A DNA stretch of 64,000 nucleotides from Paramoeba atlantica (lineage: Eukaryota > Protista > Discosea): NCBI GenBank assembly GCA_977017575.1, contig CDRNVI010000049.1, positions 434,001 to 498,000 of the forward strand, read 5' to 3'. The position numbers were made by a program, and so were the translations under genes. The notes under the pieces were generated by a model. The model made no database searches, was not told where the DNA came from, and was given only the letters and a program-made list of their open reading frames with translations. Positions within the stretch are counted from its first letter, which is position 1, and every line of letters begins with the position of its first letter. This document shows, one piece after another, positions 1 to 64,000 of this stretch.

Positions 1-756
1 GTACGAGGGAGCAGGTGCGCGGCGGTTGGAATCACATCCCCTAAGGGGTCGCGCGTCGCCATGTAAGATTCAGACTTCATTTGTTCAATTGCCCCTTGGA
101 GGGCATGTCCTGCGTCTACATTGGCCGATTCTGAAAGTAAGCCGCTTGATTTCATTGTGATGTTGTAGAATACTGGAAAAATAGTTAGGCTTGAAGGTTT
201 TGCTTTCAGAGCGCAAGTAAAATAAAGAATGATGATTGGTACGTGAATATTCGTAAATATACAAATCTCATATCCGTGCGGTCAGTACGAGCCAGGTTAC
301 GCCAAGAATACTTGGACGAAGCACTACTGAATTAAACGAATATTTGTGTCAATGAAACAGAGGAAATAACGACAAGTTGAAAATGACAAGATCTCGAATG
401 TTAAACAAACTTCAGTTTTTTGCAACTAAGAATCTTACTTACCACAACCGAAAAAGTTTTTGTAAAGAACGCTTATTTAATAATTAAGCCCATGGCAAAA
501 AAATGAAGAATGCGAGTTATTTATAACTTGGTCGCCCTAACTCCTTTTTTCTGGGTGCAGCACACGATTCATGGAGCGATTGGCCTACTGCTACGGCTTG
601 CAGTATTTTTGTCTTTCTAATGTTTAGCCTATTTTTTAACGAAAAGGCATACATCTTTTTTTTCAAAGAATTGCTGTTTTCGAAAGAGGCATCAAAAATA
701 AATGAATTTTCTCTAGTACACGTATTCGGGGTCGTGTATTTCCCCATTACTTCACT

Positions 757-3700
757 TTATGCGTCCGGCTTCTCACTGACACTAAGTAACCCACACCGAA
801 CTGGTCCTTTCACCGCATCCTTAAGATGAGCAGCAATGTGCTTTGAGTACTTAATTTGCCATGCGTCAAACTTATGTATTTTCAGCATCGACCTGCGCTG
901 CTCAAGCAAATTGCTTAAGTATTCCATGGCTACAATAAAGGCATCTTCCGTGTATGGCGCAAACTCATGTATCCCACGTGCAGTCACCTGCCATGACTTC
1001 TCACCTGGTAATATTTCAATATTTTCATTCGGGCAGCGAATCTCCGCACTCAGAGCACATTTTTCGCACATAAACACAGCTCGGTTCTTTTGCGCGCAAT
1101 CGTAACATTTAAAAATCACTCCCGTGGTTGGCTCATCGGGGTGTAGTGCACAGCGCAGGACATTACCCTTACAATCGTGCCCATTCGACAATGAGTTCGG
1201 TGCCAGGACTTGAGACACCGTCGTTAACGCATACACCGCATTACGGAACCGATTTAACACTTGCCAGGACGCCCCAAAGCTCAGCCCATTCATATCCCGC
1301 AGTGCTACCCTTTGGTACTCCCCAAACACACGCTGGGCGCCAAAATAGAGAAAATCTGATGCGCACGCGTTCAACAGAATCGAACGGTTTCCCTCGTGTC
1401 GGTCAAAGTCCACAAAATCGACCGCTGGGAGAAGCCCAGGGTCTAAGTGCAGATCAAGCGGCATGGATTGGATGAAATCCTCCAGGGAGTCAAAAGTGTC
1501 ATCATGACCGCTGAGCGCCACAAACGGGGAACGCACCTTTACGTCGCGGTGGGCGACAATAAAAGCAGGGCTGTGTGTTCCCGTGTACGCGTGTGAGGTA
1601 AAAGGGAGTTGAAATCGGGAGGGAAGCTCCTCGCAGAGGTCCTGGGCCATGGATTTGTAGTGCTGCAGCACAGATTGGGTGTAGTTCCGCAGTCTGGCGT
1701 GAAAAGAGCCATGCTCGAGTACTTTGTGAAAAGGAAGCGTGACAGCATTGCGCTCCTCTCCCCGGAGACGGGCCTCGGCCTCACACGTTTTGCACGTACA
1801 ACTGTGCACGGAGCGATGGAGCTCCAGGGGAAGACCAAAATCGTCGGTTTGGAGAAGCGCAGCCATCGCGGTTAGGAACAAAGGCATCATAACGCAAGTC
1901 TCCTTCACAGGTGATCCCTCTTGGTGAAGTACAGGATGAAAAGTTCCCGCTAGATCATGGAAATCTCCGCTGCGTAGAAGGGCTAGAAACGTGAAATTCA
2001 GTGGATTTAAATGTAGGCTGTTGTAAATGTGAAGACAGCGTGCGACAACGCAATAATTTGTCTCAACCGCGGAGTTCATTGATACGGTACCGTCGGGTTT
2101 CTCCAATAGGGCTTGCTCCTCTAGAAATCGTTGGGTACATTTCGTCCAAAAATGGCACAACTCTGAATCGTTATACTGCATGCTTTTGCTTAGAAAACTT
2201 ACTCCGCGGACGCGGTCAGTGTCGTCAGAGAAAAGTTGTGGAGCCTCTTGTAAAAATTCATCAGAGAATGTCTTCAGTCTCCTTTTCTTGATCAATTGTT
2301 GCTCCTTTGCGGAACTTAGTATCGAACGCTGCACGGCGGACATTTGAAGTTCCATCGTAGGGTCATTTAAGTGATGTCCTCTCAGGTACTGTAATTTGGA
2401 AGTCATGACACGTGTAATCTTTTTGACAGGAATTCCCAACATGATGACATGTCCCAACAGATCAAGGCCTCGGCGGCCTGCACGACCAGCCATTTGACGA
2501 AATTGCACACTGTTCAACTCGATGTGATCTCCCGCAAGGACAACGGAACGACATGGGCTGTGGATTCCCAAGGCAAGCGTCGTCGTTGAGATCATCACAC
2601 CCAAGTTATGGGTACGGAACAAGTGTTCTATCAGTCCCTGGATACGACTCCCCAGCCCCTCATGGTGAAATCCAATACCCCGACGTAGACAGCGAACGAT
2701 TTTCTTTTCGAAATCGCTCCAGTACATGGGACGTCCCAGGCAGTCTTCGATGAGGCTATCGACAGTAGCGGAGTCCTCCCCTGTCCCCTCACGTGCGAAT
2801 GAATAAAAGGGAAGTACGGTAGGTATTTCGCGCAGCATCTCCTGCATCTCACCATGTTCATCTTTTTCCACTCGAAAGTCTCCTTTATCTTTCCCTTCCT
2901 CCCCTTCCTCCTTACTCTTACTTTGACGCGTTCTGCTTGACTTTGTCTTTTCTTGTATCGCAAGCTGTTTTTTCAGGTTCTCTATTTCCTCAAGCATGAG
3001 GTGAAACTCATCGCTCTGGCGGTAGATTGACTCACTCAGCTCCAGCTTCTCACACAACTGAAAGGCGAGTTGTTCACATTTGCTGATATCGAAATTAAAC
3101 ACAATGCAGGGTAGCATCTGACGAGTATTCAGGGTGACCAAAAGTTCTAGGAGGTACGCATCCACGTACGACTGAGTTTCTGGAATCTCTGTGTGAGTAT
3201 GACGTAGCGGCATCAATAAAAACGGTACATCTAAATCCCCCAAAAGGGCGAAAGGAAGAGTAAAATCAGTTCTCAATTCCGCGACGGTATCAACGCAACA
3301 GTCTGGCAAAGATGGTTTTTCAGCATCCTTGCAGCAAATCCAATGAGCGCATAGCAATAGCTTATATTGGTTGAGATTCGTCTCATTGGAGTCATGCGAA
3401 AAGAATTTCGCGGGTTTAAGGAATTCAAACGATCTCGCTTTGGGATCATTAAGCGCCATGGCAGAATAAAACGTGGCTAACATCTGAGGGCACATAGCAG
3501 CATTTTCTTCAGATGAATCTCGCGTTTCAGAGTGAGGAAGATTGTCTTCATAAATTCTGCGGATAAAAGCTCCGATGTTCCCTGAAATATTTCGAGATGA
3601 TGGCACCCCAAGTTTCTCGACAACCTCTTTCAACATGTCCGCTCGCTTTGAATCATGAATACTTGAGCGCTCCCAGTGCACTAAGACTCCGGCAAGAAGA

Positions 3701-6700
3701 TATTCATAAAGTTCAATTTTTTGAGGCAAAGGTTCAGGATCTGTTGAAAAAAATGAACTTGGCAAAAGTGCATCAAGTAGATCATCTTCTTCCTCTTGAG
3801 CTTCCGACATCGCGTTGTACACTTCAATAGCAGTTGGTGGAATCACAAAAGTTGTACCTGATCCCAAATCAGAGAATACCGCAACGCAAGCCTTGCGATA
3901 CTCCTTCTCGGATTTCGAATTTTCAACCCAAAACATGAACTCTTTGGTCAACTCATTTTCATAATCCCGTGCATTGCTCTGCGACACAAGCGGGCCTTTA
4001 TTTTCAAAGTACTTTTCCGGTTCCAAGTCCTGAAGTCGATCGTAGGATATGGGCATTGTTTTCTTCCGACAATTCAGCTTCATGATGTCATACAGCTGCA
4101 GAGCCTCTTGGGGTAAAAATGGCATGTCCTGCGGAAAAAGGTTATCGTCCAGTAATTTTCGTAAGGAGAGCAGACTCATGGGATGCACTCGCATTAACCC
4201 GTCGTGGTGGTAATGTTCGTCCAGCATGCCGTTTGCATCGTACGCTTTAGCGCGACCGTCTTTAGTTTGTATGTGGCGGGTGGGTCGGAAGACATACTTG
4301 GCGAGATCACTCCAACGATGAACAACCTCCCCCTTGCGTGGCACAAGGTTCACTTTAAACCGTCGGGCATATGGATATGACTTTTCTTTCATTGTGATAA
4401 TTTCGGGAATAGTAGCCTTATTTCTTAACTCGTATTGTCGCTTTGCGCCATCTTGGACTTCTTGAAGCCACGATGCCAGCGCATCGGGATTCGCGACAGT
4501 AGCTGAAAGCGCAATGAAGGGAGCTCGTATCAAAACTAAGAGTCTCTCCCAAACACCACCGCTGCGAAGGTCATCAATGCTGTGTATCTCATCAAAAATG
4601 ACATACTGAACACGTTGGATAAGCTGCTGGTCTTCCAAACGGGGACTCAAGAGTAAGTGTTCAAAAGCCTCGGGAATAGTAACCAAAGCTTGGCACTTTT
4701 CCACCATAAATGCGTAGTCCTCAAGTACGCCATACACGTTCCACCCAGTTTCGTATTTCTTAGCAGGATACTTTGCATAGATACTTGCCAGAGCCTGGCG
4801 GAGTAGTGCTTTCGTAGGACAAACATAGACAACCAGACCTGGAGGACTCACCACGCCAAGTGAGGGGTGCGGGGCCACGGCAAGTTTGATGCAGTAAAAC
4901 GACACAAACGTTTTCCCTGAGGACGTCGGGGTGCACACAATCGCACTCTCTCTACGATCTACAATGTCCAAAAGGTCAGCTTGCCAGGAATCCGGGTGGA
5001 AAGGCACACGTGGAGGGTCCACACGATCCCCAGTGGACTGTGAACGTTGCAGCTGATCTCCCATCACACTCATTTGAAATCGCACTGAGCTCATGCCTAC
5101 GTAGTAGGTCTGAATGTCAGGCACGAAGAGCGAGGGTTGCGGGAGAACAATGCCTTTCGCCTTCCATGAATCTTCCCACGCTTGTACATTGTCTTTTAAT
5201 CCCATAATGCTGAGACGATCGCGCAGGTCCCGTAAATAGCTTTTCGTCTTTTTTCGTTCTGCATCGGTAACAACGTGATGCGCGTTCTCTTCAATCACCT
5301 CGCGTGCCTTATGAATAGTAGAAAAGAGGAGGGTTGCTTTCTTTCGGTTGGGCTCTCGGTGTTCCGCTGTCGATTGATCTATTTCAGCTGCCCATAACTT
5401 TTCCGCTTCCGGAACAAGAAAGTTATAGGCTCCCATCACAAGATGGTAGTATGACAAAGCAGAATTAAAGATGATGGCATCTACGTCGGGTCCTTTGGGG
5501 ATGCGGATTATCTCTTTTTGGTATTGCTTGCTTGCAGTACGACAATCGGCGATGAAATTGCTTAATGATTCGAATCCCTGGAAAAAAGGCTTTGCATGAA
5601 ATTCACTTTCCAAATTCGAAAACCGGAGCTTGCGTTTTTCAATATCCTGTTGGACACGATCATAGGTGTTGCGAATCATAATGTTGCGTTCGGATCCCTT
5701 CACAGTCAGTTTCGCATCGGTGTCTCTCCAGGTCAGGTCGTAAGGTTTCTCAAACAGAGTCTTCGCATTAGAGTGGACTCGGTGAAAGAACTTTTCTCTT
5801 TTGCTGACCAGGTTGTCTGGCGCGGAGTATATTTCATCAATCTTTCTAAGGCACTCGCCTTTGTGCGATTTCCAGAGTTGAAACGGGGAGGTCCTATGAT
5901 CCAAAGCAGCTGATGGATACGCCGCATTGCCATCTTCGTCAGCTTCTACAAATATCTTACGGCTTTCCCAAATAGGGAGGATAGAAGATTGTCCAGATAA
6001 TGAGCGCCACATGTCATCTACGGTCTGTTGCATATCAATTTCCAGGTGTAATGACTGCTCGTGAGCATCCTGCACGACACGAAGGAATAGACGACTATCA
6101 AAAAGATCGGCCATAGTGGTGTCCGTAGGAAGAAGGACCGTGTCCACGAGCGTCAGTGCGGCTTCACACACTTTTTCGAGAAACTCGCTTATTTCATCGG
6201 ACAGACACGGGGAGCAGTGCTTGACCTCCAGACAGCGCTGCTTAATGTGAAGATGTTGAAGAAGCACAAGGTGAATCACGAAGCACTTTGCGAGTTCAGC
6301 GAAACTTTCTTGGGTTTGGTCCAATACAAAACGCAGGGCTACACCCATAATATGACACCGCTGTGTGCCTGACACAAACGGTTCCTCACTGCACGCAGGT
6401 CGTAATGCGGTCGAAACCCCCGCCATCTTTTGCGACATTAACCGCGCGATTTCATCACACACATTGTCCGGCAAGTCACGATGCAGTTTCCGCCACACAA
6501 ACCCCACCGCACTACAATCCTTAAACACCAACCGGGACGTAAACACCACCGGGACCTTTAACGCCTTGATCAAATACACACACTGCATCCGTAGCTGTGT
6601 CTGCGCGTTACGCTTCCCCGCCTCCTCACCTCCCCTCTCCACCGGGGCCATCTCCTCCCCATCACTCACCAGCACAAACTCCACCATCCGTCGCGCACAC

Positions 6701-7134
6701 AGCGCCGCGAAGGAGTTCTTTCCCGAGCTCCACCAATCCGCAAAGCTGTGGGTCTCCAGGCCCCCTTGTGTTTGCAGCGCATGGCTTTGCAGATGCTTCC
6801 AGGCGGCCTCGCGGATGAGCTGCAGGGTGGGGCTCGCGGCCCACCACCACCGGTTGCAGTGAAAGTTTACTAAGGCAAAGGCCCCGCCGCGTTGCTGGAA
6901 CTGCCGCAGGGTGCGCTCCAGGTTGTAGAGCACGTGGAGGGGCTGGGGGAGGGACCAGCTGACATTGGGGTGGGCGAGCGCGGAGAGGAGTAGGGCGTCG
7001 AAGTCGATCAGGAAGCTCTCCCCGGCGTACATGTGTTTGAACAGGTCGTAGCGCTGGGGGAGGGCTTTGGCGTAGGCGTGGGTGATGGAGGAGGGGAGGG
7101 GGTCGGGAGGGGTTGTTGGGGAGGGAGGGGACAT
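757..7134 (-). CDS. DDX60: DDX60-like Ski2-type DExH RNA helicase (2125 aa)
   Basis: Helicase motifs PTSSGKTF, YVCPTKAL, DEIH, SAT, HHEG, TLALGIHSPCRSV and QMAGRAGRRGLD. DDX60-type N-terminus (AGESFLIDFDALL...QPLHVLYNLE). C-terminal Cys cluster (CYDC...CEKC). Confidence 0.88.
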   Translation of the reverse strand: MSPPSPTTPPDPLPSSITHAYAKALPQRYDLFKHMYAGESFLIDFDALLLSALAHPNVSWSLPQPLHVLYNLERTLRQFQQRGGAFALVNFHCNRWWWAASPTLQLIREAAWKHLQSHALQTQGGLETHSFADWWSSGKNSFAALCARRMVEFVLVSDGEEMAPVERGGEEAGKRNAQTQLRMQCVYLIKALKVPVVFTSRLVFKDCSAVGFVWRKLHRDLPDNVCDEIARLMSQKMAGVSTALRPACSEEPFVSGTQRCHIMGVALRFVLDQTQESFAELAKCFVIHLVLLQHLHIKQRCLEVKHCSPCLSDEISEFLEKVCEAALTLVDTVLLPTDTTMADLFDSRLFLRVVQDAHEQSLHLEIDMQQTVDDMWRSLSGQSSILPIWESRKIFVEADEDGNAAYPSAALDHRTSPFQLWKSHKGECLRKIDEIYSAPDNLVSKREKFFHRVHSNAKTLFEKPYDLTWRDTDAKLTVKGSERNIMIRNTYDRVQQDIEKRKLRFSNLESEFHAKPFFQGFESLSNFIADCRTASKQYQKEIIRIPKGPDVDAIIFNSALSYYHLVMGAYNFLVPEAEKLWAAEIDQSTAEHREPNRKKATLLFSTIHKAREVIEENAHHVVTDAERKKTKSYLRDLRDRLSIMGLKDNVQAWEDSWKAKGIVLPQPSLFVPDIQTYYVGMSSVRFQMSVMGDQLQRSQSTGDRVDPPRVPFHPDSWQADLLDIVDRRESAIVCTPTSSGKTFVSFYCIKLAVAPHPSLGVVSPPGLVVYVCPTKALLRQALASIYAKYPAKKYETGWNVYGVLEDYAFMVEKCQALVTIPEAFEHLLLSPRLEDQQLIQRVQYVIFDEIHSIDDLRSGGVWERLLVLIRAPFIALSATVANPDALASWLQEVQDGAKRQYELRNKATIPEIITMKEKSYPYARRFKVNLVPRKGEVVHRWSDLAKYVFRPTRHIQTKDGRAKAYDANGMLDEHYHHDGLMRVHPMSLLSLRKLLDDNLFPQDMPFLPQEALQLYDIMKLNCRKKTMPISYDRLQDLEPEKYFENKGPLVSQSNARDYENELTKEFMFWVENSKSEKEYRKACVAVFSDLGSGTTFVIPPTAIEVYNAMSEAQEEEDDLLDALLPSSFFSTDPEPLPQKIELYEYLLAGVLVHWERSSIHDSKRADMLKEVVEKLGVPSSRNISGNIGAFIRRIYEDNLPHSETRDSSEENAAMCPQMLATFYSAMALNDPKARSFEFLKPAKFFSHDSNETNLNQYKLLLCAHWICCKDAEKPSLPDCCVDTVAELRTDFTLPFALLGDLDVPFLLMPLRHTHTEIPETQSYVDAYLLELLVTLNTRQMLPCIVFNFDISKCEQLAFQLCEKLELSESIYRQSDEFHLMLEEIENLKKQLAIQEKTKSSRTRQSKSKEEGEEGKDKGDFRVEKDEHGEMQEMLREIPTVLPFYSFAREGTGEDSATVDSLIEDCLGRPMYWSDFEKKIVRCLRRGIGFHHEGLGSRIQGLIEHLFRTHNLGVMISTTTLALGIHSPCRSVVLAGDHIELNSVQFRQMAGRAGRRGLDLLGHVIMLGIPVKKITRVMTSKLQYLRGHHLNDPTMELQMSAVQRSILSSAKEQQLIKKRRLKTFSDEFLQEAPQLFSDDTDRVRGVSFLSKSMQYNDSELCHFWTKCTQRFLEEQALLEKPDGTVSMNSAVETNYCVVARCLHIYNSLHLNPLNFTFLALLRSGDFHDLAGTFHPVLHQEGSPVKETCVMMPLFLTAMAALLQTDDFGLPLELHRSVHSCTCKTCEAEARLRGEERNAVTLPFHKVLEHGSFHARLRNYTQSVLQHYKSMAQDLCEELPSRFQLPFTSHAYTGTHSPAFIVAHRDVKVRSPFVALSGHDDTFDSLEDFIQSMPLDLHLDPGLLPAVDFVDFDRHEGNRSILLNACASDFLYFGAQRVFGEYQRVALRDMNGLSFGASWQVLNRFRNAVYALTTVSQVLAPNSLSNGHDCKGNVLRCALHPDEPTTGVIFKCYDCAQKNRAVFMCEKCALSAEIRCPNENIEILPGEKSWQVTARGIHEFAPYTEDAFIVAMEYLSNLLEQRRSMLKIHKFDAWQIKYSKHIAAHLKDAVKGPVRCGLLSVSEKPDA

Positions 7135-7466
7135 GGAGAGAAGGGGGGGGTGGGGGAAGTAAGAGGTTGTAGTTTTAGAGAAAGCTGTGGAGATGTTGAT
7201 AAAGGTGGGTTAATAAATAAAGGTGTTGTGGGATGTTGTGTGATAAAACAAGATTATACAAGTTATGTACAATGTTTTCTTCATCTTAATCGCTTTCATT
7301 CTATTTCGAATGCGGATCAACAGACCTAAAAAATGTTCGATGTAAGGATAGATAAACGTACATCTAAATCCAAATGGATTTATCCGGCTGTGGGCTGTAT
7401 GGAAGATAAGTATTTGGTTAGTATTAACCGAAACGGGCACGTTCCTTCTCGTTGGTTCATGGAGTA

Positions 7467-9197
7467 TCACATAGCGGATGCCGCCTCTGTATGCTCAGAT
7501 CCCACTGCACCGCCGATTTGAGGTGCCGTTGGATCTTGTTCCCGATCGCGCTGTCGTTCGAGCCACGCTTTTCTGCGCTCTTTTTGTGCCTGAATAACTT
7601 CCTGGAGTGCTGGTGGTAATTTCTGAATGTGTGCCTTTTGACGACAAACACTCTGCGTTTTTCGTGCTATACGTTGCACCAGTCGAGGATCCTCGATCTG
7701 CAGCGCATGTAGCGTTTGAAACAGTAAGGCCAGATCATTGATTTTTAATTTCATCCACAGCAAACAGGCACAGGAGTGGTACCAACGAAGGAACACACGC
7801 TCACGGCATCCGGCGTCGAAACAAACTCGAGCGACGGCACTCGCCGTCATAAAGTCTTTTGCATGTTGTACAATAACAATTCTGGCTATTTTCAGCAACG
7901 CATCTGACTTGGTACACTGCAGGCGCAGAAAACTAATGAGCAGGTTCGCCGCCTGCGCGGGTGTCATATTATCGGAGATCGCCACGACGTGATCTACCGT
8001 GCGGTTGACTAACTTGTGTTCGCTTGCCCCCGCTAGCTGAGAGAGAAAAAACAGAATTTCTTCACACTGGCCCACGTGGGCTTGTTGAATCACATCACAG
8101 GCACGTGCCAAGAGAGCGACAATTAGCTCCTCCAGGGGAGCGTCCAGTCGAGCGCACGCCTGCAGCGTGAGATTAATCCCGACTATATCCATATATTTGA
8201 TGCAACGAATTAAGCGTTGTGCAACTGGTTGCAGTGAACTAGCCGAGGTAACACCAATTCGCACAAACCCCAACATGACATTTACAAGGTTTCGCGGGGC
8301 ACGTTCGTTACGTACCGCTTCCTCGGAACAACGGAGTAACGTATCCAGGTGGAAATGTGGGATTTGAATCTCGTTCTTTGCCGCAATACTGATGACCAGC
8401 TGTAACACTGTGAAGGGGACTTCGTCCTTTTCGTTGACTTCTTCCATGACTTTCCCGACAAGGGCGTGAAATAAGCGCTGGTCAAACAGTGTCTTGTCGG
8501 CGAGCGCCATTCCCCGCAGTGCCCGGGTGGCATCTTGACTGGTAATCTCCTCTAGCCGTCGATAAATGCCAAAGGAGATATCCCGAACTAACCGCAGCCG
8601 GCTGATGCCTAAATAGCAAAAACTGTGCAGCATGGTACATAGATGGTGGGTGGGCATATCCCGCAGTCGGAGTTGTATCCTCATGGTGATGTATTTCAGC
8701 ACGGTCTCGTGACGGCACTCGTTAATTACAAGCAGTGCGAGCACCTCCAGCAGGGTGTCGTTGTCAAATTCCATACACACCTCCGCACATCGTCTAAAAA
8801 ACCCTTCCACGCGCTGTGGTGCCATCCGTCGTCCGTTCATCCCTTTCTCATAGGTCTCATGGACGAGCTGCGTGACCTCTTGTGCATTTAACGAGCGTAC
8901 CTCCCGGTCCTCCGGGGTACTCGCCGCCACGAAATGTTGTAATTTCGGCGGCAACACGCCCTGCCGATTGAGTAACTCCAGCAGCGCTCTGTTCTGGGTC
9001 TGGGGGAGGATCGCAATGTGGACGTGCTGGGAGAGCTTCCCGAGGGCACGCCACACCTCCGCCTCCTTTCGGCACCATGTGGCGGAGTCCATGGTGTGGC
9101 ACAGGGTGTAGAAATCGACAGGGCTGAAGCGCAGGTGCTCACGTTTCGCGCTCTCTAGGAGCCAGCGAAGGACAGGGACGTGTGAGCCGACTTGCAT
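7467..9197 (-). CDS. Alpha-helical repeat protein, FASTK/RAP-like, probably organellar RNA-binding
   Basis: 576-aa ORF on the host-gene strand with repeated L/A-rich helical units (e.g. HLCTMLHSFCYLG, NLVNVMLGFVRIG, NLLISFLRLQ). The family call is pattern-based only. Confidence 0.5.
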   Translation of the reverse strand: MQVGSHVPVLRWLLESAKREHLRFSPVDFYTLCHTMDSATWCRKEAEVWRALGKLSQHVHIAILPQTQNRALLELLNRQGVLPPKLQHFVAASTPEDREVRSLNAQEVTQLVHETYEKGMNGRRMAPQRVEGFFRRCAEVCMEFDNDTLLEVLALLVINECRHETVLKYITMRIQLRLRDMPTHHLCTMLHSFCYLGISRLRLVRDISFGIYRRLEEITSQDATRALRGMALADKTLFDQRLFHALVGKVMEEVNEKDEVPFTVLQLVISIAAKNEIQIPHFHLDTLLRCSEEAVRNERAPRNLVNVMLGFVRIGVTSASSLQPVAQRLIRCIKYMDIVGINLTLQACARLDAPLEELIVALLARACDVIQQAHVGQCEEILFFLSQLAGASEHKLVNRTVDHVVAISDNMTPAQAANLLISFLRLQCTKSDALLKIARIVIVQHAKDFMTASAVARVCFDAGCRERVFLRWYHSCACLLWMKLKINDLALLFQTLHALQIEDPRLVQRIARKTQSVCRQKAHIQKLPPALQEVIQAQKERRKAWLERQRDREQDPTAPQIGGAVGSEHTEAASAM

Positions 9198-9561
9198 GTC
9201 GTGGTGGGGGATAGGGAATTGTGTATGGTGAGAAATAACAAGGCGTCCAAAATAAAAATGGAATCAACTACAGCATGTACCGATCGACTAGGTGCGAGCG
9301 TGTAATACCACCTGTACCTTTGAAAAAATAGAGGTACAAAGTTTAAACCACTATACTCTATTTCCTCGGACGTATCTCTCCGGGTACGTCGCAAGACATA
9401 TTCGGACCTACCGTTTGAAGCGTTGAGGGGGCATAGCTCTTCGGAGTCAAATGGCCCAAGACATCATCACCATCATCAAGTAGTGGGTACCGCTCGGACT
9501 CTTAAGTAGGAAGACAGTACTATCCTAAGAATGTGCACTCGAAAATCAAAATCGTGTATTC

Positions 9562-9864
9562 TCAGAGTCTCGCATCTTCTTCAACGAAAAACGTAGTGTA
9601 AACTGTCTCTTTCTCACCCACTACTTCACATGGTTTTACGACGTCCATGGATGTTACTTTAGCCTTGGGAGAGCCCTCATGGTGACACCAGTGCATCAAA
9701 TGATTCAATGCCTCTGTAGTCCCTTGAGCGTAGACCTCCACTCGACCATCTGGAACATTTCGCACCCATCCGACTACACCCAGCGACAGGGCCTGTTTCT
9801 GGGTATATTTTCGGAAAAACACGCCTTGCACCTTCCCGCTCACGTAAAAATGCACGCTGTTCAT
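9562..9864 (-). CDS. ACYP: Acylphosphatase
   Basis: VSGKVQGVFFR and GWVRNVPDGRVEVYAQG signature motifs; 100 aa. Confidence 0.93.
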   Translation of the reverse strand: MNSVHFYVSGKVQGVFFRKYTQKQALSLGVVGWVRNVPDGRVEVYAQGTTEALNHLMHWCHHEGSPKAKVTSMDVVKPCEVVGEKETVYTTFFVEEDARL

Positions 9865-10111
9865 TCAGGGATATCCGTAAATACTTAAATAGGTCTTTTG
9901 TTTACGTCTAAAAGAACCAGTTTGGGTTATTCTCACACTAAATCTCTAATAAACGTTTTTCTCCTCATTAGCACGAACTGAAAAAGCACTCAAAAGTGGC
10001 TAAAGAGATAATATCACTCCAGTAATAAACGTGGCACTCGCGCAGTCCTCCACTCTCGACCATTAAGCCCTACTATACAACCGGTTTGCGGCTCCCCCCC
10101 CTTGTTTCCTC

Positions 10112-10882
10112 TCACGCACACAACAACACCAGCTCATCCTCCACCTCCCTCATCTCCTCCATCGCCCGCTTCATGTACCCCTCATAACTCGACCACCCCA
10201 ACGCCCCCGACAACACCTGGTTCCGTTTCTCCACCATCCCCTCATGAAACCGACTCAACTGCGTGGCAAACTCCACCGGAGCCTTCCCCCCCTCCCTCCT
10301 CCCCCCCTCCTTCCTCCCCCCCTTCTCCCCCTCCCCTCCCTCCTTCCCCCCCCTCTCCCCTTCATTCCGACACCCCCCTGTCTCTATCCCCTCCCCCTCC
10401 TCCTCCTCCGTCTCCTCCCCCTCCAGCACGGGTCGCTCCCCCCCCTCCCCGGCATACACCCCCCGCATCCCCCCGACCCCCGCTGCCCTCACCACGCCCA
10501 GCAGCGGGTCCGCGCGGGCCATCGCGCGCTCGGCGTGCACGCGGCTGGGGGGGATCGCGAGTAGGGCCTCGACGTCCTCCAGCAGCCGGGCGTGGGCCCG
10601 GGTGGGGGCGGGGGCCATGGCGAGGGCACGCACGACGTGGTGGTACGCCAGGGACTCGTCCTGGAGGAGGTGGCGGTAGAGCTGGGAGGGGGGGAGCGCG
10701 ATGGAGGGGGAGGCCGAAGGAACCGAAGCCGAAGGAGCCGAAGCCGAAGGCAATGAAGGAACTGAAGGAGCCGAAGAAGCCAGCGGCAGGATATGGTCGG
10801 GGGCGGTGAGGGTGAGGTCGAGGGCGCGGTGGGTGGTGGCGGGGGGGTGGAGGGGGGGTGAGGGGGGAGGGGTGGAAGACAT
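10112..10882 (-). CDS. Hypothetical protein with Pro/Ser-rich and Glu/Gly-rich low-complexity segments
   Basis: Part of ORF 10112..11107; the likely start is MSSTPP at 10882. Globular-looking blocks (LYRHLLQDESLAYHHVVRAL; FATQLSRFHEGMVEKRNQVL). Same strand as the neighbours. Confidence 0.55.
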   Translation of the reverse strand: MSSTPPPSPPLHPPATTHRALDLTLTAPDHILPLASSAPSVPSLPSASAPSASVPSASPSIALPPSQLYRHLLQDESLAYHHVVRALAMAPAPTRAHARLLEDVEALLAIPPSRVHAERAMARADPLLGVVRAAGVGGMRGVYAGEGGERPVLEGEETEEEEGEGIETGGCRNEGERGGKEGGEGEKGGRKEGGRREGGKAPVEFATQLSRFHEGMVEKRNQVLSGALGWSSYEGYMKRAMEEMREVEDELVLLCA

Positions 10883-11356
10883 GGGGGGGAGAGAAGAGAG
10901 AGGGGGGTAGTAGTAGATTTGGTGGAGGAGTAGATTTGGGGGTAGGAAGGAAGGGTGGTGGTGTGATTGTGGGGGGGGGAGGAAGGGGGGGGGGAAACGA
11001 GGGTGTGGGGAGGGGGGGAGTGTGGGCCCGTTTAGAGAGGAAGGAGAAGGAGGAGGAAGGAATTTTGTAAATACGAGACAAGCCGGGTAAACTTGATTGA
11101 AACTCAAGGAGGCTGGATAAAAAAGTAAAGAACGATAAGGTATGCATAGGATGTAGGAATGTGTTCTTATAAAGGTTTAAGATTGAAGCCCAGCTTTGGT
11201 AACAGAGTTTGACGCACATTCTAATGAATGCAAACACTGTGTCTACATTTCTCAAGAATATCTTTATATATTCTTTATATATTTCTAAAAAAATAGAACA
11301 TTCTCTTATTTCCCTGGTCTTACCCCCCGCTTACACTAAAAATCATTCCCCCCTCC

Positions 11357-12742
11357 CTACATCGGTCGCAACGACGTCATCGTGTCCACCCAGCTCACAC
11401 TGAGCAGGGCGTCATGCAGCACGGAGCCATTCCGGGTGCGACACGCCCTCTCCGCCCCCTCCCCCTCCCGGAAGTACAGGAACACGTCCTGGTTGCGTCG
11501 CTCCATGTCCAGCACCTCCCCGCACTCCGCAAAGTGATTCCGGAGCTGTTCCGCGGTGGTGCGAAACGGGACATGGCTGACGAGCACCAGGTAGGCCGTG
11601 ACCGGCACCAGTGGGCGTCCATCGGGGGTGTACCCGTAGTAGCCCAGGGGAGGGGGTGCGAAAGGAGCCGGAGGAGCAGAGGCGTGGAAAGGAGTGGAGA
11701 CGTTTCGGGGATAAGGCGGACGAGCTCGCCCCGCTCCCCGATACCCGCCCCCACCTCGGCCTCCTGCTCGACCCCCACGTGACCCCGAACCCCGGGGTAG
11801 GTCGTTCGCTCTTGTCGTGTGGTCGAGTGGTGCCTCAGACCTGTAGGTGTGGATGGATCCCACCAGGGGGGAGGGGGGAGGGGAGGAGGGGGGAGGGGAG
11901 GAGGGGGCTGATGGGGTGACGTGAGAAGAAGAAGAAAGAAAAGGCAGAGGGAGGAGAGTACGGAGTGTGTCGCGACAGGAAGATAGAAGGGAGAAAAGAC
12001 CCCCGGGACGTTGTGGGGGTGTGGGGGTTGGAGTGGTGGGGATGAGGTTTGGTGGGGTGGTGGTGTCCACATGGGGCGTAGGCTCGCTGGTGGTTTCTGC
12101 AATTTCTCGGGTTTCGGTTTCCGTGTGTGTATCTTCCTCGGTGACGGATTTTGTGATATTTTCCTTGCTACTTGACAAAGAAATTTCGGATAATTTCTCC
12201 TCCATTTTCCTTTCTTCGGCTGTATTTTGGAACTCTCCGCCCGCTGCGACATTCGGTTGAGCGTCCGCCCCCACTTTCTCCTCCTTATCACTTTCTGTCG
12301 TCATGGCCTCATCTTTTTTCTCCGCCGCACTCTTCTCAGCACCGCCGCACCTTTCCTGTACTCCATATTCCTCCTCACTCCTTGCCGGGGAGGGAGACGC
12401 AACCCTTTCCAATGTCTTATTTTCCTTTGTGATATCTTCCTTTCCCGCTTTTTCTTCCCTTTCTTTCTCTTCCATCTCTTCACCCTCCTCGCCCTCACGG
12501 TAGCTCGTAAACGCACAAGTATGAGTTATGTTAAGCATTGCGGGACGACCCGGAGGCTTGTCTCGGGGCAGTTTCTTTTTTCGTCTAGAGGGGAGGTTTA
12601 CAGGGCTTCGGTTCGCCGGGGATCTCTCCTGTGATTCCGACAGTTCAAACCAAGAGGGCTCGGAAGGTTCACGGAGTAAGGGGGTGCGGACCTCGGCGTC
12701 GGTCCGGGAAGGGGTCTCGGAGGGAGATAAGGTGTGGGTCAT
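11357..12742 (-). CDS. RRM RNA-binding protein with RGG-like segment and long disordered N-terminus
   Basis: C-terminal RRM (VLVSHVPFRTTAEQLRNHFAECGEV...VFLYF...GSVLHDALLSV) preceded by GSRGGRAGGRGGGGYRG. Confidence 0.78.
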   Translation of the reverse strand: MTHTLSPSETPSRTDAEVRTPLLREPSEPSWFELSESQERSPANRSPVNLPSRRKKKLPRDKPPGRPAMLNITHTCAFTSYREGEEGEEMEEKEREEKAGKEDITKENKTLERVASPSPARSEEEYGVQERCGGAEKSAAEKKDEAMTTESDKEEKVGADAQPNVAAGGEFQNTAEERKMEEKLSEISLSSSKENITKSVTEEDTHTETETREIAETTSEPTPHVDTTTPPNLIPTTPTPTPPQRPGGLFSLLSSCRDTLRTLLPLPFLSSSSHVTPSAPSSPPPSSPPPSPLVGSIHTYRSEAPLDHTTRANDLPRGSGSRGGRAGGRGGGGYRGAGRARPPYPRNVSTPFHASAPPAPFAPPPLGYYGYTPDGRPLVPVTAYLVLVSHVPFRTTAEQLRNHFAECGEVLDMERRNQDVFLYFREGEGAERACRTRNGSVLHDALLSVSWVDTMTSLRPM

Positions 12743-13099
12743 GGGAAAATCACGCAGAAGAGGTGGTTGCTACACAGAGGACGGAATGCGGTGGTAGTGG
12801 ACTCAGACTTGTGAATATGGCGAAAAGGCGTAAGAAGTGTAGAAAAGTAGCTAAAAAAAGTGATGTGGGTTGTAGGTTACGTGGTCATTGGACCAGAATA
12901 TTAAATTTTATGTAGTATTTTCAGACAAAACAAAGGATGTCTTATTTTTAGATTAGCAGTGAGGAATGCAACATTGGTATGAAAATAATTGTGGAAGATT
13001 ATGTTTCATTGAATTTGGAATACAAACAGTTCAAACTTATTTACTTCAATATGTTCTTTAATGATATTTCTAGCTCCATACTTCCAGCTTTGATCGCAC

Positions 13100-13416
13100 T
13101 TAGTCAAAGAGTCCCAGCCCCATGTCTTCGTCTTCCTCTTCCACGACTTCCTCTTTTTTCGCCTCGGCTGGGGCAGAGGTCCCAGAGGCAGCGGGAGCAC
13201 TGCTGGGAGCAGCCGCACCGGTCCCCAGCGTCTGCAACTTTGCACTCCCCTCCTCGATCAACTGCGCAATATCATTAGATCCTACCTCGTTAAACAAGTG
13301 CTCAATGCGGTCAGAATCTGGCTCCACCCCTGCGGCACGTAAAATATCGGTTACGGTATCCTTAGTGGGTTTTTCTTCCCGAGAGAGGCAAGAGCGTATG
13401 CAGCTAGGTATTTCAT
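13100..13416 (-). CDS. RPLP2: 60S acidic ribosomal protein P2 (apparent 1-nt frameshift in an A-run near 13370)
   Basis: ATG at 13416 gives MKYLAAYALASLGKK. The other frame continues PTKDTVTDILRAAGVE...EEEDEDMGLGLFD, the P-protein C-terminus. One extra A joins them. Confidence 0.9.
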
Positions 13417-13562
13417 AGAAAGGGATAGTGAGAAGTGGGTTGTGTAAAAAAACGAAAAGTTGAAACTTTTTGAATAAATATATGAAAGTATTTGTACGGC
13501 ACATCTGTCTACAAAGATGATCAATTTCCCATTTCATTAAAGAGTTGAAAATGCCGTTCAAG

Positions 13563-13882
13563 TTACGACAAGAATTCGCTCAAATTATGTTGTTTTACGA
13601 ATTCATGCAAACTAATAAGCTTTATTCTAACGCCATCCATGATAGTACCCAAATCCCTACGCAGAGATACGGCACGACTGCGTAACGTGCATACCTCATA
13701 GAGGTCACAGTCCTCTCGTGGAAAACCGGCTCCATCTGTGAGCGAACCTTGCCGACCCGGTGCGGTAGCATCCAGCGTTATTTGAATCTCCTGAAGCTCA
13801 GCTTCCATAACGGACCGCTTTTCCGGATTTCCAATAATTCAGAGCGCATGGACAAGGCTTGGTTCAATATTTGATCGTCCAT
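13563..13882 (-). CDS. Nas2/PSMD9 N-terminal-domain protein, no PDZ domain (apparent 1-nt frameshift near 13820)
   Basis: LTDGAGFPREDCDLYEV...R...LRRD...M...L..LH resembles Nas2_N. The upstream frame MDDQILNQALSMRSELLEIRK joins to RSVMEAEL if one A is added to an A4 run. Confidence 0.68.
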
Positions 13883-14496
13883 CTTAGCGTGGGAATACGG
13901 CTAAGTTTTCGGTGCGCTCTTCAGTAAATTTAGATCGTAACAAATAGTAATACTTCCTATAGAGAGAAATAGAAACGTAGCTCTTTCCAGTTCAATATCC
14001 AATACGTGGACATTGAGTAGTATAACAGTGGCCAAAAACAAAACAAAATGTAGTTTTGTACGACTTTTTATGTACATTTGTATTATCGGATCATACGCAA
14101 GTGGTGTGCCCTATGGTTCTTAACTAGAAATCGGCAAATACAGCAGAATTCTGTGCACAGTATAATGAACTACACTCTAAACTGTACGCACTCTAAACGT
14201 TATGCGACGCAAGTTTCATCAAAAACGAAGCCTTTACTCCACATAAATGATTAGCTTCGATAACTAACCTTCGAAAATTCACTGTACGTTCTACACTCTT
14301 TACTTCATCTCACCATATGCCTTGTATGCAGAACATGTGAAAAAAACATCTCTAGTGAAAGCAAGCAAAACGTTTCCGCTTCTTTTGACCCGTTTTCTAC
14401 CCTTTCCTCTACCTTCCTTTGCAAATTTGCCTTTATCTGCGAACCCCATTCCCACCCCCTTCCCCCATTTCCCCTACGCAAACACCCTCCCCAGCG

Positions 14497-15606
14497 TCAC
14501 CGCCACCACCGCCATCCCCACCACCCCCACCCCCAGGAGCCACAACTCCTCCTCCCCCCCACTCCCCTCCCCCTCCCCGACGCCCCCCCCGCCCCCCCCG
14601 CACCCCTCCATGTCCATCTCCTCCTCCTCCTCCAGGTAGGCGTAGGAGTTGTGGCGGAAGGAGGGGGAGGGGGGAGGGGGGAGGGAGGGGAGGGAGTGAA
14701 GTGGGGGGAGAGCAGAGGGGGAGGGGACCCCGAGGGGGGGGATGACCTCACGTGTGCTGGGGGGGTCGGGGTGTCGGGGGGGGAGGGGGTGGGGGGGTTG
14801 TGGGAGTAGAGGGGGGTGGGGGAAGAGGAGGAGGAGGAGGAGGAGGGGAAGGGGGTAGTCCTGGAGGAACGGATGGTGTTAGAGGGGTGGGAGGAGGAGG
14901 AGGAAGAGGAAGAGGAAGGTGGGTGTGTGAAGATAGGAGGAGAAGGAGGAGGGGGAGGGGGGGTACGGTGTAGTGGGGGTGTAGGATGAGGACGGGAGGT
15001 GGGGGTGCTGGGAGTGGGAGTGGGCGTAGGGGGTTTAGGGGGTGAGGGATTTGTAGGGGGTGAAGGGTTTTGGGTGGGTGGAGGAGTTGGAGTGGGGAAG
15101 GGATTTGCCGTGGATAAACGTCGTGCGGGCTGTAAAGGCTCTTTAGTGGGCAAAGGATGTGTCGTGGGTGAATGCGTTTCAAGGGGTAACGGATTTTTCG
15201 TTGGCGAAGGATGTTTTGTGGGTGAAGGAGTTTCAGATGGTACACGATGGGTGCACGTGGGTAGATAGCTTCCAGTGGGCAGGTGGTCTCCACGCTCAGT
15301 GGAGAAATGACGTTCAGATGATAAAGGATTTTCAGTGGGTACATGTGAAGCGTCTAATGGCTGTACTTCATCACTTTTCAAAGTATCCGAAATTGGGAAC
15401 GATGAGCTTGGCTTCGAGCTCGGTGTTGTTTCTACTTTTGCAATCCCGCGAGGTGTCGTTCGATTCGTTTCGGCTATTGCTTGATTCTCTGAAGTTTCTG
15501 TGCCATGGGGGTGTTCTTTGCGGCTAACGTCACTTTGAGAAACGCTTGGATCGAGGCGGCGTCTCCATTTTCCGGGTGACTTCCCCGACCTCTGATTTTC
15601 TCTCAT
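14497..15606 (-). CDS. Hypothetical Pro/Ser/Thr-rich low-complexity protein
   Basis: 369-aa ORF on the host strand with degenerate 12-aa repeats (PTKHPSPTKNPL, PTQNPSPPTNPS). Several overlapping frames are open, so the C-terminal frame is uncertain. Confidence 0.4.
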   Translation of the reverse strand: MRENQRSGKSPGKWRRRLDPSVSQSDVSRKEHPHGTETSENQAIAETNRTTPRGIAKVETTPSSKPSSSFPISDTLKSDEVQPLDASHVPTENPLSSERHFSTERGDHLPTGSYLPTCTHRVPSETPSPTKHPSPTKNPLPLETHSPTTHPLPTKEPLQPARRLSTANPFPTPTPPPTQNPSPPTNPSPPKPPTPTPTPSTPTSRPHPTPPLHRTPPPPPPSPPIFTHPPSSSSSSSSSHPSNTIRSSRTTPFPSSSSSSSSPTPLYSHNPPTPSPPDTPTPPAHVRSSPPSGSPPPLLSPHFTPSPPSPLPPPPPSATTPTPTWRRRRRWTWRGAGGAGGASGRGRGVGGRRSCGSWGWGWWGWRWWR

Positions 15607-16137
15607 GATAATTTAAATCGGTATTGAGTAAAGCAAATTAAACTTTTGTTTGTGAACCAGCATGGCAAAAATAATGTGACCCTCATATTTATTTGTCACC
15701 ACTTTTCGAGAAAAGGACATTCAAGTAGCGGGGTTAGGCTATATTACACATGGGCTATAATATAGCCTATATTATGCATGGGCTGTAGAAGTCCCTGGTA
15801 GTCTGAAGCCAATAGTACTTCACTACGATCTCTATCTTTAAAAAAATGCACTACTCGTTGGTTAATACGGAATAAAAAGATAGTGAGCAAAAAATTATGG
15901 TCTGAATGAAGGCAAGAAAAATGTAATAAAGGAAACATTATGCGCAAGATTTACTGCAAAACGAACATAACGTGCAAGATTTACATTATGAAAGTGACAT
16001 CATAATACGTGCATTTATCGGACGAAAATTATGACATAAACGTTTTAAAAAAAGCTTTTAAAAGCTTTTTTAAAAATGCAGTGGCTTTGACATAAAAACA
16101 ATGGTTGTCTGTCTTGGGATCCCCTAGCGCTAGTGAG

Positions 16138-18120
16138 TCAATAGCTACCAAGACGTTGTGTTCTCCTGTTATACGAATAACTGTCTTTCTTCTTGAATTG
16201 GGCATTCCTGATCGGGTTTTGTGAAATGTACGGCCGTTTGCGCCAGCCATGTTTGAAATTAGTGAAATCACTGCGCGAGTCGTTTGCTTTCGCTTGGGGA
16301 GAATCCCTTTGCACGTCATTGGGTTGAGTCTTGGAATCCCCTGATAATTTTTCGTATTGATTGTCTTGGATTTCCATGCGATTCTGGGAACTTTTACTCG
16401 ACTCTACAGGCTGAGAGTCTTCAGAGGAAGAAACAGATGGTAAAATTCGAACTGGTTTCAGTAGATCTGGCGATAAAGTCAGTGCAGGAGAATCTATTTT
16501 TCTATGATTTGAGAGCCTACGTTTGGACGAATAAGAAGTGGAGGTACGAAATTGGTTATATTTCAAGCCTTGTTCTTTCCTCTCAGGACCCATTGCAGGA
16601 GAGCTAGACAGAACACGGACTGAAGCATCTGACCGGGACGTATGGGGCGCAGAACATGGTTGACAAGATCTACGATCTGAATCGAATACCGCTGTAGACG
16701 TAACTCGGGATAAAACTTCACTACCACTATGCGTTAAAACTTTATTTTTGTTAAAATTGATGCTGCCTCTGATCTCTGTTTCCTCTTTCGCAAGCTTCGA
16801 ATGCGATGATGCACGTGCAAATGCGGAGCTTGTATTTTCTGGGTAATTCTCACTTTGTGATATCTTACCAGTTTTAATTTTTAGGTCAGCGAATAAGGCA
16901 GAGTTTGGGGAGATTGCAACTGAAATTTTAGATACGGGCTTCAATTTCGCATCGTTCGTTTTTTCCGTGATTGAAGGAACAGCGTTAGTTTTCTGCACGT
17001 CACAAGCACGCAGCAAGGGTTTCTTCGCGCCATCCTGGCCCAAAGTAATCTTGGGGAGTTCTGGTGCTGAACTTTCACTACATGATTTCATCGCAGTCTT
17101 GTCTGAAGAACATTTTTCAGGCAATCTGTTTGATATCTCAGACTCCGTCTTCACACTTTCTTTTAAAGTCATCCTAGTCGAATTAGGCGCAGCACTTTCT
17201 TGAACAGAATAATTTTTGTTGTGAGAAGCATCTTCATCTCGATTTTTCCCTTTTTCTGTCTTCCAGGAACAACGTGAAGGCTCCACACACTCAGTTCTGT
17301 TTTGTAAAATGGGTGAAGGAATAGATGCTTCATCGTCCTGGCGCGACAACGTCTCAATCTTCGCAGAAGTATCGCTACATACTGGTGTAATGTCTTTTGA
17401 TACTATACTATTTTGGAATCGGGTAGCACGTGCTTCAGAATGCTTCAATACCGTTGTTTCCAGGTAGATCGTTGCTTTTTTGAGGTTCGGTTGATGATCC
17501 TGAGGACCGTTTGACTTCACAAATGAACCGGTGCATGTGTAATCCGTTGCACACACTTCTTGTGGCTCCACTACTGCAGCATCCGACGATTTATTATTCA
17601 AGTTCGAAGATTTGCGCCTAAATTCGTTCCGATTTCCACAAGGTACTCTCAGTTTATTTTCAATTATTTGGACTAGAATTGCAAAACACTTCTTTAAGTT
17701 TGTATCAAATCTAGTAATGAATGCTAACGTAAGAATAAAAGAATACCGCGTTATTCGCTGTACTAAATTCCAAATAAGAAAGGACGAAATTTTCTTTCGA
17801 TAAACTTTGCCTTTCTTGGACCTACAGCACACGTTAACCTGCTTTCGCGGTGCGCTGGAATCATGATCTCGATGATCTTGGGAAGCTATTCGGTGTCTAC
17901 TCCTTCTCGCTGAAATCAACATCGCATCATTGTACATATCTAACTCATTTGTTAAAGTGTCTACCTGAGTTTTTCGCCCCGAGCCTTTTGAGACAGTTGT
18001 TTTCCAAGATGGTAGACTACGGGAAGAAGACGAAGTGCTAAATTGCTGCAGTTTGGGAGAAGTGATGCGGCGTTGGAGATGTCCGCGGTATGCCGCACGA
18101 GCTTGCAATCTAGTGAGCAT
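16138..18120 (-). CDS. Hypothetical Ser/Lys-rich protein (660 aa) with Arg-rich targeting-like N-terminus
   Basis: Long ORF on the host strand; no recognisable domain. Confidence 0.55.
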   Translation of the reverse strand: MLTRLQARAAYRGHLQRRITSPKLQQFSTSSSSRSLPSWKTTVSKGSGRKTQVDTLTNELDMYNDAMLISARRSRHRIASQDHRDHDSSAPRKQVNVCCRSKKGKVYRKKISSFLIWNLVQRITRYSFILTLAFITRFDTNLKKCFAILVQIIENKLRVPCGNRNEFRRKSSNLNNKSSDAAVVEPQEVCATDYTCTGSFVKSNGPQDHQPNLKKATIYLETTVLKHSEARATRFQNSIVSKDITPVCSDTSAKIETLSRQDDEASIPSPILQNRTECVEPSRCSWKTEKGKNRDEDASHNKNYSVQESAAPNSTRMTLKESVKTESEISNRLPEKCSSDKTAMKSCSESSAPELPKITLGQDGAKKPLLRACDVQKTNAVPSITEKTNDAKLKPVSKISVAISPNSALFADLKIKTGKISQSENYPENTSSAFARASSHSKLAKEETEIRGSINFNKNKVLTHSGSEVLSRVTSTAVFDSDRRSCQPCSAPHTSRSDASVRVLSSSPAMGPERKEQGLKYNQFRTSTSYSSKRRLSNHRKIDSPALTLSPDLLKPVRILPSVSSSEDSQPVESSKSSQNRMEIQDNQYEKLSGDSKTQPNDVQRDSPQAKANDSRSDFTNFKHGWRKRPYISQNPIRNAQFKKKDSYSYNRRTQRLGSY

Positions 18121-18833
18121 TGGTGGGTTTTCCGCGGCTGTAATAAGACTTACGAGTCACAGCATTGGCCAAAATCGGGACTCTGTTCCGACACATGTTG
18201 TGTTTATATTTATGAAGTGTATTGTCATTGCACATTGTATTTGTGCATGTAGAGCGGTTATCCTTTTATACAAAACCGTCAAAAAGTAGTAGAACGAAAA
18301 TTAAAAGGAATCATACACCAAAATTTGATTTCTGTCACTGTATGCACCAAAATTTGATTTCTGGCGCAAAATTCTACTAAGGAACACGGTTTGATGCGTT
18401 GAATAGCTGCGTTTTTTGGAGAATAGAGTTTAGAGAATAGAGTTTTTTGGAATAGAGTCAATCTCCATACTGTACTAAAGTGTAGAATTTTCATCCCAAG
18501 CATAGTGGGTGCACTACGATTTCGACGAGAGAGTGTCGCACCAGCTTTGTATTCATGAGACCGTACAGTGCGAGTGCGTACATCAACAGCCACCCTTTTT
18601 GTATCTCACTCATTTCGGTGGATTCAAGAAGATGAACACCAGAATTGACGATTCCCACCATAATTGGATGAATACCAAAATATTAGCGGTGAGTAAGATG
18701 GGTGACAAAGGGATCGGAATACTTCCTATTTGTGTAAATGATGTGTTTCGTTACTTCACTAAGAAGTGGAGTTTTTATACGAGCGTAAAATGCAGATATG
18801 GACATTACCTAACCGCACTAAATCAGAAATTCT

Positions 18834-19226
18834 TCAACCTTCCCCTTGCAGCAATTTTCTTACCTGGGCCTCGTCTCTGATTTGGTATAATGACGCTATA
18901 ATCTCGTCTTGCTTGGTTTGGTACCATCTATCCGGGATTTCGATCTGTCCTTTTGCTCGGTTTGGTCGAAGTAACCCATAGAGCTCACGGGTGTCCTCCC
19001 TAAGCTGCGGGATTGTTCTATCCACCGCAAAACTGCGCATAGGCAAGGAACAGAAATAGAGCACCGAGCCAAAGGTAACACCAATCAGAATGTTCACCCT
19101 CATAGATCTCTGTTCAAGATAAATATCTAAGGAAGCTTTCCGATGGGCGTATCTCTGGTGATACCGTATGAGTGGATTTAGAACGTATTTTGCCAAAAAA
19201 GTCGCCCATCGAACACGAGGCATCAC
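18834..19226 (-). CDS. Hypothetical small single-pass membrane protein
   Basis: 130-aa ORF on the host strand with one hydrophobic segment (ILIGVTFGSVLYFCSLP). Confidence 0.5.
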   Translation of the reverse strand: MMPRVRWATFLAKYVLNPLIRYHQRYAHRKASLDIYLEQRSMRVNILIGVTFGSVLYFCSLPMRSFAVDRTIPQLREDTRELYGLLRPNRAKGQIEIPDRWYQTKQDEIIASLYQIRDEAQVRKLLQGEG

Positions 19227-19255
19227 GTAATAGCAAATAATTCAGTAAAAAGACT

Positions 19256-19381
19256 TCTCTTACCCTTGAATTTATTCTCATATAGTAAATACAATTGCCA
19301 AGGGAGGTGGGGAAAAAGCCTTCTCTTACCCTTGAATTTATTCTCATACAGTAAATACAATTGCTAAGGGAGGTGGGGAAA
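19256..19381. repeat. Tandem duplication of a ~68-bp unit
   Basis: tctcttacccttgaatttattctcata...caattgc(c/t)aagggaggtggggaaa occurs twice in succession. Confidence 0.85.
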
Positions 19382-19645
19382 GGATTGGCTAGGGGGACCT
19401 TTGATGAGGCTTCATCGAAAGTGTTTTTGACCGCTTTTTGACTTTTTTTTGTTTTGTTTTTGAATGAATTCTTTCTTGGGGCGTTAAAAACGCGTTAGAT
19501 GTAACATATTTTCATTCTGAATTGATTTATTTTTTTCTCTGAATTCTGACTTTCTGCTTTCTCACTCTCATTCTTCCTTAAAAAGGAAGCTTAAATTTTT
19601 ATCTGTATACTTACTACAAAAAAAGCAAATATAAAATAAGGTATA

Positions 19646-20259
19646 CAGGGGGGATAACCAATATCGGGACACCTCCCATTTTTGGGCCATGGGTCCGTTT
19701 CACCTGATTTCTGTTGCAAAAGAGAGATCTCGACGCGAATATGATCGGAACGACATTTTGCGCCTATTTAAACATACTTGTAAAAAATAGTATAAAAAAA
19801 ATAAAAAACATCTTCAAAAAATATGCAAATTTATGTAAAAATTGTGCCAATCCCGTTAATATTGTCCACTAAAGGATACAATTCTCTTTTATTGCACCGG
19901 GTCATGGGCAAGCCCGTCGTGCGGGATTGCAAGCAGGCCCAAACATTATTGATTGGCCCTCACTATTGATTGGCCTTAAGTCACCTGACTTAAACTTGAT
20001 AGAAAACTTGTGGTCAATCATGGATGACTACATTCATAGTTCTTTGCGTCCGAAAAATACGCATGACTTGCGAGAGGCCATACCCAAGGCTATTGAATAT
20101 CTCCTAACCGAAAAGCGGGATATCCTAGAGAAGACTCTGAAGAGCCTCCCAAAACGGTTAGAAGAGTTACGAAAGTGTAAAGGGGGTTATTTCATACTAA
20201 ATAACTTTTTCAATGCTTTTTAATCCACATTTTAAGACATTTTATTCCACATTTTCAAA
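19646..20259 (+). mobile_element. Truncated Tc1/IS630-like element (same family as 57536..58924)
   Basis: TA followed by a CAGGGG TIR nearly identical to that at 57536. Transposase C-terminal remnant KSPDLNLIENLWSIM at 19927..20223. Right end lost. Confidence 0.8.
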
Positions 20260-20439
20260 TGTCCCCCCCCGTTTAAGCGCACCTCGTTTTCCGCGAAAAG
20301 TGCGCTTAAACGGGGAGGTCTGAATCACTCCGTAAAAAAACATTTGGCGCCGCTTCGCGGCGCCGGGATCTTTCCTTCAACTCTATGTGCGCTTAAACGG
20401 GGGGGTCTGATCGGGTGCGCTTAAGGAGAGGGGGGACAG
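20260..20439. mobile_element. MITE (second copy at 53334..53509)
   Basis: ~180 bp with (C)TGTCCCCCC...GGGGGACAG-TA ends and internal GCGCTTAAACGGGG repeats; highly similar to 53334..53509. Confidence 0.8.
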
Positions 20440-20491
20440 TAATAATAAAGTAATGTTATTTATGAATAATTACTCCCTATAAGATACCCGT

Positions 20492-21386
20492 TTGCCGCCA
20501 TTGAAACGTGGCGACCGAAATGATCTGGACGTTGCCACGCTGTATGGCGATGCCAAAGGCCATTATAGCATTCGTTCCTGGGAAATCTCATACAGTATCC
20601 AGATTTTCAACCACCGAGAGTCTGGCTCTCGAAATGCCTGCAGAATTAAGAAAGGCAAGTTCGAGCCGTACATATCGATGCGCAGCCATCTGACTCCCAG
20701 CATTCTGCTACCTATCTGAACCGACATCGCGAATCAGACGTGCACCGGCCAGATTTGCCACAATAGATGGGTGGGTCGCAGAACTGTGCAGGAGGCGGAC
20801 GCAGCCCTTGCTCAAGTGCAGATGGAACACTATGAATTTTACCGAATTCAGGTTGATGAAACCTTTATTATAACGGACCTATAAATTATAGTAAAATGTA
20901 AATATCAGCGGGAGAGGCGACAGCGCAAACTGGGGCGGTGGTTTGTGACAGTGACCGAGATCCGAGGTCAAGAAATGGGAAGAAACCATTGGAAGCTAGT
21001 GAACCGAAGAGATTCGGAAACTCTTCACAACTTTATTCTTCCGCACTTGACAAGTGCGAGGTCCGTGGTCAGGGACTGTTGGGGGGCGTACACTACTCTG
21101 GGTGAATCACAGAGTGGAGTTTGTGAACTCCCAAGGGTACCACACGAACACCGCTGAAGAGTCGCATCGCATCATCAAGGACCGGGTACGGAAGCAGCAC
21201 TACAATCTTGGTGCCACGCCCTTGGAATTCATGCGAAACGTGGCCCTTCAACTGGGGGACGTCCACAACGGGCGAGAGACCGCGTGGCAAGTTCGCACGG
21301 CAAACCTTTTCACGTGCTTCCGGGAGTATTACGGAAGTGACGTAGGAAGTGACGTTCGCTGCGCATGGAGCCCGTACCAGCTATGA
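20492..21386 (+). pseudogene. Degraded Merlin (IS1595/IS1016-like) DDE transposase
   Basis: Across frames: FQVDETF, WFVTVTE, RDSETLHNFILPH, VRDCWGAYTTL, VNHRVEFVNSQGYHTNTAE, which match the IS1595-family motif order. Stops and frameshifts present. Confidence 0.75.
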
Positions 21387-21553
21387 AAAAGATATTTTCT
21401 ATACAAAAGAATTTTTTATAAAGGGGGGGCTCGTCTATTGTTGGCAACTTTTTTGCCAAAAATAGCCGATTGCCAACAATAGATGATACAATACCCCCCT
21501 TAACCAACAATAGATGGAACGGCAATAAAATCATCTATTGTTGGCTATCAAGG

Positions 21554-21618
21554 CAACTTTTATCACTCATCTATCAACTACTTTTATCACTCATCTATCA
21601 ACTACTTTTATCACTTAC
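21554..21618. repeat. Short tandem repeat, ~3 copies of acttttatcactcatctatcaact
   Basis: Directly visible tandem copies. Confidence 0.8.
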
Positions 21619-21762
21619 ACTACCGTCGCCCCCCCTCACATACACGAGTATACAATTACCTATCCTCGAAAAAGAGGAAATTTTCGAAAATTTACGAAAA
21701 AAGTGGAAATTTTGACCTTCGCAGATTCCGTATGTATGACGGAGTTTATCCGTCATACATAC

Positions 21763-21801
21763 AACCAACTGTATACAAGATACAGTTTCTGTACCTTGTT
21801 G
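21763..21801 (+). ncRNA. Spliced-leader (mini-exon) sequence, 39 nt
   Basis: AACCAACTGTATACAAGATACAGTTTCTGTACCTTGTTG is exactly 39 nt, has an AAC(C)AAC 5' end, the conserved euglenozoan ACAGTTTCTGTAC core and a TTG end, and is followed by a GT donor. Confidence 0.82.
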
Positions 21802-22268
21802 GTACATTTTCCTTTAGTTCATCTTTTCTTTCCCCGGCAACGGGCATAGTCTTACTGTTTATATGCCCGTTGCCGGCTGGCACTAAGGCCGAAACTGTCC
21901 CTCTTTCTCGTCGAAGCAGGGGACGCGCTTCCACCCCATCACCCCTCCCCGGCTCACTCTTTGAGTGAGCTTACTTCCCTCCCCGGATTTCTTCCTTTCG
22001 CGCCCTTTCCTTCCCGGGGAGCCATGCACCATGTTTGCCTCCCTTGAGCACCACTGGGCGTGGCTCTGCCTCGTCTTATCGCGAGGCAGCGGTCGGTAGC
22101 AGTGCGCCCCTCCGGCTGCGTAAAGAGAGGGCGAGTTGCCTGGGCCCCCTCTACCGACAGAGTCCGTGCTAATCCCCTTGGTGCGACATCCGTCATTACA
22201 GATTGTGCCGATGATATCGGCTGTCGTATCAAGGGCTGTATCTCTGCGCCAACGAGCGCATGAACATC
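21763..22268 (+). repeat. SL-headed structured repeat, copy 1 (full length, 506 bp)
   Basis: Highly similar to the reverse complement of 28019..28589; multiple long hairpins. Confidence 0.85.
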
Positions 22269-22465
22269 GAACATGAGTCAAAAAAATCAAAATCAATTAA
22301 ATCTCAACAATAACCGATTACCAACAATGGGTGATTTTATAACAATAGATGTACCCCCCCCCTTTAGTATAAAAAATCAGGTATTTCTGTTGGTGTTTCT
22401 CTGGGAATAGAATATTATTTACGGAATATCTTTCCAGGAAACTTACAACAAAAATCGAACATTTC

Positions 22466-23143
22466 ATGTCCGAAGGTCAGACCCCTAACGCCACCCTCAC
22501 CCAGCAGCTTTCTGAAAACACCTTGATGATGAAGAAAGTGGAGGAGCATTTAGACCGGGTACAAATCAACGAGGTGAGACTGGCGACCCTGGAAGGCGCG
22601 GTGGAGCGCGTGGCGGTTCAGACCACCGAAGCTATGAAGCTGGCGATGCGCCCGGTTTCGTCGGGTTCAGGGGGCGGCAGGGCGCCGGTTCGCCGGAGGT
22701 GTCAGAGGCAAGTTCCGCGCCCTTATGCGAAAACTCTGGTGCAGGTACCAGAGCTTCCTAGAGCTTCCGAAAGTTCACGGACACTCTCCTCAAGCTCTCC
22801 TCAAGTCGACCCCCCGTCTCCTCCAGTGTCTCCTCAAATCAGCCCTCCGTCTCCTCTGATGTCTCTTCAAGCCAACTCCCCAGCTTGTCGGGTGCAGAGC
22901 GGCTCGCCGAGATCATCACCTCTCCGTGCCGAAAAAACTTCGTCACGTATTCAGGCTCACACGCAAAATCCACAAGCGTTGTTTCACGCCGAGGAAAATC
23001 AAACGCAGTCGCCACAAACCTACTCTGCACCTCACGTGTTCTCCATACTCCACAATACGGCGAACCTATTCACGTGCTTCCGGGAGTATTACGGAAGTGA
23101 CGTAGATGATTTTAATGACCGTGTCAGTTTGCGCAGCTGTTAG
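22466..23143 (+). CDS. Element-associated ORF: coiled-coil N-terminus, Pro/Ser-rich middle, Merlin-like tail
   Basis: 225-aa ORF opposite the host strand. Its 3' segment TANLFTCFREYYGSDV is shared at DNA level with the Merlin remnant at ~21295..21345. Confidence 0.4.
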   Translation: MSEGQTPNATLTQQLSENTLMMKKVEEHLDRVQINEVRLATLEGAVERVAVQTTEAMKLAMRPVSSGSGGGRAPVRRRCQRQVPRPYAKTLVQVPELPRASESSRTLSSSSPQVDPPSPPVSPQISPPSPLMSLQANSPACRVQSGSPRSSPLRAEKTSSRIQAHTQNPQALFHAEENQTQSPQTYSAPHVFSILHNTANLFTCFREYYGSDVDDFNDRVSLRSC

Positions 23144-23805
23144 CAGTAGCTGTTAAAACATTTTTTATAAAGTGAGTTCCTAAAAAACGTATCCATCCAT
23201 TCACGAGTTGCGCGTGGAATTAGAACGATGTAGCATCCCGTCCATAGGAAAAGAAACGAAGAGAATCTAAGGGTAACAAAATGACAATGAAGAGAGGCCA
23301 GCACAGCTAAGTTCGTGATCTTCTAGCTACCAGCTTTCGTTGCGGAAAAATGTCTACATTTTTCTTTCACGAGCAACGAAACCAGTATCCTTATGCTGCC
23401 CCCACACGATCAGAGCAGTCAAAAAAAACAGAGCAGATGATTAATGAATTCTGTGACCAAAAGGTGCTATGATTCCTTCCAACAAGCTTGACATTCTTTG
23501 TCATACTACTTTTCCCAGTAAAGAGAACGTTCCTCCCGACTTCCATGCTATCTCCAAAAATAGGAGTACGTAAAGTTCAGTACATACTCCTAATTATGGT
23601 ACGAGCGAAGTTTCCTTCTCAAGCTACTCGATTTTGAATTCGTGTGCCTGTCCTAGACTCATCACTACGTAACGTTCTGGTTCATGTACGGGGACATATT
23701 GCGGTGTAAGATAGTTTCATTGGACACGCCCCCCAAGTGTACAAGGACAACATAAGAAATTTGAAGAATCGACTATGTGAACTTCTAAATACAGACCCCA
23801 CACTT

Positions 23806-24795
23806 TTACTCTGTACGTCCTACGGAACACGCACGAACACTCCGTGGTGGGATCCACACAGAGCCGTCTTTTTCCTGGGACACAAGTTCAAACACCAACA
23901 CCCCTCCATTCGAGAGCTTCCTCTCCGTCCAACACACCTTTCTCTGCTCCTTTAACGGAATAAACAAACGTAGCAACATTTTTAACCACGCGGAGTGTCC
24001 CGCAATGTAGACCACCTCACGGGGTTGGTCACACGAGAGCGCCCAATAGGCGAATCGACGGACCCGGGCCCACCCGGGTTCCGCTATTCCCTTATTCCCG
24101 GCGTGATACTTCATGTCCCACCCCCCCGCGTAGGAGAGAAAACCGAAAGGGTCGAACCCCAGCACTTTACGGTTCGTCGCGTGGGGTTGGGGTAAACGAA
24201 GTGTGGAGAAGGTGTCGATGTTTCGTGAGATTTCTTGTAAATCGGAGTGAATCCATATGGGCTGGTGATTCACTGGGTTCAGCGCGGTGAAACTGTACTG
24301 CGCGGTCTCCAGCGCCCGCTGTAGATTGGAGGAGAGAAGTAAATAGGAGTGGGAGTGGTGAAACCCGAGATGCTCGAGTTGGGCTCCCGCGGCTGTGGCT
24401 TGTTGTCGTCCGTGCGCACTCAGCGGGCTGTCTAAAAAGGCGCGAGGGATGACGGAGAGGATAATGCGTGCCGATTCTTGACAGGCGAATCGGAAGGCTC
24501 GAAATAAGGATACGGGATGAATCCGGTCAAAGCAGCTGTTCCAGATCGATTCACCATGGCGTATGAAGACAATCGTTACCGTTCGGCGGCGGTTTCCTCG
24601 CGGCGACCGCTTGCGAAGTTTGATGTCTTCAATGGGGGCAAATTCACGACAGTTTGTAAAATAGTGTGCCGCGTAAAAGTAGTGAGGTAAATCACGAAGG
24701 AAGCATGATTTGTGGTAATAGCACAGAAGGAGGGCTAAAGCAACGGCAAAAAATGCGCACCACGACACATAGAGGAAGTTCGATTCACCAGTCAT
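23806..24795 (-). CDS. Histidine phosphatase (phosphoglycerate-mutase-like) with N-terminal membrane anchor
   Basis: FIRHGES, DSPLSAHGRQQA, SSNLQRALETA and AGHS motifs. Confidence 0.85.
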   Translation of the reverse strand: MTGESNFLYVSWCAFFAVALALLLCYYHKSCFLRDLPHYFYAAHYFTNCREFAPIEDIKLRKRSPRGNRRRTVTIVFIRHGESIWNSCFDRIHPVSLFRAFRFACQESARIILSVIPRAFLDSPLSAHGRQQATAAGAQLEHLGFHHSHSYLLLSSNLQRALETAQYSFTALNPVNHQPIWIHSDLQEISRNIDTFSTLRLPQPHATNRKVLGFDPFGFLSYAGGWDMKYHAGNKGIAEPGWARVRRFAYWALSCDQPREVVYIAGHSAWLKMLLRLFIPLKEQRKVCWTERKLSNGGVLVFELVSQEKDGSVWIPPRSVRACSVGRTE

Positions 24796-24984
24796 TAGAT
24801 TTCGGAGCAGAATCCCACAAGGGGCTCAAAAATACGGCTGCATCATAAGTTTCTGAACCTTGCTTTACAGTAGAATGGTAGGAAATATAAAGTCCAAAAG
24901 TTTTGCAAAAAATATTGTTTTGCAAAGCTCTCCATGTACGTAAATTCTTATTATTTTGATTTTCCCGGCGGGTGTAGATTCATT

Positions 24985-26697
24985 TCATAAAGTCAAGTTT
25001 AGAATGCGATTCGTCGCTGAACGTTCCAGGGTCTCCTTGTTCAATTTTTTCCGGTATAATACGCTATAATGCCCTGTTGACTCCTCAAATGGAAAAAAGG
25101 TATGAAACCAACGTCCAACCTCGACATATTTATTGTCGTGCAGAAAATCCATCATTTTCATGCTCAAATCATCATAAAGAAGTACAAAATCTGGAAACGT
25201 TGCGGTACGATTTTCTCTCAATCGGACCAATTGGAGCTGCTGTTGTATGTGTTCATCGTTTGAACTAATATTAGCGTAATTCCACAACAAGAACTCTCTT
25301 GGGTATTTCATAAATATTGCGTGTGGGGTAGGAGGTTTCTCCTTCCCATTTTCCGAGAGATACAGCGGACACTGTATCGTATTCAACGTGTGGATCTTAC
25401 CATGAAGATGGGAATATCCCGGAGTTTGATGACATCCCATCCATATGTCAAGAGAAAGTCTCTCTTTGCCGTTTTGCGCCCCCCTCATGGTTTCAGGTAA
25501 TCCTCGTAGGTATGTAAAGGCTGCAAGGTTTCCTCTCTGATGTAAATAACCCAGTGTAACAAAGAGTCCCAAGTTCAATATGACATAGAGGGGAAGAGCG
25601 CCTCGGTGAATACATTTCGGTATCCATGGTTTACCTTTTTCACCGCATTCCATAAGCGAGATGGAACAAAGACTAATAGCAATCGGAAGAATTGGGTACA
25701 GAAAGCGAACCTCCTTGTGAGGAAGCAAGGAATAGGCTAAGATCGTCCATAACACGGACAACGATAAAATCGCTTTCTTGGATTGCAACCGCTGTCCTTC
25801 TGATAAACCAACCACAACACTTTGCAGTAAAATCGGATACAAGGGGCCCAGAAGTATAAACAGGCCGTGTGTGAGGTACCATGTAAAAGGGTGAGTGCCG
25901 AATATAGCCGATTGACCTTGGAACACATTAAAAAGAAGAAATTGGAGGGGAGTGCACGTGAGCTCACCGTAAAACAGTGAGTCTAACACGGTGAGTACTG
26001 CGAGGCAAACAAGACCAATAACAAAGGTACGGATGGCACGAGCTTTGGAGGATAACGTACATAAGCAAATTACAGGGATCCAGTACAGGATACTCGTTAC
26101 TCGGAGTGCAGTGGCAATTCCTACGGTGACGATGAAATGAAGAAAAGCAGAGTCTTTCTGAATGTACATGGCACTTTTAATTGTATGCTGACGAACGTTG
26201 AAAGAAATTTTGGTACAAAAAATTGCCGCCCAAGTGGTTAATAAGGCCTCTATGGAATTCACCAAAGTTCGGCAACCGTGAAATGGATGACTCCAAGTAA
26301 ACAACAGTAACTTAAGAGCAAGAGTTTTTGCTACTTTAACTTTTTTCATTGAGTGAATGTGCTCTGCATCCCGGCATTCTACGCGTGCCAATTCAGATGT
26401 TAGTTTTATTACCGCAACATCCAACAAAGCGCAAAATAAGCCTTGCAAAACGCGTGGCGAAAGAAACATTACCGTAGGTGTATCAATACCAAGCCCTCGA
26501 ATCACATAAAATAACAGACTATAAATTTGGGCGTGCAAGCAGGATCGTAAGCCGGTCTTCCATTCCCAAGTAAGATCCCCTTTACCATATACTTCAAAGT
26601 AGGCAACTTCAATGGATTGCCAGTACTCATCTGGTACGTAAGATGTTGCTATACTGCACGCAATGAAAACACGTAGTAATGCGAACAGAAGGAACAT
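24985..26697 (-). CDS. PIGB: GPI mannosyltransferase 3 (PIG-B/GPI10, GT22)
   Basis: PDEYWQSIEVAY, WEWKTGLRS, HKEVRFLYP, HQRG and CHQTPGYSHLH motifs; multiple TM segments. Confidence 0.9.
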   Translation of the reverse strand: MFLLFALLRVFIACSIATSYVPDEYWQSIEVAYFEVYGKGDLTWEWKTGLRSCLHAQIYSLLFYVIRGLGIDTPTVMFLSPRVLQGLFCALLDVAVIKLTSELARVECRDAEHIHSMKKVKVAKTLALKLLLFTWSHPFHGCRTLVNSIEALLTTWAAIFCTKISFNVRQHTIKSAMYIQKDSAFLHFIVTVGIATALRVTSILYWIPVICLCTLSSKARAIRTFVIGLVCLAVLTVLDSLFYGELTCTPLQFLLFNVFQGQSAIFGTHPFTWYLTHGLFILLGPLYPILLQSVVVGLSEGQRLQSKKAILSLSVLWTILAYSLLPHKEVRFLYPILPIAISLCSISLMECGEKGKPWIPKCIHRGALPLYVILNLGLFVTLGYLHQRGNLAAFTYLRGLPETMRGAQNGKERLSLDIWMGCHQTPGYSHLHGKIHTLNTIQCPLYLSENGKEKPPTPHAIFMKYPREFLLWNYANISSNDEHIQQQLQLVRLRENRTATFPDFVLLYDDLSMKMMDFLHDNKYVEVGRWFHTFFPFEESTGHYSVLYRKKLNKETLERSATNRILNLTL

Positions 26698-26903
26698 GAT
26701 ATAAGCTTGCCTTGGTCAGTTAATGTTGCTAGCTTGATTGGAACAAAATCTCTACTCGTTCACCAAAACATCTCAATCAATACTTGCGACTAAAATCCCT
26801 TGAGAGATTCTACTTAAACAGCTTCTACTTAAATAGCTTGTTACATTTGTAACAAATGATCGCAATGTAAATTTAATGAGCTTCACAAGATACAAAAGAG
26901 CTT

Positions 26904-26908
26904 AACGT

Positions 26909-26941
<33 letters not shown>
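26904..26941. repeat. (GA)n microsatellite
   Basis: Visible agagagag run. Confidence 0.85.
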
Positions 26942-26945
<4 letters not shown>

Positions 26946-27562
26946 ACGTATTCTTTTTTTAGATTTCAAAATTGAGACAGCCACATGCACTGGCTCGTTA
27001 ATCTAAGCTATTTAATTTAAGGAATCAAAAACCAAACTCGGAAAAAAGAAATTATAAAAAAAACTCGTAACTATTTAAGAAACAGTTCGCTAAAGAAACA
27101 AATTCACACTATTCTAGAATTTCTACACTACTAATTTATTTCTTTTAAATAAACATTTTTTTTCACACTACTATTTTATTATCAATCATTATTATATTGG
27201 TGCCTCCCACATAGGCTCTTAATGATTGAGGGTGAAGAGTCGTGTCGAATTCACCATACAAATCAGTATTACTATTTAAGTCAAGTCTACGCAGGTGTTT
27301 TGGAAGGAAATCAAACAACACCAGACCACTAAATAGGTTTATCTGACATTCGAAGGCGTGGAGAGATGGGGGTAGGTGCTGTAAGTCAAGTGGTCCAGTG
27401 AAAAAGTTTTGCGCTATATTTAGATTTTCCATTCTCCTCGGTAAGCGACTAAGGACAACCTCCCCAGAAAGCTCATTTGAATGAATATCTAAAAGTGTCA
27501 AAGTTGAAGGCAATTCGGAGAGATCCACGTTTTGAACGAATTTGTTACTGTTCAAAGGTTAT

Positions 27563-28010
27563 GATCATACGCTCGTGGCGCAGAGATACGTCTCTCTGTG
27601 TGACGGCCGATACCATCAGCGCATGACCCGCATACGACGGGTGTCACACAGAGAGTGGAGTGCGAGGTAGGAGACGAGTCGCCCATCGGTCATGCTACAG
27701 CACGTATAGCCATGGTTCATGCTGCAACACGGTCAAGCCGTGGGTTCATGCTGTCAGATGGTCTATCGTGGATCATGATGCATCATGGGGAGGTCCGTTA
27801 CCGCCGCACTCGCTACAGCATGTAGGGAGAGAGGGGTGCAAGTTCGCATCCCCTATACACGCATACAACGTGCCCTCCCGCTGTAGCACGCCCAGTGGTC
27901 CTCAAGGGAGGCCACCATGGCGCATAGCTCCCGGGAGAAGAAAGCACGAGAAGTAGAGAGCCGGGGAGGGAAGAAAGCTCACTCGAAGAGAGCGAGCCGG
28001 GGAGGGGTGA
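27563..28010 (-). repeat. SL-repeat family copy 3 (divergent, lacks SL-proximal part)
   Basis: Shares GCGCAGAGATAC, ACGCCCAGTGGTCCTCAAGGGAGGCCACCATGGCGCAT and GAGCCGGGGAGGGGTGA blocks with copy 2. Helices are conserved with different sequence. Confidence 0.78.
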
Positions 28011-28018
28011 AGAGTTTT

Positions 28019-28589
28019 GATGTTCATGCGCTCGTTGGCGCAGAGATACAGCCCTTGATGCGACAGCCGATATCATCGGCACAATCCGTATTGACGGATG
28101 TCGCACCAAGGGGGTTTAGCTCGGACTCTGTCGGTAGAGGGGGTCCAGGCAACTCGCCCTCTCTTTACGCAGCCGGAGGGGCGCACTGCAACCGACTCGG
28201 TCCCAGTCGGTAGAGGTGGTCCAGGCAACTCACCACCTCTTTGCGCAGCCGGAGGGGCGCACTGCAACCGACCGCTGCCTCGCGATAATGCGAGGCAGAG
28301 CCACGCCCAGTGGTCCTCAAGGGAGGCCACCATGGCGCATGGCTCCCCGGGAAGAAAAGGGCGCGAAGGGAAGAAAGCCGGGGAGGGAAGAAAACCCACT
28401 CAAGGAGTGAGCCGGGGAGGGGTGATGGGGTGGAAGCGCGTCCCCTACTTCGCCGAGAAAGAGGGACAGTTTCGGCCTTAGTGCCGGCCGGCAACGGGCA
28501 TATAAAACAGTAAGATTATGCCCGTTGCCGGGGAAAGAAAAGATGAACTAAAGGGAAAATGTACCAACAAGGTACAGAAACTGTATCTT
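28019..28589 (-). repeat. SL-repeat family copy 2 (SL nt 15-39 retained, internal ~75-bp duplication)
   Basis: Reverse complement reads AAGATACAGTTTCTGTACCTTGTTG|GTAC... and matches copy 1. Confidence 0.85.
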
Positions 28590-29262
28590 TATTGCGAAGT
28601 GCCACCATTGCGTCAGGTAAATGCGATAAATTCATTTTTCCTGACAGTTCGTTGCTAGATATGTCAATTGCCTTCATCTCGGATGGCAATACATCGAGTG
28701 GTACACTTCCGGTAAGTTCGTTTCGCCATGCCCTAAATTCGCGTGTTGTGTCGCATAAATATTTCCATTGCAAGGATCCCCCAAGTTTCCTGTAACTCCA
28801 ACGAATATACCTTACTTGTGAATTATAACAGCTCACGCCGGTCCAATCGCAAGCAGGTGTCGACGAAGTCCAGGATGGATCCCAATTTGAAATGTTCTCG
28901 ACAAATCGTACAAGTTCATATTCCTGCGGTAAGTTCGCTCCCCGAACTTTACTCGGACGGTTCCCTACTGCATTGTGCTTATAGTCATCCGCTGCGTCGC
29001 AACACGAGGACAAAAGACAGAGCGTCGAAAACATGACAGAAGACATATAAAAGACTACTAATAGGACGATCGTGTTTTTCCCTGTTGCATCAGCAACAGT
29101 AATGTTAAAATTCTTTTTTAGCCACTACGTTACACTCGGCGGTTGTCTTCAACTTAAAAGTCACTCATGCTGAGCATGGAGTAGCAAAAGTAGAAAACAA
29201 AAGTGTGGGCGGAGGGAAAAGTATAAACAGTGCCCACCACTGTATATAGCGTATATACACAT

Positions 29263-29331
29263 GAGGGGCTGCGGGTCGCGGGTTCGGCGCGGGTTCGGTG
29301 CGGGTTCGATGATGCATACCCGCAGCCCCTC
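29263..29331. mobile_element. Miniature TIR element (GAGGGGCTGCGGG ... CCCGCAGCCCCTC)
   Basis: 13-bp perfect inverted repeats, ACAT on both flanks, internal GCGGGTTCGG repeats. The same TIR occurs at 44530..44542 and, degenerate, near 30852. Confidence 0.65.
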
Positions 29332-29561
29332 ACATGTATAAAGCGTATTTATAATAATACATTAGAAAATACCTCCGTGATCATCCCAAAATTGAGATGA
29401 AAAAAGTCTAAAAAAATTCCTACAGAAAAAAAAATAACGTAATTCTCGTAAAAAAAAAGGATTGACACCATTATTTCTAAGAATCCAGCGGGGCCTCTAT
29501 TACCCACGAAGTATACATAGACACATGAAAACATGTTTACTTCCCCCGCAAAAAAATATTT

Positions 29562-29720
29562 CAAGATGGTGCCACCTCTCATATGGCCAAGGCCACCATA
29601 AATTACCTGAACAAACGAAAAATTAATCTACTAAAAAATTGGCCCCAAATTCTCCCGATCTTTCTCCCATTGAAAACATATGGTCAAAGGTGCAACAAGA
29701 CGTAAATGAAAAGCTACCAT
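29562..29720 (+). pseudogene. Tc1-like transposase fragment
   Basis: QDGATSHMAKAT...NSPDLSPIENIWSKVQ, related to the 45087..45857 transposase. Confidence 0.7.
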
Positions 29721-29745
29721 CTACAGTGCATCTAGCTACCATCTA

Positions 29746-30057
29746 CAGTGCGTGGTGTTATTATGGGACGGGTTAATTACGGGACGGGTTAATGACGGGA
29801 CGGGTATTTAAGGGACAATATGGGGGTGGGGTCGTACCTTTGAAATGGGACAAGAGAAAGGACAAATCCTTTTAGGATTTTAGGTTCTAAAACGTATTTA
29901 TAAGGTAAGATAATTAAAGGAAGATAATTGAAAGAAAAAGGTATAGTAGAGCCTCAGAAAAAAATGGAAAATTAAGGGACGGTTAAGTACGGGACACTTT
30001 GGCCTTGATGGGGCGGTGTCCCCTAATTAACCCGTCCCGTAATAAAGCCCCACACTG
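29746..30057. mobile_element. TA-flanked MITE (CAGTG...CACTG)
   Basis: TA target duplication, inverted ends with TTATTAYGGGACGGGTTAATT arms and GGGAC sub-repeats. Confidence 0.72.
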
Positions 30058-31248
30058 TACATCATATTACGGTATTCCTCCTTGTGTTTTAACTGTTTTT
30101 CTTCACTTATATTTCAATAAGCAGGGGTAGAGCGGTAGTTATATTGTATGCCTACAATGTATGTAATATGACTACTGTATGTAATAATACAACCTAAATA
30201 ACTGAATAATACAACCACCGCAACTTCCCTATTTCGCACCCTGGATTCAATTGGTAGTATTTTCCTACATGACTAATTAGTGTAGTAAAAATTTTTTGGT
30301 CGTTTCGTTAAACGACTTCTTTTCAAGCAGTCGCCGGTGCTGTGCAAGTGTAACAGTTTTCGTGCCCCCCCCCCAACTCCTTGTACATTTTTCATACAGG
30401 CTTGTGCTGCGACTTATGCAAGTTCGTCAAAGAACAAATGAAAGTAGACTTTTTATTGCAATTTTACTTACCGTCACCCCCCCTCACCTGTCCTCCTAGG
30501 TGACATATCCTCTTTGTACAATCGATGAGAGGATATGTCACCTAGTACCAAGATACGAAAGCGAGGACAAGTCAGGGGCAATGACGATACAAAGATCACT
30601 ATTTATTTAAGATTGATTATTTACATTCATTTCATTACTCAAATTAAGTTAAACGGGGATCCAGTTTAGCATACTTGTGACCTCGTATCATACCGGGGGG
30701 GGTATGGTATCACACTCGAAGTCCGTACTATGTGACTTGTCCTCCTAGGCATAGCTACAATAATAATTTTTGTAATAATAATTATTAATAATTATTATTA
30801 TTCAAAAAATCAAATTATTAATATTATTAATAATTCAATATGCATTCACACGAGGGGCTGCGAGTGACACATGAGGAGCCCCTCGCATGTAGACATATGG
30901 TCGGCGTCATTTGCAGCAGTATGATGGCAGCACCAGGGAAGACCGCGAGGAGATCCAGAAAGCTCATTCTCGTTGCGACACATCATACAAATACAGAGTT
31001 TGGCATTTCCCGGCCCTCGATATCAGCACTCCACAAGGAGTTGTTGTTGGTACAGCACATTTACCTGCGTCAGGCGTAGGCTCCTACTTCCCGCGTAGGT
31101 TGAGGTGCATATAATGATGCTCGAAGCATCAGCATCGACTCCATAAGGAGATCCCCATCAATGGTCCTTTTCGGCATGAAAATATTGTTTGACACAAAAT
31201 TAAGGGCGAGAAATCTGAGTGTAAAAGCCCAATAATAATTTATTAATA

Positions 31249-31807
31249 CTGTGCCCCCCCCACTTATTTGTCACCCCTTTTTCGAAAAAAGGACAAATAA
31301 GTAGGGGGGATGGAGCTATCACAATTAAGTGGGGGGGTCACAGTTCTTGCATACTTCAAAAATATCTGCTTACGAATGTTCTTAGGTCAGCGTTAGTACC
31401 ATCAGTAAGATAGCAGTGCCAGGGAAGACCACGAGGAGGTCCCGACCTTACTTCCCCATTTTGGGTTGCGCCCAGAAGCAAGCCCACTTTAATTTTGCAA
31501 TAGTCAAAACTTTGCGATAGAGAAAAAAGGTTATGGTAGTAGTATCATACATGAAGCGAGTACGGTACTCGTGTACTCACCCGAGTAAGCACAGCGAGTA
31601 ATTACTCGGAGTACCGTACTCGCTGTACTCGCTTCCAGCAGGTATGCACTCGCTATACAAGTGAGTTTGGAACAAGTGACGTTATGTTAAGAAATTTCTG
31701 GTCGAGAAATTGCTGGTCGAGGAGGATGTGGGATGTGATAAGGGATGGAATGCGGCGCCGAATCCACTAGGCTTCGTCGAAAAGGACAAATAAGTGGGGG
31801 GGCACAG
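31249..31807. mobile_element. TA-flanked MITE (CTGTGCCCCCCCACTTATTTGTC TIR)
   Basis: ~23-bp inverted repeat at both ends in AT-rich flanks; related motifs near 15690 and 52830..52930. Confidence 0.7.
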
Positions 31808-31941
31808 TAATTTATTAATAATTTATTAATAATCTATTAATAATAATTATTATTACCGAACTGAATTATTAATAATCCTGCAGCTATGCTCCTAGGTGAC
31901 GTATCCGCTTTGGGCCGCTTTTTTCCACTTTTGCGAGGATA

Positions 31942-33387
31942 CAGGGGGGTAAATCAGATGCTGCGGGGGGTCTAAAAATTGCAAAACCCTTCAAATTTTG
32001 GAAAATGATAGCGCATTCGAGAGCTCTCGCAGAGTTCTATGTTTTTGCGCTATTTTCACCCCAAAAGAAAGCAATTTTGTTTATGGCATTTTTTAAAAAG
32101 TTTTTTTGTCCCTCTAAAATTTGCAGTTTTTCCCAAATTTTCTCATTTTTTTCGTTTTTTCTCCATTTCGTCTCAGTTTTATGCCGCGAAAGCGATCCCG
32201 TTCTATGCAGAACAAAAGATTTCTCTCCGATAGGGCGTACTCCTCCCCTGGGCACACCAAATATTCACATAGGATGCTTCTTGTAAAAGATTACGAGAAT
32301 ACAAATTCCTATGGTGCCACTTGCCGAAGAGAAGGCGTCCACCACAGCACTGTCAAGTTGTGGGTGAAACGCTTTGAGGAAACCGGGGACGTTGAACGTT
32401 CCACACCCCCTCGCGAACGCACTGTGGCGACACCCGGGCTTCTTGATGCGTGCCACGAGATTATTGACACGGCCAACACGTCAAGCACACGCGGTTGTCC
32501 CTCCTGGAATTTTATACTTCGAGAGGTCAGGAAACGAGGTTTCACCTGCAGCAGGCCAACTGTAGTAAATTTTTTGAAGGACGCAGGGATAATCCAACGT
32601 TCTTTTTCGAAAGGCCTTTTTTTAACTGAATCTCATAAGGCCAAGCGACTAACCTTTGCATTGAAAATGCAGAAGTGGTCTGTCGCACAGCTTCGTCACA
32701 TTATTTGGTGTGACGAAAAAAATTCACTTGCCAGCTTGGACAGGAAAGCCGCTCGTACATTTGCAGAGCAAGTGACCCCCCGAAACCACCTCTAAAAGCT
32801 TCGCAAAAGTGGTTTGGGGGGGATGGAGTAAACGTTTGGATGGGTTTCTTAAAGTTTCTTAAAGCGTCATAGCGGGGCCCGGGTTGCTATGGATAATGCT
32901 CCTTGCCACAATGGCAGTTTTAGAACCTTTAAAGAAAACGAAGTCGTTGTTTTGGACTTTCCCCCAAAATCCCCAGATCTTAACCCCATTGAAAACATTT
33001 GGGAAATTATGGATGCCTTTATTAAAAATGGTACAAACCCAGAAAATAGGACTGAACTCTTGTTTTCTATTGAAAGAGCGGTTGATTACATTAAAACAGA
33101 TGGTCATGACATGCTCATTAACACTTTAAAAAGCATGCCGCGGCGTTTCGACATAGTAGTAGAAAAAAAAGGAGAAAGTTGTAATTATTAGTCGTCTAAA
33201 ACCTTTCTCATTTTTGCATTTTGACGTTTTTGGGCTTCTTGTCAGTTGAACACCCCCCTATACCCCGGGAAACTGCCTTTTCTAAAACATAGAACTCTTC
33301 GAGAGCTCTCGAATACGCTATCATTTTCCAAAATTGGAAAGGTTTTGCAATTTTTAGACCCCCCGCAGCATCTGATTTACCCCCCTG
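31942..33387 (+). mobile_element. Tc1/IS630-like element, ~105-bp TIRs, TA TSD, defective DD32E transposase (~32183..33191)
   Basis: TA-CAGGGG...CCCCTG-TA ends; HTH (TVKLWVKRFEETG), CDEK, MDNAPCH and SPDLNPIENIW motifs; internal deletion relative to 60859..62406. Confidence 0.92.
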
Positions 33388-33706
33388 TATGTGAGGGGGG
33401 GTGACAGTAGTCAATTCTAATCCATCGATCAATAGGGTTTAACCCGCTTACGACGTGCAAGAAAAACGGTAATCAAGAATCGTCTAAACAGCAAATTTCG
33501 GTAATCAAAGTGTTCCAAAAGGGCATACAAAGGACATATAAAAAGGCAAGATCTTTTACGTGATAACTCAGTTCATACTTTTGCTCTATGCACAGGATAT
33601 GCTATGAATGGGGAGAGACCTGTAGATAGTACTTTTCCACTAAAACTTGCGCTTTGGATTCCCCGTTTTCATCATTTACAGCTGAAATATTACGAAAAGA
33701 TTCTCT

Positions 33707-34144
33707 TCATGATTTCAAATCTGAATTTTGTTGGATACAGGAAAAACACGTATTCTCAAGCTTGAAGTATTGTTCTCTCTCAAAATTTTCTTGCCACTGT
33801 ACGTGAGAGGCAAGCATCTGTCCGACATATGAGTCATACGCAATGGAAAGGCAGTCGTTTTTCCCGTTTCGTTCTTTTCTTCCCCTTCCAGTACTACGCA
33901 TTACCTCTTGTCTCAGATATAGTTCCCTGTTTTCTCTGCTCAGTTGTTGTGCCGTTTTAATGCGCCTCTTCTTCAAAAGATATTGCACCTTCAAATCGTT
34001 TAGCGCAGTCTTGCAATTCTTATCTAATAATTCAATGTCGTTTAAAGAACGCATGAGAGTGTTGTACAATTGTCTTCGTGGTTTTCGTCTGTTTGAGCTC
34101 ATGACCTGTAAAAACTCATGTGAGAAGAAGTCTGAAGACAACAT
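33707..34144 (-). CDS. Hypothetical basic coiled-coil protein
   Basis: 145-aa ORF on the host strand; no recognised domain. Confidence 0.4.
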   Translation of the reverse strand: MLSSDFFSHEFLQVMSSNRRKPRRQLYNTLMRSLNDIELLDKNCKTALNDLKVQYLLKKRRIKTAQQLSRENRELYLRQEVMRSTGRGRKERNGKNDCLSIAYDSYVGQMLASHVQWQENFEREQYFKLENTCFSCIQQNSDLKS

Positions 34145-34642
34145 TTTTAATTAGTCGGGAGTGTATAATGGAATTAAAAAAATGAAATACGGTATTCACA
34201 AACTGGGCTAAATTATTACTAACTACCTACCTAATTCGCCATAAATTCTGACGTAACGTAGATTTTAAGAGCTGCCCTTAAAATAATTTTTTCGCATTGA
34301 CGAATGAGATCAAAAAGTGGTTAAGATCCTTTCCTGCGAACTTGTTACATGGAAATGTAGGCCTCCAGATTGTCAAGTCCATCTGTGGTTCTTTGAGAGG
34401 TAAAATAAACCTAGAGGATTGGAACTTTGATTGGTTCAACCGCGGTCAATGGAGGCTCATTGGCAAGCAAAATCAACTCTGGTTTCAAACTACCGTTTCA
34501 AAGTTGCTTTGAGGTTTCGCCTGACTACGTTCGTCGTAATCAACTGAAGGAGCAGATCTTGTTCTTTGCAGAGGTCGATCGTACAGTCGCACATGTCACT
34601 GCGCACGCCAGCGACGCAACTTTATTTCTCGTATTTCGCTCG

Positions 34643-35542
34643 TCAAACAGGATACAGGAGCCCGTGATGTTTTCTCTCATGGTACCTACGCATACGCTCA
34701 CGAACAATTGAATGATAATCCTCACTCGTTGGAAGAAGCGCTCTACGTAGTTCCGTTTGCAATTCTTCAATTTCCCTCTCCTTCATTCTTTGCTTATTGA
34801 ATTGCGCTCTCACATTCAGCACGTCACTTACTTTTTCCTGCGCTTTCTGTCGTTGAGATTCCGCTTCTTTTTCCTTTTTCTCCAAATGATACACAAAATC
34901 ATCATACGAATGGAGTAACAAATCCAACAACGCGGTTTGTTTCCAAATCGAATAGAGAGTAACGACAACGCCACATTGGACAAGCGCCAAAGCTATTTTA
35001 TAGCTCTGCTCGCTGAGTTCCCATTTTTTATGGTTCACAATCAGCTGCCGTACTTTTTGTATGTTTTCAACAAAGGTACGGCCGGTGCCATACATGGCCG
35101 CATCCTGGTGAATGTCGAGATCACATAACAAGGGGTGATCGTGGGGGTAAAACCCAGTTGATTTATCACAGCGCTCGGAGGCAAAAGGATTGGTTCTCAC
35201 CGAGTGGGTTTCAGGCCGAGCTCGCATTTCGGCCAATGCTTCGTAGTGTGCCGCTCGGAGTAAGGAATCTGATGTGGAAGGGGTAGTGAGGGAATTCGAT
35301 TTTTCGTTGTTTCCGCTATTTGCTCGAGATGTGTCCAAAGGAATTCTATTCGACATTCGTCCTATTTCCTCCCCGAAGAGCGGTCGGGGTCGACCACGAA
35401 TTGTGATCTCAGCGGTGGAAATGTCCTCGCTTGTGTTTTTCATTTGTTGTAAGTGAACCCATTTCGCGTCTCGCGTGGTTGTGGTTACAGAGCTCTTCCA
35501 TCCAGGGACTCGTGGGCGAAGACGACACCCACAGGGTTTCAT
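34643..35542 (-). CDS. Hypothetical protein with one TM segment and C-terminal coiled coil (possibly mitochondrial)
   Basis: 299-aa ORF on the host strand; IALALVQCGVVVTLYSIW followed by an E/K/Q-rich coil. Confidence 0.6.
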   Translation of the reverse strand: MKPCGCRLRPRVPGWKSSVTTTTRDAKWVHLQQMKNTSEDISTAEITIRGRPRPLFGEEIGRMSNRIPLDTSRANSGNNEKSNSLTTPSTSDSLLRAAHYEALAEMRARPETHSVRTNPFASERCDKSTGFYPHDHPLLCDLDIHQDAAMYGTGRTFVENIQKVRQLIVNHKKWELSEQSYKIALALVQCGVVVTLYSIWKQTALLDLLLHSYDDFVYHLEKKEKEAESQRQKAQEKVSDVLNVRAQFNKQRMKEREIEELQTELRRALLPTSEDYHSIVRERMRRYHERKHHGLLYPV

Positions 35543-37024
35543 TGAATGGCTTTTCTATTTGTGTACTTCTGTTCTATGATATAGAATTTTTCTTCTATAC
35601 TGAATAGGTGTCACGGTACCGTGGACGAAAAAAATGACATTTTTTCAAAGAAAACTACTAAAGAGGTCACAACTTCAGAATTCCATTACGCTCCAAAGCG
35701 GAAATAGTGAGAATTGAGTCGATGGTGAAACTGAAGCAAGTTTTTTCTACCAACTTCTTTAATGGTAGCAAATTCTACGGGCCCACAACAAAATTTCAAA
35801 ACACGGGAAAGGTGAAAACCATAGAAATAGAACTACAAAGTGCCAAAAAAAGAGTCCTAGTATACCGATCTCAACCCCTTAAAATCTCGACCACATTACG
35901 AACACCGATCTCGATCACCGTAAAATCAGTTACTGTCGAGGTCAGTAAGGAAGGCTTGAAAACCATACTTTTCTCGTTCAGAAATATCGTACAAGTGACC
36001 CTTCTATCAAACAAGCATCTTGCCCATATATTGCCTCGCCTTGTTACGAAACTATTGAACAGGTAAAACGTGCTGAATACTCATGCCGATGCATGCAGGT
36101 ACATGAAACGGAAAAGCGAGAAGCAGAAGAATAATGAAAAAACACATCATGATTGAAATTACAACCTCTTCCATTCAATCGAATATTTCCATACATGAAT
36201 CCCCGAAAAGTTACTTTGCCTACGACTCCATCGAGAACGAGTTCCGCGAAGAGGCGTTGAACTACCACCAGTTCGGATACTGCAACCGATGGCTCCACCC
36301 ACACGATGGATCCTTCGGAGAACACACCGCCAGGAAGTTATGTCCTTGTCGCGGTGCGACGAGAGGGTACTTCCTCAATGGGGCACGCAATAGTGTCTTA
36401 CCATCGCAACAGGCACGCACTCTACGGCAGCAACCCTGGGGACAGGCCATACAAGACCTAATATAGCGCCTAAATTCTTTCGTGATCGTTGCTTGGGTGC
36501 GGATACCCCCTTTAATACTGTAGGGCTATTTTGACAGGAATGGTCGTTTTTTGAGGGAGCGACTGGAAAGGTTTCAACCCTCTTAATGAGCAAATCAGGC
36601 CCTTACCGCAATTGGAAAGGGAAAAAAGGTCACACTTTACTAATAAATATTGCTGAACATTTAAAAACAATGTTCCTTAGCTTAGTCGAACACTAGTACT
36701 CTACTATACTGCCCTCCCTACTTCAAAGTCAGCCAATTTGGACTATTAAGTAGGGGGTTAATTTTTATCACCCCCTCATTTTTATAAAAACGAAATCAGA
36801 CTAGGAAGGTGGGTTCTTTCCTTGGAGGAATGTAATGGAGCCTAGCAAGCGAAATCCTAAGACGGAGGACACGCCAATAATTGTACGAACTACATCTACT
36901 ACCTGTATACAGAATATCTACATGTACCTGTATACAGAATTATCATGGATATGGCTGGATATAGCTGGATGGATATAGCATCAGGAAGAGTTTAGTATGG
37001 AATTCCCTAGTACGAGAGAGTTTC

Positions 37025-37690
37025 TTAATTCATCAACACGCTATTGCTCCCGGAACTAAGATTCCGCATTTTTTTAAGTGTTGTGTCAATCCAGTGCATC
37101 AGCCGATTCATGGGAAACACCACAAGCTCGAGATTTCCCTGCAGCATTTCCGACGTAACGTCTGTTGCTTTTCTTGCAAAAGATCCAACAAACGTGACAA
37201 AATCATTTATTAGCTTTTCCGCCTGTTGGACTGTTGCAGCGTATAGCGAACCAACTTCCTCTGTATGCGTGCCCTCCAAATTTAATGCCACACTCTCTAA
37301 TTCGAGACACAACCCTAATGTCACATTTGACCTACTTGCCCCTTCTCCGACGTGACTACGTGGCATACGCAATACCTTTGATGGACAATTGTCAGATACA
37401 AAACCAACATAAGCAAAATCGATCGTTTTTGAGCCCGACCCTGGAAAAGAGTTCGCCAAGGAGAAATTTTCTGACATACAACTGTGCACATAAATCGTAA
37501 ACACGTAGCCCTGCGGCAGGCAAGGCTCCCTTGTAAGGCAGCAGACAAGTTCACGTGCTCTTACGGATGGAAGACTATAGGTCCAACGATTCTCTCCCGA
37601 TGGAGTACCAGAAGTGCAAGGAATGTGTCCGGGAACTATCACCTGGAAAGGAGGCTGCATTTGTTGTATAAATATACTCCCATTCCACAC
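37025..37690 (-). CDS. Hikeshi/OPI10-like (DUF775) protein
   Basis: F.VIVPG, LP.GY...IY, YVGFVSDNCPS, LGLCLE, KLINDFVTFVGSFA and VFP...L.HW follow the Hikeshi motif order. Confidence 0.7.
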   Translation of the reverse strand: MWNGSIFIQQMQPPFQVIVPGHIPCTSGTPSGENRWTYSLPSVRARELVCCLTREPCLPQGYVFTIYVHSCMSENFSLANSFPGSGSKTIDFAYVGFVSDNCPSKVLRMPRSHVGEGASRSNVTLGLCLELESVALNLEGTHTEEVGSLYAATVQQAEKLINDFVTFVGSFARKATDVTSEMLQGNLELVVFPMNRLMHWIDTTLKKMRNLSSGSNSVLMN

Positions 37691-38448
37691 AAAATCTATC
37701 GCATCATACTAGATCAAATGGTGGTGCTTTACAAACGGCTTGTAACTCAAAATTACATACATGTACTTTTGTTGGGTGTTTCTACTTACGTAAACGCTTA
37801 GGGGTGCGTCAATATGTATCATGGTAACGGATCTACCCGTCCACTTGCAATATTATGGACTGATCAGTCACATACTTAAAAATCAGGTTGTTTGACAAAA
37901 TCGACCATTAAGAAAACGAAGACGTTCATTCCTCGAAAATATGAAAATCCGTGCCGGTGAAATGCATGACTTGCTTCGCAGGGCGGATGTTTGGTTCGCC
38001 AAAAAATATTAGGTTCCTTTAATGAGACTACCTCACAAGAATACATCCAATAGCTATAGTTCAAGAAAATTGCGTGAAACATAACACAGCCTGTCTACGA
38101 TCTAATGCTCGAATCTCGGTTGATATTGGTATCGGTGCGGGTCGTACAAAAATGAGTTGCAGTTGAACTTCATGCGGAGCCAGTAGTTTTCTGCAAAATA
38201 TAGGGTGAGTGCAAACAGTCCTAGGCACCATGCAGGATCTTTCGCACATTGACTGAATGTCCGTGGAACGAAACCGCCAAGCATAAACGTTAACTCTTCA
38301 AATGCGTAGGATGAATGAAAGAAATGCCAAAATAGGGTAAAAAGTGATCATTCGGTGAAATAATATGCGACCTACAATGTCATAACGTTAGGATTTCCAT
38401 TTACAATCGAACGTTTCACACCTTCCCACTCAAACGTTCCCCACAACC

Positions 38449-39165
38449 CTACACGATCAACTCCCCTCTCACCTCCATCCCCCACACCTCCCTCACCGAC
38501 GTCTCAAACTCCGGATCATCACAAATCCCCGGTCGGAACGGTACTCTCCCCCCACCCCTTCCCCTCCCCCCTTTCTCCCCCCCCTCCCCCTCCCCTTTTC
38601 TCCTAAAATACACCACCTCCACCACCCTCACCCCCACCACCTCCCCCACCACGACCCTACGACCCCCTTCCCCCCACCCCCCTTCCCTCCCCCCTCCGTC
38701 ACTCGTGTCTCCCCCTCCCCCCTCCCCCCACCACCACCCTCGCGGCAGCCCCCCCCTCTTCACCACCATCCGCACCGGGGCCGTCTTCCCCCCCCCTCCC
38801 CCCGCCCACCCCCCGGGCACCAGCCTCAGCCCCCCCCCGGGGGACTGCCCCGCGACCACCCCCGAGAGCGCGGCCCCGGGGGCGGGGGCGAAGGCCGCGA
38901 GGAGGAACCGCACCGCCGTCCACGCCCCCCCGCCGGTGGGGGTCACGTGCGGGGGGCCGGCCCCGGTGACACGGGGCACCGCGAGCACGAGACCGAGGGA
39001 AGGAACGACGGTGCCGCAGTAGCGCCGGGTGAGGGCGTCCAGCAGGGCCGCGGTGGGGAGGGGGGAGGGGGCGTCAGGGGGGGAGGGGGCGTCAGGGGGG
39101 GAGGGGGGGGTGAAATGGGGGGGGAGGGTACAGACGACGTCGCGCATGGGGTGGAGGAGGAACAT
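38449..39165 (-). CDS. RPC25: RNA polymerase III subunit RPC25/RPC8 (RPB7 family)
   Basis: MFLL..MRDVV..LPPHF, L...Y.G.VVPSLGL.LAV, G.GGAWTAVRF..AAFAP..G..L.GVV. Very GC-rich. Confidence 0.78.
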   Translation of the reverse strand: MFLLHPMRDVVCTLPPHFTPPSPPDAPSPPDAPSPLPTAALLDALTRRYCGTVVPSLGLVLAVPRVTGAGPPHVTPTGGGAWTAVRFLLAAFAPAPGAALSGVVAGQSPGGGLRLVPGGWAGGGGGKTAPVRMVVKRGGLPRGWWWGEGGGGDTSDGGGREGGWGEGGRRVVVGEVVGVRVVEVVYFRRKGEGEGGEKGGRGRGGGRVPFRPGICDDPEFETSVREVWGMEVRGELIV

Positions 39166-40286
39166 TTTTTTGTGGCGTGTCGGGGGGGGGCGGTGTAATA
39201 AAAGGGGGTGGAAAAGGGTAAAAAGAGGGTTGTTAGTGGAGGGGAGAGGATGGAAAAGGAAAGCAAAGGATGAAGAGGAAGTGTGTAGATTGATAAAAAT
39301 AGATTGAAATACCCTCGAAGGACTTACCGTTACCCCCGCTTACTTAGTCCCCACTTTTTGGGCCAAAACCCGTACTTTGTGGTGAAGTAAGGGGGGTGGT
39401 GAGGTAAGGGGGGTGAAGAAGTGATTCAAAGTTCGATCAAATTATAGTTCTCTCGGAAATCCTCAAATTATTGAAGTACACTATGCTATTGGCATTGAGC
39501 ATAATTTCCTTTTCCTGAGTGTTGTAATACCTCGTGTTGCACATTCTATATTTTATGTCTCTTTTAGCTTGTCTACGATGTCCCATGCGTTTTTAACTTT
39601 CCCCTCATGAACATTTCTTACATCGTAAAATTTAAATGATGTCGCAGAACATAAACTATTGAACACTTATTTAAATTTTAGAACTACAAGAACTGTGGCG
39701 CAACTTTATGACCAAAGCGATGATGAAACTGACATGGAAGAAAACCGTTCTGAATTAGAAATGGGGAACGAATCTAAGAGGGGTGACTCCTGCCCGGGCG
39801 CTCCCAGGCGCTCCCAGTAAACTTCTACGGAGATCCGACTTGGTAAAATGATTTTTTCTCAAAGAGGTCCGGAATCCTCAATGTCCCTTGGATGGAACAT
39901 GCTGGGCTAACATGACAAAGAGTTAGAAAGGGAGACTGGCGTTGGGCTGTCGTTGGTGATGGGGCGTGGCGACCCTAGCCTTCCGAAGTAAGGACTTCCA
40001 GCTAGCTGCAGGGATTTGTCTATTCCTATTCCGGTTTAACCCCTTCGGGGTTGCAAGACGGCGTGGCATGTCCATCTCCGGGAATACGTTGTTAGCACCA
40101 CCTTTTCTCGCGTGCCAACCTTGTAACCTCGGTGGAGGTGGGACTGCACTCGTGCAAGCTGTGGTCGAATCCCACCCCATCTCCGGAGGAGTGGAGGCGC
40201 AAAAAACTTCGTTTCTCCAGCCAGGACCGTCCCGGACCAACAATCTGGGATAGTGGAGTTTTAGCGGGTGAGCTAGCAGAGTCGGC

Positions 40287-40637
40287 ACACGCACCCTTAT
40301 AACGCATAAAACTCGCACCCTTATAATGCATAATGTAACCTGATGACGCATATTGTACCCTTGATAACGCATATTGTGCCCTTGATAACGCATAAAACTC
40401 GCACCCTTATAATGCATAGTAACTCGCACCCTTATAATGCATAATGTAACCTGATAATGCATAATGTAACCCGATAACGCATAATGTAACCTCATAACGC
40501 ATAATGTAACCTGATAACGCATAATGTAACCTGATAATGCATAATGTAACCCGATAACGCATAATGTAACCTCATAACGTATAATGTAACCTGATAACGC
40601 ATAATGTAACCTGATAATGCATAATGTAACCGGATAA
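40287..40637. repeat. Left arm minisatellite (20-bp ataatgtaacctgataa(c/t)gc and actcgcacccttataa(c/t)gc units)
   Basis: Directly visible tandem array; its outer part is inverted relative to 42375..42551. Confidence 0.9.
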
Positions 40638-40661
40638 TATTTTTTTTGTCTTTCTTGCACC

Positions 40662-41651
40662 ATGTGTCAAACATCTAGAAAACGTATTAATTCAGAAGAT
40701 CGTAAACTTATTGAGGTTCTCCACAATCAAGAAAATTTTTCGCAAGCACAAATTGCCTCAAAACTGAAAGTAAATCAGTCGTCTCTTAGTCAAGAACTGG
40801 CACGTGGAGATCGGGATGGTGTGTACAACGCGAAGCGGGCTGAACGAACACTCAACCAAGCAATGAGTAAACGGAAGTCCCGTGCAAGCAAAATTGAAGG
40901 AGACATCAAAGAGAGTGTCATATCTCTGTTACGTCGGCGCTTTAGCCCTCAACAGATATCTGTTACTTTGCGCAAAGAAGGTGTGAGCATTTCCCGGAAG
41001 GCAATTTATGGTTTTATTAGTCGGAATAAGAGTCAAAACTTGGAGAGTTGCCTCCGCCGGGGGGGAATTCGTGGACAACGCCGTCGTCGTGGAACTAATC
41101 GTACCAGCATCCCTAATCGTACAGATATTGATATGCGGCCCAGCATTGTTAACGATCGGGAACGATACAGTGATTGGGAGTGTGATCTAATAGAAGGTAC
41201 ACGCCACAGTGGATACTTTCTTACCCTGGTTGAGCGCAAAAGTCGTTTCGGGATCCTGAAAAAGATATCATGCAAGAAATCGACTCTTGTAGCAGAGACT
41301 ATCACCAGCGCCCTTCAAGGCTTTTTGGTACGGACACTCACATGTGATAATGGAACGGAATTCGCGAAGCACGAGAGCGTAAATCGTTCCCTTAATTGCT
41401 CGTCGTACTTTTGTAAACCGTACGCGAGCTGGGAAAAGGGTGGTGTCGAAATTTTCAACGGCGTCGTCAGAGATTTCTACCCAAAGTCTCATCCTTTCAG
41501 TAATATATCCCAAGCAGACCTTGATTCCGTATCCAGCAATATCAATGCTCGACCGAAAGTGGTGCTCCAAGACCAGTCCCCATCTGAGTTTGTGCAAAAA
41601 TTACGGAAAATTCGACTGCAAATTATCTTGGACAGCTCGCAGGAATCTTAA
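40662..41651 (+). CDS. IS30-family DDE transposase, uninterrupted (329 aa)
   Basis: N-terminal HTH (SQAQIASKLKVNQSSLSQELAR), FSPQQI, WECDLIEG, LVERKSRF, LTCDNGTEF and YFCKPYASWEKGGVE; 33 residues between the second D and E. Confidence 0.93.
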   Translation: MCQTSRKRINSEDRKLIEVLHNQENFSQAQIASKLKVNQSSLSQELARGDRDGVYNAKRAERTLNQAMSKRKSRASKIEGDIKESVISLLRRRFSPQQISVTLRKEGVSISRKAIYGFISRNKSQNLESCLRRGGIRGQRRRRGTNRTSIPNRTDIDMRPSIVNDRERYSDWECDLIEGTRHSGYFLTLVERKSRFGILKKISCKKSTLVAETITSALQGFLVRTLTCDNGTEFAKHESVNRSLNCSSYFCKPYASWEKGGVEIFNGVVRDFYPKSHPFSNISQADLDSVSSNINARPKVVLQDQSPSEFVQKLRKIRLQIILDSSQES

Positions 41652-42374
41652 ATCTCTTTTCGTGTGCGTGGGCTTCTTCCTTCAAATATTGTGTCATAAA
41701 ACACTAATTTCCTATGAAACTGCGCGGGCCTTGTTTGCATTGGATATTTGCATTTCGTGTGCGTTCTTGCATTGAATGTCGTTTTCTTTACGTGTATGGG
41801 CTTCAAAAGGTCTTGGCTTTATTACGGGTTGGATATGGTGGAAAAGTTGGGCTCCGTCAGAAACGTTGGGCTTCAGTCGCCTTGGCTTTGTAAGGGATTG
41901 GGTATGATGGAAAAATTGGGCTACGCAAATTGCTTCCCACTAACGACACACATTTTTGTCTTGCAGACGAGGTAAACAAAGTCTTGGCTTTTCTAGGGGT
42001 CGGGTATGATGGAACAGTTGGGCTTCGCAAATTGCTTCCCACTAACGTCAGACTCAGTGGCCCGGCCGGCCCCTCCGTGCGTTCGGCCTCTCATATTCCC
42101 CAAAACAACTACCACCTTCCCACCATTTATCAGGGGTCGCTCGCGCGACCCACGCTAAATAGGGGGGGGGGAGGTGGTAGTTGTGGGGTATGGAGGCCTC
42201 TCGCAACTCCGGGGCCTCACCGGGAGCAGGAATGAAATACTAGAGCTCTTTAACTTGTTTCTCCCCTCCACTTTTTTTCTTTTTAACTTATTTCCCCCCC
42301 TCCACTTTTTTTTCATGGGGTCGATTTCTTTTTCGAGGGGGGGTCACTTTTTTTTTGAGGGGCTCGCAAAAAAT

Positions 42375-42551
42375 ATGCATTATAAAGGTGCGAGTTTTAT
42401 GCGTTATAAGGGTGCGAGGTTTTATGCATTATCAGTGGGACAATATGCATTATCAGTGGGACAATATGCATTATCAGTGGGACAATATGCGTTATCAGGG
42501 TGCATTATGCATTATAAGGGTGCGAGTTTTATGCGTTATAAAGGTGCGAGT
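42375..42551. repeat. Right arm minisatellite
   Basis: atgcattataa(a/g)ggtgcgagttttatgcg and atgcattatcagtgggacaat units, reverse-complementary to the left arm. Confidence 0.88.
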
Positions 42552-43289
42552 GGCGTCCCTGACGCAGTACGATACTACAACGCTCTGCTCATTCGACCAA
42601 GAAAAGCCCACCGGTTGGACGGTGCTAACGTTAGGTGTATTGCAATGGTTGTTTAACTACCGCTGTACCCTCGATTATTAAAAAAAGTGAACAAATTTTC
42701 CACCCCCACGTGGGGGTGACCCCCCCTGGTATCCGCAGGATGGGTCCGCCAAGTTCGGAATTTTCACGAAAAAAAAGTTGGAAAAAATTCTAGGCGGGAT
42801 CCTAGGCGCTCCCACCCAGAGTCACCCCTCTAAGCACAATGTATTATTAACGTGTATTACATGCCGAAACCCTCGTTTAAGTCCTGCAGAATAACAATTC
42901 CAGTAACATGATTTCTGTATCTTCCGATTGAAGCAAAAAATATTAAGAAGCTAAGGAAGAAAAAATTGACGAAAGATAAACTCCGGATTGCTCCGATGGG
43001 TCACTGGCAAGCCAGACCCTTCACAGATAGATATGGAAGTTTCGAGGCCGAAGTCCTCTACCTGTTTTCGTTAGTACAAGGCGGCAACAACGTGCTACCA
43101 CCAACCCGTTGCGTCGACGAACCCAAGACAATCTTCAAACGTTATCATTCCTGCAGCTACGTAGTATTCCTGTAGCCGTTAACATTCCCCCCCGGAATGT
43201 TAAACCGGACTGTGGTTTAAAATCCCGGTATGACGGCGTCGTCTTCACCAAGAAAATTGCACCCAGAACCTTTGTGCATCGTTCTTTGT

Positions 43290-43409
43290 GCGCCATCTGT
43301 GTCCCCCCTTGAAGACCACTGGGCGTGGCTCTGCCTCGCCTTACCCCGATGCAACGGTCGGTTGCAGTGCACCCCTCCGGCTGCATAAAGAGGTGGTAAG
43401 TTGCCTGGG
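43290..43409 (+). repeat. SL-repeat family copy 4 (internal fragment)
   Basis: cccttgaagaccactgggcgtggctctgcctcg...cccctccggctgc.taaagag...agttgcctggg matches the middle of copy 1. Confidence 0.75.
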
Positions 43410-43429
43410 GAATAATCTGACCTCCCCTC

Positions 43430-44251
43430 TTACTTCACCACTCGTCCAGTGACTAAATGTGGTGAAGTAAGGGAGGAGGCGAAGTAAGGGGGGGTAACGG
43501 TATTAGCAATTGCGCGGTCTCGGTGCGGTCTCGGTGCGGCGTACGAACTTATCTCAGTGCAAGAACAGAAAGTGTGGAATGGGTGGGGGGTGGGGGCAGG
43601 GGAGTAGAAGGCGAAGGCGAGGCTACATGAATCCGGACATTGTTGGAGAGGAAATCTCAATGAAAAAACTAATCGAATCGAAAATGGGGGTGGTGGTGAG
43701 ACTTCAGCCCCGCTGCTTGATTCATTTTGACGAGAAGCGGTCCGCTTGCGCTGACGCCACTGCTGGCAAACGCGAGACCGCTTCCCGGAAACACAGCGCC
43801 ACACGCTGTCCACAAAGTCGCCCACTTCACCTTGGCGATGGGGGGAAAAGAGAGGGTCTTCTTGAAGGTACGCTTCAAGATCGGCGGTTGCCTCTCCAAG
43901 GAAGTACGCGCTCCGGGGGCGGACGCTCAGAAGCAGATGGCCCCGGCGGTCAGCCAAGTGGAACAGGACGCGAGTCACGATGCACGAGGTCAAGTCAATG
44001 CCACACACAGAGCGTGCAACATGTAGGAAGTTGTCCATCGTGCGTGACACGCGCCCTGCGATTTCATCCATTTTACTACTGAGCTCTGCATTGCTTATCT
44101 CCAAACGTGGCTTGGAGAAAACGTCGGGCCTCTTCGTAAAGACCCGGATCGTCGAAGCCTTGATGACATCGAAGAGTTTGTCTTCGGCACTTGTCTCAGG
44201 CTCAAGAGCAGTCAATCGCTCTTGCAATGCGTCATTGCTCTCGATAGTCAT
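43430..44251 (-). CDS. Hypothetical ORF bracketed by GCGGTCTCGGT arrays (probable element cargo)
   Basis: 273-aa ORF. The first ~180 aa look protein-like; the C-terminus runs through repeats. Confidence 0.35.
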   Translation of the reverse strand: MTIESNDALQERLTALEPETSAEDKLFDVIKASTIRVFTKRPDVFSKPRLEISNAELSSKMDEIAGRVSRTMDNFLHVARSVCGIDLTSCIVTRVLFHLADRRGHLLLSVRPRSAYFLGEATADLEAYLQEDPLFSPHRQGEVGDFVDSVWRCVSGKRSRVCQQWRQRKRTASRQNESSSGAEVSPPPPFSIRLVFSLRFPLQQCPDSCSLAFAFYSPAPTPHPFHTFCSCTEISSYAAPRPHRDRAIANTVTPPYFASSLTSPHLVTGRVVK

Positions 44252-44445
44252 AAAAATTTAGGAGAAAAGTTTACGGGAAAAGAAAAACGCGCTGTTGTTA
44301 GTAAAAAGGATGAAAATGATACAGAGAAAGAAACAAAGAAAAATATAGCTAGAAGCGTACACCGAATTCGAAATTCCACTTAAAAATAAAAACAAATGTA
44401 AACTTTTGGCTGTTTTTCTATCTCTCCCCACCGAAAATACGAACC

Positions 44446-44522
44446 GCGGTCTCGGTGCGGTCTCGGTGCGGTCTCGGTGCGGTCTCGGTGCGGTCTCGGT
44501 GCGGTCTCGGTGCGGTCTCGGT
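44446..44522. repeat. 7 x 11-bp tandem repeat GCGGTCTCGGT next to a CCCGCAGCCCCTC TIR
   Basis: Visible array; two more units at ~43514..43535. Confidence 0.9.
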
Positions 44523-44917
44523 CGAAGTACCCGCAGCCCCTCAACTAACTGCCGCTGGTTAAATCCAGCGAAGATTGCACACTTTCAAAAATCTTCAGAA
44601 AATACATACGTTGTGGTTCCGGGAACATACCTCTGTTCCGGGAACACAGGGAACAGAAGAGAGACACGGATATTTTATGAACTGCGGAATACAATTTCCA
44701 ACTATGAACTAGAGATTTCTCGCCTAACTAGCGATTTCGTGCCTTGGTTTGATAAATTCAACGGGTTTGCTTTGACGAGGCTCAGATACATGAATCTAAG
44801 CGCTTGGAAATATTAAATACTACAACTATGCAAATTTAGACTTGCACTCAACACAATTACATGCATTTGTGTAATATTTTAAATATTATACAGGGGGGAT
44901 ATTATACAGGGGGGATT

Positions 44918-46288
44918 GTATATTAAATTATAAACCCCCGCTCACGAAAAGTGACCCCCCTCTTTTTTTTTCGTACAAATGTCCGTTTGAGCTGATTTTT
45001 GTTGCATTTTGCAGATCTCAACACAAGGACTTTGCGCGTGAAAAAATGGGACAAAAAGAAACGAATACGCACAATTTAGAGAAGAATTACCATTTTGTCA
45101 CTTTTTCGCCCTCCAATCTTATACACTCCTTAAGTCGAGAATCAAAACTTAATACTGTTTTGTCGATCACTTTTTGCGTTAAAGAAGACCATGCTTTACG
45201 TACACATCGGATAAGTGAAGGTTTGTCCGATGGCGTTTGTTCGTCTACCGCTTCTTGGACCATAGACCAGACGTTTTCTATTGGGGAAAGGTCGGGCGAG
45301 TTGGGGGACCAGTTTCTTAAAACATCACTCATTCGATTCTCAATATACTCTTTGGAGGCACGGGCAGTATGTGCCGTTGCCCCATCCTGTTGAAATACAC
45401 TATTAGGGGGGAAATCTACCTGTTTTAATGTTTCTATGTACGTCTCACTTGTAATAGATGTGTCATTTCGTAGAGTAACCAAATACCTCCAGCCCACTCC
45501 TACAGCACCCCAAACTTGGCATCTTGGTGCCCAACGTACTTTTTGACGCGGGGCTGCTTTTTGACCGCGCTTTACCCACATGTGTCTTCTGCTATCGTTG
45601 GTATCAAATATCTTTTCGTCCGTAAAAATAACACGGGCAGTATCCAATTTGTAATTCAAAGCAAATTGAACTATTCTTTGCTTTTGTCGTTCGGTAAGCC
45701 CTTGGCATACTGGCCGAGCGGCATAATTGTAATCCAGCGATGGTAGATCTCGCTTTACAGTGCTTTGCGAAACTTTTATACCTTTTTTACACATTTGGCC
45801 GTTTATACGCCTTGAAGAATTGAATTTTGGTACCCCAGCGGGGTCGAGAGGAGCCAATATCTTTTCAATTTTCTTTTTGCGAGATTCGATTTTTATTAAT
45901 GGTCACAGGACTCAAAGTGTTCCCCACTACATTTTTTTTCGTTCAGATATTTTTTGGTTATCCTTCTAGAGACGTTAAAATCACGGGATAATTGTTTTAT
46001 CGGAACACCTTCTCCCTGTCTCATCTTCAGAAGAACCTTGCCACTATCCGTAAGCTCCCCTTTTGGGAGCTGATATGGTGATTTGGTCATTTTTGGAAAA
46101 AAAAGTTGAAAAACCAATTATTTTTTTTGACTAAATTTTAAAGTATTAAAATGAGCTGAAAACAGCGGGAACGTACAGATCTCGAAATTTTGAACGAAAA
46201 AGTGGTATGATAACCCACCCACGCCCCCCTGTGCTAAAAATAAGGGGGAGTCACTTATTCGTGAGCGGGGGTTTATTTTAAATATACT
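44918..46288 (-). mobile_element. Tc1-like element with DD35E transposase (45087..45857 plus upstream HTH frame 45896..46117)
   Basis: TAAACCCCCGCTCACGAA.AGTGAC inverted ends; FTDEKIF, QVWGAVG, FQQDGATAH and SPDLSPIENVW motifs. Exact termini approximate. Confidence 0.85.
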
Positions 46289-47563
46289 GCAAATTAGGCC
46301 GTAAGAATAATTTCTTCGCAAACAAGTTTTAAATCCGAAAACACTCTCACCAAAGGAATACTTTTATGTCTTTGTAAGCTTCCGTTGCACTTCTCTGTTA
46401 CAGCACGGAGGCGTTCCTGGAAGTACGTGTACTTTCGCGGTGGTCATGAAATACTGAAAAGCAGATGTGTATCAATAGACTTAGTCCCGAAGAAATGATG
46501 AAAAACCGTGAACAAATCCGTATCCTGGCGTTCCTCTTTACTCTTTCAAACCACCAACGGATATTACTATGGGGTATGTCATCCTGTAACACCGTTTAAA
46601 GAGGAAAGAAAAAATATAAAAGTATTAAAAGGACTTAACCTGTGGTCCAAAATCGAAAAAAAATGGGGGCTCTAGGAGGGGTCCATGGGGGGGGGGTTAT
46701 GGGTGGAGGGCATACCGCACGACAAGATAGCCCTTTTTGGAGCCATGGCACGCCATTTCTTACTAAAAAATGCGAATTATCAAAAACTTTTCATTCCATC
46801 GTTACTCCTCCATGTCAGCTCGAGATTTTTTCCGTAATCTTTTTAATCTTGTCTTACTTTTTCCCTTCGTAGACAAAGAATTTCCCTTCGTAGACAAAGA
46901 ATTTCCCTTCGTAGACAAAAATATACTACACAGATGTATGTTTGTTTCTCATCACCCCTTATTGCGTTCATAAATAATGATAATGATAGTAATAATGATA
47001 ATCTCAGAAAATTTATTATTATCATTATCATTATTTATGAGAGGGGGTGTATGTCCACCCAAAAAACGGCTAGTTTTGGCTGGAATCCTTCCTGAACAAT
47101 TTCTTTTTTTGTCACTTCGTCAAACGCGGAAGTAGTTTTCAACGGGAAGCGCGCAGCATGACTTCTATTTTGAAAACAACCACTGCGTTTAACGAACCCC
47201 CGGATGTTCAACTCCAGCGCACCACTTTTTTCACCATAGTCGATCATCGTTCCTTTTTTCTGCGCCTCACCATAGTCGAACATCGTTCCTTTTTCCTTTC
47301 ACCATAAAAACTTACCCAGAGTATTTAAATAAAGCGTAGTACACGTGTAAGATTTGAGTAAGAAACTTTGTTAGACAAGAATTTATTCACCTTTACAAAA
47401 TGCTCTGTGGTTTGTCAAGCTCGACGAAGATGTTTCAGCAACAGAGGAATCCGAGTGCATTGGGAAAGCATTCCAGGGTCGAAGTGCGGCAGGGCGCGAG
47501 ATTTCCCATTCAAATGTGTTCGTTGAAGTTTGTTGCGGTGTGCCTTTTCTGCGGTGTGGCAAA

Positions 47564-47800
47564 TTATTTGGATTCGAACGCCGAAACTCCTTTTCTGCTC
47601 GTCTGCGGTTTGTCAAGTTTTGAAATGCTTTGTGCTCTCATCCCCTCATAGCGCTGACCCCTTCTTGCATTACGCGCCAACTCGCGACAAACAGTGCTGT
47701 GACTTTTGCCAATTATGCGAGCTATGCTCCTCCGACTCTCGCCAGATGCGAAGAGTGATTGAATACGATTACGATCGTAAAGACTAAGTCTTGAATAAAG
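47564..47800 (-). pseudogene. IS30-like HTH remnant (second, divergent lineage)
   Basis: YSRLSLYDRNRIQSLFASGESRRSIARIIGKSHSTVCRELARN...RY..MRAQ is the typical IS30 N-terminal HTH; the catalytic part is not recoverable. Confidence 0.7.
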
Positions 47801-47812
47801 GCGCATTTGTAA

Positions 47813-48393
47813 AGGGGGCTCGTTTATTGTTAACATTCGTTTATTGTTAACAATCAATAAATTCATTTATTGTTATCATTCGATTATTGTTAACAATGAA
47901 TTAATTTCGGTTTTCTCGTGTGACTTTTGAATTTTTTGTTCCCTATGGTCATGTTTTATAGCGTTCATGATAAGGAAAATGATGCGCTTAACGAAATGCG
48001 AAACAATTTTATTGAAACAACAGACTTTCAGTCGCCCGACGATGGCAGCATCCAGAGATAAAACGTTGAGAAGGCAAGTAAACGGTACCTCACCCGACAT
48101 CGCACTTCGATTCCCACAACTCAGTTTTAGATGAAACTGGGTGGCAATTGAAAACTGCGTAGTTCCCTAAAGAGGTGTCGTTGGAGACTCGTTAGTAGCT
48201 CCGGCGACTGCCAGTGACCTTCAGCGACCTCCAGGGAGTGCCCAAATACCCCCCATTGTTAACAACATTCGAACTTTCATTGCAACTCGTATAATGTTAA
48301 CATTGGAGGGTAAAAGTTCGATTATTGTTAACATTCGATTATTGTTAGCAAAAACTGCTCGAAAAAATTGTTAGCGATAAACGAGCCCCCCCT
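47813..48393. mobile_element. Non-autonomous TIR element with ATTGTTAACA subterminal arrays
   Basis: AAGGGGGCTCGTTTAT / ATAAACGAGCCCCCCCTT inverted ends; similar arm in the palindrome at ~21420..21500. Confidence 0.6.
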
Positions 48394-49329
48394 TTAGTAT
48401 GAATTCGAAGGATATTATAATATAGTACTTCTCTGAATATTTGATGGTACATTGGAAATGAGAATATAGTTTTTAGGAAAAAGTGGTGCACTGGAAATGA
48501 CAAAAAAATTTCTTGTTTGAAAAAAAAGCGGTGCGTTGTTGTTGACAATCCGCCACCGACTAAAAACGCTATTCCACTTTTATTATTATTCCTCAAAAAT
48601 AATAGCACCACGCACGACCATTCGCTTGAAACACAAAAAGAAAAAATGCAAACTTCATTTTACATACCTTGGTGGTTCATGAACCAATGAACCACTTCAT
48701 GAACCACTGTTTTCATGAAATGGTTCATGAAACAGTACTAACGAGGGTGCTGACAGGAGTGATATCAAGGGTTGATGGTACGGCACGGTGACAAGGGGTG
48801 AAGACAAGGGGTGAGAACAAGGAGTTCTTACTTAGTAAGAGTAAGTTAATACTACTTCTACTAGCATATCATGGTAACGGAATGTAATAAAATATAATAC
48901 ATATTAACTTAAATATATTTTAGATTATGTTTACATGTACATGTAATGCATAAGTTTATACACATATTGTATACACATTTAGTCACTAGCCCTCGATCCT
49001 GTATATTACATGTTCGCGACACTAGGGTAAACCACAGAAACGCTTAGATAAGATGGGAGGATAATTAAGTAAACAGAGCTGTGGATGTGTGCTCCAAAAA
49101 TATTTTACAGGGTTGCTAATCCCTGGTCACTTACTACTACCGATAAACATTACATGTTCGCGACACCACGTCAAACGACAGAAACCCTTAGATACGATGA
49201 GAGGATAGAAACAAACAGAGATTTTAATACTATTATTTTATAAACAGAGCTGTGGATGTGTGCTCTAAAAATACTATACAGGGTTGCTGATACCTGGCTG
49301 CTTAATACTAAAAATGGCTATCCATGAGT

Positions 49330-52300
49330 TCCGCGACAGACTTGCTGTTGGCGTGAAGAAACATTTGCATTGAAACGTTTCCGGGTCATGGACGCTTGCC
49401 TAGAATTGTACTTGTGTGTCATCATTGAAAGCACAGAATCACAATATGTGACAACCGGCGGGACAAACAGATAATGTTGCGCAAGAGGGTAGACTTCCGG
49501 AAAATCGTAGCGCCCTACTTTCTCCCACCATTCAATGTCCGTACAAGCTCCTCCAGGCCACTTTTAATTTTCGTGTGTCACATAAGTTTCCCATGCCGCC
49601 TCTGTGCAGTGAAACATGGGCGCATTATTCTTTAGAAGATCGTTTGCTCGAGCACAAGTGATCGGCGCATAATTTTGCGTTCGTGTCGTCCATATGATGA
49701 ATGTAGGGCTTAGCCAACGAACGTCTTTCCAAAATGGAGTTGCGTGATTTTTGTTGAGACGACTCTCGTGGTGCTGGAGAGCAGCGGCGAGTGGAGGATT
49801 TGAAGGCCCTTCCTTACGAAGCATACTAAGTGTGCTTTCAACACACGTCGCAATGGCGACGTTGTTCTCGTCAGAAAAGAGATTTGGGGAAGTACGCAGA
49901 GGTTCCAATCGCTTTAAAAAAGCCTTCCCCTCAGACATGATTGCGTCAACTGCGCCAGGAACTTTGAGAATGTCATAGCATGAGCATATGGACGCAGGAG
50001 GAATGGGTGTAGGTTTGCTAACTATGTGGGTTACAAATTTAGCAATTGTTGGCAATTCTGTTGATATATACTCAACCCACGTGAATTTATCCGCTATCCA
50101 GCGCGTGACACCACCAAGTTTAGGTGTCGTACGTACGCGTTCACGCTTAGCTTCCTCTTGCAATTTTTGTGCCATGGGGATAACTCTGGAAAGAGAAGTT
50201 AGGGCATTCCGCAAGGTCGCGAGTGCTTGTTCCTTTGAAGTCTCGTCCAATTGCTTTGATCCAAGTATTCCATACCACTGGAACAAGGTTTCTTCGGCGG
50301 ACTGCGAAGTTTCGTCAAACTCAGTAAGTCGAACTTCAAGAGCAACACCAGCATACTCCGCTCGTCGAGTTCCTTGACCATGAAATGCTTGAGTGTAGTA
50401 CTTTCGTAGCTGGACAAGAAGAATATCTTCATAATCCTTGGATGCGTCTTTCGCAACGTTGTTGAGAAGATGCCCAATGCACGGAATTAGGACAATGTGG
50501 GGATGTGAAGCCTGGAAATTTGTCACAAAGTCATTCCAATCTGCAGCTCCAAGAGGAACAATGCTCTCAAATACTTTTAGTAACACACCACTCGCTTCAT
50601 AGCGAGACCAACATGGTTCACAGCTACATGGTTCACTGCGCATCCATCGACTATGAGATACGCCAGTTTGGATAGACGAGCTCCTTCCAGACAGTGTTGC
50701 AATTCACGTATAACAATTTCGGCGGTATCCTTACCACTGAAAGCGCCATACTTCGGGTGATGCATCGGTGGCATGAGCCATTGATGATGTCCCACATAGA
50801 GAACCGCTACAAGAACATGTTCGCGGAGTACAGGGTCGATGTCTGCATCAATTGCTAGACCAAAAAATGCATACTCGTCAACAGTACGTCTTATTCGTCC
50901 CCAGAGTTGTTCCGCTAGGTATTGCACGTCTGCTTTGAGCACACGGGCGTCTTTCTGAAGAACTTGAATAGCTGTCTCAGTGGACATAACGGGTCGGTGC
51001 TGCTCATACAGGGGTGAAAACTTCCATCTGGGGGGGTCTAAAATTTGTAAAAACTTTTCAATTTTGTAAAATAATAGCGCATTCGAGAGCTCTCGCAGAG
51101 TTGTATGTCTTCGTACTGGTAGCTTTTAACATATCAAAGTAGAACTACAAATGCCGAATAGGTCAAAAACTCGAATTGTCACTTGAAAAATGATACAAAA
51201 AAGTTGAAAAGTAACGTTTTCTCCCCCCAAAAAGATTGTTAGTAACCCCTGTTAGTATCCGCAATGTGCACCGTTCTTTTCTACAATGATTCTACAACGC
51301 TTTCTGAAGCTTTTTAGCGTATTCTCAAATTTGGATATTTGTTCCGTCTTAAGTTTATCATAGGAATCATGAATTGCGGAGAGTAATTGTTGTTGATTTT
51401 TGGGTTGAATTTGGTCCTTTGTCCCGTCCATTATTGACCAAAGATTTTCTATGGGGTTTAGATCAGGGGATCGTGCTGGCCATCGGAGCCAAGAATAACC
51501 CTTTTCTTGGGCCGCGGCACGAGCCTTATTATGTGCCGGGCAATTGTCCATCACTATTGTGGCCCGATGTCTCCTTAAATATTGGAACAGACCCCCCCCT
51601 TTTTTTCATGGCTTCATAAAAAATTTGTCCCTTTACAGTTACTTTGTTTCCTTGAGAATCATGGGTAGGAAAGACGTGTAAATGAAACCCATGCTTTAAG
51701 CTCACCCCATCCAAACCATAATACCTTCTCCACCATGATAGGGTTCTAATTCCCCTGTTTGTTCTTTGGGGGGGGTCAGATTTTCGGCAAAGGTACGTGG
51801 GTCGGGTGGATCTTTTGCACGTAAATTTTTTTTCGTCGCAGAAAATAATATTTCCCAGCGCAGCGTCGCTCCACTGTAGCATTTCAGTGGCAAATTGCAC
51901 TCTGCGCTCCTTATGATTATTAGATAAGAAAGGGGTCTTTAAAGCTGTTCTGAGCACAATTTTTTCTTTTGAGTTTTTCAACATGTTCCTTAGGGATGTT
52001 AGTGAACATATGAAGCCACGTCGCTTTACCTCTCTCCAGAGCTCGCTCCAAGTGGAGATACCATAAGGAAGGTCACGATAAGCGTCATCAATAAGCTTTA
52101 AAGATACTTTCATAAGATCAGAGGTGGTGACCCTAGGTTGGCGCGTAGGGGATGGACTGGCCACGTCGCCAGTGCAATTAAATCTTTCCACCCAGAGTTT
52201 CACAGTTCCCTCGTGGACACCAAAATTTTGGGCAGTCCGGGAATAAGACTCTGTTTTCTCAAAGTCCGCCACAAGAAGCATCCTGTGACTTTCCTTAATC

Positions 52301-52758
52301 TTCCCTGGTGAGGCATAGGAGCGTGCTCTCAAAACACCACGGGAAGTCCATGAGCGAACTCGCTTTTGAGGCATAAAATGGGGAAAAACAAAAAATTGCC
52401 ATACTTTCACAAGAAAAAAAAATTATTTTTTTGTCATTAGATTAAATCTTTCAAGTCGAGCGTTCCGAATACGCCAAAGACATACAACTCTGCGAGAGCT
52501 CTCCAAAGCGCTATTATTTTACAAAATTGAGCAAATTTTACAAATTTTAGACCCCCCCAGATGGAAGTTTTCACCCCTGTATGTTTTGATAAATTTCAAG
52601 AACGAAGATACGGGGAAGGAAGTAGTTGAGAAAAGCAGAGGAAGTACCACATGTGCAAATATTTCCGGTGTCCCCGAATTAGTGTCCACTGTCCCAATGT
52701 TATTATCGAGAGGAGGTGGTGGTGGTGGTGGACGACACCACTTTTGATGATTGCTCAA
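49330..52758 (-). pseudogene. hAT-superfamily transposase interrupted by a Tc1-like insertion
   Basis: GLAID, LIVDGCAVN, CIGHLLNNV, GVTRW and a C-terminal WW..R segment. Removing 51009..52579 and one TA joins ...FLKFIKT-Y-EQHRPVMSTET in frame. Confidence 0.78.
51009..52579 (-). mobile_element. Tc1/IS630-like element, ~100-bp TIRs, TA TSD, DD32E transposase (~52377 to 51252)
   Basis: TA-CAGGGG...CCCCTG-TA ends; CDEKKF, GGEGIMVWMG, MDNCPAH and SPDLNPIENLW motifs; three frameshifts, all in C/G homopolymer runs. Confidence 0.92.
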
Positions 52759-53333
52759 AGTGGACTGGACTTCATAAACTTTTTATGATTTTTTTGGCAA
52801 AAAGTATTTGACACATTTTCAAAAAGTGACAGATAACTAGGGGGGGGGGGGGTAGTCGACGAAAAAAATTCGAAGCGCTAAAAAGTGACAAATAACTAGG
52901 GGGGTTACGTGTGACAGATAACTAGGGGGATTCCCTAGATAACCAGGGGGATATCCCCGAAATGTTTTGACCCCACTTCGGACAAGGGGCTTGGCTTTAT
53001 TTTTCCCCGCAGCGCATCGCTGATCAAGAAGAAATTCGTAGAAATAAGCGCATAATCACGTTTGTGGAGACGAAGGGACAGGAAGAATTTTCTCCTTAAA
53101 GCGCAGATCAGCCTTTTGTACCTTAGCCCTCCCTTCATTACTTTATAGGGGCTTAAGAAAATATTTATCGTTAACATCTCATTATTATCCTCTTTTACCT
53201 TACAGCAATCTATTTTACCTTACCGCAATCTATCCTTACAGCGAAACTAATTGGTTCATCCTATCAGCTAAAGCGTTGTCCTCATTAATTTTTATAAATG
53301 TAAATATAAATATAAATTTTCATTTTTGTCATA

Positions 53334-53509
53334 CTGCCCCCCCTGTTTAAGCGCACCTCGTTTTCCGCGAAAAGTGCGCTAAACGGGGGGGTCTGAATCA
53401 CTACATTATGAAAAAATTGGCGCCGCTTCGCGGCGCCGGGCTCTGTCCTTCAACTCTATGTGCGCTTAAACGGGGGGGTCTGACCGGGTGCGCTTAAATG
53501 GGGGGACAG
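53334..53509. mobile_element. MITE (copy of 20260..20439)
   Basis: TA-CTG(C)CCCCCC...GGGGGACAG-TA ends; high similarity to the 20-kb copy. Confidence 0.82.
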
Positions 53510-53683
53510 TAATTTATATTTATAAAAATTAATGAGAGGGGGAGTAGTGGGTTGGTGTCGTTGGGATCAATCAAAATAGAAGCATTTTTTGACCTGAAAA
53601 TCAGAACAGAATCTCTTTGCAAGTTGAAGGTTGAGGTTCAAGTTGGGGGTTGATGAGGAGAGTGAGAGTGGGGTTGAGGGTTA

Positions 53684-54210
53684 CACCCCCGCCAAAAAGT
53701 ATTCTCCACAAAAATGACCGACACAAAAAATAATGTATTTATTAGTATCGATCATTTTTTTGAGTTTTGACCAGGAACGCAGGAAATTGGGGCACGCAGG
53801 GAAGCCATTGAAAGATCAGAAACTCGTCGTAAAGAAACACTTGGAATGTCGCGGACAGCTAAGGCAAGATTTGAGCAGGCTCGGAATGGTTCCTCTCTCA
53901 CACTATTTTAGCGTTGGGTAATCAAAACAATTAAATTGCTAATTCCATGGTTTGATGTTTCCAAGAACTGACAGTGCTACACTTTTCCCTCGCACCACCA
54001 GTTATTTAGTTCTTGTGATAGTTACTTGGGTTCTTATGGTTCGACCTGTTTTTGTGCTTCAGTATACTTTACAGATCCGATATGATAAAGTGCAACTTTT
54101 TCGAGGCAAGTGGCAACTCGTGGAAATCGACAAAAAGTATTGTATTTATTAGTATCGACCACGAATTTTTGGTCGATACTAATAAATTAAAATACTTTTT
54201 GGCGGGGGTG
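53684..54210. mobile_element. TA-flanked MITE (CACCCCCGCCAAAAAGTATT TIR)
   Basis: 20-bp perfect inverted repeat with TA on both sides. Confidence 0.8.
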
Positions 54211-54227
54211 TAATGTGGCGTGGTGTG

Positions 54228-54285
54228 GAGGGGAAAGGTGGTGTGGAGGGGAAAGGTGGTGTGGACGGGAAAGGTGGTGTGGAAG
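54228..54285. repeat. Short tandem repeat (ggtggtgtggaggggaaa-like units)
   Basis: Three to four visible copies. Confidence 0.8.
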
Positions 54286-54600
54286 ATAGAGGGAGAAGAT
54301 CGGGCAGTGATTGAAATAATCTCTTTTCAATCGTCTCTCTGGGGTAAAGATACTGTTTCTGTGTAACGGTATATCGGGTAAAATATTAAGAGCTCTCCAA
54401 TGTGCTGTTACTTTCCAAAATTGAACAAGTTATACAAAATTTGGACTTCCCGACTCCGAAGGAGCCCACCCACGTATAAGCCCCCGTAAAGGTAGAAAGC
54501 ATCAAACACAATCGGTATACAAAATGTGAAAAAATGGTTTTTTTTGACTGTAACTAATCTTTAACCAAATAAGGAAGTGCTGCCGAATCGTTGAAAGTCA

Positions 54601-55998
54601 TTACATGGCTCCTCCAAAAATGTTCAATACTTCCTTCTCTTTGAATGACGCCATGTCAGATCTAAATTTCGAATGGTGTATACTACATTTCTCCAAATTT
54701 CCGACCGCGTCAACCAGAAAACGGGGTGGCAGCATCACCTCGTACAGAGCGTCCAGGTCGATCTGCTCAAAATCCTGACAATAATTTAAGAAAGACAACA
54801 CGTGGGCGCCTCGACAAGCATCCTCCACCGACTGAGCGTGGTAAATAAGTCTCTCCTCAATCCGCAGAATGTTCAGTTTTTTGAACTCCTGCACTATGTC
54901 AGCGGTTGCCACATGCGGATCGAACACGCGAATATGACACCCACTTTCAAGCAATCTCCGGCCAATATGTAACGCTGGACTATTCGTACATTCCCCGCTC
55001 CCGGGTTTAAACCCGATTCCCAGGACCGCGACGACACGAGGTACTGGGACGTTCTCTCTTAAAATGGCCTCCGTTACACGTCGGCGCGTAAATTCGTTGA
55101 TCTCCAGCACCCCGGTCCAGTACCTCGCGAGCTCCCGCAGGTGCAGATTCTCACACAGGTAGACCAGCATGCGCAGGTCCTTCTCCAGGCACGGACCACC
55201 GAACCCGAGGCCGGAACGAAGATACTGGGACCCCAGCCGCGGGTCCAGGGCCAGGGACTGGGTTACCTCATCAATATCTGCCCCTGTGGTGGCGCAGAGG
55301 GTGCGGATGGTGTTCATCGTGGACACGCGCTGGGCAAGCATCGCGTTGGCCGCGAGTTTCCCCAGCTCACTGGACCACTGGTTGGTGAGCAACACCCGGG
55401 ATTTATCCACCCATCGGAGGTACAGCTCACGGAGCTGCTCCCCAGCGACTCCGGCTTTTTCACCTCCCGCAGTGCCGATTAAGACACGCGTGGGGTGGGT
55501 GAGATCACGGATGGCGGATCCGAGGGAGAGGAACTCTGGGTTGGCGATCACGCTACAGTCGAGTGTGGGGTTTTGCTCCTCGAGTAGGCGACGTAGGTGG
55601 TCGCAACATCCCACCGGTACGGTGCTTCGTAGGACAATCGTACACGTTGTAGTACACAAGGCTGCTATGTCCTTGACACATTGCGTTAAATTGGACCAAC
55701 CATCGTCCTCGACAAACGAGGTCGTTTTTAGGGGTGTATCGACACAGAGAAATATCAAGTCCGCCCCCTCTAAGGCCTTCGGCAGGCACGTAGTAAAGAA
55801 CAGATTTCGTCCCCGACAGGACTCAATTATATTACATAATTCTGGCTCATGGACGGGAAAAGATGAACTATTCCAGGCTTCGATTTTTGAATGATCCTTA
55901 TCATAAATATATACATCTATTTCAGGCCAGTAACTTGCAAGAACTGCCATTGTAGATCCCCCTACGTGACCGGCACCAAAGCAAGCTATTTGACGCAT
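54601..55998 (-). CDS. UGDH: UDP-glucose 6-dehydrogenase
   Basis: IACFGAGHVG Rossmann motif, CVDTP, STVPVG, NPEFL, ELGKLAANAMLAQRVS, GFGGPCLEKD and FDPHV motifs. Confidence 0.92.
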   Translation of the reverse strand: MRQIACFGAGHVGGSTMAVLASYWPEIDVYIYDKDHSKIEAWNSSSFPVHEPELCNIIESCRGRNLFFTTCLPKALEGADLIFLCVDTPLKTTSFVEDDGWSNLTQCVKDIAALCTTTCTIVLRSTVPVGCCDHLRRLLEEQNPTLDCSVIANPEFLSLGSAIRDLTHPTRVLIGTAGGEKAGVAGEQLRELYLRWVDKSRVLLTNQWSSELGKLAANAMLAQRVSTMNTIRTLCATTGADIDEVTQSLALDPRLGSQYLRSGLGFGGPCLEKDLRMLVYLCENLHLRELARYWTGVLEINEFTRRRVTEAILRENVPVPRVVAVLGIGFKPGSGECTNSPALHIGRRLLESGCHIRVFDPHVATADIVQEFKKLNILRIEERLIYHAQSVEDACRGAHVLSFLNYCQDFEQIDLDALYEVMLPPRFLVDAVGNLEKCSIHHSKFRSDMASFKEKEVLNIFGGAM

Positions 55999-57101
55999 AC
56001 TATACGGTGTAAAGAGCAGGAAAGAAGAGCATTACACAAAACATATTATCAGTTGTAAAGAAGTTTTTTTTGAGCGCGCAATAGTAAATAGCGGGGACAG
56101 TAACTCAAAGGTGAAAAGCATTTCGTGCATTGATACAATTAATTACAGTGCTCGTAAAAATTCGTGTCGTAAAATATCGAGTGGTAAAAATTAGTGCATT
56201 TTGTGTCACTTTTTTAATAAATCACCATCCGGGTTATTATACCTAGGGACACCTATTGTACCTCCTAGGTATAATAAGTGTCCCTAGGGTCCTTGTTATA
56301 CCCCCCCTACCGCATCAGAGGCAGGTGCAGAACTTACAGGAGCGTAAATTTGGACGTGGGAGGGGTCTAAAATTTGTAAAATTTGGCCCATTTTGGAAAG
56401 TTATAGCGCATTCGAGAGCTCTCAAACAGGGTTCATGAACGTGCAGGCACAGAATCTGCGTTATTTGATGCATTCTGCGTTATTTTCGAATGCACATAGA
56501 ACAGCGTCTTTTGGAAGACAAAATCTTGCATTTTTCTCAATTTTTCTGATTTCCCCCCTGATTTATGCCACAAAGACGGGATTACGGACGATCACCCTAA
56601 CATAAACACTCCGAAAGGGTTAATTCTTCGCCTGGACACGTAAAAGCATGCTGGTGCATGCTCTTTGTTGTCGACTACTAAGTAACACAATCTTTTCCCC
56701 TCACTACGCGTAAATTTCAATGTTGCGTTTGATGAGGAAAACTTACCAAGAAATCAGATTGACATTGTCAAGAGTTTTGACCAGTTGGGGTATAGTAACC
56801 ACGAAAATACTGTCACTCCCCCCTTTATACTTCCGCCGGTTGTATTCGTGGCATTTCATGTTATTTTACCCCTGAAGCCCCAGAAAATAATCTTCCCCCC
56901 ACACTCGCGCACGTTTCCGCAGGCGCCAGAGGAAAACTTGTAAATGGATCATAACATGTTGTGGGCAATACGAAAAAGAACGCGCCGCGAAGCGGCGCGA
57001 AATTTTTGTTGTCGTTTTTGCAAAGCAATGTTATTATATCTAGGGACACTTATTATACCTCCTAAACGGGGGTACGACTTAATGTACCGGGTACCTTTTT
57101 A

Positions 57102-57530
57102 GAGGGCTGAAACCAGTAAAATGCAAACCCAGGCAAACCTAGGCAAACCCAGTCAGGTCCCAAGAGAAACCAATGGCAATGGTACTTGGAGTTTTTTCGG
57201 CTATATGTAACTTTTCAGATTAATATGTAACTTTGCAGAATCATAACCCCCCCCAATGAAAAGTGACCCACCCCTCAGTCACTCATGCTGCGCGCTTCGC
57301 GTTGAAAACTACCTTCGCATTTAACGAAAAGCCTAAAAAAGAAAAACCGCCAAAAGATCATGAATAATATATTTTTTTGGGTGAATCTAAGGAAAATAAG
57401 TTATTGCACGAAAAGAGCATTAAAGAATATACTGTGCTTTTCGCCAAGGAAGAAATTGAGTTGCCTAATACAATATTGAAAATTAGCAAACCCAGGCAAA
57501 CCTAGGCAAACCCAGGTGGTTTCAGCCCTC
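57102..57530. mobile_element. PIF/Harbinger-like MITE (GAGGGCTGAAACCA TIR, TTA duplication)
   Basis: 14-bp perfect TIR with TTA on both flanks; GCAAACC(C/T)AGG subterminal repeats at both ends. Confidence 0.75.
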
Positions 57531-57755
57531 TTATACAGGGGTGATCACCAATATCGGGACACCTCCCATTTTTGGGCCGTGCGTCCGTTTCACCTGATTT
57601 TTGTTGCAAAAGAGAGATCTCGACGCGAATATGATCGGAACGACATTTTGCGCCGATTTAAACACACTTGTAAAAAATGGTATAAAAAAAATAGAAAGAA
57701 TCTCCAAAAAATATGCAAATTTATGTAAAAATTGTGCAAAGCCCGTTAAAATTGT

Positions 57756-58389
57756 CGGGTAATGCCCACTTATATTGCACCCACTTTTCTATTTTTTGGG
57801 TCAAACTGTGCCACAGAGTTGAAGGGGACAGCACAACCTAAAAAGCAACTGGATCACACGCCCGGTCACACAACATAGGAACACAAGTACACAATCCTGC
57901 GGAAGGGACAAACGTTGGTTCTGAGAACGCGCCCCTACTCGCTTCAGTGTGCGGGGGCGCTAAAATATAATTCTGTCTCAGGGCTACACCCACAGTTGGG
58001 CTTTGCTCACAGACGTAGGCTACGCTCAAAGTTGGGCCTTACCTCCAGACAGGTAAACTAGGAGTCTTCTCTATATTTCCCACAGCCCTGACATGGGGCA
58101 GCATGGTCCAACATGGGACCTCCTAGCGGTCTTCCCCGCCACTGCCATGTGGCACTGACGCCATGCTTTCTTTTTGTGGCATTTTATCTGCCCGCAGGCA
58201 TTTTATCTGTGCATGGGCATTTGACGTGTAAAGTGGCGAACTTTAAGCATACTGCAACATTTTTTTGACGTAAAGTAGGCGGAAGGAGGAAATGAGATAA
58301 AGTGTGTGAAGTTACTCTGCGCAAGAAAACATTTCAATGCATTCATATCATTATTTTGAAAGTGGGTGCAATATAAGTGGTCTGTACCC
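57756..58389. mobile_element. Nested 634-bp TIR element with 8-bp TSD (AAATTGTC); Merlin- or hAT-type
   Basis: GGGTA..CCACTTATATTGCACC(C)CACTTT / AAAGTGGGTGCAATATAAGTGG..TACCC ends; TSD at 57748..57755 and 58390..58397. The 19.8-kb family member shows the empty site. Confidence 0.8.
58095..58166 (+). ncRNA. Putative HDV-like (nested double pseudoknot) ribozyme, possibly degenerate
   Basis: Manual fold: P1 GGGGCAG/CTTCCCC (one mismatch), P2 CATGG/CCATG, P3 ACC/GGT, L3 TCCTAGC, P4 TGCC/GGCA, J4/2 CTGAC. Confidence 0.5.
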
Positions 58390-58971
58390 AAATTGTCTAT
58401 TAAAGGATACAAATCTCTTTTATTGCACCGGGTCATGAGCAAGCCCGTCATGCGGGATTGCTGCCCTCAAAGTCATCTGACTTAAACTTGATAGAAAACT
58501 TGTGGTCAATCATGGATGACTACATTCATAGTTCTTTGCGTCCGAAAAATAGGCATGAATTGCGAGAGGTCATACCCAAGGCTATTGAATATCTCCTAAC
58601 CGAAAGGCGAGATATCCTAGAGAAGGCTCTGAAGAGCCTCCCAAAACGGTTAGAAGAGTTACGAAAGTGTAACGGAGGGGTTATTTCATATTAAATAACT
58701 TTTTCAATGCTTTTTAAGGCATTTTTATCCACATTTTCAAATGTGCAAATTTAGAAAAAAATCGTTTTTGTCGTACACACCCTCCTTTTTAGGTGTGTTT
58801 CAATAGGCGCAAAATGTCGTTCCGATCATATTCGCGTCGAGATCTCTCTTTTGCAACAAAAATCAGGTGAAACGGACACATGGCACAAAAATGGCGGGTG
58901 TCCCGATATTGGTGATCCCCCCTGTATACCGGGGGGGTATAATCGCTACCCAATATACCCCCCCCTGGGTA

Positions 58972-59053
58972 CCGTGGAAAACACGGGGGTGGGGGGTATA
59001 AACGCTCAAAATAAATAGAGCGTTTATACCCCCCACCCCCTTGTTTTCCACGG
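58972..59053. repeat. 82-bp palindrome (36-bp arms), MITE-like
   Basis: CCGTGGAAAACA.GGGGGTGGGGGGTATAAACGCTC / GAGCGTTTATACCCCCCACCCCC.TGTTTTCCACGG. Confidence 0.8.
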
Positions 59054-59500
59054 TGCCATCATGTATTGCCCCTTTTAACCTCTTTGGTTACCGCAAAAAA
59101 ACAGGTCCTCTTTGGTTTACCGCAAAAAAACATTGGAGCTAATATACCCCCCACCACTCCGCATTATACCCCCCACCCGGTATAAACGGTGAGCGAATAT
59201 ACCCCCCCCTTAATATACAGGGTACGCTTTATTATACCCCCCCTGTACATTAAGTGGTACCCCCGTTTAGGTATAATAACCCGGACGGTGGTTTAGTTGA
59301 ATATTCCCGGACATAAGAGCGACACTGTGGATAGAGGCCGTGGCTCAAACGACGGAAAATCCTCACAGTGAAAAAGAAATATCTCCTGAACAACGGAAAT
59401 GGCTTTTTTAAAACTATAAGGATCAATATAACCCGGGGAATGGTATATTACTTAATAACGCTATAATATTTAAATGACACTATATTAAATGATAATATAT

Positions 59501-59588
59501 TATTTAAATTAACACTATATTATTTAAATTAACACTATATTATTTAAATTAACACTATATTATTTAAATAACACTATACTATTTAAAT
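59501..59588. repeat. AT-rich 20-bp tandem repeat (tatttaaattaacactatat)
   Basis: About four visible copies. Confidence 0.85.
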
Positions 59589-60112
59589 GGCAAAATTCTG
59601 CTCATTTTCCCACTATGTCGGGCCTACTTGTCGAGACATTTCTTTAGAAATACCTAGAACTCTTTGGCAATAGCTAGACTAGTAGGCTAAAATTATCTTG
59701 ACAAATTTTTACGTCACTGCATGCTTACCATTAATTTCTTGGAACAATTTAAGGTGCACCTTCCTTAAAATTGCCTTTCGCTCTTTGTTAAAGCTTCTCT
59801 GGCGCTTTCTTCCTTTGAGGCTGCAATTGATGCGTGATTGATAAATCGACTCCTAAAACGTATAGTTTTAGGTAAAAAAACGCGCCTTTTCGACCACTCG
59901 AGACCCCCTTCTTTGGAAGCGATTTGCAAACCCCAATTTGCCACATATGCTTTTTTCAACTTGAGGTTTGGGATACGCAAGACCTTAGAGGAAGGAGGAG
60001 GCGCAATGCAAAAAGCAGAAGGCGAAGCCTTCTGACCTTTTGCCGCAGCGACGACGACTTCCTCGCGTGGAAAGCTGTAAGGAGTCCTAGGGAACATATT
60101 TTTTCCTATGTA

Positions 60113-60293
60113 ACCCAGGACAAAGTGGACAAGGGAGTACCAATAGTTTAGGTGCGGCAGTTTCCGCAGGAAAAACGGTATCTTCCTTATTGCATGAAGA
60201 CAAGCGCCTAAAAAAGGTAGAGATTCCGTTTTTCCTGTGGAAACTGCCGCATCTAAACTATTGGTATCTCCCTCGTCCACTTTGCCCTGGTTT
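60113..60293. mobile_element. Hairpin MITE with ~65-bp arms
   Basis: ccaggacaaagtggacaagggag.accaatagtttag.tgcggcagtttcc.caggaaaaacgg is mirrored at 60225..60290. Confidence 0.72.
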
Positions 60294-60538
60294 TAGCAGC
60301 TTCGTTAAACGCGGAGGTAGTTTTCAACGCTAAGCGCGCAGCATGAGTGACTTCAAAGTTGAAAACAACCACTACGTTTAACTAAGCCACTCAATGTTAG
60401 AAATTTCCACCATGTTTACTGTACTTTTTAGACCAAAAAAATCAGTCATTTTTTTTCGAACATTTTTTTTTCAAAACGGCACTATAAGTGGGGGGGTACA
60501 TACAAGTAGCGGGGTACATAACCCCGCTCTGTCGCCAA

Positions 60539-63500
60539 TCATGGATGGCTGAAGAGCTCATCATGGCGTTTCCTCTTTGCACCGCGACCCCTAGAGCCAT
60601 AAGTGCGTGTTGGAGAAAACCTGCATGATCCTCCGTAAATCTCCCCCATCTGCGCAGGAACGACAAGGTCGTTAAAAAAATGAAAAAAATTCATACTGCG
60701 AGATGAAGCCATTTTTTCGTGCTGATTCACTTTTTGCTCTTCGGCCTTCTCAAGGGTGCTTCCTGGGAACTTCGCTTCCTTCTCCACATAAGAAGGAGCA
60801 AGAGGATTTACGACGGTGACATCTATCAAAGTCAGTTGGTCCCCTAGTTGAAAACATACAGGGGTGCAAATCAGATGCTGGGGGGGGTCTAAAATTAGCA
60901 ATGTTTGCGCAATTTTGGAAAATAATAGCGCATTCGAGAGCTCTCGCAGAGATCTATGTATTTGGATAGGCGGTTTCCCGGGGTGTAAGGGGGTGGTCAA
61001 CTGAGGAGAAGCCCAAAAACGTCAAAATGCAAAAAATGAATGAAAATTTTTGTACGTTCAATAATTACAACTTTCCCCTTTTTTTTCTACTACTATGTCG
61101 AAACGCCGCGGCATGCTGTTTATAAAGTGTTTATGAGCACGTCATGACCATCTGTTTTAATGTAATCAACCGCCTTTTCAATAGAATACAAAAGTTCAGT
61201 CCTATTTTCTGGGTTTGTACCATCTTTAATAAAGGTGTCCATGATGTCCCAAATGTTTTCAATAGGGTTAAGATCTGGGGATTTTGGGGGAAGTCTAAAA
61301 CAACGACTTGGTTTTCTCGAAAGGTTTTAAAGGTGCCATTGTGACAAGGAGCATTATCCATTGCAACTCTAGTACCGCTATGACGCTTCAAGAAACCCCC
61401 CCTTTTTGTCATAGCTGCTTTAAAAACATTTGAAGTAATCGTAACTTTCCCATTTCTGTCCCTGTCGGGAAAGACGTGATAAAAAACTCCATAAATAAGG
61501 CTTATCCCATCCAAACGTTTATTCCATCCCCCCCAAACCATTTTTGCGCAGCTTTTAGGGGTGGCTTCGGGGGGTCACTCGCTCGGCAAATGTAAGAACG
61601 GCTTTCGCGCCCAAGTTGACAAGTGAACTTTTTTTCGTCACACCAAATAATGTGACGAAGCTGTGCGACGGACCACTTCTGCATTTTCAGTGCAAATGTT
61701 AGTCGCTTGGCCTTGTGAACTTCAGTTAAGAACAGGCCTTTAGAAAAAGATCGTTGGATCATCCCTTCGTCCTTCAAAAAATTTACTAGGGTCGGCCTGC
61801 TGCAGGAGAAACCCCTTTTCCTAACCTCACGAAGAATAAAACTCCACGAGGGACAACCTCGCGCACTTGTCGCGTTGGACGCGTCAATAATTTCACGGCA
61901 TGCCTCAAGAAGCTCCGGCGTTGTCACTGCGTTCTCGAGGAGGCGTAGCACGTTCAACATCCCCGGTTTCCTCAAATCGCTTAACCCACAACTTAACAGT
62001 GCTGTCGTGGATGCCTTGTCTTTGGCAAGTGACACTGTAGGAGTTTGTATTCTCGTAATCTTTAACGAGAAGCATCCTGTGTGAATATTTTGTGTGCCCC
62101 GGGGGTTCATGTGATCTATCGGATAAGCTTTTACTGTTTTGCTTAGAGCGGGATCGCTTTTGCGGCATAATAGTGAGCTGAAAAACAAAAAAACACGGAA
62201 AAAACTGCAAAAATTGAAAAATCTGCAACTTTTAGGGGGGTAAAAAACCTTTAAAAAAAATATCTTTTTCAAATTTGTTTTCTTTTAACGTGGTAATGGC
62301 GCCAAAACATAGATCTCTGCGAGAGCTCTCGAATGCGCTATTATTTTCCAAAATTGCGCAAACATTGCTAATTTTAGACCCCCCCAGCATCTGATTTGCA
62401 CCCCTGTATGTCCGGTCCTCGGCCGTTGTTGATCCTTGAGGCGGCCTAAACCACCCATAAGAAGGGAAGCGCAGTTAATGATCGCTGAATCGACTTTGGC
62501 ATTCGCTCTCTCCGTGATCTCTGGATGATGACATCTGAGTATGTGATTCCACCGCGGCGCACCAGTGTCGCAGGACGGCCCAAGCGCATTGTTTGGAAAG
62601 AAGCGGAATCCTTGACAGGAATTCTTCGAATTTTGGTACTTGGTTCAGAGTCCAATTAGTTTCACGAGTAGGTTCGCAAGCGACGTACGCATCCAACAAT
62701 TTTTGACCAAAAAGGCTCTGTTGGACCCCCAAGGACTCCAAAAGTTGAAACTGGCACTGGTCTCGCGTGCTCACACAACACTTTGTGCGATTGATGAGCA
62801 AACCAAGGCGTCCGAAGCGCTCTTCGAGGATGACGTATGCCCGTTTTACGAGTGTAGGGGGGCCAAGGAACGCAACATCGTCAAGGTAAGCACACAAAAT
62901 TATATCTGGACCAAGATCTTCTACAGTTGAGCGCAGAGTTTCGTGTATCGCTAAAGAAAAAAGTAAGGGTCCCATGGGATCTCCCTGCTTGACTCCGCAA
63001 AAACTTTTCATTGGGACATCGTTGAGCATAAGGCAGCTTGGGGTTCCGTAAGAGAACAGCGTAATACCCATCAGTTCCTCCAAATCGGGTGTTTTTCGCA
63101 GTCCCTCTATTATAAATTTTCTCTGAAGTGAATTGAAAGCGTTTGTTATGTCCAAAGTTCCCAGTATGCTTTCCTTGTTACTTAGGAAAGATTGCCGAAG
63201 AGTCCAGATAATTCTTTCTCACCCATTCGGTGAGCCTGCACCGTGCTGAATATCGCCAAAAATAGCCGGAAGGGATGGCTGTACTCTACGGATGATGGTG
63301 ATTCCAGCCAGCTTCAGAAACGCTTCTCCCATCGCAATGGGGCGACAGGCCGGGAGTTCTTCGGTAGGAGGAGATTTCTCCTCACGGATTAGCAAGAGTC
63401 GGGATGTTGCCAAAGCTTGTCGGAGATCTAGAAATAAATTGTTCTTCAGAATGCCTTCCAGGAGCCATTGTAACCATTCGGAGACTTCTGGGATGTCCAG

Positions 63501-64000
63501 GACTGGCAGAATCAGATCACGGGTCCATCCCGAAGGACCGGGTGCGGCACCCCGTGCCATACGAAACACTCCGTCGCGGACCTCATTTTGGTTCAGCTTA
63601 ATGTTTTTCGTGGGGCGAATAGCTGGGCTGGTAATAAAATACCCTTTTTTGTGGAGTTTTTCCGCAACCCGAAGTGTCCGGAGAGCAGTGTCCGGAGAGA
63701 GAGGAGGAGTGGGTGATGCGTCCAGCGCTCGTGCTGTTCTACCTAGTGCTCCCGCTCTCGCCAAACGATCAGCTCTGACTGTGTTTGCTATTGGATTTTT
63801 CTTACACTTCTCTATTGGTTCGTAATACACATGTACGTCGGTTCAACCGAGGCGCTTCAATAACGTATTTCATGGGACATTGCTCTTTCACTCATGCGCT
63901 GTGGAGTAAGGAAAAGATAACGCTTTACGGCCTCGAGCATTTTCCATACAATCTCAATTTTTCCGGCCTGGGTTCTTTCTTGGAAAGGTAGACATATTTT
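60539..64000 (-). mobile_element. CRE/SLACS-type (RLE) non-LTR retrotransposon, defective, 5' end outside the window
   Basis: RT motifs RPIAMGEAFLK, DITNAFNSL, GVKQGDPMGPLLF and AYLDDV. The RLE motif GPDI-CFQLGDQLTLIDVTVVNP is restored in frame when 60859..62406 is removed. There is an in-frame TGA at ~63219 and an apparent deletion between RT and RLE. Confidence 0.85.
60859..62406 (-). mobile_element. Tc1/IS630-like element, ~105-bp TIRs, TA TSD, frameshifted DD32E transposase (family of 31942..33387)
   Basis: TA-CAGGGG...CCCCTG-TA ends; protein segments very similar to the 32-kb copy. Confidence 0.92.

Follow-up and report, generated by a model that had tools for sequence, protein, structure and literature searches.

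What is a short repeat that opens with a stretch of the host's spliced leader (SL)? The locus at 21763-22268 of the 64-kb window (the whole stretch of DNA analysed here) raises this question. A preliminary description had held that it was not an ordinary SL gene, and had offered two readings in its place: an SL-capped long structured RNA or SINE-like retroposon family, or an unusually long SL transcript or array spacer under structural selection. Of these, the SINE-like family is the part that stood. It is supported by hundreds of dispersed copies, varied 5′ truncation, a 3′ module laid out like the one behind the reading frame of an R2-like reverse transcriptase (RT) and paralogous empty sites for one of the copies; neither an SL-capped cellular RNA nor a long SL transcript found support. 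We consider it highly probable that the repeat is a dispersed, short, non-coding, SINE-like non-autonomous retroposon of a kinetoplastid-type protist, with an SL relic as its head and a LINE-type module at its 3′ end.

Copies of the repeat in the window

The window contains four copies of the repeat, as had been claimed, and we refined their coordinates. The features of the copies and of the sequences that they interrupt are listed below, with a slash marking a junction within a motif.

21763/21777-22268, + strand: copy 1, subfamily A, short form with a single 76-nt unit
21763-21776, + strand: 5′-junction insert of copy 1, 14 nt long (AACCAACTGTATAC), which seven paralogous empty sites lack and which is unlike the SL gene exon
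21777-21801, + strand: SL relic of copy 1 (SL nt 14-38, AAGATACAG...CCTTGTTG), recognized by identity with the 3′ 25 nt of the array exon
21802-22174, + strand: body of copy 1, with a GTAC, an internal acceptor and an anti-SL segment
within the body, + strand: the GTAC, which in the fold closes a 5-bp hairpin with the GTACC of the SL
21817/21818, + strand: internal acceptor in the body, ...CCTTTAG/TTCATC
21891-21898, + strand: anti-SL segment in the body, GAAACTGT
22175-22268, + strand: 3′ module of copy 1, recognized by a covariance model match of 119 bits, covariation and fold
22175-22187 with 22223-22235, + strand: 13-bp outer stem of the module, enclosing two hairpins
22236-22243, + strand: spacer of the module, CTGTATCT
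22244-22262, + strand: terminal hairpin of the module, followed by the tail GAACATC
28015-28592, - strand: copy 2, subfamily A, long form, with the tail GAACATC + AAAA
27556-28014, - strand: copy 3, subfamily B, 5′-truncated, with the tail GATCATAACCT
43280-43412 (approximate), + strand: copy 4, a decayed internal body fragment with neither head nor 3′ module
27163-29046, - strand: small LRR gene with a hydrophobic N-terminus, interrupted by copies 2 and 3
21602-21762, + strand: left part of a dispersed host repeat unrelated to the SINE, which resumes at about 22269, so that copy 1 sits inside it

The head of copy 2 begins at SL nt 11 (ATAAAG), and its 76-nt unit is present as a tandem duplicate (28120-28195 and 28196-28271). 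Copy 3 lacks the first ~160 nt of the element and abuts the A tail of copy 2 directly; full-length subfamily B copies, found elsewhere in the genome, have the same SL relic head. Copy 4 is 86% identical to positions 22038-22144 of copy 1. Copy 2 lies in the sense orientation within the LRR gene, the N-terminal open reading frame of which (29046 to 28516) runs into the SINE and the C-terminal part of which extends from 27555 to 27163. By direct reading, the gene flanks of copies 2 and 3 rejoin as ...ALR/LNSNKF..., a regular LRR motif. We saw no open reading frame with a Pfam domain in the region of the elements, and Rfam gave no match, whether for the window (gathering threshold) or for the elements (E ≤ 1).

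The leader-like head and the true SL genes

Using the longer head of other retroelements (CTTTAACGATAAAG...) as a pattern, we located the SL genes of this organism in tandem arrays that repeat every ~2.56 kb, on contigs C97, C107, C11 and C74. The array exon is AACTTTAACGATAAAGATACAGTTTCTGTACCTTGTTG (38 nt), beginning AACTTTAACGATAAAG, and the intron that follows begins GTATGAGAAG (in a longer reading, GTATGAGAAGCTTCG...) and continues into a G+C-rich hairpin and a T run. No SL core was found near the six 5S rRNA loci that we fetched. Copy 1 had been described as starting with a full 39-nt SL exon, a claim that did not survive comparison with the arrays: copy 1 agrees with the true 38-nt exon only from AAGATACAG (about nt 14) to nt 38, plus GTA, and its 39-mer occurs a single time in the 45.7-Mb assembly even when 2-3 mismatches are allowed. 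Past the exon, GTA is all that the SINE and the SL intron have in common, and a comparison of the SINE body with the SL intron and flank scored no better than shuffled sequence. The idea that the body is simply SL intron, or spacer of the main SL array, was therefore discarded, the real SL genes and their flanks being unrelated to it beyond those three nucleotides. Whole SL RNAs have been retroposed in this genome, at loci L057 and L069, where the exon from nt 3 is followed by the complete intron and an A tail.

Copy 1 could still be thought of as a functional gene whose product is a variant SL RNA or one of unusual length, with the other copies as its pseudogenes. It is the sole copy to have 39 nt with AAC at the start and TTG/GT at the end, and one other locus, L036, likewise starts AACCAAC, 38 nt ahead of the junction. 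We nevertheless find this reading extremely improbable. The locus lies within a dispersed repeat that has paralogues without copy 1; copy 1, L036 and the SL arrays have no upstream sequence in common; the first 14 nt are unlike the array exon; and a gene starting AACCAAC is absent from the assembly. The sense strand also carries several four-T runs, with no Sm-type layout and no Rfam match.

The insertion of copy 1 could be delimited. The host repeat in which it sits has 14 further matches in the genome, and seven of its paralogues are empty sites. The empty host repeat reads ...CCGTCATACAT GGCAATGGGTCAAAAAAATC..., while the filled site reads ...CCGTCATACAT, then AC, AACCAACTGTATAC and the SINE, with the host repeat resuming after GAACATC. 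Comparison with the empty site suggests that any target repeat at copy 1 is no longer than 4 nt (ACAT) and that a little of the target was deleted. Because AACCAACTGTATAC is missing from the seven paralogous empty sites and differs from the SL exon, it is inserted material, neither host repeat, as which it had been a candidate, nor true leader. By direct reading, the CTGTAT within these 14 nt is an inverted copy of the neighbouring ATACAG, and locus L113 has a partial duplication of the leader at the same point. Together these observations suggest template jumps at the 5′ junction. The AACCAAC start could conceivably represent a minor or extinct leader variant.

Family size, ends and targets

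A search of the 45.7-Mb assembly with copy 1 as the query returned 473 first-look candidates for subfamily A, and all 40 that were scored were 90-96% identical to copy 1. For subfamily B, represented by the 3′ part of copy 3 (its last 338 nt), there were 148 candidates, and the 40 scored were all 98-100% identical, indicating that this subfamily is very young. The genome-wide search for copies that had been proposed thus found hundreds. Elements are 490-660 nt in length (measured, 491 to 659), with the 76-nt unit present one to three times. A full-length alignment resolved about five subfamilies, which have a 5′ core of ~300 nt in common and have exchanged their centres and tails.

We compared the ends of 26 independent A copies. 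Their 3′ end is fixed, at ...GCGCATGAACATC followed by AAA or AAAA, and their 5′ ends vary, falling within the spliced-leader-like stretch. Several A copies repeat their last 10-14 nt, and the genome holds fragments that consist of just the last 95-165 nt. A fixed 3′ end, variable 5′ ends and 3′-only fragments are the marks of target-primed reverse transcription. The preliminary description had asked whether copy ends carry poly(A) and target-site duplications; short A tails were present, but no regular target-site duplication was found among the 26 copies. 

LRR motifs flank 5 of the 26 independent A copies, in the sense orientation every time. LRR motifs likewise flank the pair in the window (copies 2 and 3), one B copy and the intact LINE described below; the sense insertions counted in LRR genes include loci L075 and L099. 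Other copies sit in microsatellites, in other repeats and at the tails of other elements. In public runs, which consist of assembled contigs, the contigs break at the repeat, there was no empty allele or bridging record among them, and the one run that may be RNA contains almost none of the sequence; a metagenome scan with a 20-nt junction gave one chance match, in an unrelated contig.

The sense orientation of all of the LRR-gene insertions and a GT donor 25 nt inside the element would fit an introner that is spliced from LRR and other host transcripts, so that its insertions are harmless. The element has no AG at or near its 3′ end (...GAACATC AAAA), however, and by direct reading, use of the GT donor with whichever internal AG would leave stop codons behind or shift the frame. 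The donor is missing from 5′-truncated copies, and many copies are found in microsatellites or away from genes. We therefore regard an introner as very unlikely.

A conserved, structured module at the 3′ end

The last ~100 nt of the element form a module with a constant layout: a 13-bp stem around two hairpins (Y-shaped), a spacer ending in TATCT, a terminal hairpin and a terminal motif, which is specific to the subfamily and may carry a short A run. The preliminary description had reported that the helices of the repeat are kept through compensatory changes, and an alignment of the A and B modules confirmed this. In this alignment, which was made with MAFFT and not fitted to the structure (the structure itself was derived from A), 99% of cells were paired, compared with 28-47% in slid controls, and five pairs had changed on both sides, four of them within the 13-bp stem. 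Between copy 2 and copy 3, the 13-bp helix differs by four two-sided changes and one change from G-U to G-C, and the inner helix ATCCG/CGGAT of copy 2 becomes ACCCG/CGGGT in copy 3.

A covariance model made from subfamilies A and B gave 150 scored matches, which comprised about six sequence types and three kinds of terminal motif (GAACATC-AAAA, GATCATAACCT and GATAAACAA). Among 21 distinct modules, in an alignment made by the covariance model and so leaning towards the structure of that model, 95.5% of cells were paired and 13 of the 29 pairs showed two-sided change; none of 500 shuffles reached these values, and slid controls were 30-44% paired. The covariation is drawn from few independent lineages (A-like, B-like and LINE).

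The strand on which the structure is read could also be examined. In the 3′ module, cells that are not Watson-Crick pairs were G-U in 43 cases and A-C in 7 when read on the leader-sense strand, in agreement with the bias towards G-U that had been noted on that strand. With the one fixed G-U column removed, the counts were 26 and 7. This excess of G-U over A-C indicates an RNA of the leader-sense strand.

The same asymmetry bears on whether the hairpins instead act in DNA, with the element belonging to the DNA transposons, for example to those that move in single-stranded form or by a rolling-circle mechanism. Compared with shuffled sequence, both strands do fold much better (z = -7.3 and -6.1), but G-U pairs on one strand that read as A-C on the other favour RNA. 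The element is also without terminal inverted repeats or a transposase partner, and 5′ truncation, A tails, repeats of the terminal motif and a LINE 3′ module of the same layout are all at odds with DNA transposition, which we find scarcely credible. Nor does the element look like a canonical Pol III SINE: there was no Rfam match, and four-T runs occur within the first 100 nt of the sense strand.

There is structural selection on this repeat, and it is best explained by a retrotransposition signal, the 3′ module, and by pairing between head and body, not by a host RNA function.

An R2-like LINE with a module of the same layout

We found an intact open reading frame of 1609 aa on contig C60, with matches to RVT_1 (2.8e-31) and zf-RVT and none to the AP-endonuclease family Exo_endo_phos. 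Solved R2 proteins align to its residues 860-1594, through to the C-terminus. From these alignments the partner LINE appears to be R2-like, with an RT and an R2-like C-terminal region (a zinc knuckle and a putative nuclease part) and without an AP endonuclease. This LINE, too, is inserted in an LRR gene, and its tail has a SINE copy joined to it.

Within ~100 nt 3′ of this reading frame is a module of the same layout as that of the SINE (35.5 bits, E = 3.5e-6). In sequence it is almost unrelated to the SINE modules, a distant relative only. The LINE module ends in CATGAATC + AAAA and subfamily A in CATGAACATC + AAAA, so that the terminal motif common to the two is CATGAA(T/C)(AT)C + AAAA. A second, degenerate LINE with a zf-RVT reading frame lies on contig C49 (21000-27800), and the 95 nt behind it are 92% identical to the tail of subfamily A. 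This A-like module is preceded by a terminal hairpin of the LINE type, and the genome holds other 3′ fragments of about this size. The module may therefore be a truncated SINE nested at the tail of that LINE, and it was no longer taken as clear-cut proof of a common tail.

These features fit a role for the 3′ module as the RT recognition element of R2-like LINEs. Such a LINE RT would pick up the RNA of the SINE by its 3′ module for target-primed reverse transcription, and this use of the module would explain the selection on its helices. The SINE subfamilies probably exchanged tails to use different LINE partners.

Origin of the leader head

All Pol II transcripts of kinetoplastids are trans-spliced. 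It would stand to reason that the leader head of this family was acquired because its template RNAs were trans-spliced, and that 5′ truncation at integration then gave the head its variable length. Two sets of copies bear on this. Unrelated retroelement families in the genome have near-complete heads (from SL nt 3), in which the exact end of the exon is joined to differing sequences. An exact exon end on unrelated sequences is the signature of trans-spliced templates, and not of SL genes or of template switching onto a whole SL RNA. Within the SINE family itself, the leader is joined directly to TTCATC in at least 17 copies (13 exact and 4 with one mismatch). This junction corresponds to the first AG acceptor inside the element (CCTTTAG/TTCATC), and the copies trace back to two or more parental variants, TTCATCT... 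and TTCATCC.... SINE transcripts therefore undergo trans-splicing and are then copied back, and leader heads can arise in this way.

The standard head, joined to GTAC, is less simply explained. Genomic SINE copies have no AG before the GTAC, so trans-splicing cannot simply recreate the SL/GTAC junction from a daughter copy. Among 34 independent SINE copies, heads start at SL nt 3-23, with 12 starting at nt 11 and 27 at nt 9-14, unlike the heads of the LINE type, which begin at nt 3. The model of trans-splicing followed by truncation does not predict this difference. Microhomology between the A-rich ATAAAG and target ends is one possible explanation for such features; others are a site near nt 11 at which the RNA starts or is processed, and template switching guided by homology.

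The same difference in starting points would be accommodated if the SINE head descended from an SL RNA gene (exon and splice donor) rather than from trans-spliced RNA, much as other SINE heads derive from 5S, tRNA or snRNA genes; the relic would then be inherited as DNA, with a role as promoter, processing signal or structural element. GTA follows TTG in the SL gene and the SINE alike, a GTACC..GGTAC hairpin spans the junction like stem-loop I of SL RNAs, and the relic is invariant in subfamilies in which the adjacent body differs by 10-20%. We still judge such a descent unlikely. Beyond 3 nt, nothing resembles the SL intron or flank; true retroposed SL RNAs (L057 and L069) carry the exon with a complete intron and an A tail; and other retroelement families have the exon alone on unrelated sequences. 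The SL/TTCATC copies represent trans-splicing onto SINE RNA, and a few SINE heads start at nt 3-8, beyond what a relic starting at nt 11 could supply. Trans-spliced templates remain our preferred source of the head.

Pairing between the head and the body

The preliminary description had noted that the 3′ end could pair with the SL. The spacer of the 3′ module, CTGTATCT (22236-22243), is indeed exactly complementary to the head at AGATACAG, a pairing that the fold of the whole element employs. The body has a second exact 8-nt complement of the head, GAAACTGT (21891-21898). In 5000 dinucleotide shuffles, 3.6% had one such complement and 0.08% had two (P about 0.001), and a consensus fold of nine subfamily representatives employs both pairings. 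The internal anti-leader segment varies from A to G alone, which preserves G-U pairs. Because the head is invariant, there is no true covariation for the head-body pairing. Of the 3′ anti-leader segment, only TATCT is common to all modules, those linked to LINEs included, and part of the complementarity may therefore be inherited from the module. In our main reading, the head is probably retained because of its pairing with these two segments of the body.

We tentatively propose, as a possibility well short of our confidence in the retroposon itself, that the host spliced leader has been made part of the functional fold of the element: the anti-leader segments (GAAACTGT and CTGTATCT) may clamp the head so that the RNA closes in a ring-like fold, or may act in trans by capturing SL RNA. 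Such pairing would explain both why the head is unchanged across subfamilies and why it starts at about leader nt 11. If this is true, the propagation of a mobile element depends on base-pairing to the universal leader of mRNAs; our literature search found no description of a mobile element that propagates through pairing with an mRNA leader.

Relation to known elements

SINEs that carry the structured 3′ tail of a "stringent" LINE include eel UnaSINE1 with UnaL2 and the CR1- and RTE-tailed SINEs. The present family resembles them in being short, non-coding and present in many copies, and in having a LINE-type 3′ stem-loop and a short terminal repeat. As in CORE and V-SINEs, different LINE-type tails are found on one conserved core. 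It differs from LINE-tailed SINEs in its partner LINE, which appears R2-like and not of the AP-endonuclease type, and in its head, an SL relic that is not derived from a tRNA, 7SL or 5S gene and has no recognizable Pol III promoter.

Known SINE heads derive from tRNA, 7SL, 5S and snRNA genes. We found no SINE or LINE family with a spliced-leader relic head in kinetoplastids in the literature searched, and a literature search with the leader sequence gave no match. The SL relic would be a new kind of SINE head, and the family shows that retroelement RNAs of this organism pass through the trans-splicing pathway. It also raises a puzzle, as the head is kept though the splice acceptor is lost at each insertion.

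Non-autonomous elements that depend on R2 are known as the SIDE elements of Drosophila. The present family is like the R2 3′ UTR and SIDE in that the fold is conserved above the sequence and the LINE is R2-like; it also resembles them in its repeated terminal motifs and variable 5′ junctions, and no regular target-site duplication was found. Unlike R2 and SIDE, it is not specific to rDNA, and its many targets include a single point in the LRR coding motif. Unlike SIDE, the SINE is no LINE with an internal deletion: only ~100 nt of it resemble the LINE 3′ end, in layout and terminal motif. If the module is read as proposed, the family is a natural covariation series for an RNA signal of R2-like reverse transcriptases.

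The RLE-type LINEs CRE1/CRE2, SLACS and CZAR of trypanosomatids are inserted into SL RNA genes (PMC12278014). They and the present family are both linked to the SL, which is a target for the former and the 5′ end of the element itself in the latter, and the copies in our window sit in an LRR gene and in another repeat. RIME, NARTc and SIDER are non-autonomous retroposons of trypanosomatids that have the 5′ Pr77 in common with ingi/L1Tc and give unspliced transcripts (PMC2323293, PMC8190864). Like them, the present elements are non-autonomous partners of kinetoplastid LINEs within polycistronic transcription units; unlike them, they have a LINE-like 3′ end and a 5′ SL relic. The nearest analogue of the head is the relict 5′ spliced leader that marks reverse-transcribed, trans-spliced RNA in dinoflagellate retrogenes (PMC5585692, PMC12014239). 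Those, however, are retrocopies of host genes, whereas here a mobile family keeps the relic across its subfamilies and has sequences complementary to it. For the host, the family has been a recent source of gene disruption in a secreted-LRR gene family.

Retroposed SL RNAs and leader fragments

Two loci hold a retroposed copy of a whole SL RNA:

C6:27087 (locus L057), whole SL RNA, unique flanks
C83:133027 (locus L069), whole SL RNA, unique flanks

Both copies run from nt 3 of the exon through the complete intron, up to GGGGCTT, and into an A run. These two loci show that unspliced SL RNA, too, is copied by the LINE machinery.

Leader fragments were also found at the intact R2-like LINE on contig C60 (L099, 5560-5700): its 5' end is built of short ATAAAGAT(T/C) pieces in succession, in which fragments of SL nt 11-18 recur, and the host gene has an LRR motif immediately before it. 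At another locus (L005, C23:162100-162180), three tandem leader heads, partial and decayed, lie upstream of a single SINE copy and read AAAGATACAGTTTCTTAC..., AAAGATACAGTTTATTACC... and AGATACAGTTTATTAC.... The SL gene arrays themselves contain copies of a related element with the tail GATAAACAAGG:

C11:4181-4286 (L081), opposite to the SL genes
C74:104547-104652 (L082), opposite to the SL genes
C24:266711, opposite to the SL genes

This element recurs with the array repeat.

The 47 5S rRNA genes scored had identical scores and were spaced 10-100 kb apart on small contigs (G000 contigs C137-C182). No SL genes adjoined the 5S genes at the six of these loci that were fetched.

Leader variants and the surroundings of copy 1

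Two SINE copies, one at C69:217417 (minus strand; L036) and the other at window position 21763, start with AACCAAC, at a distance of 38-39 nt from the end of the exon. Unlike the start of the array exon (AACTTT...), it is similar to the leaders canonical for euglenozoans. These nucleotides may have been filled in by chance, or a leader variant that is older, or a second one, may have left them as a remnant; the assembly contains no gene with an AACCAAC-type leader.

Copy 1 is inserted in a dispersed repeat with at least 14 matches in the genome:

21540-21762 and 22269-22345, host repeat on either side of copy 1

One side is a short tandem array of TTTTATCACTCATCTATCAACTAC in units of ~24-29 nt, and the other consists of repeated GCCAACAATAG motifs. 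A perfect 13-bp hairpin lies exactly at the insertion point and is present only in the window's copy of the host repeat.

The window also carries three mutually related elements of ~1.4-1.5 kb, bounded by terminal inverted repeats of ~100 nt that are 94-99% complementary, which look like MITE or DNA-transposon copies:

31936-33392, element with terminal inverted repeats
51002-52583, element with terminal inverted repeats
60853-62387, element with terminal inverted repeats

Follow-up and report, generated by a model that had tools for sequence, protein, structure and literature searches.

The element at positions 40284–42554 (2271 bp) of the window, i.e., the whole 64,000-nt stretch of DNA that was analysed, is very probably a full-length copy of a multi-copy nuclear DNA-transposon family descended from bacterial IS30. 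New here is that a DDE insertion sequence (IS) family without a known eukaryotic branch crossed into the nucleus and persisted there, for which we found no published precedent. The family occupies multiple loci with defined ends and target-site duplications, is divided into diverged subfamilies and is accompanied by non-autonomous derivatives, as is characteristic of a resident transposon family.

Element limits and architecture

The limits of the element were derived from an empty-site joint and from the copies L089, L002 and L004 at other loci (L001 and L005 are further copies), and the features referred to below are the following:

40281–40283, no strand: left copy of the target-site duplication, GTC (empty-site joint and sequence reading)
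40284–40309, forward strand: left terminal inverted repeat, beginning GGCACACGCACCCTTAT..., with 23 of 26 positions matching the reverse complement of the right end; homology to L089 starts at 40284
40284–40637, forward strand: left arm of about 17 tandem 20–24-bp units, four of them terminal-type (CGCACCCTTATAAYGCAT) and the others GATAAYGCATAAT-type
40640–40661, forward strand: pyrimidine tract and GCACC immediately 5' of the ATG (sequence reading)
41807–42053, forward strand: internal repeats of about 70–100 bp, three units each ending ...GGGCTTCGCAAATTGCTTCCCACTAACG..., of high genomic copy (word depth about 10,000)
42054–42230, forward strand: conserved module, approximately 180 nt long and imperfectly palindromic, that folds into one long hairpin (conservation and fold z-scores)
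42249–42362, forward strand: short T-run/G-run repeats between module and right arm, with analogues in the corresponding position of L005 and L004
42374–42554, reverse strand: right arm of about eight inverted tandem 21–24-bp units, ending in the right terminal repeat ...GGTGCGAGTGGC (repeat analysis and L089 homology)
42555–42557, no strand: right copy of the target-site duplication, GTC (empty-site joint and sequence reading)

In contigs of public runs X1 and X3 the sequence passes directly from 40280 to 42555, skipping 2274 bases, with three letters that fit either side of the joint. Paralogous copies of the repeat around the element, and not an allele, are the probable source of these contigs; the empty site of that repeat itself was spanned by none of the loci examined, and clear terminal inverted repeats of it were not found. 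The same limits come from L089 (3583–5909, 2327 bp), a full-length copy at another locus that is 94% identical, aligns exactly from 40284 to 42554 and is flanked on both sides by ATT, its own 3-bp duplication. L002 (4715–6804, 2090 bp), a third subfamily copy, carries the 3-bp duplication GGT, and the flanks of the ~2.5-kb element in L005 are compatible with a GGG duplication but lie inside a G-run. The right end of the window element is the same in L004 and L089, and in L004 it reads ...GAGTGGC before the flank diverges. A sequence-only reading of the window had placed the unit at 40287–42551 (2265 bp) with a GGC duplication, and had called for a comparison of copy ends and duplications. That comparison, including the ATT and GGT flanks of L089 and L002, moves the limits 3 bp further out on each side: GGC is formed by the outermost bases of the element itself at both ends, and the empty-site joint, the L089 limits and the L004 right end identify the duplication as GTC.

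The terminal motif G-S-CAC-N-CGCAC is common to the window element and the subfamily copies L005, L001 and L002, and a scan of the window found it once per strand, at the two element ends. A tRNA-like appearance of the left flank is not supported, as a tRNA scan of the window found none.

The repeat-built inverted arms recognised earlier were recovered as well. They pair over 118 nt (40277–40394 with 42444–42561) at 86% complementarity and comprise a left 20-bp array of 15.4 copies (40319–40637) and a right 21–24-bp array (42374–42551), the 26-nt terminal inverted repeat being the outermost unit of tandem arrays of 181–354 bp. Arm unit sequences change along with the transposase subfamily and the terminal CGCAC motif stays; the units are presumed to be multiple transposase-binding sites.

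An uninterrupted IS30-family transposase

The open reading frame (ORF) at 40662–41651 on the forward strand encodes, without a stop, a 329-aa IS30-family DDE transposase, in agreement with the sequence-only reading. It matches the NCBIfam IS30 equivalog NF033563 with 233.6 bits (cut-off 80 bits; E 3e-69) across profile positions 1–266 of 267, and protein alignment assigns the catalytic triad to D175, D229 and E263, with 33 residues separating D229 from E263. These residues fall in invariant or nearly invariant columns, and other family-invariant residues are also present; judged by its sequence, the protein is an unambiguous member of IS30. Pfam matches to HTH_38, HTH_32 and rve are weaker than the NCBIfam match: PF13936 (HTH_38) covers residues 5–49 with 25.1 bits (E 1.5e-5), just below its gathering score of 27, and PF13565 reaches 30.1 against a threshold of 33.7. 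The transposase ends in a clade-specific C-terminal tail with the last residues ...LDSSQES. A PDB sequence search returned no solved structure of an IS30-family transposase. GC and GC3 of the ORFs lie inside the host range and do not discriminate. The second 329-aa ORF of the window (23806–24795) was considered as another transposase and rejected, as it encodes a histidine phosphatase.

Compared with its 97%-identical sister P0278, the window transposase deviates at three conserved positions neighbouring the catalytic residues (G170S, Y228C and N264I), and in the alignment these deviations are confined to the window copy. Its catalysis may be impaired by these substitutions, and a sister copy, for instance that encoding P0278, could still move it. 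An intact ORF is not equal to an active element.

Upstream of the ORF, a pyrimidine tract is followed by GCACC and the ATG, and the context contains no purine-rich motif resembling a Shine-Dalgarno (SD) sequence, as had been remarked before. The tract is also present in L001, L002 and L005. That it is a trans-splicing signal we can only infer; in the window copy no AG lies between tract and ATG.

The palindromic 3' module

Approximately 900 bp of 3' non-coding DNA contains the internal repeats and the palindromic module. The module has fold z-scores of −6.2 as DNA and −6.3 as RNA, and its copies are almost invariant across the loci compared, leaving no covariation signal to read. Identity to the window module is 96% for L002, 89% for L005 and 80% for L001, whereas at the protein level the ORFs of these copies are just 56–74% identical. 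Rfam scans, run permissively on 39500–43300 and at gathering score on the window and seven loci, assigned the module to no family and returned only sub-threshold miRNA-like hairpin matches, and JGI metagenome contigs, scanned for an exact pattern of the module, contained no match. Retention of the module in every subfamily could reflect either cis action or homogenisation by recombination.

Copies in a eukaryotic genome

The sequence-only reading had proposed a search for further copies. In another assembly of this species (ERZ24900291), no fewer than nine loci related to the window element were located; they are distributed over eight contigs and surrounded by eukaryotic genes and eukaryotic transposable elements. 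The assembly is independent, and its locus L008, reached from the GPI mannosyltransferase gene, is 96–99% identical to window positions 17284–31354; collinearity stops at 31354 and the remainder of L008 is without counterpart in the window. Neighbours of the element in the window include a DDX60-like helicase, the GPI mannosyltransferase, a UDP-glucose dehydrogenase and Tc1-like and reverse transcriptase ORFs. The L002 copy has a PIG-P gene on one side and an HSP90-family gene on the other, a kinesin gene being nearby, and the best named relatives of this HSP90-family gene are from Bodo, Trypanosoma, Diplonema and Perkinsela. We read the host DNA as nuclear DNA of a euglenozoan protist. Every eukaryote-resident copy looked up is from a single species; the copies lie inside eukaryotic repeats and beside eukaryotic genes, fall into at least five subfamilies, and in all copies compared the position and orientation of the ORF relative to the arms are identical.

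Phylogeny and selection

In the phylogeny, an analysis likewise suggested earlier, the 10 eukaryote-resident sequences form a single clade (SH-aLRT 100) on a stem branch of 0.55, and seven further ENA proteins belong to this clade. Its sister group comprises 72 IS30s, including the Verrucomicrobiota genome sequence P0020/L009, and 37 more distant bacterial sequences fall outside the eukaryote-resident clade. The nearest bacterial genome loci are from Verrucomicrobiota, Akkermansiaceae, Puniceicoccaceae and Pirellulales, at 38–46% identity, and an exhaustive search of 1.84 billion representatives found no relative more than 46% identical outside the clade. The bacterium-to-eukaryote direction is inferred from tree shape and absence elsewhere, the tree test being unrooted.

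The closest pair, window versus L001, has a dN/dS of 0.08. Between subfamilies synonymous sites are saturated (pS 0.83–0.91) and pN is 0.20–0.33. By these substitution patterns, the subfamily transposases are kept under purifying selection.

Abundance, derivatives and signs of activity

Word depth in sequencing-run contigs, a contig-derived measure that is not equal to copy number, rises from the ORF (~150) through the arms to the module (~17,000 and 8,700), with the internal repeats at the ~10,000 given above. Contigs of public runs also contain the deletion joints 40492>42002, 40515>42002 and 40549>41705. IS30 family members transpose by copy-out-paste-in via joined inverted-repeat (IR) intermediates, either circles or dimers; no circle or IR–IR (right-end-to-left-end) junction was found among the joints listed. 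The sole RNA-labelled run of the species (X5) contained nothing of the stretch. The closest full-length copies differ by ~6% and give no sign of recent movement. Decayed copies are present, with a premature stop in L002, deletions in L004 and E263K in P0003.

Comparison with known systems

The window element has in common with bacterial IS30 the D-D-33-E DDE domain, probably the helix-turn-helix, a single ORF, a 3-bp duplication and G-rich/CAC-type inverted termini. Bacterial IS30 enzymes generate target duplications of 2–3 bp. The nearest named IS30 is IS4351-type, at 35% identity to the window transposase. Compact IS30 layout, with an ORF filling nearly all of ~1.0–1.25 kb between single 20–40-bp IRs, is not found in the window element. 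Bacterial elements measure ~1.05–1.25 kb and have single 20–40-nt IRs, whereas the eukaryote-resident elements measure 2.1–2.5 kb and have 180–400-bp arms of 20–24-bp units. The latter differ further in their nuclear host, the pyrimidine tract in place of an SD motif, abundant ORF-less derivatives, the extra conserved C-terminal tail and the ~900 bp of 3' non-coding DNA with the module. The layout of the bacterial sister L016 is that of a classic IS, 1075 bp long and bounded by inverted repeats of 41 nt, which indicates that the long arms are derived.

Foldback and Galileo elements similarly have long, unequal inverted arms of short tandem subrepeats. However, they have their own, unrelated transposase type and target duplications of ~7–9 bp as opposed to 3 bp here, and the resemblance is purely architectural. 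Of the proposal in the sequence-only reading that an IS30 lineage had colonised the nucleus and acquired Foldback/Galileo-like arms, the nuclear colonisation therefore stands, and the arms are retained as an analogy of architecture only, since transposase, duplication and terminal motif are IS30-type. Other eukaryotic cut-and-paste families with bacterial IS counterparts (IS3EU, ISL2EU, Merlin/IS1016 and Tc1-mariner/IS630) are ancient, widespread and only distantly similar to those counterparts, in contrast to the eukaryote-resident IS30 clade, which shares 38–46% identity with present-day bacterial IS30s and has to date been seen in one species.

IS607-like elements are a documented case of prokaryote-to-eukaryote transfer, with amoebae, fungi and stramenopiles as hosts (Gilbert and Cordaux 2013, PMC3673617); a broad survey published later names no documented transfers beyond IS607 and a single IS5-like element in a bdelloid rotifer (bioRxiv 10.1101/2021.09.26.461848). 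Those cases likewise represent bacterial ISs in eukaryotic nuclear DNA with intact copies. IS607, however, encodes a serine recombinase, is present in few copies and was judged recent or domesticated (PMC3673617), whereas the DDE family described here displays several old subfamilies, remodelled ends and abundant derivatives. A eukaryotic IS30 lineage, of which the sequence-only reading knew none, is not described in the literature searched (including PMC3673617).

Origin of the family

Bacterial contamination or a chimeric assembly, in which a bacterial IS30 was mis-joined to a eukaryotic contig, has a negligible chance of being correct and is already contradicted by the data. The protein plainly belongs to a bacterial IS family, and an exact-protein look-up in the public gene index gave no record for the window transposase, both of which a contaminant could explain; exact look-ups of two neighbouring ORFs likewise gave no record. 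Against this stand the nine loci on eight contigs of a second assembly, precise ends at three loci, each bordered by a 3-bp duplication in non-bacterial DNA (GTC in the window, ATT in L089, GGT in L002), a contig of run X4 (39956–40313) that crosses the left junction by 30 nt with zero mismatches, and an architecture unlike that of bacterial IS30s such as L016. The sequence-only reading, which had itself argued against simple contamination, would have yielded to a single copy nearly identical to a known bacterial IS; instead, multiple loci on contigs with eukaryotic genes carry diverged subfamilies that are monophyletic apart from bacterial IS30s, and the best bacterial match is just 38–46% identical. 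A composite origin is also very improbable; in that case arms, module and ends would be those of some eukaryotic transposon unrelated to IS30 and moved by another enzyme, and the IS30 ORF would be a captured passenger or a domesticated gene. Arms and 3' module are far commoner than the ORF, the module is much more conserved, and tandem-repeat arms are typical for some eukaryotic elements. However, the 3-bp duplication is an established product of IS30 enzymes, arm units co-vary with transposase subfamily around conserved extreme termini, as expected between an enzyme and the sites it binds, the ORF keeps the same position and orientation relative to the arms in every copy, and the many decayed copies (the L002 stop, the L004 deletions, E263K in P0003) are unlike a domesticated host gene.

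Vertical inheritance of an ancient eukaryotic superfamily related to IS30, with no horizontal acquisition, deserves more weight than either of these but is still unlikely. It would accommodate the long stem branch, the deep within-clade divergence with saturated synonymous sites, the clade's own C-terminal tail and architecture, and its position as sister to, not nested in, the Verrucomicrobiota-type clade. Yet no other eukaryotic member was found among the 1.84 billion cluster representatives, and a screen of 430 eukaryote genomes recovered IS607 alone (PMC3673617). Moreover, the clade lies within overall bacterial IS30 diversity, with the 37 more distant bacterial sequences outside, and its identity to its bacterial sisters exceeds that of those sisters to many other bacterial IS30s.

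Under descent from bacterial IS30, one ancestral acquisition from a bacterium, perhaps prey, would have been followed by adaptation, in which the short bacterial inverted repeat multiplied into arrays of 20–24-bp units bearing the terminal motif. The arrays could offer multiple binding sites to the putative N-terminal helix-turn-helix of the transposase, which would cut at the G-S-CAC-N-CGCAC termini and integrate with a stagger of 3 bp. ORF-less derivatives that have lost internal sequence but retain arms and 3' region may be mobilised in trans, which would account for arms and module outnumbering the ORF. A bolder possibility, which we consider tentative, is that IS30 gave rise in Euglenozoa to a true eukaryotic superfamily of DNA transposons, active to this day, whose success in the nucleus depended on multimerised arm sites and an obligatory cis-acting hairpin module. 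The module might then act as a recombination or replication hairpin, as an expression or processing signal, or as a source of small RNA.

Implications

Lasting establishment of bacterial insertion sequences in eukaryotic nuclei is regarded as exceedingly rare, and the IS30 case is an exception, in which persistence sufficed for subfamilies with saturated synonymous sites, rebuilt ends and abundant derivatives. It offers a natural example of a prokaryotic transposon adapting to the nucleus and a candidate new eukaryotic transposon superfamily for euglenozoan repeat annotation. The compact single-protein transposase with defined ends could be put to experimental test, and the highly conserved hairpin module is an unexplained feature worth study. 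If IS30 did found a eukaryotic superfamily, thousands of hairpin-bearing derivatives would shape the genome.

A eukaryote-resident IS30-type element

An uninterrupted 329-amino-acid IS30 transposase with a D-D33-E triad had been proposed from the sequence-only reading and is upheld here: window 40662–41651(+) holds an open frame of 329 codons without interruption whose product matches NCBI's curated model for IS30-family transposases along its full length, scoring 233.6 bits where the cut-off is 80 (E 3e-69). Pfam matches to the IS30-type HTH (HTH_38), HTH_32 and an integrase core are weaker, both HTH scores falling below their gathering thresholds. D175, D229 and E263 occupy invariant or near-invariant columns in the alignment with relatives, and 33 residues separate D229 from E263. 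Directly before the ATG come a pyrimidine tract and GCACC and, as the same reading had stated of a Shine-Dalgarno-like motif, no purine-rich ribosome-binding motif is found in the sequence read there. The transposase is 97% identical to P0278, an intact protein of the eukaryote clade, relative to which it carries G170S, Y228C and N264I at conserved positions next to catalytic residues, suggesting that the enzyme may be impaired despite its open frame.

Bacterial contamination or a chimeric assembly is not a tenable explanation for this gene, given that nine related IS30-type loci were found on eight contigs and that eukaryotic genes surround the copies in the window and in L002. The window encodes a DDX60-like helicase (2125 aa), a GPI mannosyltransferase, a histidine phosphatase and a UDP-glucose dehydrogenase, together with Tc1-like transposase and reverse-transcriptase ORFs. 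A single ENA assembly, ERZ24900291, carries the best transposase homologues (54–97% identity), every one of them on a long contig. This assembly represents the same species; its contig with an identical mannosyltransferase is 96–99% identical to window 17284–31354. In L002 the element is flanked by PIG-P on one side and an HSP90-family (GRP94-like) gene on the other; a kinesin gene is found ~1 kb further upstream. Named sequences closest to the GRP94-like protein come from Bodo saltans, Trypanosoma, Leishmania, Perkinsela and Diplonema, with further matches in EukProt transcriptomes interpreted as Hemistasia, Euglena and Trypanoplasma (~45–50% identity); the host is accordingly placed among the euglenozoans, with no named genome close to it. 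The earlier view of a nuclear-genome resident thus stands, supported by the nine loci, the eukaryotic neighbours and the second assembly. All copies looked up belong to ERZ24900291, and seven further ENA proteins fall in the eukaryote-resident clade.

Ends, target duplication and arms

Features of the element in the window
40281–40283 and 42555–42557: 3-bp target duplication GTC, from the empty-site joint
40284–42554: element, 2271 bp, from three independent results (empty-site joint, L089 alignment limits, L004 right end)
40319–40637: left arm, tandem 20-bp array, 15.4 copies
40662–41651(+): transposase ORF
42054–42230: palindromic module
42374–42551: right arm, tandem 21–24-bp array, inverted

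The element had been delimited at 40287–42551 with GGC as its duplication; both limits lie 3 bp further out. Contigs of X1 and X3, two sequencing runs of the same organism, join 40280 directly to 42555, skipping 2274 bases, with three letters fitting both sides, the hallmark of an empty site that has a single GTC. These contigs probably stem from paralogues of the multi-copy repeat around the element. At another locus, in the second assembly, a full-length sister copy (L089:3583–5909, 93.7% identical) aligns exactly from 40284 to 42554 and has ATT at both flanks, and the right end of a third copy, in L004, reads ...GAGTGGC up to the divergence of the flanks. GGC thus belongs to the element as its terminus and is not the duplication. 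IS30-family enzymes make three-base target duplications. The L002 copy, of a different subfamily (element 4715–6804), is flanked by GGT; in L005 a GGG duplication is compatible, but the site lies within a G-run. A zero-mismatch contig from a further run, X4, spans the left junction by 30 nt only.

The L002 element lies in the loop of a small palindromic repeat (L002:4590–4714 and 6805–6825; CCCCCGTTTAAGCGCAC ... GTGCGCTTAAACGAGGGGG). Because bacterial IS30 prefers palindromic hot spots, this position may reflect a retained target preference.

Inverted arms of tandem repeats around the ORF were likewise recovered as two arrays, whose longest inverted match is 118 nt at 86%. Across subfamilies, a left terminus with the motif G-S-CAC-N-CGCAC leads into an array of ~20-bp units (8 to >20), a pyrimidine tract, the ORF, a variable spacer, internal repeats of ~70–100 bp, the ~180-nt palindromic module, T-run/G-run repeats, a shorter inverted array and the right terminus. 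The sequence of the arm units varies between subfamilies in parallel with the transposase while the outermost termini are conserved, which argues against arms derived from an unrelated element. Such co-variation with fixed termini is the pattern that an enzyme and the sites it binds should show, and the arm units are putative transposase binding sites. Joints in run contigs that lead from the left array straight to 42002 or 41705 suggest ORF-less derivatives.

The palindromic module

The module folds as one long hairpin, with z-scores of -6.2 (DNA) and -6.3 (RNA) against shuffles.

Module copies and identity to the window
Window 42054–42230: reference
L002:6350–6530: 96%
L005:6930–7127: 89%
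L001:6330–6535: 80%

Transposases of the same three loci share only 56–74% protein identity with that of the window, and at synonymous sites they have reached, or nearly reached, saturation. Judged from these comparisons, the module cannot be neutrally evolving orthologous DNA; its conservation while the transposases diverged is therefore due to constraint, to homogenisation by recombination or to repeated re-acquisition from a high-copy repeat. Word depth summed over run contigs, which is not a copy number, reached ~17,000 and 8,700 for the module in two runs, ~700–1,700 for the arms, 100–200 for the ORF (roughly 100-fold below the module) and ~10–16 for adjacent single-copy DNA (38887–39260). 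The module had no family match in Rfam and was not found in the JGI metagenome contigs scanned. In L007 and in the minus-strand copy of L004, one half of the palindrome looks flipped or truncated.

Genomic surroundings

The window element lies within a transposon-rich stretch, with Tc1/mariner-type ORFs (HTH_Tnp_Tc3_2, DDE_3) and a reverse-transcriptase fragment at 32121–32795, 45087–45857, 51529–52410, 61502–62272 and 62475–63155. Just to its right, 42627–42813 and 43001–43187 are very high-copy repeats (summed word depth ~20,000); the piece 42639–42695 recurs in L004 (three times), L005 and L007, and the L005 element is inserted beside the same repeat family. Beyond 31354, the remaining 5.8 kb of the collinear ENA locus (L008:1–5785) has no counterpart in the window; because the window carries many transposon ORFs there, the divergence may mark a haplotype- or strain-specific block. 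The GC-rich, low-complexity stretch 38449–39307 contains overlapping proline- and glycine-rich ORFs on both strands that are probably non-coding. The helicase at 757–7134(-), with a DDX60-type PIN-like N-terminal domain, DEAD and Helicase_C, has an innate-immunity-type architecture, here in a euglenozoan.

Selection, decay and origin

Between subfamilies synonymous differences are saturated (pS 0.83–0.91) and non-synonymous differences are 0.20–0.33; dN/dS is 0.08 for the closest subfamily pair, window and L001. These values indicate that transposase function has been maintained over a long history. Many copies are decayed: the L002 frame stops prematurely, L004 has deletions and a stretch replaced by a simple repeat, and the eukaryote-clade protein P0003 carries E263K. 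Such decay is characteristic of a transposon family rather than of a domesticated gene. No RNA evidence for the element was found in the sole RNA-labelled run of the species, and the run-contig data showed neither direct signs of current movement nor, among the joints listed, a circle junction. In L004, IS30-type copies from two different subfamilies are arranged tail to tail inside 3.6 kb (3285–4793 and 5432–6918(-)). The first, which shares 96% identity with the copy in the window, no longer has a left arm, and in place of its ORF end is a (CAT)n run that directly abuts the second half of the module.

In a maximum-likelihood tree of 119 sequences (10 eukaryote-resident, 72 sister IS30s and 37 more distant IS30s outside), the ten form a single clade (SH-aLRT 100, stem length 0.55), sister to the 72 with a union support of 96. 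The sister clade contains P0020, a Verrucomicrobiota genome sequence from the same contig as the bacterial locus L009. A C-terminal tail ending ...L-x-DSSQES is common to the eukaryote clade and lacking from the aligned bacterial relatives. With one genome per prokaryotic species, the nearest loci are from Verrucomicrobiota, Akkermansiaceae, Puniceicoccaceae, Verrucomicrobiaceae and Pirellulales (38–46% identity), and the closest named IS on plasmids is IS4351-type (35%). The bacterial sister L016 has textbook IS form, being 1075 bp long and bounded by 41-nt inverted repeats that match at 98%. Outside the eukaryote-resident clade, none of 1.84 billion cluster representatives scanned exhaustively with HMMER exceeded 46% identity. 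On an inferred root and direction, the most economical reading is a single acquisition from a bacterium, then diversification in the host lineage.

No description of a eukaryotic IS30-type element came up in full-text literature searches. Gilbert and Cordaux sought all major IS groups in 430 eukaryote genomes and found IS607 alone (PMC3673617), and the documented transfers cited in a later, broad survey of DDE transposons in eukaryotes are limited to IS607 and one IS5-like case (bioRxiv 10.1101/2021.09.26.461848). The transposase clearly belongs to an established family, IS30; the novelty lies in the host it occupies, in the remodelling of the ends, in the module and in the proliferation.
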